Shown here: piece after piece, positions 1 through 24,697 of the stretch
Numbering within the stretch: the first letter of the stretch is position 1
How the letters are laid out: every line of letters starts with the position of its first letter
Source of the DNA: Patescibacteria group bacterium
GTDB taxonomy: Bacteria > Patescibacteriota > Patescibacteriia > Patescibacteriales > UBA12465
Length of the DNA: 24,697 nt
Reading direction: 5' to 3'
Assembly: GCA_022710685.1 (NCBI GenBank)
Contig: JAKLGM010000016.1
Span: forward strand, 1 to 24,697
Translations under genes and position numbers: made by a program
Notes under the pieces: model-generated
The model's input: only the letters and a program-made list of their open reading frames with translations
What the model was told of the DNA's origin: nothing
Databases searched by the model: none

Positions 1-1160
1 CGTCAGCTAAAGCTATCTGCCGTTGACGGACAGAAATCTCCTGCGCCTTGATATCCAAGGGGTCATTACCAGCCTTGACTGTCTTGAGATCCTCTTCAGC
101 CTGAGTCAAAGAATCCTGAGCCGAATCAATCTTGTCCTGAGCCGCGCTCAAGCTATCCTTGTTGCTTAACCTTTGATCCACTAGATTCTGTTGCGCCGCA
201 GTCAGATTGTTAATTTGAGTAGTAATAGTGCTCTTAGCGGTGTTAACAGTGCTCTTGAAAGAATCTAAGTCACTCTGGGTAAAATCCAAAGTTACGACCG
301 CGGCGTTGACAGCCGTATTTAATTTATTCAAAAATCCTTGAATAACTAGCAATTGTTCCTTGGCTTTGACTAAAGCCTGGTCGACTGCCGCCTGATTAGA
401 GTCGTCAGTTGACGATAATGATTTAAGCTGAGGCAAAGCTTGATTATGGGCCGTTAAAAACTGCCATTTAGAATCAGTTTCGGATTGAGAATTGCTGGTT
501 AAAAAAGTTAATTCCGGACTATCAGTATTGATGCCAGTGAAAACCTTATCTAATTGCCGATTTAACAAATCATCGGCCTTGCTGTAGGCATCTTCAACGG
601 AATTCTGGGCATCTTCATAAGTATTAGCCAAATCAATCACGGTCTTCTCTTGGACATCAACCAAATCATCTTTGGCCGCCGCCAAATCTTTTTTAGCGGT
701 TTCCACTTTCCTGGTAGCAGCGGCGATTTCTTCGGCCGTAGAACCGCGCTTTATTTTAGATAATGATAATTGCGCGCTCTCCAAGCTGACTTGGGCATCG
801 CGGACTGATTTTTGGGCCTCCTTGGAATTTAATTTGGCTAAAACATCGCCGGTCTTTACCTCTTGTCCCACCTTAGCGCTCAAAGTCAGGATATCGCCCG
901 AAACTTTGGGTTTGACTTCAACCTGATTAGAGGCTGAAATTTGGCCGCTACCGGAAATTGAAGTAGAAATCATGCCTTTTTCAACCGCCGCCAAAACATA
1001 GCGCGGCGCTGAGCCGGAATTAGTCTGTTTTTGATAAAGATAATAAGCACCGCCCAACAAAGCAGAAATAATTATCAAAGTAATTAATTTATGCTGCTTA
1101 AACCAAGCGAACCAGCGCCGGCGCGGCTGAAGCGAATTAGAACTGATAACATTATCCATA
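1..1160 (-). CDS. Efflux/secretion periplasmic adaptor subunit (HlyD/membrane-fusion protein family), 3' end truncated by window edge
   Basis: Reverse-complement reading from the ATG at 1160..1158 gives MDNVISSNSLQPRRRWFAWFKQHKLITLIIISALLGGAYYLYQKQ. One N-terminal TM precedes a beta-strand/lipoyl-like segment (VEVKPKVSGDILTLSAKVGQEVKTGDVLAKL), then long coiled coil typical of HlyD/MacA adaptors. The frame stays open to position 1. It is absent from the ORF track because no stop codon falls in the window. Confidence 0.75.
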
Positions 1161-1183
1161 AGGATTAATTAATCTTAATAACA

Positions 1184-1221
1184 ATAACGATAACTCTCCC
1201 CGGGGAAAAGCTATCGTTATT
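1184..1221. promoter_or_regulatory. 38-bp hairpin/palindrome (AATAACGATA ... CCCCGGGG ... TATCGTTATT) immediately upstream of the adaptor-gene start; a second 12-bp perfect palindrome TTGGGATCCCAA lies at 1271..1282
   Basis: Direct reading shows 10-bp perfect arms around a palindromic GC core. On the minus strand it is followed by TTGTTATT. It may be an operator or a terminator/attenuator between the upstream membrane-protein gene and the adaptor gene. Confidence 0.3.
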
Positions 1222-1316
1222 GACATTAATACAAATTGATTAGACTTGGCATTATTTTTTGTTGACTAACTTGGGATCCCAACAAATAATACGCCGGCCA
1301 ATATTTTTTCTTCAAA

Positions 1317-2243
1317 TTAGCGCCCAAATTGATCCAAACTTGTGCTGGAACGCAAAAACTCCAGTAAAATAGCAGCTTGAGGATCATTGGCACTGGCGGT
1401 TTCTTGCTCTAAATCACTGATAAAAGAAGCTTTTAGGTCTGGATAGCGCTCTAGGAGGCTAATGAAGTCCGGTGCCGGTGCTGGCGGCAGGTCATTGCCC
1501 TTCCCGGCCTTATTAGACCCAGGGCGATTAAAGAATTCTCGGCCCGGGGCCAAGGGCATAACCTCGGTCGCGGTAAATTGATTAACGCTATTTTGCTTTC
1601 CGACAAAACGGGCCGGTTCGCCCACGCGGATGATAGATTGAAATTTTTCATTTTGAAGCTCCAACAACAAATCCCATTCAGACCGATCCATATCCACCAA
1701 GATAAAATGATTTTCCGCCACCCGCGTCTTTACCATCCCGGACAAGCGGCCCTCGGAGGGGTCAGACCAGAAGCGCAAACGCGGATTAATAACCTGCTCA
1801 TAAAAAGGAGCGCGCCGACCCAAAATATCATCAATCTTCTGGCTCAAACCCAAGGCATAGAATATTCCACCTAAAATGATGCTAGCGCCGACAGCGGCTA
1901 GAATGATAGACCAAGCCGGATAACGATAACCCTTCTTGGTCTTTTTAAATTCATAATAAATAACTACCAAGAAGAGACCAAGACAGATTATCCAAAAGAA
2001 AGGCACGAGCAGCAAAATTGATTCCACTGGATTGTGACCCGGCCGGGCATAAAGCCGCCAATCATCTGACTGGACCATATAAATGATAAGGGCCATAGCC
2101 AAAGAACCTAAGAGCAAAGACAGGCCGCCGAAAAACCACAAGACATAATTCTTGGCTAAAAATTGCCAGCGCGGACGAGGCAGAATTTTCTCTTCCTTAA
2201 TTTTATCCAAGAGGACTTGGTCAAATTTTTCATTACTAATCAT
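1317..2243 (-). CDS. Membrane protein encoded immediately downstream of an ECF sigma factor; candidate anti-sigma factor
   Basis: 308-aa ORF with a short cytoplasmic N-terminus (MISNEKFDQVLLDKIKEEKILPRPRW), about 4 hydrophobic helices, and a ~170-aa C-terminal soluble domain. Its start lies 5 nt after the sigma-gene stop, so the pair is co-transcribed. Genomic context, not sequence similarity, suggests the anti-sigma role. Confidence 0.7.
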   Translation of the reverse strand: MISNEKFDQVLLDKIKEEKILPRPRWQFLAKNYVLWFFGGLSLLLGSLAMALIIYMVQSDDWRLYARPGHNPVESILLLVPFFWIICLGLFLVVIYYEFKKTKKGYRYPAWSIILAAVGASIILGGIFYALGLSQKIDDILGRRAPFYEQVINPRLRFWSDPSEGRLSGMVKTRVAENHFILVDMDRSEWDLLLELQNEKFQSIIRVGEPARFVGKQNSVNQFTATEVMPLAPGREFFNRPGSNKAGKGNDLPPAPAPDFISLLERYPDLKASFISDLEQETASANDPQAAILLEFLRSSTSLDQFGR

Positions 2244-2248
2244 ATGAT

Positions 2249-2833
2249 TTATATTTTTATATTATTCTTTTCAATTGATGCTTTGAACTCCTTCTTCGCC
2301 TGGTTCAACATGGAGCCGACCGTCCCGACCGGCTTCTTGATAATATCAGAAATCTCCTGATAGTTCTTCTCTTCCAAGAACTTCAACACTAGAACCTCGC
2401 GGTACTTGGCCGGCAGCTCATCTAATATCTTCTGGACTTTTTCAGCCAGATAAGCGCTATCAACTCCGGCCGCAATATCAAAACCTGAGGCTAGGCGGCG
2501 AGCGGCTTCGCTGTCAATTCCGACTTGATGCCCCTCGGGCCGAACCCGAAGCTTGCGATAATTGCTGATTATCTGATTATGGGCGATAGCATAAGCCCAA
2601 GAAGAAAACTTGAGGCCGGAATCAAAGTCATTGAGATTAAGATATATTTTCAAAAAGATTTCTTGCAGCAGATCCTCAGCATCCTCTGGCGAAATATTAC
2701 TTAAGCGGCGGATATAGGTAAAAAGGCGGAGTTTATAACGTTGAATAATAAAAGCAAAATCAGCCTGGTTCTCCAGGCTCAAAGCCACTAATTCCGCATC
2801 GGACATTTTTTCTGCCGCCGCCCAATCAATCAT
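2249..2833 (-). CDS. RNA polymerase sigma factor, ECF (sigma-70 group 4) family
   Basis: Region 2 (EDAEDLLQEIFLKIYLNLNDFD..FSSWAYAIAHNQIISNYRK) and region 4 (LPAKYREVLVLKFLEEKNYQEISDIIKKPVGTVGSMLNQAKKEF) are present. The track ORF runs to 2956, but its first 41 aa look like a non-coding extension. Start chosen at the ATG at 2833 (MIDWAAAEKMSDAEL), with 2806 as an alternative. A TATAAT lies 16 nt upstream of 2833. Confidence 0.8.
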   Translation of the reverse strand: MIDWAAAEKMSDAELVALSLENQADFAFIIQRYKLRLFTYIRRLSNISPEDAEDLLQEIFLKIYLNLNDFDSGLKFSSWAYAIAHNQIISNYRKLRVRPEGHQVGIDSEAARRLASGFDIAAGVDSAYLAEKVQKILDELPAKYREVLVLKFLEEKNYQEISDIIKKPVGTVGSMLNQAKKEFKASIEKNNIKI

Positions 2834-2949
2834 AGAATTATCGTTCTGATTATAATACGTAATTTGGAATAAATCATTCAAAAAGCAAAATGCCGGATAA
2901 ATAGCATTGATTAAGGAAATTATAGCAAAAACGGAATAGGAGATAAATC

Positions 2950-2978
2950 TTGACAATAATCAGTCTAAGCCATATACT
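2950..2978 (+). promoter_or_regulatory. Sigma-70-type promoter for marR-greA (TTGACA, 17 bp, TATACT) in the divergent intergenic region
   Basis: TTGACA at 2950-2955, a 17-nt spacer, and TATACT at 2973-2978. This sits about 30 nt upstream of the marR ATG at 3008. Confidence 0.4.
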
Positions 2979-3007
2979 TGATATGTGAAGTAATTAACTA
3001 TAATAAT

Positions 3008-3415
3008 ATGGACAAAAACCTCTCATTTTTCTTTGAATTAGCTAAAGCCGACACCATCCTGGCTCGCCGCCTAAGCAGCCATGGCATGAGCTTTTCCGAA
3101 TTCACCATCCTCTATCACCTGAACCAAGCTCCGGAGCAAAAGCTGCGCCGCATTGATTTGGCCGAGCATTTAGGGCTAAGCGCTTCCGGCATTACCCGGA
3201 TACTATTGCCGATGGAAAAGATTGGCTTGATTGAAAGAGACCTAAGCGAAACTGACGGCCGCGCCCGTTATGCCAAGCTAACTAAAGCTGGAAAGAATTT
3301 TCTAGACGAAGCCGAGCAGAACATCAACAACAAGATTGAAGATCTGATCCAACCGGAAGAAGGCCAACAAATCGCCGCCCTCACTAAACTACTAACCGCT
3401 ATCAGCGGCCGCTAA
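3008..3415 (+). CDS. MarR-family transcriptional regulator
   Basis: Winged-HTH signature (LRRIDLAEHLGLSASGITRILLPMEKIGLIERDLSETDGRARYAKLTKAGKNFL). Start taken at MDKNLSF rather than the upstream in-frame ATG at 2978, which lies inside the promoter elements. Confidence 0.85.
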   Translation: MDKNLSFFFELAKADTILARRLSSHGMSFSEFTILYHLNQAPEQKLRRIDLAEHLGLSASGITRILLPMEKIGLIERDLSETDGRARYAKLTKAGKNFLDEAEQNINNKIEDLIQPEEGQQIAALTKLLTAISGR

Positions 3416-3417
3416 TT

Positions 3418-3918
3418 ATGCAAGTCCCTACTCGCCGCGCCGACAAAATTCCGCGCGCCAAATCCGACCCACATCTGACAGCGGAAAAATTCTTGGAGCT
3501 AAAGAACCGTTGTGAGCGTTTGATTAACTTCAGCCGGCCTCAAGCCGCTGAAGAAGTTAAGCGACTGGCTCTCATGGGTGACTTCTCGGAAAATGCCGGC
3601 TACCAATTAGCCAAGAGCCGCCTGCGCGGCATCAACAACCGGATCACGGAAATGGAAGACTTGATGAAACGGGCGATAATAATAGACCCGAACCAGAATA
3701 ATGACCAAATTCGATTAGGCCACCTGGTTACTTTGGAAATAAATGGCCGGACAAAACAATATCGAATATTGGGGTCAGCTGAAACCAACCCCACCAGCGG
3801 CATCATCTCTCATAATTCCCCGCTTGGCGCCGCCCTTATACACAAATCAGTCGGGGAAAAGGTGACTATAAAGGCTGGAGACAAAATAGTGGAGTATAAG
3901 ATTATAAAGATTGAATAA
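3418..3918 (+). CDS. greA: Transcription elongation factor GreA
   Basis: GreA/GreB N-terminal coiled coil with the FSENAGY motif, and the C-terminal FKBP-like domain (ISHNSPLGAALIHKSVGEKV). Starts 2 nt after the marR stop, so the two form an operon. Confidence 0.9.
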   Translation: MQVPTRRADKIPRAKSDPHLTAEKFLELKNRCERLINFSRPQAAEEVKRLALMGDFSENAGYQLAKSRLRGINNRITEMEDLMKRAIIIDPNQNNDQIRLGHLVTLEINGRTKQYRILGSAETNPTSGIISHNSPLGAALIHKSVGEKVTIKAGDKIVEYKIIKIE

Positions 3919-3920
3919 AA

Positions 3921-3950
3921 AAAGACCCGGATTAATCCGGGTCTTTAATA
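3921..3950. terminator. Bidirectional rho-independent terminator between convergent greA and the helicase gene
   Basis: Hairpin AGACCCGG-attaa-CCGGGTCT (3923-3944), flanked by an A-run on the plus side. On the minus strand it is followed by TTTTTTTATT. Confidence 0.75.
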
Positions 3951-3958
3951 TCTCAAAC

Positions 3959-5377
3959 CTAACGGGAAAATCTATTATTAGGACGCTGCCGGCGCGAGCC
4001 TGGTTTGCGGCCGCCAAATTTTCCAGAAGAAAACGGCCGGCTCTGACCTGCTCCTGATTTGTAGGTAGAAACGACCGGTCTTTGGGAACGAGAAGAAAAC
4101 TTAGACCGAGCCTTGAAATTGCCCTTCTTTTTTAGAGTATTACCGGTATTTTCGTAATATTTAGAAAAATCCGGGGCTGAGCTTTGACGGCTGCGGGAAC
4201 GACCCTGATAACCACTAACAATCTTGGATTTCGGCAGCGCCACCTCCTGAACTGAACCGATCTTAGTCACCGGCAGACTCTTCCGAATCAAGCGTTCAAT
4301 CTTCTGAATTTCCCGCCGTTGTTCCGGTAAAGCGAACGAAATCGCTCGACCGCCTTTGCCCGCTCGCGCGGTCCGGCCGATACGATGGACATAATCCTCG
4401 GAGTTGTCAGGTAAGTCAAAATTAAGGACGACTTCAATATCATTGATATCTAAACCACGAGCCGCAACGTCAGTCGCCACCAAGATCCGATGGCTGCCAC
4501 TCTTGAAGCTAGCTAATGAGGCCTTACGTTGGTTGAAAGACAAGTTAGAATGAATCTCACTGGCTTGATGGCCGTTCATTTTCAACTTCTTGGCTAAATT
4601 GGAAGCGCCGTGCTTGGTGCGAACGAATATCAAGACTAACTTTTTGTAATCAGCTAATATTTTTTCTAGAGAATCAAAACGATCCTCCCGCCGGATCAGA
4701 TAGATTTCTTGGTCCACTAATTCGGCCGTAGTTCCGGCCGGAGCCACTTCAATCTGAAGCGGTGAAGACAAATGACGTTCAGCCAAACGGATGATAGCCG
4801 CCGGCATCGTGGCCGAGAATAATAATGTCTGCCGGGTATTAGGAGTCAGCTTGATAATTTCTTCAATCTGCGGCGCAAACCCCATATCAAACATCATGTC
4901 AGCTTCATCTAAAACTAAAATAGCAGTCTGACCCAAACGGATAGTCCCCCGCTTGATATGATCTAATAATCTGCCCGGAGTAGCGATAATGATGTGAGGA
5001 TTACGGCGCAAAGCGAACAATTGACGATTAATGGCTTCGCCGCCGATAACAGCGACGGTGCGCAAGCCTAAATCCTTGCCGACTTTTCTCAAACTTTCCT
5101 CTACTTGGACTGCCAATTCCCTGGTCGGCAACAATACTAAAGCCTGGCCTTTGACGCTAGCTAAACGCTGAATGGTGGGAATACCAAAGGCTAGAGTCTT
5201 GCCGGTACCGGTCTGAGCCACACCGATTAAATCCTTACCCGAAATAGCCACAGGAATAGCCTTGGCTTGAATCGGAGTCGGAGTTTCTAGCCCGATTTTC
5301 TTGAGAATCGCTAAAATTGAGGGCTTTATCCCTAAACTCTGGAAACTCGCTTTCTTTTTTTCTAATTCATTGGACAT
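3959..5377 (-). CDS. DEAD-box ATP-dependent RNA helicase (RhlE/DeaD-like) with a basic RG/S-rich C-terminal tail
   Basis: Q-motif/Walker A (TPTPIQAKAIP..AQTGTGKT), DEAD (VLDEADMMFDMGF), SAT, HRIGRTARAG, and an arginine/serine-rich tail. The track ORF begins with a GTG at 5410, which is unlikely to be the real start. The ATG at 5377 (MSNELEKKKASFQSLGIKPSIL) matches canonical helicase N-termini. Confidence 0.9.
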   Translation of the reverse strand: MSNELEKKKASFQSLGIKPSILAILKKIGLETPTPIQAKAIPVAISGKDLIGVAQTGTGKTLAFGIPTIQRLASVKGQALVLLPTRELAVQVEESLRKVGKDLGLRTVAVIGGEAINRQLFALRRNPHIIIATPGRLLDHIKRGTIRLGQTAILVLDEADMMFDMGFAPQIEEIIKLTPNTRQTLLFSATMPAAIIRLAERHLSSPLQIEVAPAGTTAELVDQEIYLIRREDRFDSLEKILADYKKLVLIFVRTKHGASNLAKKLKMNGHQASEIHSNLSFNQRKASLASFKSGSHRILVATDVAARGLDINDIEVVLNFDLPDNSEDYVHRIGRTARAGKGGRAISFALPEQRREIQKIERLIRKSLPVTKIGSVQEVALPKSKIVSGYQGRSRSRQSSAPDFSKYYENTGNTLKKKGNFKARSKFSSRSQRPVVSTYKSGAGQSRPFSSGKFGGRKPGSRRQRPNNRFSR

Positions 5378-5388
5378 AAAAAAAATAA

Positions 5389-5410
5389 GTGACCCGATTT
5401 CTGCGGTCAC
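5389..5410 (-). terminator. Terminator-like hairpin (GTGACC-n10-GGTCAC) plus T-run, abutting the helicase ATG
   Basis: On the minus strand the hairpin is followed by TTATTTTTTTTT and then directly by the ATG at 5377. It lies about 145 nt downstream of the Fic stop. The stem is only 6 bp, so this is a weak call. Confidence 0.3.
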
Positions 5411-5554
5411 CTACGAAATGACTAAAAATTCGAATCTTTCTTTAACTTTGCTTTATATGAGCTACCATAACATAAAACTTTAATTTAAGCAAGCGAGGTA
5501 TTGTCTTGGCACCATAAACAGCAATAGCCCACGAATCAATTTTTGCGAAAAACA

Positions 5555-6901
5555 TTAAAACAGCTCCTTTATCTTACTGGTGCCATAATAATATATATTG
5601 CGTCCCTTTTTTATCGGGCGCAAAAAACCTTTCTGAACCAGAATATTAAGGTCCTTACCGGCCGTCATTTTAGTTATTTGATAAATATTCATGTGCATCT
5701 TCTGGGTTGTTCTCTCCTCTTGGTCACCCGACAAATAGCGCAAAAGATATATCTGCCTTTCGTTTAATTTATACTTTAATTCACCGGCCTTTTTCATCCT
5801 TATGTTGCCCCAAGATTCTTTTTCTAAATATTCAGAAAAATCCCGGACAGCTAACTTTATTTTTCTGATATTATAATCGATAAAATAGGTCAGATCATTA
5901 TCATCTTGTTCGGAATAAACATAAGCCATCTTATATTGGTTAGGGGACTTTTTAATTATTTTAGAAATCGGTAGGTAGACAAAAGCCCAATATCCCTTTC
6001 TGATCAGATACCAATAGAATAGCAAGCGCGCCAACCGGCCATTACCATCGGTGAAAGGATGGAGGTAGCCCAACCAAAAATGAAGCATGATAGCCTTAAT
6101 AACCGGATGGACAAAAGAATCGGTCTCCAGCTCGTCATTAGCAAAGTTTATCAGTAATTTCAATTCTTTATTAACAAAATCAACCTTGGGTGCTTCATGA
6201 TAAATATTACCCGAAGCTTTATCTATAACATAAATATTATCCTTGTCAGTTCTTAGCCTAGGCCGATCGCCTTCGTCATCCTTCGTTTCATTGGTAATCA
6301 TTCGATGCAACTCCAAAAGCAAGGGCAAGCTCATTTTTTCATTTTTGTACTTTTCTTCAATCTCTCGCATAGACAAATAGCTGTTGACTATCATCTGTTC
6401 TGAGGCATTTCTCGGCTTCCGGCCATCACGCAACATTCTCTTCGCTACTTGCCGGCTAGTAGCAGCCCCCTCCAACTGGGAAGAAGCGATAGCCTCTTCC
6501 ATAATTCCTCGGGAAATCAATTTTTGCTTATTTTGCTTATCAATATCAGATTTACGAACAAATAATTCACCTCCGGTATTCATGTCTATTTCATGAAAAA
6601 ATTCTTCTAAGCAGGGAATTTTAATCCATTTAAAATTATCGCCTGATTTATTCTTAATAGGAGACTTTATGCTTTGCGATCCCCTGACAATTTTGACCAA
6701 TTTCCATAGCTCCTCTTTGGTAATCCCGACCGGAGCGGGCTCTTTGTATTTAACATTATCCCAATAAATATATTCCGGCTCAAAAGTCTTTTTCACAAAA
6801 TCAAAGATTATCTCTTTGTTTCTGCTATTTTCAGAGAGAGACTGAATTAGATTTCTTTCTTTAATTTTGGATAAATCTGGCTTTTTCAACTCAAAATACA
6901 T
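5555..6901 (-). CDS. Fic/Doc-family protein (probable AMPylase) with an N-terminal auto-inhibitory helix and a C-terminal winged HTH
   Basis: Canonical Fic motif HPFTDGNGRLARLL (HxFx[DE]GNGRxxR). Upstream inhibitory motif SSQLEG ([ST]xxxE[GN]), as in class II Fic proteins. C-terminal wHTH-like segment (ERQIYLLRYLSG...ITKMTAGKDLNILVQKGFL). The gene is markedly more AT-rich than its neighbours. Confidence 0.9.
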   Translation of the reverse strand: MYFELKKPDLSKIKERNLIQSLSENSRNKEIIFDFVKKTFEPEYIYWDNVKYKEPAPVGITKEELWKLVKIVRGSQSIKSPIKNKSGDNFKWIKIPCLEEFFHEIDMNTGGELFVRKSDIDKQNKQKLISRGIMEEAIASSQLEGAATSRQVAKRMLRDGRKPRNASEQMIVNSYLSMREIEEKYKNEKMSLPLLLELHRMITNETKDDEGDRPRLRTDKDNIYVIDKASGNIYHEAPKVDFVNKELKLLINFANDELETDSFVHPVIKAIMLHFWLGYLHPFTDGNGRLARLLFYWYLIRKGYWAFVYLPISKIIKKSPNQYKMAYVYSEQDDNDLTYFIDYNIRKIKLAVRDFSEYLEKESWGNIRMKKAGELKYKLNERQIYLLRYLSGDQEERTTQKMHMNIYQITKMTAGKDLNILVQKGFLRPIKKGRNIYYYGTSKIKELF

Positions 6902-6910
6902 ATATTTATA

Positions 6911-6943
6911 AATAGGTATAATTATACTTAAATTATACCTATT
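6911..6943. promoter_or_regulatory. 13-bp perfect inverted repeat (AATAGGTATAATT-n7-AATTATACCTATT) 10 nt upstream of the Fic start codon; candidate operator overlapping -10-like TATAAT elements
   Basis: Read directly from the sequence. Both arms contain TATAAT when read on the minus strand. It lies in the divergent region between the Fic gene and the ABC-F gene. Confidence 0.4.
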
Positions 6944-6988
6944 TTATACCATTTGTCAATATAGGCACATTTATGCTTAAATTAATCT

Positions 6989-8737
6989 ATGTCTATTCTT
7001 CTGCAAGCCAACAACTTGAGTAAAAGCTATAGCGGCCAGAATATTTTTTCCGGCCTGACTTTTACCGTTTCCTCCCGCCAGAAAATCGGCGTCATCGGCC
7101 GCAATGGGGCCGGCAAGTCCACCTTGTTCCGCATTCTGACCGGAACCGAGACTGCTGACACCGGCGAAATCATGATTGGCAGCTCTACCCGGATCGGCTA
7201 TCTCAAGCAAGAAGAATCATACCAAGAGTCCGAAAGCGCCCTGGATTATCTGCGCCGGGAAAGCGGCCGCGAAGACTGGGTGATAAAAAAGCTGGCGGCT
7301 AAATTCCAGCTAACCGAAAATAAACTAGAGCAAGCAGCCAGTTCTCTTTCTGGCGGTTGGCGCATGCGCCTAAAACTAAGCGCTATGCTCCTCTTAGAAC
7401 CAAATCTCTTTCTCTTGGACGAACCGACCAACTACCTTGATCTCAATACCCTGCTCCTTTTAGAAAACTACCTTCAATCATATAAAGGTAGCTTCTTGAT
7501 AATTTCCCACGACCGAGAATTTCTCAAACGGACCTGCCAGGAAACTTTAGATATCTCCTCTCAAAGCTGCTATCACTATGCCGGTAATATTGAAGCCTAT
7601 CTAGCTTTCAAAGAACAGAAGCTAACGACCCTAATGAAAGCTAACGCCAGCTTGGACCGCCAACAGAAACACATGCAGGAATTTGTGGACCGTTTTCGGG
7701 CCAAAGCTTCCAAGGCTAAGCAAGCTCAATCTCTGATTCGGAAGATAAATAAGATGGAGCAGAAAAGGATTACCATCGAACACCGCGCCGGCATCACCAG
7801 AATCAGCATTCCGCCGACCATCAAACGACAAAATTTTGCCCTTCGGACTAATAACCTGGTAATCGGCTATGACGGCCGGGCAATAGTCTCTAATATTGAT
7901 TTTGATTGCCGCTCTGGCGAAAAAATCGCTATCCTAGGTCTAAACGGCCAAGGAAAAACTACCCTAATCAAAACCCTGACCGGAGATCTGCCGCTAGTTT
8001 CCGGCTCTTTTCGCTGGCTAACCGGCACCAAAATCGCCTATCACGGCCAAGAGGTCATAAATTCCTTAAACGACAAAGAGAATGTCGGCGACTTTCTGCG
8101 CCGCCAAGCCTCAAGCGATGTCAAAACCGAAGCAGTCTTGAAAATGGCCGGAGATTTTCTTTTTCGCGACGAAGAACTAAAAAAACCTATTGGCGTCTTG
8201 TCCGGCGGCGAAAGATCCCGCTTGGTATTAGCTGGCCTGCTCTTGTCCAAGCCCGATGTCTTCGTTCTGGATGAGCCAACCTGCCATTTAGATTTTGAGA
8301 CTACTGAAGCCTTGGGCGCGGCCTTGGGGAAATTCAACGGCACCGTGCTATTTGCCAGCCATGACCGGACCTTTACCAATCTTTTGGCTACCGGCTTAGT
8401 GGAGATAAAAAATGGAGAAGCTAAACGACGAACTGAAAGCTATCAAGAATATGTAGATGAGCTAGAAAAACAATTGGAGCAAGAAGTCCAAGATAGAAAT
8501 GACGGCAAAGAAAAAAATTCCGCCGCCAGAGATAAATATCTAATACAAAAAGAGCGGCAGAAAAAAATCAGGAAGATTGAAAAAGAGCTAGAGCAGAATA
8601 AGGCACGAGAAAAACAGCTGACCGACTACTTCCTCAAAAACACTTCCAGCTATGATGCCGCTAAAATTAAAGAGCTGACGGAAACCAAAGAAAAAATCAA
8701 ACAAGGCGAAGAAGACTGGCTAGAACTCAATGTCTAA
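6989..8737 (+). CDS. ABC-F family ATPase (two tandem ABC domains, no transmembrane domain; EttA/Uup-like ribosome-associated factor) with a K/E-rich C-terminal coiled coil
   Basis: First domain: Walker A GRNGAGKST, signature LSGGWRMRL, Walker B LLDEPTNYLD. Second domain: GLNGQGKTT, LSGGERSRL, VLDEPTCHLD. Inter-domain linker of about 80 aa. Charged C-terminal tail. Confidence 0.9.
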   Translation: MSILLQANNLSKSYSGQNIFSGLTFTVSSRQKIGVIGRNGAGKSTLFRILTGTETADTGEIMIGSSTRIGYLKQEESYQESESALDYLRRESGREDWVIKKLAAKFQLTENKLEQAASSLSGGWRMRLKLSAMLLLEPNLFLLDEPTNYLDLNTLLLLENYLQSYKGSFLIISHDREFLKRTCQETLDISSQSCYHYAGNIEAYLAFKEQKLTTLMKANASLDRQQKHMQEFVDRFRAKASKAKQAQSLIRKINKMEQKRITIEHRAGITRISIPPTIKRQNFALRTNNLVIGYDGRAIVSNIDFDCRSGEKIAILGLNGQGKTTLIKTLTGDLPLVSGSFRWLTGTKIAYHGQEVINSLNDKENVGDFLRRQASSDVKTEAVLKMAGDFLFRDEELKKPIGVLSGGERSRLVLAGLLLSKPDVFVLDEPTCHLDFETTEALGAALGKFNGTVLFASHDRTFTNLLATGLVEIKNGEAKRRTESYQEYVDELEKQLEQEVQDRNDGKEKNSAARDKYLIQKERQKKIRKIEKELEQNKAREKQLTDYFLKNTSSYDAAKIKELTETKEKIKQGEEDWLELNV

Positions 8738-8769
8738 ATGTGATAAAATGGAATGGTAACAATAAAAAT

Positions 8770-9222
8770 ATGAAAAAAACTACTTTCAAAAAACTAAACC
8801 CGGTCCAACAGCAATTAGTGCTGGAAGCGGCTAAGGCCATGGAAAAAGCCTATAACCCCTACTCCCATTTCTTTGTCGGGGCAGCCATCATGACTCCGGA
8901 CAAAAAGATTATCACCGGTGCCAACGTAGAAAATGCCGCTTACGGCTCCTGTATCTGCGCCGAACGCTCTGCTTTGGTTAGGGCCAACGCTGAGGGTGTT
9001 AGAAAAATAAGCCATATTGCCGTTATCGGCCGGCCGGGAAGAAAAACCTGCCCCGAGCCAGTAGCTCCCTGCGGCGCCTGCCGCCAGATGATCTTTGAAT
9101 CTTCCCAAATATCAAAGATAGACACCGAAATAATCATGGCTAACACCAAGATGGACAAAATTATTATCGCCCGCATCAGCGAATTGCTCCCCTTAGCTTT
9201 TGGGCCGAAAGATTTGAAATAA
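8770..9222 (+). CDS. cdd: Cytidine deaminase
   Basis: Zinc-binding motifs CAERSAL and PCGACRQ of the CDA fold. Start taken at MKKTTFKK (8770). An alternative in-frame ATG at 8740 follows the ABC-F stop by 2 nt. Confidence 0.85.
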   Translation: MKKTTFKKLNPVQQQLVLEAAKAMEKAYNPYSHFFVGAAIMTPDKKIITGANVENAAYGSCICAERSALVRANAEGVRKISHIAVIGRPGRKTCPEPVAPCGACRQMIFESSQISKIDTEIIMANTKMDKIIIARISELLPLAFGPKDLK

Positions 9223-9287
9223 GCCCTCTGATAGACAAAGATCCCTAATAACGCTATAATACTAGTCTTATAATTAACTATAAAATT

Positions 9288-9590
9288 ATGGAAGAAAACA
9301 AGAATGAATCCACTTGCTGTGGCTCTAAATGCCAATGCGCTGCCCTGAAGAACAAATGGGTCAAAATAATCCTGGTTATCATTTCAGTCGTCATTATCTT
9401 TTCAATCGGAGTTTGCTGCGGTCGTCACAAAAATCGCTTTGAAGGAAGAAATGATTGGGGCCAAGGCTGTTATCAAAAAAGAACAAGCGAAGGCGCCAAG
9501 GATTGTCCCATGATGCACGGCGACAGATTTGACCAGACTGGTTGCCCTAGAATGAATACGACTACCGGTACTACTACTGAGATAAAATAA
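9288..9590 (+). CDS. Small cysteine/His/Met-rich single-pass membrane protein, function unknown
   Basis: 100 aa. N-terminal CCGSKCQC, one TM helix (WVKIILVIISVVIIFSIGVCC), and a C-terminal CYQK..CPMMHGD..GCPRM segment followed by a Thr-rich end. It has its own upstream TATAAT (about 9255) and a strong terminator downstream. Confidence 0.6.
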   Translation: MEENKNESTCCGSKCQCAALKNKWVKIILVIISVVIIFSIGVCCGRHKNRFEGRNDWGQGCYQKRTSEGAKDCPMMHGDRFDQTGCPRMNTTTGTTTEIK

Positions 9591-9601
9591 TTAGAATCAA
9601 T

Positions 9602-9637
9602 AAAAAAAGACCTAGAATATTCCAGGTCTTTTTTTTA
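9602..9637. terminator. Rho-independent terminator (bidirectional) after the Cys-rich gene and the hydrolase gene
   Basis: A-run, AGACCT-agaatattcc-AGGTCT, then TTTTTTTT. Confidence 0.75.
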
Positions 9638-9647
9638 TTTATAAATT

Positions 9648-10268
9648 TTATCTTTCTCTTCTGATGTCGGCTTTTATCATCTTAATTATTTCCGGAAACT
9701 CAGCCATCTTGAAATGTCCCTTGATATGCTTGTAAATAACAATATTGGCCTGCTTTAACTTAGCGGCATATTTTTGGGCGTGATAAACCGGGACCACATC
9801 ATCCTTTTGCGCAAATAACAGATTAAGGCGCGGACTGTTCTTTTCCAGCAAGCTTAAATCAGATTTTAATTTAAAGCCGCCGACCAAATCCTCCTCCGGC
9901 AAACTATTATCAAAAGGGGCGCAAACCAAGTAAGTCGACAATATCTTTTTAGGAAATTTATTCTCCGATAGATATTTAGCCAAGAATATCCCGCCCAAAG
10001 AACAGCCAACTAAGATAATGTTGTTCCTTAGGAGAGAAAAATATCTCTCAAAAGCCAGCTTCCATTCCTTGTATTTGGCATTGTCAGACAACGGCATCCG
10101 CGGTCTAATAATTTCGCAATGAGAACCAAGATTTTTCTCCAAATAACCGTCAGTCCAACGGGCCCTTTTTTGAGCTAATACCTCGCGTGTTGAAAGATAG
10201 CGCCAATAATCACGATAATTTTTGAAGGTCATGCCGCCATGGATAAAAAATACTTGAGTTTTGGCCAT
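9648..10268 (-). CDS. Alpha/beta-hydrolase-fold serine hydrolase (RBBP9/YdeN-like esterase family)
   Basis: FFIHGG near the N-terminus and nucleophile elbow GCSLGG (GxSxG). Start chosen at the ATG at 10268 (MAKTQVFFIHGG), which has an AAGGA Shine-Dalgarno 8 nt upstream. The track ORF extends 53 codons further to 10427 with no hydrolase-like sequence. Confidence 0.75.
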   Translation of the reverse strand: MAKTQVFFIHGGMTFKNYRDYWRYLSTREVLAQKRARWTDGYLEKNLGSHCEIIRPRMPLSDNAKYKEWKLAFERYFSLLRNNIILVGCSLGGIFLAKYLSENKFPKKILSTYLVCAPFDNSLPEEDLVGGFKLKSDLSLLEKNSPRLNLLFAQKDDVVPVYHAQKYAAKLKQANIVIYKHIKGHFKMAEFPEIIKMIKADIRRER

Positions 10269-10272
10269 AATA

Positions 10273-10440
10273 TTAATCCTTAGATTGAAAAAAATCGCAA
10301 TGAGCTGTAAAAGGCACATCGCCTTGAGCCTCAGTACAATAACCTTGGCCGGCGTTGTCAACAAAGCTGGTGCAATTCCGGCATTGAGTCGCTTCATCAG
10401 GCCAGTCATTTCTAAAATCTGATTCAATTTCGTGAGACAT
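10273..10440 (-). CDS. Candidate unannotated 55-aa four-cysteine small protein (possible zinc ribbon), translationally coupled between the L,D-transpeptidase and the hydrolase
   Basis: ORF MSHEIESDFRNDWPDEATQCRNCTSFVDNAGQGYCTEAQGDVPFTAHCDFFQSKD. Its ATG lies 4 nt after the transpeptidase stop, and its TAA lies 4 nt before the hydrolase ATG. The stretch is GC-richer than typical intergenic sequence here. It is below the ORF-track length cutoff. Confidence 0.3.
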   Translation of the reverse strand: MSHEIESDFRNDWPDEATQCRNCTSFVDNAGQGYCTEAQGDVPFTAHCDFFQSKD

Positions 10441-10444
10441 AGAT

Positions 10445-11620
10445 TTAATAATGATTATTAATTAAAACCCCGGGGTTAGCGGCTGTCGGCCAGACAGAAT
10501 TCTGCTCACCAGCCTTGGGTCCGGTCAGATCAAAAATAAATTTAGCATCACCTTGGGTGATATTCGTGCAACCAGCACTACGTTGAGTGCCAAAATCATC
10601 ATGCCAATAGGTGCCATGAATGGAATATGAACCGCGATAGTACATGACCCAAGGGACGTCAGGTAAATCATAGACATGGGTAGCTAAGGGCGGTGCACCC
10701 TGCATCCTGGTCTTCTTGGTCTTGTACCAGACATTATAGGCGCCGACGATAGTCGGCGATTCACGGTGGCCGACAGCGATATAGGTCGCCATGACCGGCT
10801 GATCATATTTATATAAAGTCAAAACCTTGCGTGAAATATTAACATCGACCCAATAATCGCCAACCTTGACCTTGGTTGGTATGATTAATTTCTTTTCTGG
10901 CGCTGGTTGGGCGATAGCATTAACGAAAATAGAATCAATATAAGTTCCGGGATATTGGCCGCCATCAATCTTGTACCAAATGCGACCATCACTTTTTTTC
11001 ATCTCCAAAACCTTCACGGTATTACCATTAAAAAGAAATCCTTTTCTTTTGGCAGCACTCTTCGGTTCTAGTTTAGCCGGAACATAATTGGAATTTACCC
11101 TTCCCCACCAACCTAAATATTGCCAAGTCCGAGAAATTTCCTTGCCAGAATCATCTAGAATTATTTTTCCTTCCGGAATAGTCACCAAATCTTTATTGGT
11201 AATACCTAGGGCTAATTGGCGCATCAAAGCAAAAGCCGCGGCGGCATCAGGCAGATAATTTAATGATTTATCTTCGGGATTGACATAATAGGCCTTGCCG
11301 ACATCTTCCGGCTTGAGCAATATCATCCCCTTGAACCTATCCGGGGTGCTACTAGCGATCCTGGCAAAATTATCATTAGAAACGCCCAAGGACAAATGGC
11401 GCATCAGGCTATAGGCATCATCCGGAGTGCCTAAATAATAGCGATGAAAATCTCCGGGGTAGACGTACCAAGCCTCACCTTTATTATCCACATCCAAAAG
11501 AATCTTCCCGCTCAAGCGGCTGGAAAGATTATCCTCCGGAAAAGCCCAGACCGGAAAGGCCAAAAACAGGCCGAAACAAACGATGATTAAACTAAGTCTT
11601 AGTGATTTCATAATACCCAT
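10445..11620 (-). CDS. Secreted L,D-transpeptidase (YkuD-domain) with two N-terminal ~55-aa repeats of unknown type and an SH3b-like domain
   Basis: Signal peptide (MGIMKSLRLSLIIVCFGLFLAFPVWA). Repeats GKILLDVDNKGEAWYVYPGDFHRYYLGTPDDAYSLMRHLSLGVSN and GMILLKPEDVGKAYYVNPEDKSLNYLPDAAAAFALMRQLALGITN. C-terminal catalytic domain with His (SIHGTYWHDD) and Cys (SAGCTNI). Confidence 0.85.
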   Translation of the reverse strand: MGIMKSLRLSLIIVCFGLFLAFPVWAFPEDNLSSRLSGKILLDVDNKGEAWYVYPGDFHRYYLGTPDDAYSLMRHLSLGVSNDNFARIASSTPDRFKGMILLKPEDVGKAYYVNPEDKSLNYLPDAAAAFALMRQLALGITNKDLVTIPEGKIILDDSGKEISRTWQYLGWWGRVNSNYVPAKLEPKSAAKRKGFLFNGNTVKVLEMKKSDGRIWYKIDGGQYPGTYIDSIFVNAIAQPAPEKKLIIPTKVKVGDYWVDVNISRKVLTLYKYDQPVMATYIAVGHRESPTIVGAYNVWYKTKKTRMQGAPPLATHVYDLPDVPWVMYYRGSYSIHGTYWHDDFGTQRSAGCTNITQGDAKFIFDLTGPKAGEQNSVWPTAANPGVLINNHY

Positions 11621-11631
11621 TCTAGCATCTA

Positions 11632-11665
11632 TAAAAGAAAAACGCCAATTCTATTGGCGTTTTTG
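11632..11665. terminator. Rho-independent terminator after pilin-like gene 1
   Basis: AACGCCAAT-tct-ATTGGCGTT flanked by A- and T-runs. On the minus strand it is followed by TTTTCTTTT. Confidence 0.7.
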
Positions 11666-11686
11666 GTATTATACAAAATCTAAAGA

Positions 11687-13192
11687 CTATTGATAATTTC
11701 CTAGCTGATCGGTTTTCATTAAATAAATATCATTATCATTAACATCAGACGAACCAGAGATAATATAGCCGCCATCTGAGGTCTGCTGGATGCTGGCAAA
11801 ATCGATATTTCCGAGGGCTATTTCAGTCTGAGCCCAGGTTAACACTCCGGCAGAATCAGTTTTGACCAAATAAAAATCAGAATCAGTGACATGAGTCTGG
11901 CCGGCTATAATATAGCCACCATCGGCTGTTTGATCAACGGAATAAGCGTCCTGACTATTAGTACCACCGATGCTCTGCTCCCAAGTGACGTTGCCGCTAG
12001 AATCAGTTTTGACTAAATAGACGTCACCATCATTAGCATTAGTACTGCCAGTAATAATATAGCCTCCATCAGTTGTTTGTTGGACAGCCCGTCCGGATTG
12101 AACATCGGCACCACCTATATTCTGCTCCCAAGTGACGTTGCCGCTAGAATCAGTTTTAACCAAGTAAACGTCCCAATCATTAGCATCGGACAAACCAGAG
12201 ATAATATAGCCGCCATCAGCTGCCTGCTGGACAAAACTGCCCGTTTGATAGCCGACACCGCCGATATTCTGCTCCCAAGTGACGTTGCCGCTAATATCGG
12301 TTTTCACTAAATAGACATCATTGTCGTGAACATCAGTATTGCCGGCTATAATATAACCACCATCGGCTGTTTGATCAACGGAATAAGCGTCCTGACTATT
12401 AGTACCACCGATGCTCTGATCCCAAGTAACATTGCCGCTAGAATCAGTTTTAACTAAGTAAACATTAGAATCAGAACCGGTCGCATCATCAATGCCAACG
12501 ATAATATAACCGCCGTCAGTTGTTTGCTGGACGACTCCCGCTTCCTGATAGCCAGCGCCACCGATTTCTTGGTGCCAGGATTCTATTCCATTAGAATCCA
12601 CTTTCAATAAATACATATTGCCATTAGGATCGCTGGCATAGCTGGCGCCAGAAATAATATAACCACCGTCTGATGTTTGATCAACAGAAGCAGATGTTTG
12701 GTTGCCTGGACCGCCATACAGCAAAGCAAACATTGCCAAGGAGGAACAATCTACATCCATAATACCGGCCGGGGTAAGACATTTGGGACCACTATCTAGG
12801 GTGCCAGTAGTGTTACCCAAACAGAAAGAGACGGTATAAGAATTACCATTTTCGGTCTGTTGGTAAGAGAAAGTGTTTTGGCCGGATGTGCAAGAGCCAT
12901 CAACCGGAGTCGGAGCCGAAGGGATAATCTGCATATAAGTCGAGGTGCCGTAGGTAGAAGTAGAAAAAATAGAGCCAGAAGCAAACTCCTCCGCTGTCGG
13001 ATAGCGGTTTTTATCATTAAAAAATAATTCCAAGGCGGTCTGAACCTGTTTCATATCACCCGCCCTTCTCGCATCTCGGGCTTTAGCCCGCGCGCTGGAT
13101 AAAGCTATGACTGAAACCGTGGCGATAACGCCGATAATGGCGATAACCACCAGAAGCTCTATTAAAGTGAAGGCTTTTTTTAACCTAAACAT
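11687..13192 (-). CDS. Type IV pilin-like protein (prepilin N-terminal methylation-site/TM helix) fused to ~7 tandem SBBP-like beta-propeller repeats
   Basis: N-terminus MFRLKKAFTLIELLVVIAIIGVIA (class III signal). Conserved pilin head (SAPTPVDGSCTS..FCLGNTTGTLDSGPKCLTP). Then repeats of about 49 aa (DGGYII.G.....D.YLVKTDSSGNVTWEQ.IGG.....S..QT.). The DNA carries near-exact ~110-bp copies 441 bp apart. Confidence 0.85.
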   Translation of the reverse strand: MFRLKKAFTLIELLVVIAIIGVIATVSVIALSSARAKARDARRAGDMKQVQTALELFFNDKNRYPTAEEFASGSIFSTSTYGTSTYMQIIPSAPTPVDGSCTSGQNTFSYQQTENGNSYTVSFCLGNTTGTLDSGPKCLTPAGIMDVDCSSLAMFALLYGGPGNQTSASVDQTSDGGYIISGASYASDPNGNMYLLKVDSNGIESWHQEIGGAGYQEAGVVQQTTDGGYIIVGIDDATGSDSNVYLVKTDSSGNVTWDQSIGGTNSQDAYSVDQTADGGYIIAGNTDVHDNDVYLVKTDISGNVTWEQNIGGVGYQTGSFVQQAADGGYIISGLSDANDWDVYLVKTDSSGNVTWEQNIGGADVQSGRAVQQTTDGGYIITGSTNANDGDVYLVKTDSSGNVTWEQSIGGTNSQDAYSVDQTADGGYIIAGQTHVTDSDFYLVKTDSAGVLTWAQTEIALGNIDFASIQQTSDGGYIISGSSDVNDNDIYLMKTDQLGNYQ

Positions 13193-13288
13193 AAAAACCT
13201 GTTAATTTGTTATCTTCTAGCGCCGCTATAGGCAATAGCTCGAACGATATTCCAAGCCAAAGAGTTAAAGCCATAAATAAAATCAAGT

Positions 13289-15070
13289 TTATTCTATGAT
13301 ATAAGGGCCATAAACATTCAAGTTGGTGGCGGAGCTAGTCAAGCTCAATCCTGTCCCCGAAAGAGCACCTGCTTGGCTAGAAATATTGGGATCAGTTATA
13401 TCTAAATTACTGTCAACAACGGTCGGGGCGTAAGGAGAAACTGTAAAAATAGAGGAAGCTGAGCCAGTATCGCTAGAAACAAAATTCGGCTTTATTTTCA
13501 TAAACCCAGCGCTACTGCCAAAAATAGTTCCTCCTAGATCATCATACTCATCAAGATAAGAGCCAATATACAAATCTGGACCATCAGCCCAGCAAACATA
13601 GCCTTCTTCATACCCCCAAGTATCAAGATTCCTCTCACGAATTACCTCGCTACCCATCAAAGATAGATCATTCCGATTAATACTAGTCACCCAGATATCG
13701 CCACTGCCATCATTGGAAGACCCGGTATAACCAACACCATAAATCGAGCCCCCGGAAAGACAGAGGGAGCCAAAATAATCCAATGCCGAACCGCCATAAA
13801 TCTTCCTGCCTAAAAGGCTGAGGTCTGATTTATCAAATTTTAATATTACAGCACTGCGGCCGCCCGGACCCTCTCCGATAATCTGGCCATAAGCATAATA
13901 ATAGTCGCTATCAATAGCTCCCCTAAATCCCTGAAAAAAAGTAATTCCGGAACGGCCATAAGCATTCTCCGCTTCAACCGCCATCGTAGTTTTGTTAATC
14001 TTTAGGGCGACCAAAGGGCTATTTCCAAGAACGGCGGATAAATACAAATAATTACCATCGGAAGCCAATGATCTGATATTGCTAGCATAAGAATTTTGCT
14101 TAATCAAATTTAAATCAAAATCATAAACCATCACCGTGTTATCAATCCCGACATATAAGTAACTATCATCCTTAGCTATACTATATATATAATTTAAGCT
14201 GCCGTTACCAAGACTTAAAGCCGAAACCAACGATAAATCGGATTTATTAAATTTTGCCAGAACTCCATCTTGACTGCTGATATTACGATTGATAATTCCC
14301 GCCGCATAAATATAATTACCCTGCTCAACAATGGCATGAAAATAATCTTTACCGGTGCCACCATAAATTCTTTTAGCTGCTATAGTCAAATCTGTTTTAT
14401 CATATTTAATAATCATTCCATCGGTCTGGCCGGCGCCCTCAGATCCGTTATCGCCAACGGCATAAATATACTGAGAATCTGAAGTCAAGTCATATATTTC
14501 CTTGTTGGTTGAATCAGTATTCCCATAAATCTGGGCAAAGAAAAAATTATCCTTTAGAACACACGAACCAGACTGACAGGCATAACCATAATCGCAGGTC
14601 GGATCGCAAGGAACGGAACTGGCGCTACAATCTAAATCTAAAATTCCACCTGGGGTAAGACATTTGGGGCCACTATCTAAGGTGCCAGTAGTATTGCCTA
14701 AACAGAAAGAAATAGTATAGGAATTACCGTTCTCAGTTTGGGTATAATAAAAACTATTTTGGTCGGAAGTACAGCTTCCGTCTACTGGGGTCGGAGCGGA
14801 AGGGATAATCTGCATATAAGTAGAAGTACCGTAGGTAGAAGTAGAAAAAATTGACCCTAGGGCAAATTCTTCCATAGTGGGATAACGGTTTTTGTCGTTG
14901 AAAAATAACTCTAGGGCTGTTTGAATCTGCTTCATATCACCCGCTCTTTTAGCATCGCGGGACTTAGCTCGGGCGTTTTGAAGGGCAATGATAGAAATAG
15001 TGGCTAAAACGCCAATAATAGCGATAACTACCAACAACTCAATGAGAGTAAAAGCGCGCTTGATCTTCAT
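13289..15070 (-). CDS. Type IV pilin-like protein, paralog of the preceding gene, with a different C-terminal beta-propeller-like repeat domain
   Basis: N-terminus MKIKRAFTLIELLVVIAIIGVLA. Its first ~150 aa are nearly identical to those of gene 11687-13192. This is followed by a Cys-rich linker (CSASSVPCDPTCDYGYACQSGSCV) and YIY..G/KxDLSL repeat units. Confidence 0.85.
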   Translation of the reverse strand: MKIKRAFTLIELLVVIAIIGVLATISIIALQNARAKSRDAKRAGDMKQIQTALELFFNDKNRYPTMEEFALGSIFSTSTYGTSTYMQIIPSAPTPVDGSCTSDQNSFYYTQTENGNSYTISFCLGNTTGTLDSGPKCLTPGGILDLDCSASSVPCDPTCDYGYACQSGSCVLKDNFFFAQIYGNTDSTNKEIYDLTSDSQYIYAVGDNGSEGAGQTDGMIIKYDKTDLTIAAKRIYGGTGKDYFHAIVEQGNYIYAAGIINRNISSQDGVLAKFNKSDLSLVSALSLGNGSLNYIYSIAKDDSYLYVGIDNTVMVYDFDLNLIKQNSYASNIRSLASDGNYLYLSAVLGNSPLVALKINKTTMAVEAENAYGRSGITFFQGFRGAIDSDYYYAYGQIIGEGPGGRSAVILKFDKSDLSLLGRKIYGGSALDYFGSLCLSGGSIYGVGYTGSSNDGSGDIWVTSINRNDLSLMGSEVIRERNLDTWGYEEGYVCWADGPDLYIGSYLDEYDDLGGTIFGSSAGFMKIKPNFVSSDTGSASSIFTVSPYAPTVVDSNLDITDPNISSQAGALSGTGLSLTSSATNLNVYGPYIIE

Positions 15071-15262
15071 AAAAATGTTAATATTTTAATTGTTACTCAC
15101 GTAAATTTTAAAAATAAGCCGCCAAGAACCTCAATAGAAAAAGCATCACTGCTACAATTTGCCAAGACAAACGATTTTCTGCCTTGATATAACCGCCGAT
15201 ACCCATCTATAGGCGAATCTTAAAATACTCAACATTCGGGCAACTTTACACGTTTTATAATG

Positions 15263-15333
15263 CACGGGATGTAGGAATCGAACCCACGACTGACGGTTTG
15301 GAGCCGTCCATTATACCACTTAACTAATCCCGC
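15263..15333 (-). tRNA. tRNA-Trp (anticodon CCA)
   Basis: Manual fold of the reverse complement GCGGGAT-TA-GTTA-AGTGGTA-TAAT-G-GACGG-CTCCAAA-CCGTC-AGTC-GTGGG-TTCGATT-CCTAC-ATCCCGT-G. Acceptor stem with G1-U72. Anticodon loop CU-CCA-AA. TTCGA T-loop. The 3' CCA is not encoded. A TAAAAT -10-like element lies about 9 nt upstream. Confidence 0.75.
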
Positions 15334-15366
15334 AATATATTATTTTACCTCCCAACCCTATCTCAT

Positions 15367-15403
15367 AATTAGACTACTATATCAGTATTATAGTAGTCTA
15401 ATT
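15367..15403. promoter_or_regulatory. 15-bp perfect inverted repeat (AATTAGACTACTATA-n7-TATAGTAGTCTAATT) between the AI-2E gene stop and tRNA-Trp
   Basis: Read directly. No U-tract follows on the minus strand, so it is not a canonical terminator. It overlaps candidate -35/-10 (TATAAT) elements of the tRNA-Trp promoter region. Confidence 0.35.
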
Positions 15404-15426
15404 GATAACGTCAATTGATAGAAAAA

Positions 15427-16551
15427 CTACTTCTTCTTCCCGCCCTTCAACCACAGCATCAATTTGCTCTCGCCTAATTTCTTTTTCTCTGCCTCTTCCC
15501 TCTTAGCCATCAGCGCTTCCTCTTCTTCGGTAACTAGACCGTATTCTACCTCATAGATATGGAAAATAGTAATAGCCAAAGAGATGATGAGCGGACCAAT
15601 AACGATACCCCAGAAGCCAAAGAGAGTGACGCCGCCAAAGATGGAAAAGAGAACGAAAACCGGATTGACATGGGCCTTGCCCTGGATCATGTAGGTACGG
15701 ATGATATTGTCGGTATTGCCGATAATGACCGCACCCCAAAGCAGGATAAAGATGCCTTGCCAGATCTGTCCCGTGGCTAGAAGATAGATGCCTGTCGGGA
15801 CATAAATCAACATGGAACCGATATAAGGTAAAAGCGAAGTAAAACCGATTAATAAACCCGGGAAGAAAGCCGGCAAACCAATAATAGCAAAACCGATAGC
15901 ACCAACTATACCCTGGGCGGCAGCCGTCACAAAGGTGGAAATAATAGTAGAATAGCTGACATCTTTGAATTTCTTAAATATCCGTCTATTATGCTTGTCC
16001 GGCAAAGGTGACCACAACATTAATTTCTGCAGCATCCTGTCGCCGTCGCGGAAAAAGAAAAACATCGTAAAAATTATCAAGAACAAAGAAACAAAGAAAT
16101 TAGTAGTTCCTTTAACAATGGCAGTTGCGGCCGTCACCATCCAATCACTAGACTTCTTAGCAAGGTCTAAAAGAAAATTCTTCAAAGTGCTATTATCCAA
16201 GCCGGTCATCCCTAACTTATCCAAATAGCCATCCTGAATAATATTATTATTCTGCGCTAGAAACTGGACAGTATTGTTATAGGCGGTAACGGACTTCTTG
16301 CCGGCGATAATCATCACCTGGCTCAACGGGAAGATAATAAGGACAACAGCTGTCAGGCACATGATTAAAGCGGCTAGATTGCGGCTGCCACCCAGAAAAG
16401 CCATTAATTTGACATAAGGCTTATAGAGGATGGAAACTAAAACAGCGGCGATGAGTAACTCAATCAAAAAAGGCCGAAAGACAATATAACAAGCAATCAA
16501 CACTAAAGCCACCAACAAGAGCAAGAAAGGCTTGGTTAGTTTGTTGTCCAT
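15427..16551 (-). CDS. AI-2E family transporter (UPF0118/PerM-like permease)
   Basis: 374 aa with about 8 TM helices, a conserved central loop, and the typical charged C-terminal tail (EEEEALMAKREEAEKKK). Confidence 0.85.
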   Translation of the reverse strand: MDNKLTKPFLLLLVALVLIACYIVFRPFLIELLIAAVLVSILYKPYVKLMAFLGGSRNLAALIMCLTAVVLIIFPLSQVMIIAGKKSVTAYNNTVQFLAQNNNIIQDGYLDKLGMTGLDNSTLKNFLLDLAKKSSDWMVTAATAIVKGTTNFFVSLFLIIFTMFFFFRDGDRMLQKLMLWSPLPDKHNRRIFKKFKDVSYSTIISTFVTAAAQGIVGAIGFAIIGLPAFFPGLLIGFTSLLPYIGSMLIYVPTGIYLLATGQIWQGIFILLWGAVIIGNTDNIIRTYMIQGKAHVNPVFVLFSIFGGVTLFGFWGIVIGPLIISLAITIFHIYEVEYGLVTEEEEALMAKREEAEKKKLGESKLMLWLKGGKKK

Positions 16552-16577
16552 ATTTTTTTAGTTAATAGACATTTTAA

Positions 16578-16733
16578 TTATTTGGTTTCTTTGTGGAGGG
16601 TATGCTTGCGGCAAGTATTGCAGAACTTATTCATCTCTAATCTCTCCTTCAAAATCTTTTTGTTTTTGTGGGAGTTATAGTTGACAGTTTTGCACTCGGT
16701 GCATTCCAACTTGATCATGTTGTCTTGCGACAT
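16578..16733 (-). CDS. rpmG: 50S ribosomal protein L33
   Basis: 51-aa [54 protein letters not shown]. It carries the L33 zinc-ribbon CxxC..CxxC and the diagnostic [10 protein letters not shown]-terminus. Not in the ORF track (under 60 aa). An extended -10 TGTATAAT lies about 60 nt upstream. Confidence 0.85.
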
Positions 16734-16846
16734 AAGGCTGATAACGCCAAAAACATAAAGAGCCTAAAACGCTGTCCATGTCTTAGCTGTTCTTAATTAT
16801 TATACATCTAATATATAATATAGCTGATAAAAAGTCAATTTTAGGG

Positions 16847-17713
16847 CTATTTTTGACAATGGGGGCAAAAATGGGTCCCGCGGCCCGCGACCTTAATCTT
16901 CTGGATAATACCGCCGCAATTATAGCATTTCTCTTTATTCCGGCCATAAACCTGCAATTTGGCTGAAAAACCGCCACGACGGCCCGAGCCATCACGATAG
17001 TCGCTGAAAGTAGTACCACGATGCTTGACGGCCGAACGGATAAGCGGGCTAATAACCTGGAAAAGCTTCTCTATCTCTGCCTTCTTCAAGCTGCTAGCTC
17101 GGCGGCTGGGCTTAATGCCAGCTAAGAATAAGGCTTCATCAGCATAGATATTCCCTAAACCAGAAATCAAAGACTGATCCAGAAGCAAGGCCTTGATATT
17201 TTTTGTCCGGCCAGAAATAACAGCGGCAAAATCAACTAGCTTGAAACCGGGAGTCAGAGGCTCAATGCCATAGCGCTGCTTGATTTGTTCCAACTCAGAT
17301 CTTTTTACTATCTTTAAATAACCAAAGCGGCGCTGATCATTGAAAAACAAATCAGAACCACCGGCCAAGGAAAAATAGACCCGGGTCGTTTTGTTCGGTA
17401 ACTTGTCGCCGCCCAGAAGATTCTTCAGGCTATGACCCCCGGCTATCACCTTCCCCCTGTCTAAATAGATCAACTGCCCCGTCATCTTGAGATGGATTAA
17501 TAAAAAATAATCTTGGCCCACAAAAGACAAGATTAACAACTTCCCCACCCGGCTGATGTCAGCAAACTTCTGCCCTTGAATCAAGGACACAAACTTCCGG
17601 GCGAAAGGAAAAACAGTTTTAGACGAGAGAACTTTGACGGCCACGATTTTGCGGTGCAAAATAACTTGGGCCAAATCGCGTCTGATAGTCTCCACTTCGG
17701 GCAACTCCGGCAT
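16847..17713 (-). CDS. mutM: Formamidopyrimidine-DNA glycosylase (Fpg/MutM)
   Basis: N-terminal MPELPEVE catalytic motif, H2TH region, and C-terminal zinc finger CYNCGG..CPHCQK. Confidence 0.9.
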   Translation of the reverse strand: MPELPEVETIRRDLAQVILHRKIVAVKVLSSKTVFPFARKFVSLIQGQKFADISRVGKLLILSFVGQDYFLLIHLKMTGQLIYLDRGKVIAGGHSLKNLLGGDKLPNKTTRVYFSLAGGSDLFFNDQRRFGYLKIVKRSELEQIKQRYGIEPLTPGFKLVDFAAVISGRTKNIKALLLDQSLISGLGNIYADEALFLAGIKPSRRASSLKKAEIEKLFQVISPLIRSAVKHRGTTFSDYRDGSGRRGGFSAKLQVYGRNKEKCYNCGGIIQKIKVAGRGTHFCPHCQK

Positions 17714-17714
17714 A

Positions 17715-17825
17715 CTATTTAATTAAATAAAGCACCAAGCCAATGACCAGCAGCAGCAAGACCAAGACGCCCAAGATCTTCATGATGCTCCGGCCAATTT
17801 TATTGGAATTAATGAAATAAGGCAT
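17715..17825 (-). CDS. Candidate 36-aa hydrophobic micro-protein whose stop codon abuts the mutM ATG
   Basis: ORF MPYFINSNKIGRSIMKILGVLVLLLLVIGLVLYLIK (a possible alternative start at the internal Met gives 22 aa). Its TAG ends 1 nt before the mutM ATG. A TATAAT-like element lies about 13 nt upstream. Highly speculative. Confidence 0.2.
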   Translation of the reverse strand: MPYFINSNKIGRSIMKILGVLVLLLLVIGLVLYLIK

Positions 17826-17875
17826 AGAAAATAATATTATATCTACCATTAAACCAGAAAAAGCTCTGGGGGTCA

Positions 17876-17908
17876 ATAAAAAACAACCCTAGAATCAGGG
17901 TTGTTTTG
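17876..17908 (-). terminator. Rho-independent terminator immediately 3' of tRNA-Tyr
   Basis: AACAACCCT-agaatc-AGGGTTGTT. On the minus strand it is followed by TTTTTTATT. Confidence 0.65.
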
Positions 17909-17991
17909 TGGGCCGGGCAGGATTCGGACCTGCGAAGGCGCGAGCCAGCAGATTTACAGTCTGCCCCAGTTGACCGCTTTGGTACCGACCC
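17909..17991 (-). tRNA. tRNA-Tyr (anticodon GTA), long variable arm
   Basis: Reverse complement GGGTCGG-TA-CCAA-AGCGGTCAACTGG-GGCAGA-CTGTAAA-TCTGC-(long variable arm TGGCTCGCGCCTTCGC)-AGG-TCCGAAT-CCTG-CCCGGCCC-A. The architecture parallels E. coli tRNA-Tyr. CCA is not encoded. Confidence 0.8.
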
Positions 17992-18012
17992 AATATGAAA
18001 ACAATATATACA

Positions 18013-18040
18013 ATTTTACACAATAAAAACAGATTGTCAA
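18013..18040 (-). promoter_or_regulatory. Promoter for tRNA-Tyr: TTGACA, 16 nt, extended -10 TGTAAAAT
   Basis: On the minus strand: TTGACA (18040-18035), then TG-TAAAAT (18020-18013), about 22 nt upstream of the tRNA 5' end. Confidence 0.4.
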
Positions 18041-18060
18041 ATAAACCGACAATCCAATAA

Positions 18061-18477
18061 CTAGGCGCCGACTATATTCCCTAAAATAAATCTGACAGCA
18101 GCGTAAGAAGTAAAAATGATAACCAAACCAATCGCCGCCCACATCAGAATATCTCTACCCTGAGCTATCTTCTTTTCATTGCCGGCCGCCATCATCCAAA
18201 CTAAGCCGCCCCAGATAAACATCAATAAAGCCACCGAGCCTAAGACGCCCAAGATAGCGCTAATAATCTTACCAATTAGTTGCTGGAAGGTGCTGACGCC
18301 CAAAGGATTATCTATGGAAACCGGAGTGCCATAACTAGCCATAACGTCAGAGCTATTATTCTCATTACTAACAGCACCACTAATTCCGCCCGCAACCCCG
18401 CCTTGCGCCAAGGCCGAAGTGGCCGCCAAAAGTAGAAAGGCCAGAAAGATAATGGGAATAATAATTTTTTTAGTCAT
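18061..18477 (-). CDS. Small secreted two-helix membrane protein, TrbC/VirB2-like (T4SS-pilin-like) family; paralog 1
   Basis: Signal peptide MTKKIIIPIIFLAFLLLAATSALA. G/S-rich variable region. Conserved NPLGVSTFQQLIGKIISAILGVLGSVALLMFIWGGLVWMMAAGNEKKIAQGRDILMWAAIGLVIIFTSYAAV two-helix hairpin. The track ORF starts 5 codons earlier at a TTG. The ATG at 18477 is preferred. Confidence 0.7.
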   Translation of the reverse strand: MTKKIIIPIIFLAFLLLAATSALAQGGVAGGISGAVSNENNSSDVMASYGTPVSIDNPLGVSTFQQLIGKIISAILGVLGSVALLMFIWGGLVWMMAAGNEKKIAQGRDILMWAAIGLVIIFTSYAAVRFILGNIVGA

Positions 18478-18501
18478 ATTTTTGTAAAACAAAATAATTA
18501 A

Positions 18502-18960
18502 TTAAGCGCCGATAACATCGCTGATCAGGAACTTGACGGCGGCATAAGAGGTAAAGACAACCGCCATGCCAATAGCCGCCCAGATCAAAATATCACGACC
18601 CTGGGAAACCTTTTTCTCATTACCAGCGGCTGTCATCCAAATGAAACCGCCATAGATGAACATCAAGAGCGCAATAGTACCGATAATGCCTAAGACGGCG
18701 CTGATGATTTTACCAACCAACTGTTGCGGCTTAGTAACCGTGCCCAAGGGATTGGTAAAGGTAACGCTGGACCGTTCAGTGCTCTTTTCTGCTTTAGTGG
18801 TAGTGCACATTACCTGCGGTGTAGCCCCAACCATTACAGTTATCTGCTCCTGCCCCTCCGGACAAGTCCCAGAAGTCCCAGATTGGGCTAAGGCCAAGGG
18901 AGCAATGAAAAAAGATACAAAAGCTAAAAAAGAAACAGAAATGATAGTTTTTCTAAGCAT
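18502..18960 (-). CDS. Small secreted two-helix membrane protein, TrbC/VirB2-like (T4SS-pilin-like) family; paralog 2
   Basis: Signal peptide MLRKTIISVSFLAFVSFFIAPLALA. Cys-containing variable region. Conserved NPLGTVTKPQQLVGKIISAVLGIIGTIALLMFIYGGFIWMTAAGNEKKVSQGRDILIWAAIGMAVVFTSYAAV. The same TTGTTTTACAAAAAT-ATG leader as paralog 1. Confidence 0.7.
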   Translation of the reverse strand: MLRKTIISVSFLAFVSFFIAPLALAQSGTSGTCPEGQEQITVMVGATPQVMCTTTKAEKSTERSSVTFTNPLGTVTKPQQLVGKIISAVLGIIGTIALLMFIYGGFIWMTAAGNEKKVSQGRDILIWAAIGMAVVFTSYAAVKFLISDVIGA

Positions 18961-19014
18961 ATTTTTGTAAAACAAGAGAATTAATAACTACTTATATTAA
19001 ACCATATTTTGGGA

Positions 19015-19046
19015 AATAAAAAAAGGGGGTTTTGTGAACCCCCTTT
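19015..19046 (-). terminator. Rho-independent terminator after the SPFH-partner gene
   Basis: GGGGGTT-ttgtg-AACCCCC. On the minus strand it is followed by TTTTTTTATTT. Confidence 0.75.
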
Positions 19047-19054
19047 AGGTAACT

Positions 19055-19924
19055 TTATTGCCGGTAAAGCATCAAACTTATCGTTTGCGCTTTGTTGGCT
19101 TTGATATAAAACGTCGCATGATCACGGTGCCCCAGGTCAACTTCGCTCGGACTAGCGCCTCTGACTTTAGTGCCATCGTCAAATACCATAATGTAGTCAA
19201 AGTTCGGATCACTAGAAGTGACTTCGTAGTGAATGAGCTCGGTCGGGTCAATGGCAATCCAGTGAGTTTTGCCTCCAGCCTTCAAGTTGAAGACATAGGG
19301 GGTACTCCGGACGTGGTAGATAACTTTGTCTTGTGAATCCAGGAGCGGCTCGTTCCAGCAAGTATCGGCGTTGACGGGGTGGATAAAATATTCCAGACCA
19401 TCGTTAGAAACCTTGATGGTAGCTATATCTTCCACGTAATCGCGGGAGTAGATATAACCTTTGTCTTGGTTGGTAAACGCCTTGAAATTGCCGTCAGCGT
19501 CGTAATAATTCTGCGTATAGTGCTGCGCGATATGAATGCCCAAGAACAGAAAGAGTGCCAGAGCAGTGGTGTTACCCTTACTCTGAACAGCTGAATCTAA
19601 AACATAGAGCAGGCCGGCAGCGGCACAGAAAATAACGACGGTCTTGGCCCAGAAGTCCCAACCTGGACTGGCAAACCACACGCTGTGATCAAACCAGATC
19701 CAGGAGGCTAAGAGACTGGTAAAGTAGGCAACGCCCAGGCAGAAGAAAAATTTGCCTAAACGAAACAATTTACTGTCCTTGTTATCCTGGTACCAAGCCA
19801 CAAATTTGTCCCAACGGCTCAAACCGTTATTAGCCTCATTAGCGGCATTTGGTGTTGTCGGAGAAGGAGTTCTGTGATGTAGACTCCCCCTCTCTCTTCC
19901 TTTTTTGAATGGTGAATCTTTCAT
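19055..19924 (-). CDS. Membrane protein co-transcribed downstream of the SPFH gene (possible NfeD-like partner)
   Basis: 289 aa. Basic/Pro-rich cytoplasmic N-terminus, about 3 TM helices, and a ~160-aa beta-rich C-terminal domain. A perfect SD (AAGGAGG) lies 8 nt before the ATG, 20 nt after the SPFH stop. Confidence 0.75.
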   Translation of the reverse strand: MKDSPFKKGRERGSLHHRTPSPTTPNAANEANNGLSRWDKFVAWYQDNKDSKLFRLGKFFFCLGVAYFTSLLASWIWFDHSVWFASPGWDFWAKTVVIFCAAAGLLYVLDSAVQSKGNTTALALFLFLGIHIAQHYTQNYYDADGNFKAFTNQDKGYIYSRDYVEDIATIKVSNDGLEYFIHPVNADTCWNEPLLDSQDKVIYHVRSTPYVFNLKAGGKTHWIAIDPTELIHYEVTSSDPNFDYIMVFDDGTKVRGASPSEVDLGHRDHATFYIKANKAQTISLMLYRQ

Positions 19925-19944
19925 TGTTTATTCCTCCTTCGGTT

Positions 19945-21105
19945 TTATGATTTTGCAATATTGCTTCCAGTCTGGGCCAAAATACCCAGCTCCACAAATT
20001 TTTTCAGCATGGAATCAGGCAGGGCATTTTCAAGTACCACCGTCTTGTCTCCCAAGCTTTCCCACTTCTTCAGCTCAACAATCATTTCCTTAGCTTCCTG
20101 CGGGGTAATACCGCCGCTTTTCGCTAAAGAATTGATTTTCTTGGCTAGGGCATTACCCTGGAGTTCAACGCTTTTAGCATCGCCTTTGGCTCTTTTGACA
20201 GTAGCTTCGGCATCAGCTTCGGCATTGAGGACGGTAGTTTTTTTCTGGATCTGGGCGGCCTCAAATTCCTCTGAAGCTACCAGCTTCTTTTCCCTGGCCT
20301 GCTGGATGTGTTCCGGAATTTCAATATCCGAAACAGTCAGCTTGGTTACTTCCACTCCCCAGCCGTCAGAAATTTCCGTGAAAAATAATCTGTCTTTGAA
20401 TCTTTTTCTTTCAGTAGACACGATCTTGTTCAGGTCGGTAATTAATTTAACCCTTTCTTCGTTTGACAGGCCTTTAGTGACCTTGCCGGCAGCTTTCATT
20501 TTCTCTACCTCTTCGTAGTAAATGATAACCGCGGGAAGATCCATCAGGTGCTTGTCCATATTGGCCTCATCCAAATTGTAGAGACCGCAAGTGGCGCGTA
20601 AAGCTCCTTCCAAACGAGCGGCCGTACTGAGAACAAAATCATCAATTGCATACGTTGCCTTGAGGGAATCAATTACCCGAAAGTGGATGCTTGATTTCAC
20701 CTTGGTCGAAGCGTCATGAAAGTCAATTTTGTCTTCCGGATCTTCATAGAATAGGGGATAGTTGGTTTCAGCCATGTCGATAAGTTCACGGCATTTCATC
20801 AGACCGAAAATTGAAATGGCTATATGGAGACCTGATTTCCAGGTTGCCATATATTCGCCATTTAATTCCACGATCATCTCATGGTTTTCCGGTACTGTAG
20901 TCCAGCCCCGGTAAATGGTAATGGCAGCCGAGATAATTACGGCAGCGGTAAAGATTGCTACGGCCCAGCCAAAGCTCAGCCAAATTGAAGCGACTGCTGC
21001 AATAGCAGCGCAGAGGATTAAATCCAGGGCTATGAACCCGATCCACCAAATGGTAGGGTCAGCCGGATTTTTCCTGATTGCGGTAATACGGTCATTTGCT
21101 TTCAT
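19945..21105 (-). CDS. SPFH/band-7 domain protein (stomatin/flotillin/HflKC superfamily)
   Basis: N-terminal TM segment, an SPFH core (EVTKLTVSDIEIPEHIQQA...), and a long Ala/Glu/Lys-rich coiled-coil C-terminus. Confidence 0.9.
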   Translation of the reverse strand: MKANDRITAIRKNPADPTIWWIGFIALDLILCAAIAAVASIWLSFGWAVAIFTAAVIISAAITIYRGWTTVPENHEMIVELNGEYMATWKSGLHIAISIFGLMKCRELIDMAETNYPLFYEDPEDKIDFHDASTKVKSSIHFRVIDSLKATYAIDDFVLSTAARLEGALRATCGLYNLDEANMDKHLMDLPAVIIYYEEVEKMKAAGKVTKGLSNEERVKLITDLNKIVSTERKRFKDRLFFTEISDGWGVEVTKLTVSDIEIPEHIQQAREKKLVASEEFEAAQIQKKTTVLNAEADAEATVKRAKGDAKSVELQGNALAKKINSLAKSGGITPQEAKEMIVELKKWESLGDKTVVLENALPDSMLKKFVELGILAQTGSNIAKS

Positions 21106-21404
21106 GGTTTATGCTGTTTTTTCGTTATTATTCTGTGATTTTTATTCGGTTTTCAAAGAAAACTGATAACTAAATTATATCATAATTATCATATTTTGTC
21201 AATATATTACAGAAAAATAACAAATATACTGGCTTTTTTGCCCCCAACCACAACCCAAGCAAAAAAATATCTGGCCAGTCACCCTGCCCCGCTATTGGCT
21301 AAATTGGATTTAACTGATAAGCTAAGGGTAAGAATCATTTTAGAAAAATAGTCGAGTTTCACAAAATCATTCAAATTACAAAAATTATCACTCATCATAA
21401 AACT

Positions 21405-21602
21405 ATGACCGGTATTATCAAAAAGAAGACTGACAAAGGCTTCGGTTTCATTACCTCCCCGGAATCTGAGAAAGATTTTTTCTTTCACAGCAACGGTTTA
21501 GTCGGTGTAACTTTCAATGACTTACAAGAAGGCGACAAAGTTACTTTCGACACCGAAGAATCCCCGAAGGGCATCAATGCTATCAATGTTCAGTTAGCTT
21601 AA
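21405..21602 (+). CDS. Cold-shock protein (CspA family)
   Basis: MTGIIKKKTDKGFGFITSPESEKDFFFHSNGL...NDLQEGDKVTFDTEESPKGINAINVQ carries the RNP1 (KGFGFI) and RNP2 (FFFH) motifs. It is preceded by a ~250-nt AT-rich leader. Confidence 0.9.
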   Translation: MTGIIKKKTDKGFGFITSPESEKDFFFHSNGLVGVTFNDLQEGDKVTFDTEESPKGINAINVQLA

Positions 21603-21612
21603 TACTCCAATA

Positions 21613-21650
21613 AAAAAACTCCCAGGTTCTGCCTGGGAGTTTTTTATTTA
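21613..21650. terminator. Strong bidirectional rho-independent terminator between csp (+) and the GT2 gene (-)
   Basis: ACTCCCAGG-ttctg-CCTGGGAGT with a 9-bp stem, A-run before and T-run after. Confidence 0.8.
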
Positions 21651-21667
21651 TAATAATAGTAATAGAG

Positions 21668-22357
21668 CTATCTAAAGAATCTTTCCCTTATCAAGGTCTT
21701 AAGGGCCAAAATCCCATCTTTGGCTTTTATCTTTTTACCCTCGCGGTATCCTCGACGAAAATAACTAATAGGTAGTTCTTTAATCTTATAGCCATTTTTT
21801 AATAGTTGCGCTGTAATTTCTGGCTCAATCTCAAATCGACCACCGCTCAAATTCAATTTTGGCAGGGCGGCTGATGGTATCAGCTTAAAACAAGTCTCCA
21901 TATCTGTTAAATGAGATTTAAACAAAAAATTAGTAAAACCAGTCAGAAACTTATTAACAAAATAATGGAAGACTAGCGGTTTTTTATTTAAAAAACGCGA
22001 GCCATAAAAAGCGCTATTACTATCGTCTTCTTTCTCCGCTTCCAAAAATAATTTTATAATATCAACTGGATCATATTCCAAATCAGCGTCACAAACTATA
22101 AAATAATCTCCCCTAATCTCTTCCAGGCCGCGCTTAATAGCGACTCCCTTGCCTTTATTAGTAGGCTGAGTTATCAACTTAAACGCATGTTGATACCTTG
22201 GGTCACTCAAGATTCTACCAGTAGCATCGGTCGACCCATCATTAACTACAACAATCTCCTTATTGATTTCCAGGTCTAAAACTGACTGCAAAGAAGCCGC
22301 CACTACTTTTTCTTCGTTATAAACCGGGATAATAATTGATAATAACTTTCCGGGCAT
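21668..22357 (-). CDS. Family 2 glycosyltransferase, polyprenyl-phosphate sugar synthase type (DPM1/ArnC-like)
   Basis: LSIIIPVYNEE ... VVVNDGSTD ... IVCDADLEYDP (DXD motifs) in about 229 aa. Starts 5 nt after the upstream GT-C gene stop. Confidence 0.85.
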   Translation of the reverse strand: MPGKLLSIIIPVYNEEKVVAASLQSVLDLEINKEIVVVNDGSTDATGRILSDPRYQHAFKLITQPTNKGKGVAIKRGLEEIRGDYFIVCDADLEYDPVDIIKLFLEAEKEDDSNSAFYGSRFLNKKPLVFHYFVNKFLTGFTNFLFKSHLTDMETCFKLIPSAALPKLNLSGGRFEIEPEITAQLLKNGYKIKELPISYFRRGYREGKKIKAKDGILALKTLIRERFFR

Positions 22358-22362
22358 AAAAG

Positions 22363-23874
22363 CTAATTAGCTGGCTCAAAACCTAGTCGCACTAAATCTT
22401 CTGGCTGAGGTCGAAGATGAACTAGATAGCGACCACGAACCAAGGCAATATCACCCAAATTATATAGCTGGGAAAAGGAAGGCAATTGGTACCATAACCC
22501 CACCAAAGCGCAGTTATTATTTTGCTTATATTCTGAATCTACCACTACTGCATCTTGCGGCCGCCGGTTATCAATTTCCTGATGCCTAGCCATAACATCA
22601 GGGATAAAATAATCTACATGCTGACTTATTATCCAATCCGTAGCATAAACGCACTTGATATTATTTTGATTTAAAAATTTTTTCAAATATTCTATTCTCT
22701 CAACTTCCGTATAATTATCATTGATTTTAGCAAAAATGTAGTTATGAAAAATAGCGCCACAAATTAAAGAGAAAACGGAATAAACCATTAAAAACCAAAA
22801 TAAAACTCTCCTAAATATAGGGTGAGCGACTTGTTTCGCGGTTGAAACAATTAAAAATACGGCCGGGATAAAAAATGGCAGAAGATAACGATAGGAGAAT
22901 TCACGATCATTGTAAAAAAGCATGAAGATGACAAACAAAACAACAGAAAGTAAAATCGCCAGATTAATTTTCTTTAATTTTTTTACTGATAATAAATATA
23001 AACAAAAAAGAATTGCTAAAATGAAGATACCGATAAAAACCCCGCTGTTAAAAGAGGCCCAGGGGTTAAGTTTTAAACGGGAAACATCAAAAAACCTACC
23101 ACCATAACTAACATAATAATGGCTAATAATATTTTTAATATTTGAAGCTAGCTGCTCAAACCCCAATTTGTTCTGAGATTGATAGCTCTGGCCCAAAAAA
23201 TACAATAAAACCTTAGACCCCAAAAAAGCACCGATTAGGCTAGAGGCGAAAATCAAAACTGACTTAAAATTATAATTCACCAAAAAGTAATAGGCGGCTA
23301 AAGGAAGGGCGACCGGCAGCCACAAGGGTTGAGCGTAATAAATCAACACTAATAATACTCCTATAACTACTGACCGACAGTTATTCTTTTTAGAGACGGC
23401 CAACAGAAAAATTACGCTAGAGGCCAATAGGGCGGTTAAATATCCACCCCGGGCTTTAGTGGCCCAGTCAAACCAAGCCGGGACAGACGATGCAAAAAGA
23501 GTGGCCAGCAAGGCCCATTTTCGGCTATTAAATATTTTTTTGCCGGCATAATAAAGAACTATTATACTTGCCAGCCAAAGCAAAAGCATGGCTATTTTCA
23601 TGCTAAAAATATTGATACCAAAAAAGAACCCCAATATTGCTCCCAGTAGAACCTCAAAAGAAACAAAACCATAATTTTGACCAGAAAAAAATAATGGCAA
23701 ATCACCATTATTTAAAAAACCTTGAATCATGGTGCCAAATATTGCCTCATCGCCATCTATAAAAAATCCCTTATTTACAAAATAAGCGATCCGGGGTAAA
23801 GAGTTGAACAAAATTATCAAAATAATAAACAAGAAATCTTTGCTTTTTATAACTGTCAGAAACTTTTTAAACAT
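22363..23874 (-). CDS. Polytopic GT-C fold glycosyltransferase (ArnT/PMT-like, family 39/83-type)
   Basis: 503 aa, 11 or more TM helices, with an N-terminal periplasmic-loop acidic motif (FFIDGDEAIFG). Very AT-rich. In an operon with the GT2 gene. Confidence 0.75.
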   Translation of the reverse strand: MFKKFLTVIKSKDFLFIILIILFNSLPRIAYFVNKGFFIDGDEAIFGTMIQGFLNNGDLPLFFSGQNYGFVSFEVLLGAILGFFFGINIFSMKIAMLLLWLASIIVLYYAGKKIFNSRKWALLATLFASSVPAWFDWATKARGGYLTALLASSVIFLLAVSKKNNCRSVVIGVLLVLIYYAQPLWLPVALPLAAYYFLVNYNFKSVLIFASSLIGAFLGSKVLLYFLGQSYQSQNKLGFEQLASNIKNIISHYYVSYGGRFFDVSRLKLNPWASFNSGVFIGIFILAILFCLYLLSVKKLKKINLAILLSVVLFVIFMLFYNDREFSYRYLLPFFIPAVFLIVSTAKQVAHPIFRRVLFWFLMVYSVFSLICGAIFHNYIFAKINDNYTEVERIEYLKKFLNQNNIKCVYATDWIISQHVDYFIPDVMARHQEIDNRRPQDAVVVDSEYKQNNNCALVGLWYQLPSFSQLYNLGDIALVRGRYLVHLRPQPEDLVRLGFEPAN

Positions 23875-24000
23875 AACTTAGCTAAATATTTAGATTATCT
23901 TAGTATAACAAAATTCTATAAAGATTAACAGCGAGGTAAACCCAAAAACTAGGGCCTGGGGTAATAGCAATTAAGTCGAAGCCAGTTCCCGAAAAAACAA

Positions 24001-24026
24001 AAAACCGATATAAAATCGGTTTTTGT
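24001..24026 (-). terminator. Hairpin plus T-run 3' of tRNA-Thr
   Basis: AAAACCGAT-ataaa-ATCGGTTTTT. On the minus strand it is followed by TTTTTTGTTTTTT. Confidence 0.5.
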
Positions 24027-24030
24027 CTTG

Positions 24031-24103
24031 AGCCGTCGACCGGGATTGAACCGGTGACCTTCTCCTTACCATGGAGATGCTCTACCAGCTGAGCTACGAC
24101 GGC
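24031..24103 (-). tRNA. tRNA-Thr (anticodon GGT)
   Basis: Reverse complement GCCGTCG-TA-GCTC-AGCTGGTA-GAGC-A-TCTCC-ATGGTAA-GGAGA-AGGTC-ACCGG-TTCAATC-CCGGT-CGACGGC-T. Perfect 7-bp acceptor stem. CCA is not encoded. The track ORF 23900-24136 is the usual spurious tRNA-antisense ORF. Confidence 0.85.
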
Positions 24104-24108
24104 AATGA

Positions 24109-24642
24109 TTATAAATTGTTGATCTCCTCCTGCCAATCACTAATCTTCTGATTGTCCGGATTAACTTCCTGCAAGCGATCCAGGGTTTCCTGCGCCAATG
24201 TCTTGTCCTTCTGCATAATAGCTAAATCCAGCAAAAGATTCAAGTAGCGCGGATGGTTAGGTTCAACCTGCAATGATTCTATAATATTATCCCGCGCTTC
24301 GTCAAGGTTATCTAAATTTTTATTAGCTAAAGCCAGCTGATACCCGACCTCCGCCTCAGTCTTAGGGTCATTCTTCAGCTCTAACAAACGACGTGCATAA
24401 ATCAGGGTTTGTTTGGCCTCGGCGTTCTTCTTGAGCTTGGCATAGACTTCGCCTAATTCAATAAAGGCAGGCAAGAATTTCTGATCCATACTAGCCACTT
24501 CAATCAGTTTAGACTCGGCTTCTAATAATGACTCATTATCCTCCTTCTTGGCTAATTCCCGCGCCTGACCGAGAAAAAGATTGATTTTTTCTTCTTGCGT
24601 TATCTGGGATAGTTTCTTCTCTTCCTTGTATTTTTCCTTCAT
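24109..24642 (-). CDS. TPR-repeat protein
   Basis: Helical repeats with TPR-like spacing (LGEVYAKLKKNAEAKQTLIYARRLLE..., VGYQLALANKNLDNLDEARDNIIESLQVEPNH). The track ORF starts at a TTG at 24651, but the ATG at 24642 (MKEKYKEEKK) is preferred. It ends 5 nt before the tRNA-Thr 5' end. Confidence 0.7.
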   Translation of the reverse strand: MKEKYKEEKKLSQITQEEKINLFLGQARELAKKEDNESLLEAESKLIEVASMDQKFLPAFIELGEVYAKLKKNAEAKQTLIYARRLLELKNDPKTEAEVGYQLALANKNLDNLDEARDNIIESLQVEPNHPRYLNLLLDLAIMQKDKTLAQETLDRLQEVNPDNQKISDWQEEINNL

Positions 24643-24697
24643 CCGGCGCAAACTATCTAACCAGCGGCTAAAAAAATTTAAACGGTGACTTAAATTA

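Follow-up and report, generated by a model that had tools for sequence, protein, structure and literature searches.

A solitary class II Fic gene preceded by a predicted, stereotyped promoter and a putative operator array that can be read from comparative data

The palindrome upstream of the fic gene in the 24,697-nucleotide stretch of DNA analyzed here (the window) appears from sequence comparison to be part of a stereotyped promoter/operator, and the main new result of our work is that this putative operator can be read from comparative data. The gene itself (positions 5555 to 6901, minus strand) is an open reading frame (ORF) for a 448-amino-acid class II Fic enzyme that begins with a domain specific to its subfamily and ends in a winged helix. 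We consider it probable that the region from about 5555 to 6960 is a self-contained one-gene cassette, consisting of a promoter/operator and the ORF for a self-inhibited, autorepressing Fic enzyme. What we observe is the domain architecture, the conserved motifs, the solitary context, the operator architecture and the covariation between recognition helix and boxes, and from these we infer DNA binding, repression, the enzymatic activities, the target and the role. The targets and logic of class II Fic proteins with a winged helix-turn-helix (wHTH) are recent knowledge (EF-Tu for SoFic, FtsZ and autorepression for CccR, and DNA-gated activity for CbFic2), and comparative data alone here yield a predicted promoter, a precise operator architecture and a candidate two-residue/two-base specificity code for a large uncharacterized subfamily.

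The protein is of a known kind; its subfamily is widely distributed among uncultured bacteria and has gone unstudied. The Fic profile search that the first-pass annotation had proposed as a check gave a clear match to Pfam Fic (PF02661; E = 1.4e-15, 58.3 bits against a cutoff of 24), and Foldseek matches to Fic structures had a probability of 1.00, with SoFic, CbFic2, 4rgl, 7cb8 and CccR as the top matches in the PDB. The PADLOC SoFic model matched amino acids 123 to 439 with an E value of 5.9e-37, yet the NCBIfam SoFic equivalog gave 36 bits against a cutoff of 550, and the protein is therefore a relative of SoFic and not an orthologue. More than 4,487 homologues were found, and the best 120 listed are all full length, with a query coverage of 99 to 100% and 60 to 79% identity. 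Relatives, always solitary and with unrelated gene neighborhoods, are encoded by at least 591 species genomes across many phyla, and most of the best-matching genomes of the subfamily belong to candidate-phyla-radiation bacteria.

A complete catalytic motif and a class II inhibitory motif had been claimed in the first-pass annotation, and both are borne out. The catalytic motif HPFTDGNGRLAR, read from the sequence as H281 to R292 (amino acids 281 to 292; positions 6026 to 6061, minus strand), satisfies the Fic core motif HxFx(D/E)GN(G/K)RxxR and is invariant in 36 of 36 homologues aligned, and by homology the protein would be competent for AMPylation. The inhibitory-helix motif, S140-S-Q-L-E144-G145 (amino acids 140 to 145; positions 6467 to 6484, minus strand), fits [S/T]xxxE[G/N], its region is likewise invariant as EEAIASSQLEGAATSR in 36 of 36 aligned homologues, and it lines up one to one with SNRLEG of 8uqu. 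With this motif N-terminal to the Fic core in one polypeptide, the protein is, as judged from its sequence, a class II Fic. The distance of about 115 residues originally given between the two motifs was wrong: 137 residues separate E144 from the catalytic H281, compared with 139 in CbFic2 and 129 in CccR. The separation between the inhibitory and Fic motifs is similar in FICD. The SSQLEG motif falls on S59ARIEG of CccR (7xux; PMC9755527) if the local alignment, which starts at amino acid 134 here and at residue 53 of CccR, is initially ungapped, a correspondence that is taken from the alignment coordinates and not from a displayed alignment. The AF2 model is weak around the motif (mean pLDDT of 59 for amino acids 141 to 150).

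The Fic core also aligns with that of FICD/HYPE, the metazoan class II Fic (E of about 3e-08), in which one glutamate both represses AMPylation and supports deAMPylation (PMC6408439, PMC6826200). In class II Fic proteins such a glutamate reaches the second Arg of the Fic motif and gets in the way of the ATP gamma-phosphate. Glu144 of the inhibitory helix would keep ATP from binding productively at the HPFTDGNGRLAR active site; on the model of FICD, SoFic and CbFic2, it may also support deAMPylation. FICD differs from the protein studied here in having TPR domains and a membrane anchor but no wHTH, in being eukaryotic and located in the ER, and in having BiP as its target.

The N-terminal domain (amino acids 1 to about 120; positions 6542 to 6901, minus strand) has no Pfam or PDB match, profile searches included, and is specific to the subfamily of this Fic protein, where it was found in 146 clusters among 1.84 billion cluster representatives, nearly always at the N terminus of full-length members of about 430 to 470 amino acids. 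Its invariant residues in the homologue alignment include W47, D48, P55, P57, W66, K70, R73, F90, W92, E99, H103, D106, M107, G110 and G111. An AF2 model of amino acids 1 to 122 alone was poor (pLDDT of 60), and Foldseek found no real match for it (best E = 0.9). The C-terminal wHTH (amino acids 367 to 445, approximately; positions 5567 to 5803, minus strand) had already been suggested, and the suggestion is confirmed by an alignment to the wHTH of CbFic2 (8cil), which extends through amino acid 436, and by the AF2 secondary structure, with helices at 381 to 391, 400 to 407 and 411 to 423 and a beta-hairpin at 427 to 440. Weak Pfam and NCBIfam matches to wHTH families (SarA/Rot, DeoR, Lrs14 and ArsR) cover amino acids 367 to 445. 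The recognition helix is amino acids 411 to 423 and starts with K411-M412-T-A.

Upstream of the gene lies a predicted sigma-70 promoter (6932 to 6959, minus strand) that matches the consensus at 12 of 12 positions, with the -35 element TTGACA at 6959 to 6954, a 16-nucleotide spacer, the -10 element TATAAT at 6937 to 6932 and a transcription start predicted near 6925. A perfect TTGACA was found in 46 of the 76 homologue loci searched from -90 to -41 upstream of the ATG, and mostly at -55 to -80. The putative operator array (6902 to 6953, minus strand) has a period of 10 to 11 bp and consists of three direct boxes, which in gene orientation read AATGGTATAA (6953 to 6944), ATAGGTATAA (6942 to 6933) and TTAAGTATAA (6931 to 6922), followed by an inverted box (6912 to 6921) and a weak fifth box (6902 to 6911). 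The ATAGGTATAA boxes cover the spacer of this promoter together with its TATAAT and its start region. The perfect palindrome reported earlier at the 5' end of the gene is present, but its arms are 14 bp long and not 13; they read AAATAGGTATAATT (6910 to 6923) and AATTATACCTATTT (6931 to 6944), are separated by a 7-bp spacer and lie inside the array. The layout [>>><]TTGACA[>>><]ATG is stereotyped in Patescibacteria, Margulisiibacteriota, Gammaproteobacteria and Armatimonadota. Part of the box conservation could reflect promoter function, since the boxes contain TATAAT; promoter function leaves the inverted box, the distal cluster and the covariation unexplained. A candidate degenerate distal operator within the window was ruled out, as positions 6955 to 6988 are homologous to the native upstream region of the ABC-F gene in relatives.

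These arrays bear directly on the view that the palindrome and repeats do not bind protein and instead reflect an AT-rich promoter, a hairpin in an RNA leader or a repeat that arose by chance, which we regard as highly improbable. At least three periodic copies of a locus-specific 8-mer were found in 80% of 74 loci against 0.45% of 222 control windows, with none in shuffled sequences; many homologue loci carry a second, distal array; and the box variants shift in concert inside one locus and co-vary with residues of the recognition helix. All of this argues against that view in spite of the low GC content of the spacer upstream of fic (0.18), the -10-like TATAAT inside the box and the perfect palindrome formed by the two inner boxes, which is able to fold in RNA. 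With the predicted -10 element inside the upstream arm, moreover, only one arm of the palindrome would be transcribed.

The covariation involves residues 411 and 412 of the protein, K or R at 411 going with G or T in the box and M or K at 412 with A or G. Counted over loci that are not phylogenetically independent, K411 was paired with AGGT in 29 of 33 loci and R411 with [A/G/C]TGT in 16 of 16, while M, A, I, L or T at 412 was paired with GTATAA in 37 of 37 (43 of 45 counting P and V as well) and K412 with GTGTAA in 7 of 8. All four combinations at 411/412 (KM, KK, RM and RK) were found, each with matching boxes. On the basis of the stereotyped arrays and this covariation, the Fic protein very probably switches off its own promoter through the winged helix; the tentative proposal of DNA binding or autoregulation in the first-pass annotation has thus become its best-supported part, and the palindrome would be a regulatory element. 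The winged helix most likely binds four or five ATAGGTATAA boxes at a spacing of 11 bp (three direct and one or two inverted), and the box-bound protein would repress its own TTGACA-N16-TATAAT promoter and thereby keep its own level low.

DNA binding of this kind could also mean that the main job of the protein is to control transcription of other genes; the Fic domain would then serve as a sensory or regulatory module, and its own boxes would be one site of a larger regulon. The SoFic structure 3eqx was in fact originally deposited under the name "Fic domain containing transcriptional regulator". We consider this unlikely, given where the boxes are found. Only two perfect ATAGGTATAA matches occur in the 24.7 kb, both in the upstream array of fic itself, and matches with up to two mismatches are at chance level (35 versus 31 expected). 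The core 7-mer AGGTATA reaches 9.2 per kb upstream of 78 homologues, a 144-fold excess over the 0.064 per kb found elsewhere, the background level at which it stays across 610 kb of homologue flanks. In addition, the invariant catalytic and inhibitory motifs argue for selection on enzymatic activity, and fic travels across phyla with its operator, which speaks against its being integrated into host regulons.

Autorepression, as preferred here, has a precedent in CccR (Yersinia pseudotuberculosis YPK_0951, 7xux). Like our protein, CccR belongs to class II (its motif is S59ARIEG) and carries an HTH at its C terminus, and it shuts down its own promoter by way of inverted repeats located near -35 and -10 (PMC9755527). 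The CccR operator consists of two 10-bp half-sites 26 bp apart, whereas three direct boxes and one inverted box at 11-bp spacing, often duplicated, are found here. CccR is furthermore a T6SS-secreted effector that AMPylates FtsZ and lacks an N-terminal extension, in contrast to the fic locus, which has no secretion context, and to the 448-amino-acid protein, which has such an extension. SoFic (Shewanella oneidensis SO_4266, 3eqx/3zcn) is the best fold match (Foldseek E = 6e-10) and shares the N-terminal [S/T]xxxE[G/N] motif, the Fic core and the C-terminal wHTH, but the two proteins are only about 17% identical and ours has an extra 70 to 100 N-terminal residues, approximately. The DNA bound by SoFic is the first 100 bp ahead of its own gene, and SoFic must dimerize in order to AMPylate EF-Tu (10.64898/2026.07.09.737422), and it acts as a single-gene anti-phage system (10.1101/2022.05.11.491447; PMC12249575); no defined operator has been published for it.

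The best sequence match among solved structures is CbFic2 (Coxiella burnetii CBU_0822, 8cil), with an alignment spanning both Fic core and wHTH (single-sequence E = 1.8e-14, profile E = 2.4e-19). In CbFic2, DNA binding by the wHTH controls the balance between AMPylation and deAMPylation, and the switch works via DNA-induced dimerization (PMC10628234). CbFic2 is different in that it binds DNA largely nonspecifically, has histone H3 as its AMPylation target and is nuclear when expressed in human cells, and its 378 amino acids include a DUF4172 dimerization region where the protein studied here has its own N-terminal domain. By analogy with SoFic and CbFic2, oligomerization, possibly driven by binding to DNA, probably sets the AMPylation/deAMPylation balance on a cellular target, and the role of fic would most plausibly be that of a toxin-like growth brake or an abortive-infection defense of the SoFic type.

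A bolder extension, which we offer tentatively and hold to be rather doubtful as a whole, is a modular recognition code in which residue 411 (K or R) reads G or T and residue 412 (M or K) reads A or G in an 11-bp box, so that each cassette would read only its own 3+1 array. Assembly on the array would be cooperative, would repress transcription and would also fix the oligomeric state, and with it whether the enzyme works as a deAMPylase or an AMPylase; the N-terminal domain would be the trigger or target-recognition module, and the whole a one-gene, DNA-gated toxin or defense module spreading without a partner across Patescibacteria and other phyla. If the two-residue code is true, an R411 variant should prefer ATGTATAA boxes, a K412 variant AGGTGTAA boxes and the double variant ATGTGTAA boxes. 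A handful of oligonucleotides and point mutants would be enough to put autoregulation, and a possible link between DNA binding and an enzyme switch, to a direct test.

Class I modules of the FicT/VbhT type have the same Fic AMPylase core and are likewise inhibited by a Glu-bearing helix, but there the helix is on a separate small antitoxin, whereas here it is inside the same polypeptide and there is no conserved partner ORF. That no separate antitoxin gene exists had been claimed from the start, and it agrees with what we find, as no adjacent ORF, large or small, is conserved in 75 to 78 homologue loci; the [S/T]xxxE[G/N] motif occurs by chance in 10 of 551 adjacent small ORFs. The one candidate in the window is a 37-amino-acid ORF (5442 to 5555, minus strand) that overlaps the fic stop codon (TAATG), and a two-gene toxin-antitoxin system with this ORF as an AS1-like antitoxin would resemble EcSofic (E. 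coli H397 Sofic), which has a 47-amino-acid antitoxin downstream (PMC12249575). The overlap suggests translational coupling, and gene callers called the ORF in all four metagenome contigs with an identical fic gene. However, a tblastn search with the peptide gave nothing in 75 homologue loci (best E = 0.6), same-strand ORFs of at least 25 amino acids start at the fic stop codon no more often than at random positions (55% versus 65%), the similarity to a 79% identical cassette stops at the fic stop codon, and in several loci a large unrelated gene begins 8 to 17 nucleotides past the stop. We regard this two-gene reading as very unlikely, and the ORF was ruled out as an antitoxin since it is not conserved.

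At the other end of the gene, a hairpin and U-tract had been described as bracketing fic. The hairpin, GTGACC-N10-GGTCAC followed by T8 (5378 to 5410, minus strand), is present and folds as predicted, but it belongs to the helicase leader, since hairpin and T-run adjoin the helicase ATG and are kept upstream of the helicase in a relative without fic (L092), which rules it out as a fic terminator. What fic cassettes have in common likewise ends at the stop codon and does not extend to the hairpin. A terminator scanner made no call on the hairpin because its loop is longer than 8 nucleotides, and the fold of the 191-nucleotide hairpin region is not more stable than shuffles (z = -0.57).

The horizontal acquisition of fic had been argued from its AT-richness, and it is the argument, not the mobility, that fails. 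The windowed comparison proposed earlier does show a dip, with a GC content of 0.369 for fic where the helicase has 0.476, ABC-F 0.467 and the window as a whole 0.424, but the dip is moderate: fic has the third-lowest GC among 22 genes (z = -1.86), and genes at 21668 to 23874 are lower still. Fic genes are AT-richer than their flanks in 68 of 72 homologue loci (by 6.8 points on average), their GC tracks that of the host (r = 0.79), and the synonymous codon usage of fic is the least deviant of the 22 genes in the window. AT-richness is thus a family-wide compositional trait and no evidence of recent transfer, so that GC and codon usage were discarded as evidence, and GC content alone should not be used to label fic an island.

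That fic is an accessory, horizontally mobile element is instead supported by its patchy distribution across phyla (47 to 65% identity among the best 80 loci listed), by neighborhoods that are unrelated even at 79% identity, and by the finding that the closest relatives lack it in their GreA..ABC-F interval. In these relatives, whose ABC-F is 66 to 79% identical, the interval holds different genes (HD, VF530, ArsP_2 and PIF1, or GNATs), and a test for a clean empty site gave no exact site but only the absence of fic. An apparent 2-kb match in locus L057 proved to be two adjacent, different Fic genes and not an insertion. Rfam and tRNA scans at the fic locus gave no matches. The neighbors in the window are housekeeping genes and not a defense island, and among the nearest 140 neighbors of the homologue loci, which represent 184 Pfam families, no family recurs in more than 6 loci. 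About 4 of the 78 homologue loci (about 5%) lie in the context of a type I restriction-modification operon, and carriage by phages or plasmids is limited to homologues of 32 to 38% identity, on proteobacterial plasmids and a few viral contigs.

The fic gene is a single minus-strand ORF (5555-6901, 448 amino acids), located where the first-pass annotation had placed it and flanked by a DEAD-box helicase gene on the same strand, whose start (ATG at 5377) agrees with the gene callers, and by a divergent ABC-F gene (6989-8737, plus strand). Our results confirm what that annotation observed, after correction of the motif spacing, of what the GC dip means and of the gene to which the 3' hairpin belongs. 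They support its interpretation in part, and they add a conserved operator of three plus one boxes with a simple specificity code. Both motifs named earlier exist in the ORF, the Fic catalytic motif HPFTDGNGRLAR at residues 281-292 and the inhibitory motif SSQLEG at residues 140-145. In profile searches, Pfam Fic matched the protein at E=1.4e-15, DUF4172 and Fic_N gave weak matches that end at SSQLEG, and winged-helix profiles matched weakly over residues 367-445. The closest solved structures by sequence were CbFic2 (8cil), the Mycobacterium marinum FIC (7cb8), FICD, SoFic and CccR (7xux). An AlphaFold2 model built from 36 homologues (mean pLDDT 81.5) gave SoFic, CbFic2, 4rgl, 7cb8 and CccR as the top Foldseek matches, all of them class II Fic proteins, and SoFic, CbFic2 and CccR among these have a documented C-terminal winged helix (wHTH). 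The PADLOC model for SoFic anti-phage defence covers residues 123-439 (E=5.9e-37), but the NCBIfam SoFic equivalog scored 36 bits, far below its cut-off of 550; the protein is thus a relative of SoFic and not an orthologue. Sequence and model comparisons indicate that the protein belongs to the class II Fic-wHTH enzymes, of which it would be a new, uncharacterised and probably self-regulating member.

Alignments agree with the assignment of SSQLEG to the inhibitory helix. Across 36 homologues, themselves just 60-79% identical overall, the block EEAIASSQLEGAATSR is unchanged, as is the catalytic motif. SSQLEG pairs without gaps with SNRLEG in 8uqu, a Fic structure from Bordetella, in an alignment that runs on into the Fic core. 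The local alignment with CccR begins at query residue 134 and chain residue 53 and, going by these coordinates only, would pair S140 with S59 of S59ARIEG, an inhibitory motif defined by experiment (PMC9755527), if the first residues are ungapped. The inhibitory Glu144 lies 137 residues before the catalytic His, and not some 115 residues upstream as first estimated, a spacing near that of CbFic2 (139; PMC10628234) and CccR (129). The AlphaFold2 model is weak at residues 141-150 (pLDDT 59), around the Glu of the predicted Glu-Arg contact.

The palindrome reported at the 5' end of fic exists, but its arms are 14 bp long with a 7-bp spacer (6910-6923 and 6931-6944) and not 13 bp. It sits within a predicted sigma-70 promoter on the minus strand that matches the consensus perfectly (-35 TTGACA at 6959-6954, N16, -10 TATAAT at 6937-6932). 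In gene orientation, TTGACA is followed by three direct boxes placed 11 bp apart (AATGGTATAA, ATAGGTATAA and TTAAGTATAA), an inverted ATAGGTATAA, a weak fifth box and then the fic ATG; perfect 10-mer boxes occur just twice in the 24.7-kb window, both times in this operator. The upstream regions of homologues in Patescibacteria, Margulisiibacteriota, Gammaproteobacteria and Armatimonadota share the layout, often with two clusters ([>>><]cTTGACAa[>>><], ~10-15 nt, ATG). In the 200 nt preceding 78 homologue genes, the AGGTATA core has a density of 9.2 per kb, compared to 0.064 per kb in the other 610 kb of the same loci. An 8-mer specific to the locus recurs every 9-12 bp in at least three copies in 80% of 74 loci and in at least four copies in 54%, compared to periodic arrays in 0.45% of 222 control windows and 0% of shuffles, and a perfect TTGACA lies upstream in 46 of 76 homologue loci. 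On this sequence conservation, the palindrome is best read as part of a conserved operator.

Divergent members have variant boxes, of which the copies inside one locus change jointly, and the variants follow the two residues with which the predicted recognition helix begins (K411-M412-T-A in this window). Counted with no phylogenetic correction, AGGT was found in 29 of 33 loci with K411 and [A/G/C]TGT in all 16 loci with R411, while GTATAA was found in all 37 loci with M, A, I, L or T at position 412 (43 of 45 if P and V are counted) and GTGTAA in seven of eight loci with K412, the sole exception being a register error. All four combinations of K/R411 and M/K412 occur, each with the expected box (KM, AGGTATAA; KK, AGGTGTAA; RM, ATGTATAA; RK, ATGTGTAA), and other residue pairs go with GGTTCAA (KN), GGTGTCA (KS) and TGTAAA ([R/Q/V]V). 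This two-by-two pattern and the joint change of four to eight boxes per locus point to the wHTH as the reader of the upstream boxes, and the pattern would be hard to explain otherwise even though the counts ignore phylogeny. With the promoter spacer, the -10 element and the predicted start of transcription all lying under the boxes, the fic protein is expected to repress its own promoter, which is in line with the autoregulation suggested earlier for the C-terminal domain. CccR also autorepresses, but through two half-sites 26 bp apart, unlike the fic box array (PMC9755527), and SoFic binds the 100-bp stretch just ahead of its own coding sequence (10.64898/2026.07.09.737422).

The hairpin at the 3' side (GTGACC-N10-GGTCAC followed by T8; 5378-5410, minus strand) is present and folds, but it does not bracket fic as had been proposed. 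Hairpin and T8 end a few bases ahead of the helicase ATG, and the same hairpin, with an A-U to G-U change, lies upstream of the helicase in a related locus (L092, 2290-2330, minus strand) where the upstream gene is GreA and not fic. Its conservation in this locus without fic rules it out as a boundary of the fic element and assigns it to the leader of the helicase gene, where it may be an attenuator and may incidentally stop read-through from fic. An ORF listing with a GTG start at 5410 reads the hairpin as 'EIGSLIF[FY]M'.

The AT-richness of fic is real (GC 0.369 against 0.476 and 0.467 in the flanking genes; third lowest among the 22 window genes, z=-1.86), but not evidence of recent acquisition. 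The low GC sits mostly in codon positions 1 and 2 (0.41 and 0.285), and the synonymous codon usage of fic deviates least of the 22 genes (0.117). Fic homologues are AT-richer than their flanks in 68 of 72 loci (mean -6.8 points), and their GC tracks that of the host (r=0.79), so the dip is better seen as a property of the family. Two minus-strand genes at 21668-23874 (229 and 503 amino acids; GC 0.355-0.37, GC3 0.34-0.35) have lower GC than fic and are the window's true outliers in composition.

Horizontal acquisition of fic is supported by its patchy distribution over phyla, by the wholly different gene neighbourhood of a 79%-identical homologue and by the closest relatives, in which the GreA..ABC-F interval lacks fic; the ABC-F protein puts the host near Candidatus Falkowbacteria, inside Patescibacteria. 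The sequence at 6955-6988 shares homology with what natively precedes ABC-F in relatives, and from ~5497 downwards the window is like L092 in its helicase promoter and leader. These flanks set the cassette limits at ~5555 and ~6955-6960. The stretch from greA to ABC-F (3418-6988 in the window; also L089, L092, L115 and L118) is a variable spot, which here holds the DEAD helicase and fic; in some relatives it contains an HD hydrolase, VF530, an ArsP_2 permease and a PIF1 helicase, and in one, two GNATs and a small membrane protein.

The cassette is solitary, and the claim that it has no separate antitoxin gene held up across 78 homologue loci, where no neighbour family occurs in more than 5-6 loci and the nearest 140 neighbours spread over 184 Pfam families. 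A 37-residue ORF (MFFAKIDSWAIAVYGAKTIPRLLKLKFYVMVAHIKQS; 5442-5555, minus strand) that overlaps the fic stop codon (TAATG) is predicted by the gene callers and called in four metagenome contigs, and it deserves attention because a downstream 47-residue antitoxin (AS1) has been reported for E. coli Sofic (PMC12249575). Against such a role, no conservation of the peptide was found in the homologue loci, ORFs of this kind are not enriched past the stop codons of homologues (55%, against 65% for random positions), and at the nucleotide level the resemblance to the 79%-identical cassette breaks off exactly at the stop codon. The commonest neighbours of homologues are type I R-M subunits, and in L012, L020 and L022 (~2200-7700 in each) the homologue lies within a type I restriction-modification operon, with hsdS upstream and hsdR downstream, starting at most ~17 nt past the Fic stop codon and overlapping it in L020. 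IS110 transposases are found in three homologue loci, and a second, unrelated Fic gene adjoins the homologue at 4001-4460 of L057 (motif HPFFEGNGRTAR) and at 5759-6898 of L008 (protein with STRIEGN).

For the enzyme activities and role, we infer from characterised relatives that Glu144 would keep AMPylation low and perhaps support deAMPylation, that dimerisation or DNA binding may shift the balance between the two, as in SoFic and CbFic2, and that growth would be arrested through AMPylation of a core cellular protein. Known AMPylated proteins are EF-Tu by SoFic, FtsZ by CccR and GyrB/ParE by FicT toxins. For a part in either trigger or target, the subfamily-specific N-terminal domain stands out as the candidate. 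SoFic has been reported to be an abortive-infection defence (10.1101/2022.05.11.491447; PMC12249575), and the fic module could act in the same way.

A protein search gave more than 4,487 matches, of which the best 120 are essentially full length (99-100% query coverage, ~444-459 amino acids, 60-79% identity). With each species represented by a single genome, at least 591 of the genomes scanned encode a relative, and the best 80 of these (47-65% identity) include many Patescibacteria classes along with Margulisiibacteriota, Gammaproteobacteria, Bdellovibrionales, Omnitrophota, Firestonebacteria, Armatimonadota, Planctomycetota, Zixibacteria and Ignavibacteria. The first ~120 residues had no match in Pfam or PDB. 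Among 1.84 billion cluster representatives, this domain matched 146 clusters and was nearly always N-terminal, with full-length members of ~430-470 amino acids, and it can be taken as the signature of the subfamily. Phage collections contained no close relative, and distant members that include the N-terminal domain (32-38% identity) are found on Klebsiella, Vibrio and Aeromonas plasmids. The homologue on the Klebsiella pneumoniae plasmid pKp_SB617_1 (L114; 457 amino acids, 33% identical) carries SSSQLEG, HPFSDGNGRTAR and the N-terminal domain. Its palindrome differs (AACTCAATTTT-CGTC-AAAATTGAGTT; L114, 3840-3886) and ends 6 nt (aagcgc) ahead of the start codon, which suggests that distant members are also autoregulated, with other operator layouts.

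Elsewhere in the window, two tandem paralogues at 11687-15070 (501 and 593 amino acids) have type IV pilin-like N-termini (FTLIELLVVIAIIGV), and small tandem paralogues at 18061-18975 (143 and 157 amino acids) both begin with LFYKNM.

Follow-up and report, generated by a model that had tools for sequence, protein, structure and literature searches.

Paralogous modular type IV pilins with predicted seven-bladed propeller heads in a Candidatus Falkowbacteria genome

Two neighbouring, co-oriented genes were identified on the minus strand of the window (the whole 24.7-kb stretch of DNA analysed), where the original prediction had placed them, and both open reading frames are intact. The two genes, designated B and A, encode paralogous modular type IV pilins, and the genome is that of an uncultivated, ultrasmall Candidatus Falkowbacteria (Patescibacteria/CPR) bacterium. 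The features of the locus are given below with the evidence for each.

15262-15333: tRNA-Trp (ARAGORN and Rfam)
15083..15134, minus strand: overlapping sigma-70-like promoter candidates (9/12 consensus matches; weak evidence)
13289..15070, minus strand: gene B, modular type IV pilin of 593 aa, stop codon included (open reading frame; N_methyl and TIGR02532 above cutoff; AF2)
15053..15070, minus strand: gene B leader peptide MKIKRA, 6 aa, basic, Ala at -1 (sequence; relatives)
14621..15052, minus strand: gene B mature pilin module, aa 7-150 (AF2; conserved columns; PDB matches)
14546..14620, minus strand: gene B Cys-rich linker, aa 151-175, with four further Cys (sequence; pLDDT)
13493..14545, minus strand: gene B predicted seven-bladed beta-propeller head, aa 176-526
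13292..13492, minus strand: gene B C-terminal beta-rich tail, aa 527-593, ~65 aa (AF2; family alignment)
13193..13288, minus strand: spacer between gene B and gene A, 96 nt (sequence; terminator scan)
11687..13192, minus strand: gene A, modular type IV pilin of 501 aa, stop codon included (open reading frame; N_methyl and TIGR02532 above cutoff; AF2)
13172..13192, minus strand: gene A leader peptide MFRLKKA, 7 aa, basic, Ala at -1 (sequence)
12740..13171, minus strand: gene A mature pilin module, aa 8-151 (alignments; AF2)
11690..12739, minus strand: gene A predicted seven-bladed beta-propeller head, aa 152-501 (repeats, TRF, AF2, Foldseek)
11638..11664, minus strand: intrinsic-terminator-like hairpin, 12-bp stem followed by a U-run (scan and RNA fold)

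The promoter candidates are located between the start of gene B and the tRNA-Trp gene. The terminator scan found no terminator-like hairpin within the 96-nt spacer, and the hairpin 23 nt past the gene A stop (-15.2 kcal/mol, z = -3.35 by RNA fold) is likely the end of a B-A transcription unit. The exact gene B protein is present in public protein collections (P0121), while the protein collection held no copy of the exact 501-aa gene A sequence. Housekeeping genes surround the pair without a pilus locus, and no prepilin peptidase, assembly ATPase, or platform gene was found in the 24.7-kb window.

Both proteins carry the class III signal that had been proposed for them, gene A beginning with MFRLKKA followed by FTLIELLVVIAIIGV and gene B with MKIKRA followed by FTLIELLVVIAIIGV. 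The boundaries MFRLKKA/FTLIE and MKIKRA/FTLIE show the defining traits of this signal, namely a Gly or Ala end, Phe or Met at +1, and Glu at +5. Pfam N_methyl (PF07963), the profile search suggested originally, was passed by both proteins (28.3 and 29.5 bits; cutoff 21.2), as was TIGR02532 (29.4 and 31.0 bits; cutoff 16.3). The alanine at position -1, present in both, had been regarded as a departure from the usual glycine; it is standard in this family, in which 103 of 114 sequences have Ala and 11 have Gly, and a class 3 signal by definition ends in Gly or Ala (PMC9934059).

The gene B module comprises F+1, E+5, a hydrophobic alpha1N, a long helix, and a small beta-sheet, with four Cys (C100, C123, C137, and C148) among the conserved columns of the family. 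In the AF2 models the helix spans residues 10-61 and the strands 75-145 in gene A, and residues 9-60 and 74-144 in gene B; the predicted fold of both modules is a lollipop, i.e. an alpha1 of ~50 residues on a small beta-sheet globule (block pLDDT 80-96). A PDB search returned Geobacter PilA, Myxococcus PilA, and GspG as sequences resembling the gene B module, and the alpha1 region matched solved major pilins and GspG with E-values of 1e-8 to 1e-11. The resemblance to a major pilin, and not to tip-priming minor pilins, speaks against a tip position.

Over the 145-aa mature module, genes A and B share 86% protein identity, and the two proteins match well above chance (BLASTP E 3e-90). The best local nucleotide alignment is identical at 330 of 429 positions (76.9%; ~12746-13174 versus ~14627-15055), near enough to the ~80% over ~430 bp reported originally, and identity drops away beyond codon ~150. 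The longest identical run is 23 nt, with dN of 0.12, dS of 1.76 (saturated), and dN/dS of 0.07, values that point to old paralogs under strong purifying selection. The original description of the anchors as a near-identical diverged duplicate is therefore not supported. Since the globule and cysteines are conserved together with the membrane helix at a dN/dS of 0.07, the module presumably must still fit a filament or an assembly machine.

The head of gene A consists of exactly seven repeats of 49-51 aa, the final one of 43 aa, anchored by DGGYII...YLVKTD (motif DGGYII ... YLVKTDSSGNVTWEQ) and with a 147-nt period according to TRF, in agreement with the seven ~49-aa blades originally described. 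The blades are 49-82% identical to one another at the nucleotide level, and only ~5 residues form the junction between module and head. With the very short linker of gene A, a 38-48-kDa head may be hard to accommodate in a filament anywhere but at the tip, a point against the modular pilin reading. In the AF2 model (pLDDT 91.5, pTM 0.78) the head is predicted to form 28 strands, or seven four-stranded blades. Foldseek matched it to the CylK propeller (E 5e-20) and to Photorhabdus 7-bladed lectins specific for fucose or O-methyl sugars (E ~1e-12, TM 0.74). More than 8000 sequence relatives of this head occur in bacteria and archaea on non-pilin proteins, thousands of them 40-50% identical, and relatives pass Pfam DUF5122. 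Gene A itself gave no match to PF17164 and scored below the cutoff of TIGR02608 (21.7 versus 76.5 bits; E 1.3e-4), while the pilin relatives P0101, P0129, and P0045 pass PF17164; its head is thus a divergent relative that is not scored as a member.

In gene B a Cys-rich linker, correctly recognised in the original prediction and containing four Cys in aa 151-175, precedes the head. It has low pLDDT (42-58), is also present in the gene B ortholog P0122, and is strongly enlarged in P0195. The blades follow the motif D-x-x-Y-[IL]-Y-x-x-G ... K-[FYI]-[DN]-K-x-D-L-S-L ... Y-G-G, and 28 strands in seven blades are predicted for the head as well (model pLDDT 86.1). The C-terminal tail has strands at 542-590 with pLDDT of 87-94 across most of its length, and is closed by GPYIIE, which is conserved in the family alignment. 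The head is 64% identical to that of P0122 and is also found on other, non-pilin N-termini; its distant relatives carry DUF5122 or SBBP matches, the latter in P0249 and P0254.

Structure prediction, likewise proposed as a check, returned a propeller in both proteins. Strand counts and structural matches, the best of which are 7-bladed propellers for both heads, support seven blades in each. The best solved match for both heads is the CylK propeller (PDB 7RON; ~21% identity, sequence-level E ~0.006), and further structural matches include sialidases, tetrathionate hydrolase, and virginiamycin B lyase. A propeller fold alone is no indicator of binding, and CylK is an enzyme. Aligned to each other, the heads share 17% identity over 309 columns (hhalign probability 99.9%), and on this basis belong to different but distantly homologous families; the propellers are thus different, as first stated, yet detectably related. 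No curated domain model was passed by either head. The blades had been called SBBP-like, a label that is not supported, as neither protein matched SBBP (PF06739) even at E<=1; DUF5122 likewise gave no match in either window protein. Among named families, DUF5122 and the delta-60 repeat come nearest. With DUF5122 (PF17164), the delta-60 repeat (TIGR02608), SBBP (PF06739), and CylK the heads have in common a ~50-aa blade with [ST]-x-D-G-G-Y-I and ...Y-L-x-K-x-D/N-x-x-G. The DUF5122, delta-60, and SBBP repeats are usually borne on T9SS, PKD, or lipoprotein carriers, whereas the heads in the window are borne on pilins.

Genes A and B belong to a larger family. N_methyl was passed by 113 of 117 relatives, and heads among the 117 included FISUMP (93), Flg_new_2 (7), DUF5122 (3), LamG (3), and He_PIG (2); heads across the family are mostly FISUMP, with LamG, Ig-like, and several propeller types as well. 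The Falkowbacteria MAG ELA342 encodes at least 17 complete paralogs with the module, mostly with FISUMP heads, and it is doubtful that this many paralogs per genome are all filament subunits. Anchors cluster by genome, with a mean identity of 81% within ELA342 and 71-74% between ELA342 and the window genes. The A and B modules are as close or closer to modules of other-headed genes (P0129 at 92%, P0130 and P0127 at 87-88%). In P0122, the one clear ortholog of gene B, the anchor is 53% identical to that of gene B and so less conserved than the head, while in other pairs the module (82-89%) is better conserved than the head (30-35%). Because module and head conservation are discordant between pairs, sequence comparison indicates that head diversity arose by paralog expansion and head shuffling, and not by hypervariation at an orthologous locus. 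The diversifying selection on heads that was originally proposed is not supported by these identities, and no pilin is present at the loci orthologous by the neighbouring YkuD gene. The tandem pair is also absent beside the P0122 ortholog, and modular pilins whose heads differ are likewise arranged in tandem or in clusters in L003, L129, L046, and L014.

Modular pilin genes are dispersed in the genomes, largely outside the pilus operon. Pilus machinery was seen only in a related Falkowbacteria MAG (L016), the genome with the 17 or more module genes, and not in the window; the order in L016 is pilM, pilB (T2SSE, E 2e-120), pilC (T2SSF), a head-less pilin, a modular pilin, and three minor pilins. 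Of the machinery that had been suggested as a search target (PilD and the assembly ATPase), the window thus yielded none, and L016 yielded pilM, pilB, and pilC. The 151-aa head-less pilin has the N-terminal region of the module, but in its globular part it is only 32-41% identical to the modules, a difference strong enough to set the modules apart, as a separate class, from the pilin presumed to be the major one.

More than 1200 modular pilins in 264 architectures have been described, with Candidatus Falkowbacteria, Magasanikbacteria, and FISUMP (IPR011871) examples (Raynaud et al. 2021, PMC8179133), and such proteins were noted in Falkowbacteria in a further study (PMC9934059; also PMC8179133). 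By definition they combine a pilin module with one or more additional domains that fold independently and are also found outside pilus proteins; in the models of A and B the two parts are separate predicted domains, and by sequence their heads recur on non-pilin carriers. Genes A and B are therefore a real, well-formed instance of this published design and no new type of system. They share with it the class III signal, the small module, a short linker, and a bulky, non-pilus-specific head of a predicted ligand-binding type, and differ in that their heads are seven-bladed propellers unrecognised by curated models and their module is major-pilin/GspG-like with E5 kept. In S. sanguinis, PilB (vWA module) and PilC (lectin module) are adhesive modular pilins (PMC8179133, PMC9934059); there two modular pilins are found in a tip complex, whereas the A/B family numbers 17 copies or more in a single small genome.

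A functional parallel is PilX2 of the saccharibacterium Nanosynbacter lyticus TM7x. This minor pilin, which ends in a heptabladed propeller, is needed for host binding; its propeller is of the RCC1-repeat type and it has no predicted PilD signal (PMC11623550). Genes A and B, in contrast, have a canonical signal and blades of the DUF5122/SBBP superfamily (the heads being compared by description), no RCC1 family was among their Pfam matches, and they lie among housekeeping genes whereas PilX2 lies in a pilus locus. The resemblance is an analogy of function only. PilY1/PilC, the tip adhesin of diderm T4aP, also presents a propeller on a pilus for adhesion (PMC8179133), but it is a non-pilin that docks on a complex of minor pilins, and its propeller belongs to a separate family (IPR008707), which was not matched in A or B.

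The best explanation overall, and a reasonably probable one, is that both proteins are modular pilins of a type IV filament whose propeller is exposed for binding; by analogy with characterised systems, an adhesin role is likely. The domain plan would run from a short basic leader ending in Ala, through a complete T4a/GspG-like module of ~145 aa, to the seven-bladed propeller. Processing, filament incorporation, position in the filament, adhesion, and ligand would, we infer, be as follows. The prepilin would enter the membrane via alpha1N and be cut after Ala-1 by the prepilin peptidase of the lineage, a PilB/PilC/PilMNO machine would add the pilin module to a type IV filament, either at its tip or at sparse positions on the shaft, and the exposed propeller would bind a ligand, most likely a glycan, on a partner or host cell or surface. 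In evolutionary terms, this would be a lineage-specific, massively expanded family with one conserved anchor and interchangeable extracellular binding domains.

Display without a pilus is unlikely but deserves consideration. Here the class III signal and module would serve only to export and anchor the protein, either as a short pseudopilus or as a stalk fixed in the membrane or cell wall, and arrays of binding proteins would capture nutrients or substrates. The archaeal bindosome of Sulfolobus, in which sugar-binding proteins bear class III signals, is a model for such display. The paralog number per small genome exceeds the subunits of any known pilus, the genes are scattered and not in a pilus operon, machinery genes are absent from the window, and the head-less pilin next to pilC is poorly similar to the modules in its globular part, all of which suit this reading. 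However, strong purifying selection acts on the entire 145-aa globule, its four Cys included, which a mere anchor would not need, the L016 modular pilin lies directly within the pilus gene cluster, and characterised modular pilins are borne on filaments (PMC8179133, PMC9934059, PMC11623550).

It is quite improbable that the propellers are instead enzymes tethered to a pilus or surface, with CylK-, lyase-, or glycosidase-like catalysis altering or degrading the envelope of a partner. The sialidase, tetrathionate hydrolase, and virginiamycin B lyase matches fit such a role. So does the listing by Raynaud et al. (PMC8179133) of modules of the peptidase type in modular pilins. Identity to CylK is nevertheless low, with a marginal sequence-level E, and no catalytic family HMM was matched. 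Repeats as near-uniform as the seven gene A blades usually mark multivalent, lectin-like binders, not proteins with a single active site. CylK carries an N-terminal Ca-binding domain, which is missing from A and B.

Recent local duplication, in which a constant anchor was kept while heads diverged rapidly in place under diversifying selection, is formally compatible with the adjacent co-oriented genes, the 86% identical anchors, and the distant homology of the heads, but is very improbable and largely refuted by sequence comparison, given an anchor dS of ~1.8 with no long identical tract, anchors at least as similar to those under other heads, closer relatives of each head elsewhere (40-50% identical non-pilins for A, 64% in P0122 for B), and absence of the tandem pair beside the P0122 ortholog and at the YkuD-orthologous loci.

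Returning to the modular pilin reading, a broader and tentative proposal is that Falkowbacteria may keep a pilin display library, in which each ~1-Mb genome would carry a dozen or two modular pilins. The anchor would co-evolve within each genome, and heads would be exchanged from a pool of extracellular binding domains found across prokaryotes; phage virion proteins and another bacterial pilin type use part of the same pool, as archaeal-type pilins possibly do. The B-A pair would in that case represent a single cassette in a combinatorial repertoire for recognising hosts or surfaces, which would operate like the swapping of phage receptor-binding proteins, possibly with differential expression of heads.

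Both the design principle and a propeller-bearing, host-binding pilin of Patescibacteria are already published, and no new mechanism is revealed here. The presumed lifestyle of Patescibacteria (CPR) is attachment to other microbes, and partner recognition is known mainly from a few cultivated Saccharibacteria. Genes A and B illustrate clearly, and with good models, one way in which a lineage not yet in culture could vary the part of its type IV filaments that binds, and their family context (at least 17 paralogs, genome-clustered anchors, and widely shared head families) makes them concrete candidates for assays and structures.

Gene A and gene B each encode an N-terminal type IV pilin module (the anchor) followed by a C-terminal head, and are arranged head-to-tail, 96 nt apart, in the window sequence. 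The pair, the hairpin that follows it, and the tRNA genes of the window are as follows.

13289-15070, reverse strand: gene B, intact ORF, 593 aa
11687-13192, reverse strand: gene A, intact ORF, 501 aa
11638-11664, reverse strand: strong hairpin with U-run after gene A (-15.2 kcal/mol, z -3.35)
15262-15333, reverse strand: tRNA-Trp(CCA), immediately upstream of gene B (ARAGORN and Rfam)
17908-17991, reverse strand: tRNA-Tyr(GTA) (ARAGORN; no Rfam report at gathering threshold)
24030-24103, reverse strand: tRNA-Thr(GGT) (ARAGORN, and Rfam at gathering threshold)

Since the scan detected no terminator-like hairpin in the gene B/gene A spacer and a strong hairpin lies 3' of gene A, the two genes probably form one transcription unit; weak promoter-like sites occur upstream of gene B. 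No regulatory RNA was found upstream of gene B, tRNAs being the only Rfam matches in the window. Neighboring genes have housekeeping functions (L,D-transpeptidase, AI-2E transporter, Fpg, ABC-F, DEAD helicase), and no pilus-assembly genes were present within the 24,697-bp window. The exact 501-aa product of gene A was absent from a 15-billion-protein collection in which the gene B product, from the same contig, was present; presumably the source annotation called another start for gene A or missed the gene. Two tandem small genes located 3 kb from the pair (18061-18492 and 18502-18975, both reverse strand; 143 and 157 aa) matched Pfam T4SS_pilin (PF18895; E 1e-12 and 5e-10, respectively), and we take them to be VirB2-like pilins belonging to the type IV secretion/conjugation-like system that has been reported for Patescibacteria. 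A Fic/DOC-domain protein of 448 aa (5555-6901, reverse strand; E 1.4e-15) is flanked by the DEAD-box helicase and the ABC-F ATPase, and three ORFs (1317-2243, 19055-19924, and 22363-23874, all reverse strand; 308, 289, and 503 aa) yielded no Pfam match at E<=1e-3.

As originally noted, both proteins begin with a pilin-type signal. In each, a short, basic leader whose last residue is Ala precedes FTLIELLVVIAIIG; the Pfam N_methyl and TIGR02532 models scored above cutoff in both, and sub-threshold matches were obtained to GspG, Myxococcus PilA, and ComGC. The alpha1 region of the module matched solved major pilins and GspG (E 1e-8 to 1e-11). The shared module, proposed at about 80% nucleotide identity over about 430 bp, was recovered as 330 identical positions out of 429 (77%), with identity stopping sharply near codon 150, just past the fourth conserved Cys; the mature 145-aa modules share 86% amino acid identity. 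The Ala at position -1 had been singled out as atypical; it is present in both genes, but it is the rule in this module family (103 Ala versus 11 Gly among relatives), and the class 3 signal is defined by either Gly or Ala as the last leader residue (PMC9934059). Those features of type IV pilins and of modular pilins that could be assessed here were all found in gene A and gene B.

The head of gene A comprises seven repeats of 49-51 aa, close to the seven blades of about 49 aa first described, while that of gene B contains the expected Cys-rich linker (four Cys) followed by seven repeats of a different, YxY/K-x-D-L-S-L type. Structure models, based upon alignments of 110 (gene A) and 69 (gene B) sequences, bore out the proposed propellers. 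Gene A (pLDDT 91.5, pTM 0.78) is predicted to fold as a helix of 52 residues with a small beta globule, followed by 28 strands arranged as seven four-stranded blades. Gene B (pLDDT 86.1) is predicted to repeat the pilin lollipop, to continue through a Cys-rich linker of low confidence into seven blades built from 28 strands, and to end in a confident beta-rich C-terminal tail of ~65 aa. Foldseek identified the CylK propeller as closest to the gene A head (E 5e-20) and also seven-bladed Photorhabdus lectins (E ~1e-12, TM 0.74); sequence searches of the heads against the PDB returned marginal matches alone (E ~0.003-0.01). The "SBBP-like" label was not retained, as PF06739 gave no match at E<=1, and neither window protein scored as a member of the SBBP, DUF5122, delta-60 repeat, or RCC1-type families. 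PF26094, present in a precomputed table for many relatives, is a faint, spurious "HTH_TSHZ3" label and was disregarded. The two propellers had been called different, which holds insofar as they belong to separate families, but profile-profile comparison (probability 99.9%, E 4.5e-31, 309 columns, 17% identity) indicates that these are distantly homologous, with related folds within a single propeller superfamily. Among blades 2-6 of gene A (window 11963-12457), blades 3 and 6 share 82% nucleotide identity versus 49-75% for other blade pairs, suggesting that a three-blade unit within the propeller was duplicated more recently.

Relatives of the module are nearly all Candidatus Falkowbacteria, and N_methyl was passed by 113 of the 117 module-bearing relatives. 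FISUMP (Fib_succ_major) heads were the most common among these 117 (93), followed by Flg_new_2 (7), DUF5122 (3), LamG (3), and He_PIG (2). Head-less pilins of ordinary size from Saccharibacteria and Doudnabacteria were 45-48% identical to the module. When one genome per species was scanned, the single Falkowbacteria MAG ELA342 yielded at least 17 complete module genes. Modular pilins with unlike heads, in tandem or clustered, recur in related genomes: a FISUMP pilin follows the relative P0123 at locus L003, another lies near the relative P0129 at L046, and a third such locus is L129. At L129 (1585-13770; contig_4, 478,690 bp), four modular pilins occupy 14 kb around P0192, a denser arrangement than the window pair, with products of 487 aa, 583 aa (LVIVD propeller repeats), 589 aa (gene B-type), and at least 1063 aa (FISUMP).

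A near-complete type IV pilus locus is present in ELA342 (L016; JBAXIF010000006.1, contig 6, 1-11409). The gene order is pilM, two unassigned membrane-protein genes, pilB (T2SSE, E 2e-120), pilC (T2SSF), a 151-aa head-less pilin, a 521-aa modular pilin bearing a third propeller type (Kelch/Rax2-like), and three minor pilins, after which comes a protein of 327 aa whose C-terminus is Lcl_C/FISUMP-like. The first 60 residues of the head-less pilin share 78-83% identity with the modules of ELA342 modular pilins, 72% with gene A, and 78% with gene B, but its globule is only 32-41% identical to modular-pilin modules.

Beyond their predicted fold, what is said of the gene A and gene B products is what we infer. 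Best supported is that both would be prepilin-peptidase substrates; the pilin modules may be built into a type IV filament or onto its tip, and the propeller could be exposed as a ligand-binding head. Analogy is offered by PilB and PilC of S. sanguinis, adhesive modular pilins that bind protein or glycan and that models place at the tip (PMC8179133, PMC9934059), and by TM7x PilX2, a pilin with a heptabladed propeller, as predicted for gene A and gene B, whose deletion halves host binding (PMC11623550). Bindosome-like surface display without a pilus appears unlikely; purifying selection covers the whole pilin globule, beyond the membrane helix, and was counted as support for the filament reading. 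It is more doubtful still that the propellers are tethered enzymes.

The proposal that the pair arose as a recent duplicate diverging in place, with diversifying heads, is largely refuted by saturated dS, discordant anchor and head identities, and equally close anchors bearing other heads. Nei-Gojobori estimates for the two anchors (dN 0.12, dS 1.76, saturated; dN/dS 0.07) identify these as old paralogs under strong purifying selection, and recent gene conversion is ruled out by the saturated dS and a longest identical run of 23 nt. Each window anchor is equally close or closer to anchors with other heads; the P0129 anchor is 92% identical to that of gene B, and the P0130 and P0127 anchors reach 87-88%. 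The anchor is the better-conserved part for gene B versus P0123 (anchor 82%, head 35%) and gene A versus P0129 (89%, 30%), but not for the clear gene B ortholog P0122, in which the head (64%) exceeds the anchor (53%). Ten loci matched as orthologous through the YkuD gene downstream of the pair (YkuD identity 66-75%) contained no pilin module in the flanks examined, and gene order around them was rearranged, so no orthologous locus was available for head comparison. The P0122 locus is without a gene A partner, and the contexts of P0129 (closest anchor), P0122, P0124, and P0009 were all unlike the window. ELA342 anchors average 81% identity among themselves versus 71-74% to the window anchors. 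The age of the anchors, the discordant identities, and this genome-wise clustering point to shuffling of heads onto an anchor specific to the genome, to anchors evolving in concert, or to both; the data do not point to head hypervariation at a fixed locus.

The gene A head family is widespread, with >8000 relatives in bacteria and archaea on T9SS, PKD, and lipoprotein carriers. For gene B, the head family is small; a profile recovered 26 proteins from among candidates that share words, and 441 cluster representatives out of 1.84 billion belong to it, some of them giant repeat proteins. The N-terminal ~150-600 residues of the relatives P0241 and P0244 matched phage virion structural families (phrog_1220 "head protein"; E 1e-57 and 1e-76), and their C-terminal parts are propeller repeats related to the gene B head, which would place this head type on phage particles also. 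PHROGs matches of window proteins were limited to the pilin signal, so a phage origin of gene A and gene B is not indicated. In P0239, a gene B-type head follows the N-terminus of another kind of bacterial pilin (N_methyl E 6e-5). In P0238 (L045 1716-3497), it follows RGGQSSLEFLVAFGLLILVIAI, which by eye resembles an archaeal class III signal but gained no HMM support, and the propeller is possibly reused behind an archaeal-type pilin signal.

The original observation is real and its outline correct, and the design is already known. The description of modular pilins, with Falkowbacteria examples and the FISUMP architecture among them, dates from 2021 (PMC8179133) and that of a propeller-headed host-binding pilin in Patescibacteria from 2024 (PMC11623550); the gene pair is therefore an instance of this design. 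Less expected are features at the level of the family, namely how many paralogs one genome carries, how anchors cluster genome by genome, and the reuse of the gene B-type propeller behind the N-terminus of another bacterial pilin, behind N-domains of phage virion proteins, and possibly behind an archaeal-type pilin signal.

Follow-up and report, generated by a model that had tools for sequence, protein, structure and literature searches.

Two small neighbouring genes on the minus strand of a contig from an uncultured, ultra-small bacterium of the Patescibacteria (CPR) raise the question of whether their products, A and B, are pilins of a type IV secretion system (T4SS) and, if so, what kind of apparatus they belong to. 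They lie in a window of 24,697 nucleotides (the whole stretch of DNA analysed), and the initial annotation, made from the letters alone, had described them as a tandem pair of VirB2/TrbC-like pilins with a duplicated leader, perhaps part of a dispersed and uncharacterised conjugation- or competence-like apparatus. The pair is composed as follows:

18502-18960, minus strand: pilin-like gene A, 152 aa plus stop (ORF list, PF18895 match)
18886-18960, minus strand: signal peptide of A, aa 1-25 (hydropathy and AXA site)
18760-18885, minus strand: Cys-containing variable segment of A, aa 26-67
18505-18759, minus strand: conserved hairpin core of A, aa 68-152
18592-18630, minus strand: interhelix loop of A, AAGNEKKVSQGRD
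18061-18477, minus strand: pilin-like gene B, 138 aa plus stop (ORF list, PF18895 match)
18406-18477, minus strand: signal peptide of B, aa 1-24 (hydropathy)
18316-18405, minus strand: G/S-rich variable segment of B, aa 25-54
18064-18315, minus strand: conserved core of B, aa 55-138
18151-18189, minus strand: interhelix loop of B, AAGNEKKIAQGRD

Both open reading frames originally placed at 18061-18975 are real and run on the minus strand, but that span was counted from an in-frame upstream TTG (giving 143 and 157 aa); translation probably begins at the two ATG codons 18477 and 18960, giving 138 and 152 aa. That the two proteins are paralogs was confirmed by BLASTP (48% identity, E 6e-47). Their identity is 50% in the signal peptide, 21% with a 13-residue gap in the variable part and 65% over the C-terminal 84-85 residues. 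The core evolves under strong purifying selection (pN 0.20 vs pS 0.81), synonymous sites are saturated and the core of each protein is nearer to single-copy orthologs elsewhere than to that of its neighbour; the duplication is therefore old. Since the same pair was found in five independent metagenome assemblies (gene A as an identical protein, P0001), an assembly artefact is excluded; no contig longer than the present one was found to carry the genes. The best match in a scan of species-representative genomes had 52% identity.

Each protein begins with a Sec-type leader, recognised heuristically by hydropathy and the -3/-1 rule: a K/R-rich n-region and a hydrophobic core precede an ALA|Q site that obeys this rule (residues 23-25 in A, 22-24 in B). 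The mature N-terminus is variable, G/S-rich in B and Cys-containing in A, where two cysteines (C33 and C52) stand on either side of a predicted beta-hairpin. What follows is a conserved helix-loop-helix hairpin. Kyte-Doolittle profiles and AF2 agree in placing two hydrophobic C-terminal helices of A at residues 78-109 and 115-149 (pLDDT 84-93), the AF2 model having a further helix at 2-19, and the two are joined by the short polar loop AAGNEKK[VI][SA]QGRD, of net charge +1. This layout, from signal peptide to two helices with a short polar loop, is common to the 36 members of the family alignment. The signal peptides, variable segments, two helices and loop had been described correctly from the start.

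A helical hairpin is a generic fold, and for this reason a Foldseek search of the AF2 model against the PDB was non-discriminating: the best E was 0.17, and chemoreceptors, ATP-synthase subunit c and ESCRT hairpins were matched, with an archaeal conjugation pilin at rank 29. The family profile, searched against all PDB sequences, retrieved no pilin and only cytochrome-oxidase transmembrane helices (E>0.3), and weak matches to the unrelated transmembrane families Cytochrom_C_asm, DUF6112 and FixQ occurred. Such results are compatible with A and B being unrelated small membrane proteins, or even spurious ORFs, that look pilin-like through hydrophobic composition only, a reading to which we give almost no credence. 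Purifying selection acts on the core, more than 100 homologs share invariant non-hydrophobic positions (an NPL motif, G94, G104, G105, G113, G121 and W127), curated HMM thresholds are passed and the sequence was recovered in five assemblies; this conservation pattern effectively refutes it.

An HMM search placed both proteins in the small pilin family of Patescibacteria that had been suspected. The T4SS_pilin model PF18895 is matched over positions 2-63 of 71 with 48.4 bits by B and 39.9 bits by A, above its curated gathering threshold of 26.6 bits, and the same domain is present in all 105 database relatives, several of which are named 'pilin' or 'Type IV secretion system pilin' by their sources. 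The proposed link to VirB2/TrbC held in a less direct form. PF04956 (TrbC/VirB2) gave no match at E<=1 for A or B, but 16 of the 36 family members match it at E<=0.01 and some relatives surpass its curated cut-off of 27.9 bits: P0041 (35.9 bits, model positions 1-97 of 98), P0067 (32.9 bits, nearly the whole model) and P0038 (29.3 bits, the C-terminal two-thirds). The relationship is real but indirect, running through intermediate sequences. A hhalign comparison with Agrobacterium tumefaciens VirB2, whose sequence was checked against PDB 8exh/8cue, kept register from helix 1 through the loop, but the match was weak (E 0.005, probability 7%). A tblastn search of the core against 72,556 plasmids returned no match; at BLAST sensitivity, PF18895 does not appear to be a plasmid-borne pilin family. 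The suggestion of a competence-like apparatus did not survive, because the prepilin N-methylation motif (PF07963 / TIGR02532) is absent from A and B; with no N_methyl match in either, identity as a type IV pilin or competence pseudopilin is ruled out. True type IV pilin-like genes carrying that motif occur elsewhere in the window, at 11687-13192 and 13289-15070.

How the two genes are expressed can be approached from the signals around them:

18961-18975, minus strand: 15-nt leader TTGTTTTACAAAAAT, abutting the start codon of gene A (exact duplicate)
18478-18492, minus strand: identical 15-nt leader TTGTTTTACAAAAAT before gene B, within the 24-nt A-B spacer (18478-18501)
18990-19004, minus strand: candidate promoter -10 region TGGTTTAATATAAGT, extended -10-like, ~30 nt upstream of gene A (predicted from sequence)
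19022-19046, minus strand: terminator-like hairpin ending gene X (10-bp stem, 5 GC pairs, T-run), separating X from the pilin pair
18030-18056, minus strand: terminator-like hairpin after gene B (11 pairs plus TTTTT, 5 nt past the stop), closing the two-gene unit

As first noted, the leader and its ATG are identical upstream of both genes; together they occur exactly twice in the window (18475-18492 and 18958-18975), with no other site within 3 mismatches, and two matches were seen in 0/100 shuffles. A similar leader, TTATCTTATAAAAAT-ATG, precedes orthologs in two related loci (L003 and L004). Leader and gene start lie in a 75-nt direct repeat of 75% identity. The claim that the duplication included the translation-initiation region is right in that the leader was duplicated, but understates the matter: the duplication is old and silent sites are saturated, so perfect identity over 18 nt requires selection or gene conversion. 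The leader carries no Shine-Dalgarno (SD) sequence, and Rfam gave no RNA family there. We also considered it as a promoter for a leaderless mRNA and rejected this, since TTTTAC occupies positions -12 to -7 counted from the ATG. Because it fills most of the A-B spacer, co-transcription of the two genes is implied. The candidate -10 region was not reported by a consensus scanner; the pattern TAAGTAG...TTAATT is kept upstream of orthologs in L002-L004. The tandem pair, then, is an old duplication lying between terminator-like hairpins. We regard it as fairly probable that A and B constitute one bicistronic unit encoding two divergent subunits that belong to PF18895, the VirB2-like T4SS pilin family of Patescibacteria.

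The genes surrounding the pair bear on what this unit does:

19055-19924, minus strand: gene X, 289 aa, upstream neighbour, conserved beside this pilin ortholog
19945-21105, minus strand: SPFH/Band-7 protein, 386 aa, second upstream neighbour (PF01145, 34.9 bits; synteny)
17908-17991, minus strand: tRNA-Tyr(GTA), immediately downstream; a promoter-like site of its own, TTGACA-16-TAAAAT, lies at 18040-18013

In agreement with the initial annotation, Pfam on all ORFs of at least 80 aa and phmmer with pCF10 PrgD-L/PcfC detected no other T4SS component in the window. Of 79 related loci, 77 likewise showed no VirB4, VirD4 or VirB6-like gene within +/-10 kb, as checked by phmmer with the pCF10 queries only; Pfam on 32 large neighbouring ORFs gave only housekeeping families among the 25 of 61 families listed. 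In the other two loci, L037 and L034, phmmer with PrgJ located a VirB4 homolog (1.8e-32 and 9.5e-29) ~9 kb away on the upstream side of the orthologous pilin. The pair sits in a conserved housekeeping synteny of SPFH, X, pilin(s), tRNA-Tyr and fpg, with multi-copy pilin genes in 18 of 78 related loci and arrays of 5-6 in L057 and L071. That the conserved partner is gene X and not any T4SS gene was counted against the T4SS-pilin reading. X is fast-evolving and combines a disordered N-terminus, three transmembrane helices and a C-terminal beta-rich jelly-roll/cupin-like domain (an external beta-sandwich). It matched no known family; large-database searches, with the single sequence and with an alignment, in which the word prefilter was swamped, turned up just one relative besides X itself, and exhaustive phmmer found only 9 relatives. 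An assignment of X as the NfeD-like partner of SPFH operons was rejected, as it showed neither the NfeD domain (PF01957) nor the C-terminal OB-fold.

In 32-38 of 69 loci, X is the gene immediately upstream of the pilin and shares its strand; only 2 X matches lie elsewhere, and SPFH/Band-7 recurs with both in about 22 related loci. Loci sampled by X hold Band_7, X and T4SS_pilin in 3/3 places, one of which (L084) has different outer flanks. Together with the rarity of VirB4 nearby, these counts speak for this ortholog group being T4SS-independent, an envelope module (for instance, a membrane-microdomain or surface-display unit) of SPFH/Band-7 scaffold, X and hairpin protein in which the VirB2 relationship is ancestral only. 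We judge this decidedly unlikely, as the pilin occurs without SPFH and X in six related loci (L042, L044, L046, L052, L055 and L060), the gene preceding X is not constant (SPFH, c25/c53 or c21/c69), a strong terminator-like hairpin stands between X and gene A in the window and X has no recognisable function, not even an NfeD-like one. Moreover, the wider block (TPR, TIM, fpg, L33, AI-2E) is also syntenic, so that the SPFH-X-pilin adjacency may partly be inherited gene order. Given that the pilin is far from virB4, recurrently preceded by X and often by SPFH, a distinct three-part envelope module could nonetheless exist with X as dedicated partner (anchor, tip/adhesin or assembly factor) of the VirB2-like subunit, which we hold to be quite unlikely. 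If true, this would be either an accessory part of the patescibacterial T4SS filament that had gone unrecognised or a VirB2-like hairpin employed independently of the T4SS.

Another alternative to the two-subunit pilin reading retains the T4SS and dispenses with the filament: A and B might be short membrane or channel subunits that build no extended pilus and no more than a stub through the wall, on the model of small 2-TM proteins such as PrgF of pCF10 and Mbov_0395/MMCAP2_0565 of Mycoplasma ICEs. The clade formed by patescibacterial VirB4 has its relatives among MPF-FATA systems, and these lack pili (PMC12102498). NF045849 (Mbov_0395 family pilin-like conjugal transfer protein) is matched by the two window proteins over the full length of the model with 33.2 and 32.6 bits (E about 3-5e-8), and all 36 family members match it below threshold over the whole 80-position model (E down to 3.6e-10); the scores of A and B, however, fall short of its 40-bit equivalog cut-off. 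The family profile aligns with PrgF full-length and in register, and phmmer with PrgF gives weak matches to family members, but this similarity is not significant (E 0.04). A and B also depart from PrgF in having a signal peptide predicted to be cleaved and, on the extracellular side, a long and variable N-terminal extension that is partly stabilised by Cys. This pattern suggests surface exposure and diversification, and so does array amplification. We therefore consider a T4SS without pilus an unlikely explanation.

Under the preferred interpretation of A and B as two PF18895 pilin subunits, their mode of action can be sketched by analogy with VirB2, TraA and TrbC. Sec would insert the precursors and signal peptidase I would cleave them behind ALA; what remains would be a 2-TM hairpin spanning the cytoplasmic membrane, its two termini facing outwards and its basic loop NEKK..QGR facing inwards. 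The VirB4-type ATPase of a chromosomal MPF-FATA-related T4SS, presumably encoded elsewhere in the genome, would extract these hairpins and polymerise them into a surface filament or conduit. In such a filament the loop would line the lumen and the variable N-terminal segment would decorate the outside, as a Cys-bracketed beta-hairpin in A and a G/S-rich tail in B. Two divergent subunits could thereby allow surfaces that alternate or are mixed, plausibly so that different host cells can be contacted, and through the conserved SD-less leader translation of both cistrons would start from a common signal. As has been proposed for Saccharibacteria, the system is probably there for an epibiotic lifestyle and not for conjugation.

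The find, though real, is for the most part an ordinary one and involves no new principle. VirB2-like pilins and their arrays in Patescibacteria have been published (PMC12102498, PMC10633639), so the pair belongs to an already known kind; descriptions of the PF18895 gene family and of its tandem arrays date from 2023-2025. PMC12102498 reports VirB2-like pilins in 1,948 VirB4-containing Patescibacteria assemblies and 441 arrays of 2-11 genes in 383 assemblies, with a mean identity between array paralogs of 25% and a maximum of 54%. A six-gene array in the T4SS cluster of Southlakia epibionticum ML1 is essential (PMC10633639, PMC12857230). The apparatus can hence no longer be called uncharacterised, having been surveyed phylum-wide (PMC12102498) and found essential in one cultured species (PMC10633639). 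The accessible text of the patescibacterial T4SS literature cited reports no filament built of PF18895 proteins, and cargo and pilus formation are still open questions (PMC11665869, PMC12857230). No other T4SS is known to be indispensable to the cell that bears it, and no other monoderm-type T4SS has VirB2-like pilins. The present locus is a clean example from outside Saccharimonadia of pilin genes that stand apart from virB4 and are retained within a conserved housekeeping block. The placement of X, almost always directly upstream of this pilin ortholog, and the perfect conservation of the SD-less leader despite saturated silent sites go beyond the accessible portions of the papers cited and offer two testable leads: the recurrent unannotated neighbour X, which could be a missing accessory subunit, and the perfectly conserved leader common to both cistrons.

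Among known systems, PrgF of Enterococcus faecalis pCF10 (75 aa, 2-TM, MPF-FATA T4SS) has a two-helix hairpin of equal length and, unlike A and B, neither signal peptide nor extracellular extension. The Mycoplasma proteins Mbov_0395 and MMCAP2_0565 come, as A and B do, from wall-reduced or monoderm hosts with a MPF-FATA-type T4SS; they are carried by ICEs, whereas A and B are chromosomal and have additional N-terminal variable regions. A. tumefaciens VirB2, RP4 TrbC and F TraA (PF04956; PDB 8exh, 8cue) share with A and B the small size, the two hydrophobic helices with a short basic loop and a long leader, which signal peptidase cleaves in the former and is predicted to cleave in the latter. 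A and B differ from them in a 30-45-residue variable extension at the mature N-terminus, in a monoderm-like host without the outer-membrane core complex of diderms and in standing without an adjacent virB operon, and their pilus is putative. Closest are the VirB2-like arrays of Patescibacteria, such as those of S. epibionticum and Nanosynbacter lyticus TM7x (the 'Sec-secreted array'). Compared with these, the present locus has only two copies, no virB4 beside them (none in 5.7 kb upstream or 18 kb downstream), a Falkowbacteria-like lineage instead of Saccharimonadia (the closest named relatives being Candidatus Falkowbacteria MAGs) and an SPFH-X-pilin-tRNA-Tyr-fpg block that does not figure in the accessible parts of PMC12102498 and PMC10633639. 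A and B share with these arrays the Pfam family, the Sec leader with a two-helix hairpin and a chromosomal position in a CPR genome with no relaxase nearby. They also conform to the published definition of an array, at least two strongly divergent pilin genes in tandem or one gene apart, and, at 48% identity, fall within the range reported for such paralogs (PMC12102498).

The two tandem genes encoding VirB2-like pilins, A and B, are paralogs (48% identity, E 6e-47), as the initial annotation had proposed. It had delimited the same ORFs, with the start placed at an in-frame upstream TTG instead of the ATG. Counted from the ATG, the genes and the elements surrounding them are:

18502–18960, minus strand: gene A, 152 aa
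18061–18477, minus strand: gene B, 138 aa
18961–18975, minus strand: 15-nt leader of gene A
18478–18492, minus strand: 15-nt leader of gene B, same sequence as that of gene A
18996–19004, minus strand: candidate extended −10 TGGTTTAAT, ~30 nt before gene A, read by eye and not a scanner result
19046–19022, minus strand: terminator-like hairpin just upstream of gene A, ending the preceding gene
18056–18030, minus strand: terminator-like hairpin 5 nt downstream of gene B
19055–19924, minus strand: gene X, 289 aa, directly upstream of gene A
19945–21105, minus strand: SPFH/Band-7 gene, preceding X

The protein architecture first read from the sequence was borne out. Both proteins have a signal peptide (K/R-rich n-region, then a hydrophobic core that ends in ALA|Q), a variable segment (Cys-containing in A, G/S/N-rich in B) and a conserved C-terminal part made of two long helices and the loop AAGNEKK[VI][SA]QGRD. 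Their identity reaches 50% in the signal peptide and 65% in the last 84–85 residues, with 21% over the 30–45 residues after the signal peptide, where there is a gap of 13 residues. In the AF2 model of A, the helices span residues 78–109 and 115–149 (pLDDT 84–93), and C33 and C52 flank a predicted beta-hairpin in the variable segment (18805–18864, minus strand). The pair was recovered in five independent metagenome assemblies. Cys-rich extensions, at either the N- or the C-terminus, are found in many members of the family alignment and point to surface modules stabilised by disulfides.

Both proteins matched the T4SS_pilin family (PF18895; 48.4 bits for B and 39.9 bits for A, cut-off 26.6), and this domain was present in all 105 relatives retrieved from 5.8 billion proteins, which belonged to Falkowbacteria and other Patescibacteria and several of which were labelled 'pilin' by their sources. 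The proposed link to TrbC/VirB2 (PF04956) held for the family and not directly for the pair: A and B had no direct match, whereas 16 of 36 aligned family members did, and three members exceeded the 27.9-bit cut-off, P0041 over model positions 1–97 of 98. All 36 also matched NF045849, the 'pilin-like conjugal transfer protein' of Mycoplasma ICEs, over its full length at sub-threshold scores. Agrobacterium tumefaciens VirB2 (query sequence checked against PDB 8exh/8cue) and pCF10 PrgF aligned weakly and in register with the family (E 0.005 and 0.04, respectively). PDB sequence and fold searches with the family or the AF2 hairpin were non-discriminating because a helical hairpin is generic, a point on which chance resemblance, or an assignment of A and B to unrelated membrane proteins, could draw; given the PF18895 scores and the purifying selection on the cores, we consider this extremely improbable. 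A type IV pilin identity was rejected, since A and B lack the prepilin N-methylation motif. Two very large proteins encoded 3–6 kb downstream of the pair carry that motif and are type IV pilin- or pseudopilin-like, belonging to a different pilus system:

11687–13192, minus strand: N_methyl protein, 501 aa
13289–15070, minus strand: N_methyl protein, 593 aa

Genes A and B look like one bicistronic unit, judging from their 24-nt spacer and the flanking terminator-like hairpins. The candidate extended −10 is kept, by eye, in the closest orthologs. As already noticed, the same leader precedes both genes: the window has exactly two copies of TTGTTTTACAAAAAT followed by ATG, every other site in it differs by more than three mismatches, and none of 100 shuffles reached two matches. 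The leader identity agrees with the original explanation that the duplication took in the translation-initiation region, but not with a mere relic of copying, because the duplication is old. The cores are under purifying selection (pN 0.20 versus pS 0.81) with saturated synonymous sites (third-position identity 38%), and each is 71–77% identical to single-copy orthologs in other genomes versus 65% to its neighbour. To keep leader plus ATG identical at 18 of 18 positions therefore takes gene conversion or purifying selection. The orthologs in two related loci (L003 and L004) are preceded by a similar leader, TTATCTTATAAAAAT-ATG, and other tandem pilin pairs (e.g., in L023) likewise share identical leaders. 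As Shine-Dalgarno sequences are missing before nearly all window genes, the exception being X (19055–19924, with GAAGGAGG), we infer that the leader most likely acts as an A/U-rich, SD-independent initiation signal.

Pfam searches on every window ORF of at least 80 aa gave a housekeeping repertoire (fpg, an AI-2E transporter, an L,D-transpeptidase, a DEAD-box helicase, GreA, a sigma factor, a GT2 glycosyltransferase and SPFH and TPR proteins); the window also holds three tRNAs. In agreement with the initial annotation, this survey found no other T4SS component, neither ATPase nor channel protein. We called and clustered ORFs in 79 related loci from species-representative genomes and compared their order and orientation, which revealed a block that is conserved around the pilin ortholog (TPR protein, [SPFH, X], pilin(s), tRNA-Tyr, fpg, L33, AI-2E transporter), with glycolysis genes and gyrB further upstream. 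Other features of the window are:

17908–17991, minus strand: tRNA-Tyr(GTA), 84 nt (ARAGORN)
16578–16733, minus strand: 51-aa Cys-rich ORF between fpg and the AI-2E transporter, kept in 29 related loci
5555–6901, minus strand: Fic-domain protein, 448 aa
22363–23874, minus strand: polytopic membrane protein, 503 aa, without family match, adjoining the GT2 glycosyltransferase

An Rfam scan at gathering thresholds reported only the other two tRNAs and not tRNA-Tyr, which is preceded by a strong promoter-like site (TTGACA-16-TAAAAT, 18040–18013). The 51-aa ORF is ribosomal protein L33 by position (PF00471 at the homologous place in locus L087) and is easy to overlook under a 60-aa cut-off. Among loci L005–L080, many records holding close relatives bear the title 'uncultured Gammaproteobacteria bacterium', and there is one record each under Omnitrophota and Methylomirabilis; mislabelling or mis-binning of MAGs is the probable cause.

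Searching the 79 loci by phmmer with pCF10 T4SS proteins yielded VirB4 homologs (query PrgJ) in L037 (27–1241, E 1.8e-32) and L034 (67–1182, E 9.5e-29), and none in the others. In both loci, the VirB4 homolog precedes the orthologous pilin by ~9 kb, with RecG and further housekeeping genes in between, and is truncated at the limit of the fetched locus. Pilin genes were multi-copy in 18 of 78 loci, and two longer PF18895-like arrays did not adjoin VirB4:

L057, 4480–6745: five genes
L071, 9139–12379: six genes

By eye, from N-terminal sequence, these arrays adjoin UTP-glucose-1-phosphate uridylyltransferase-like and solute-binding-protein-like genes.

Gene X, with no Pfam or NCBIfam match and nine relatives detectable by exhaustive phmmer, is a fast-evolving, unannotated membrane protein whose N-terminus is disordered; it further has three TM helices and, at the C-terminus, a beta-rich, jelly-roll-like domain (AF2, pLDDT 70). 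Iterative HMM searches on locus ORFs united highly divergent proteins at the X position. The observations on X cover loci L002–L080, L084, L086 and L087. The X family stood immediately upstream of the pilin on the same strand in 32/69 loci (38/69 with cluster-mates and relaxed hits), with only two hits elsewhere. In loci sampled by X, the order Band_7, X, T4SS_pilin recurred wherever there was enough DNA (three places), including one whose outer flanks differ. X is a possible partner of the VirB2-like protein that has so far gone unrecognised. The same order would suit a T4SS-independent SPFH-X-hairpin module; however, six loci lack SPFH and X, the third partner varies, and X and gene A have a terminator-like hairpin between them in the window, all of which argue against a tight unit, and we hold such a module to be quite improbable.

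The best-supported mechanism, to which we give moderate confidence, is that Sec insertion and signal-peptidase cleavage would leave two-TM hairpins whose termini both face outward and whose basic loop faces inward, which a distantly encoded VirB4-type machine would assemble into a filament or conduit. Two divergent subunits, translated from one mRNA via identical leaders, would display their variable N-terminal segments on its surface, possibly serving host contact. Alternatively, though we think this unlikely, A and B might serve a monoderm-type T4SS as membrane subunits and form no pilus. Available excerpts of three papers (PMC12102498, PMC10633639, PMC12857230) report no pilus in Patescibacteria T4SSs, and the third, a 2025 review, regards the patescibacterial systems as the sole T4SSs of Gram-positive type that potentially have pili.

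The same excerpts make no mention of the X-pilin association or the constrained leader, points that add slightly to the finding. In the survey by Quinonero-Coronel et al. 2025 (PMC12102498), 3,035 Patescibacteria genomes were searched with PF04956 and PF18895, and VirB2-like pilins occurred in 1,948 assemblies that contain VirB4, 1,135 of which had them near virB4; arrays (n=441) had 2–11 genes with 25% mean and 54% maximum identity and were suggested to aid adaptation to different hosts. In Southlakia epibionticum, Tn-seq by Wang et al. 2023 (PMC10633639) showed a T4SS cluster including a pilin series, with coupling protein and relaxase missing, to be essential for epibiotic growth. Since VirB2-like pilins and their arrays have thus been described in Patescibacteria, the pair is a further instance of a published kind.
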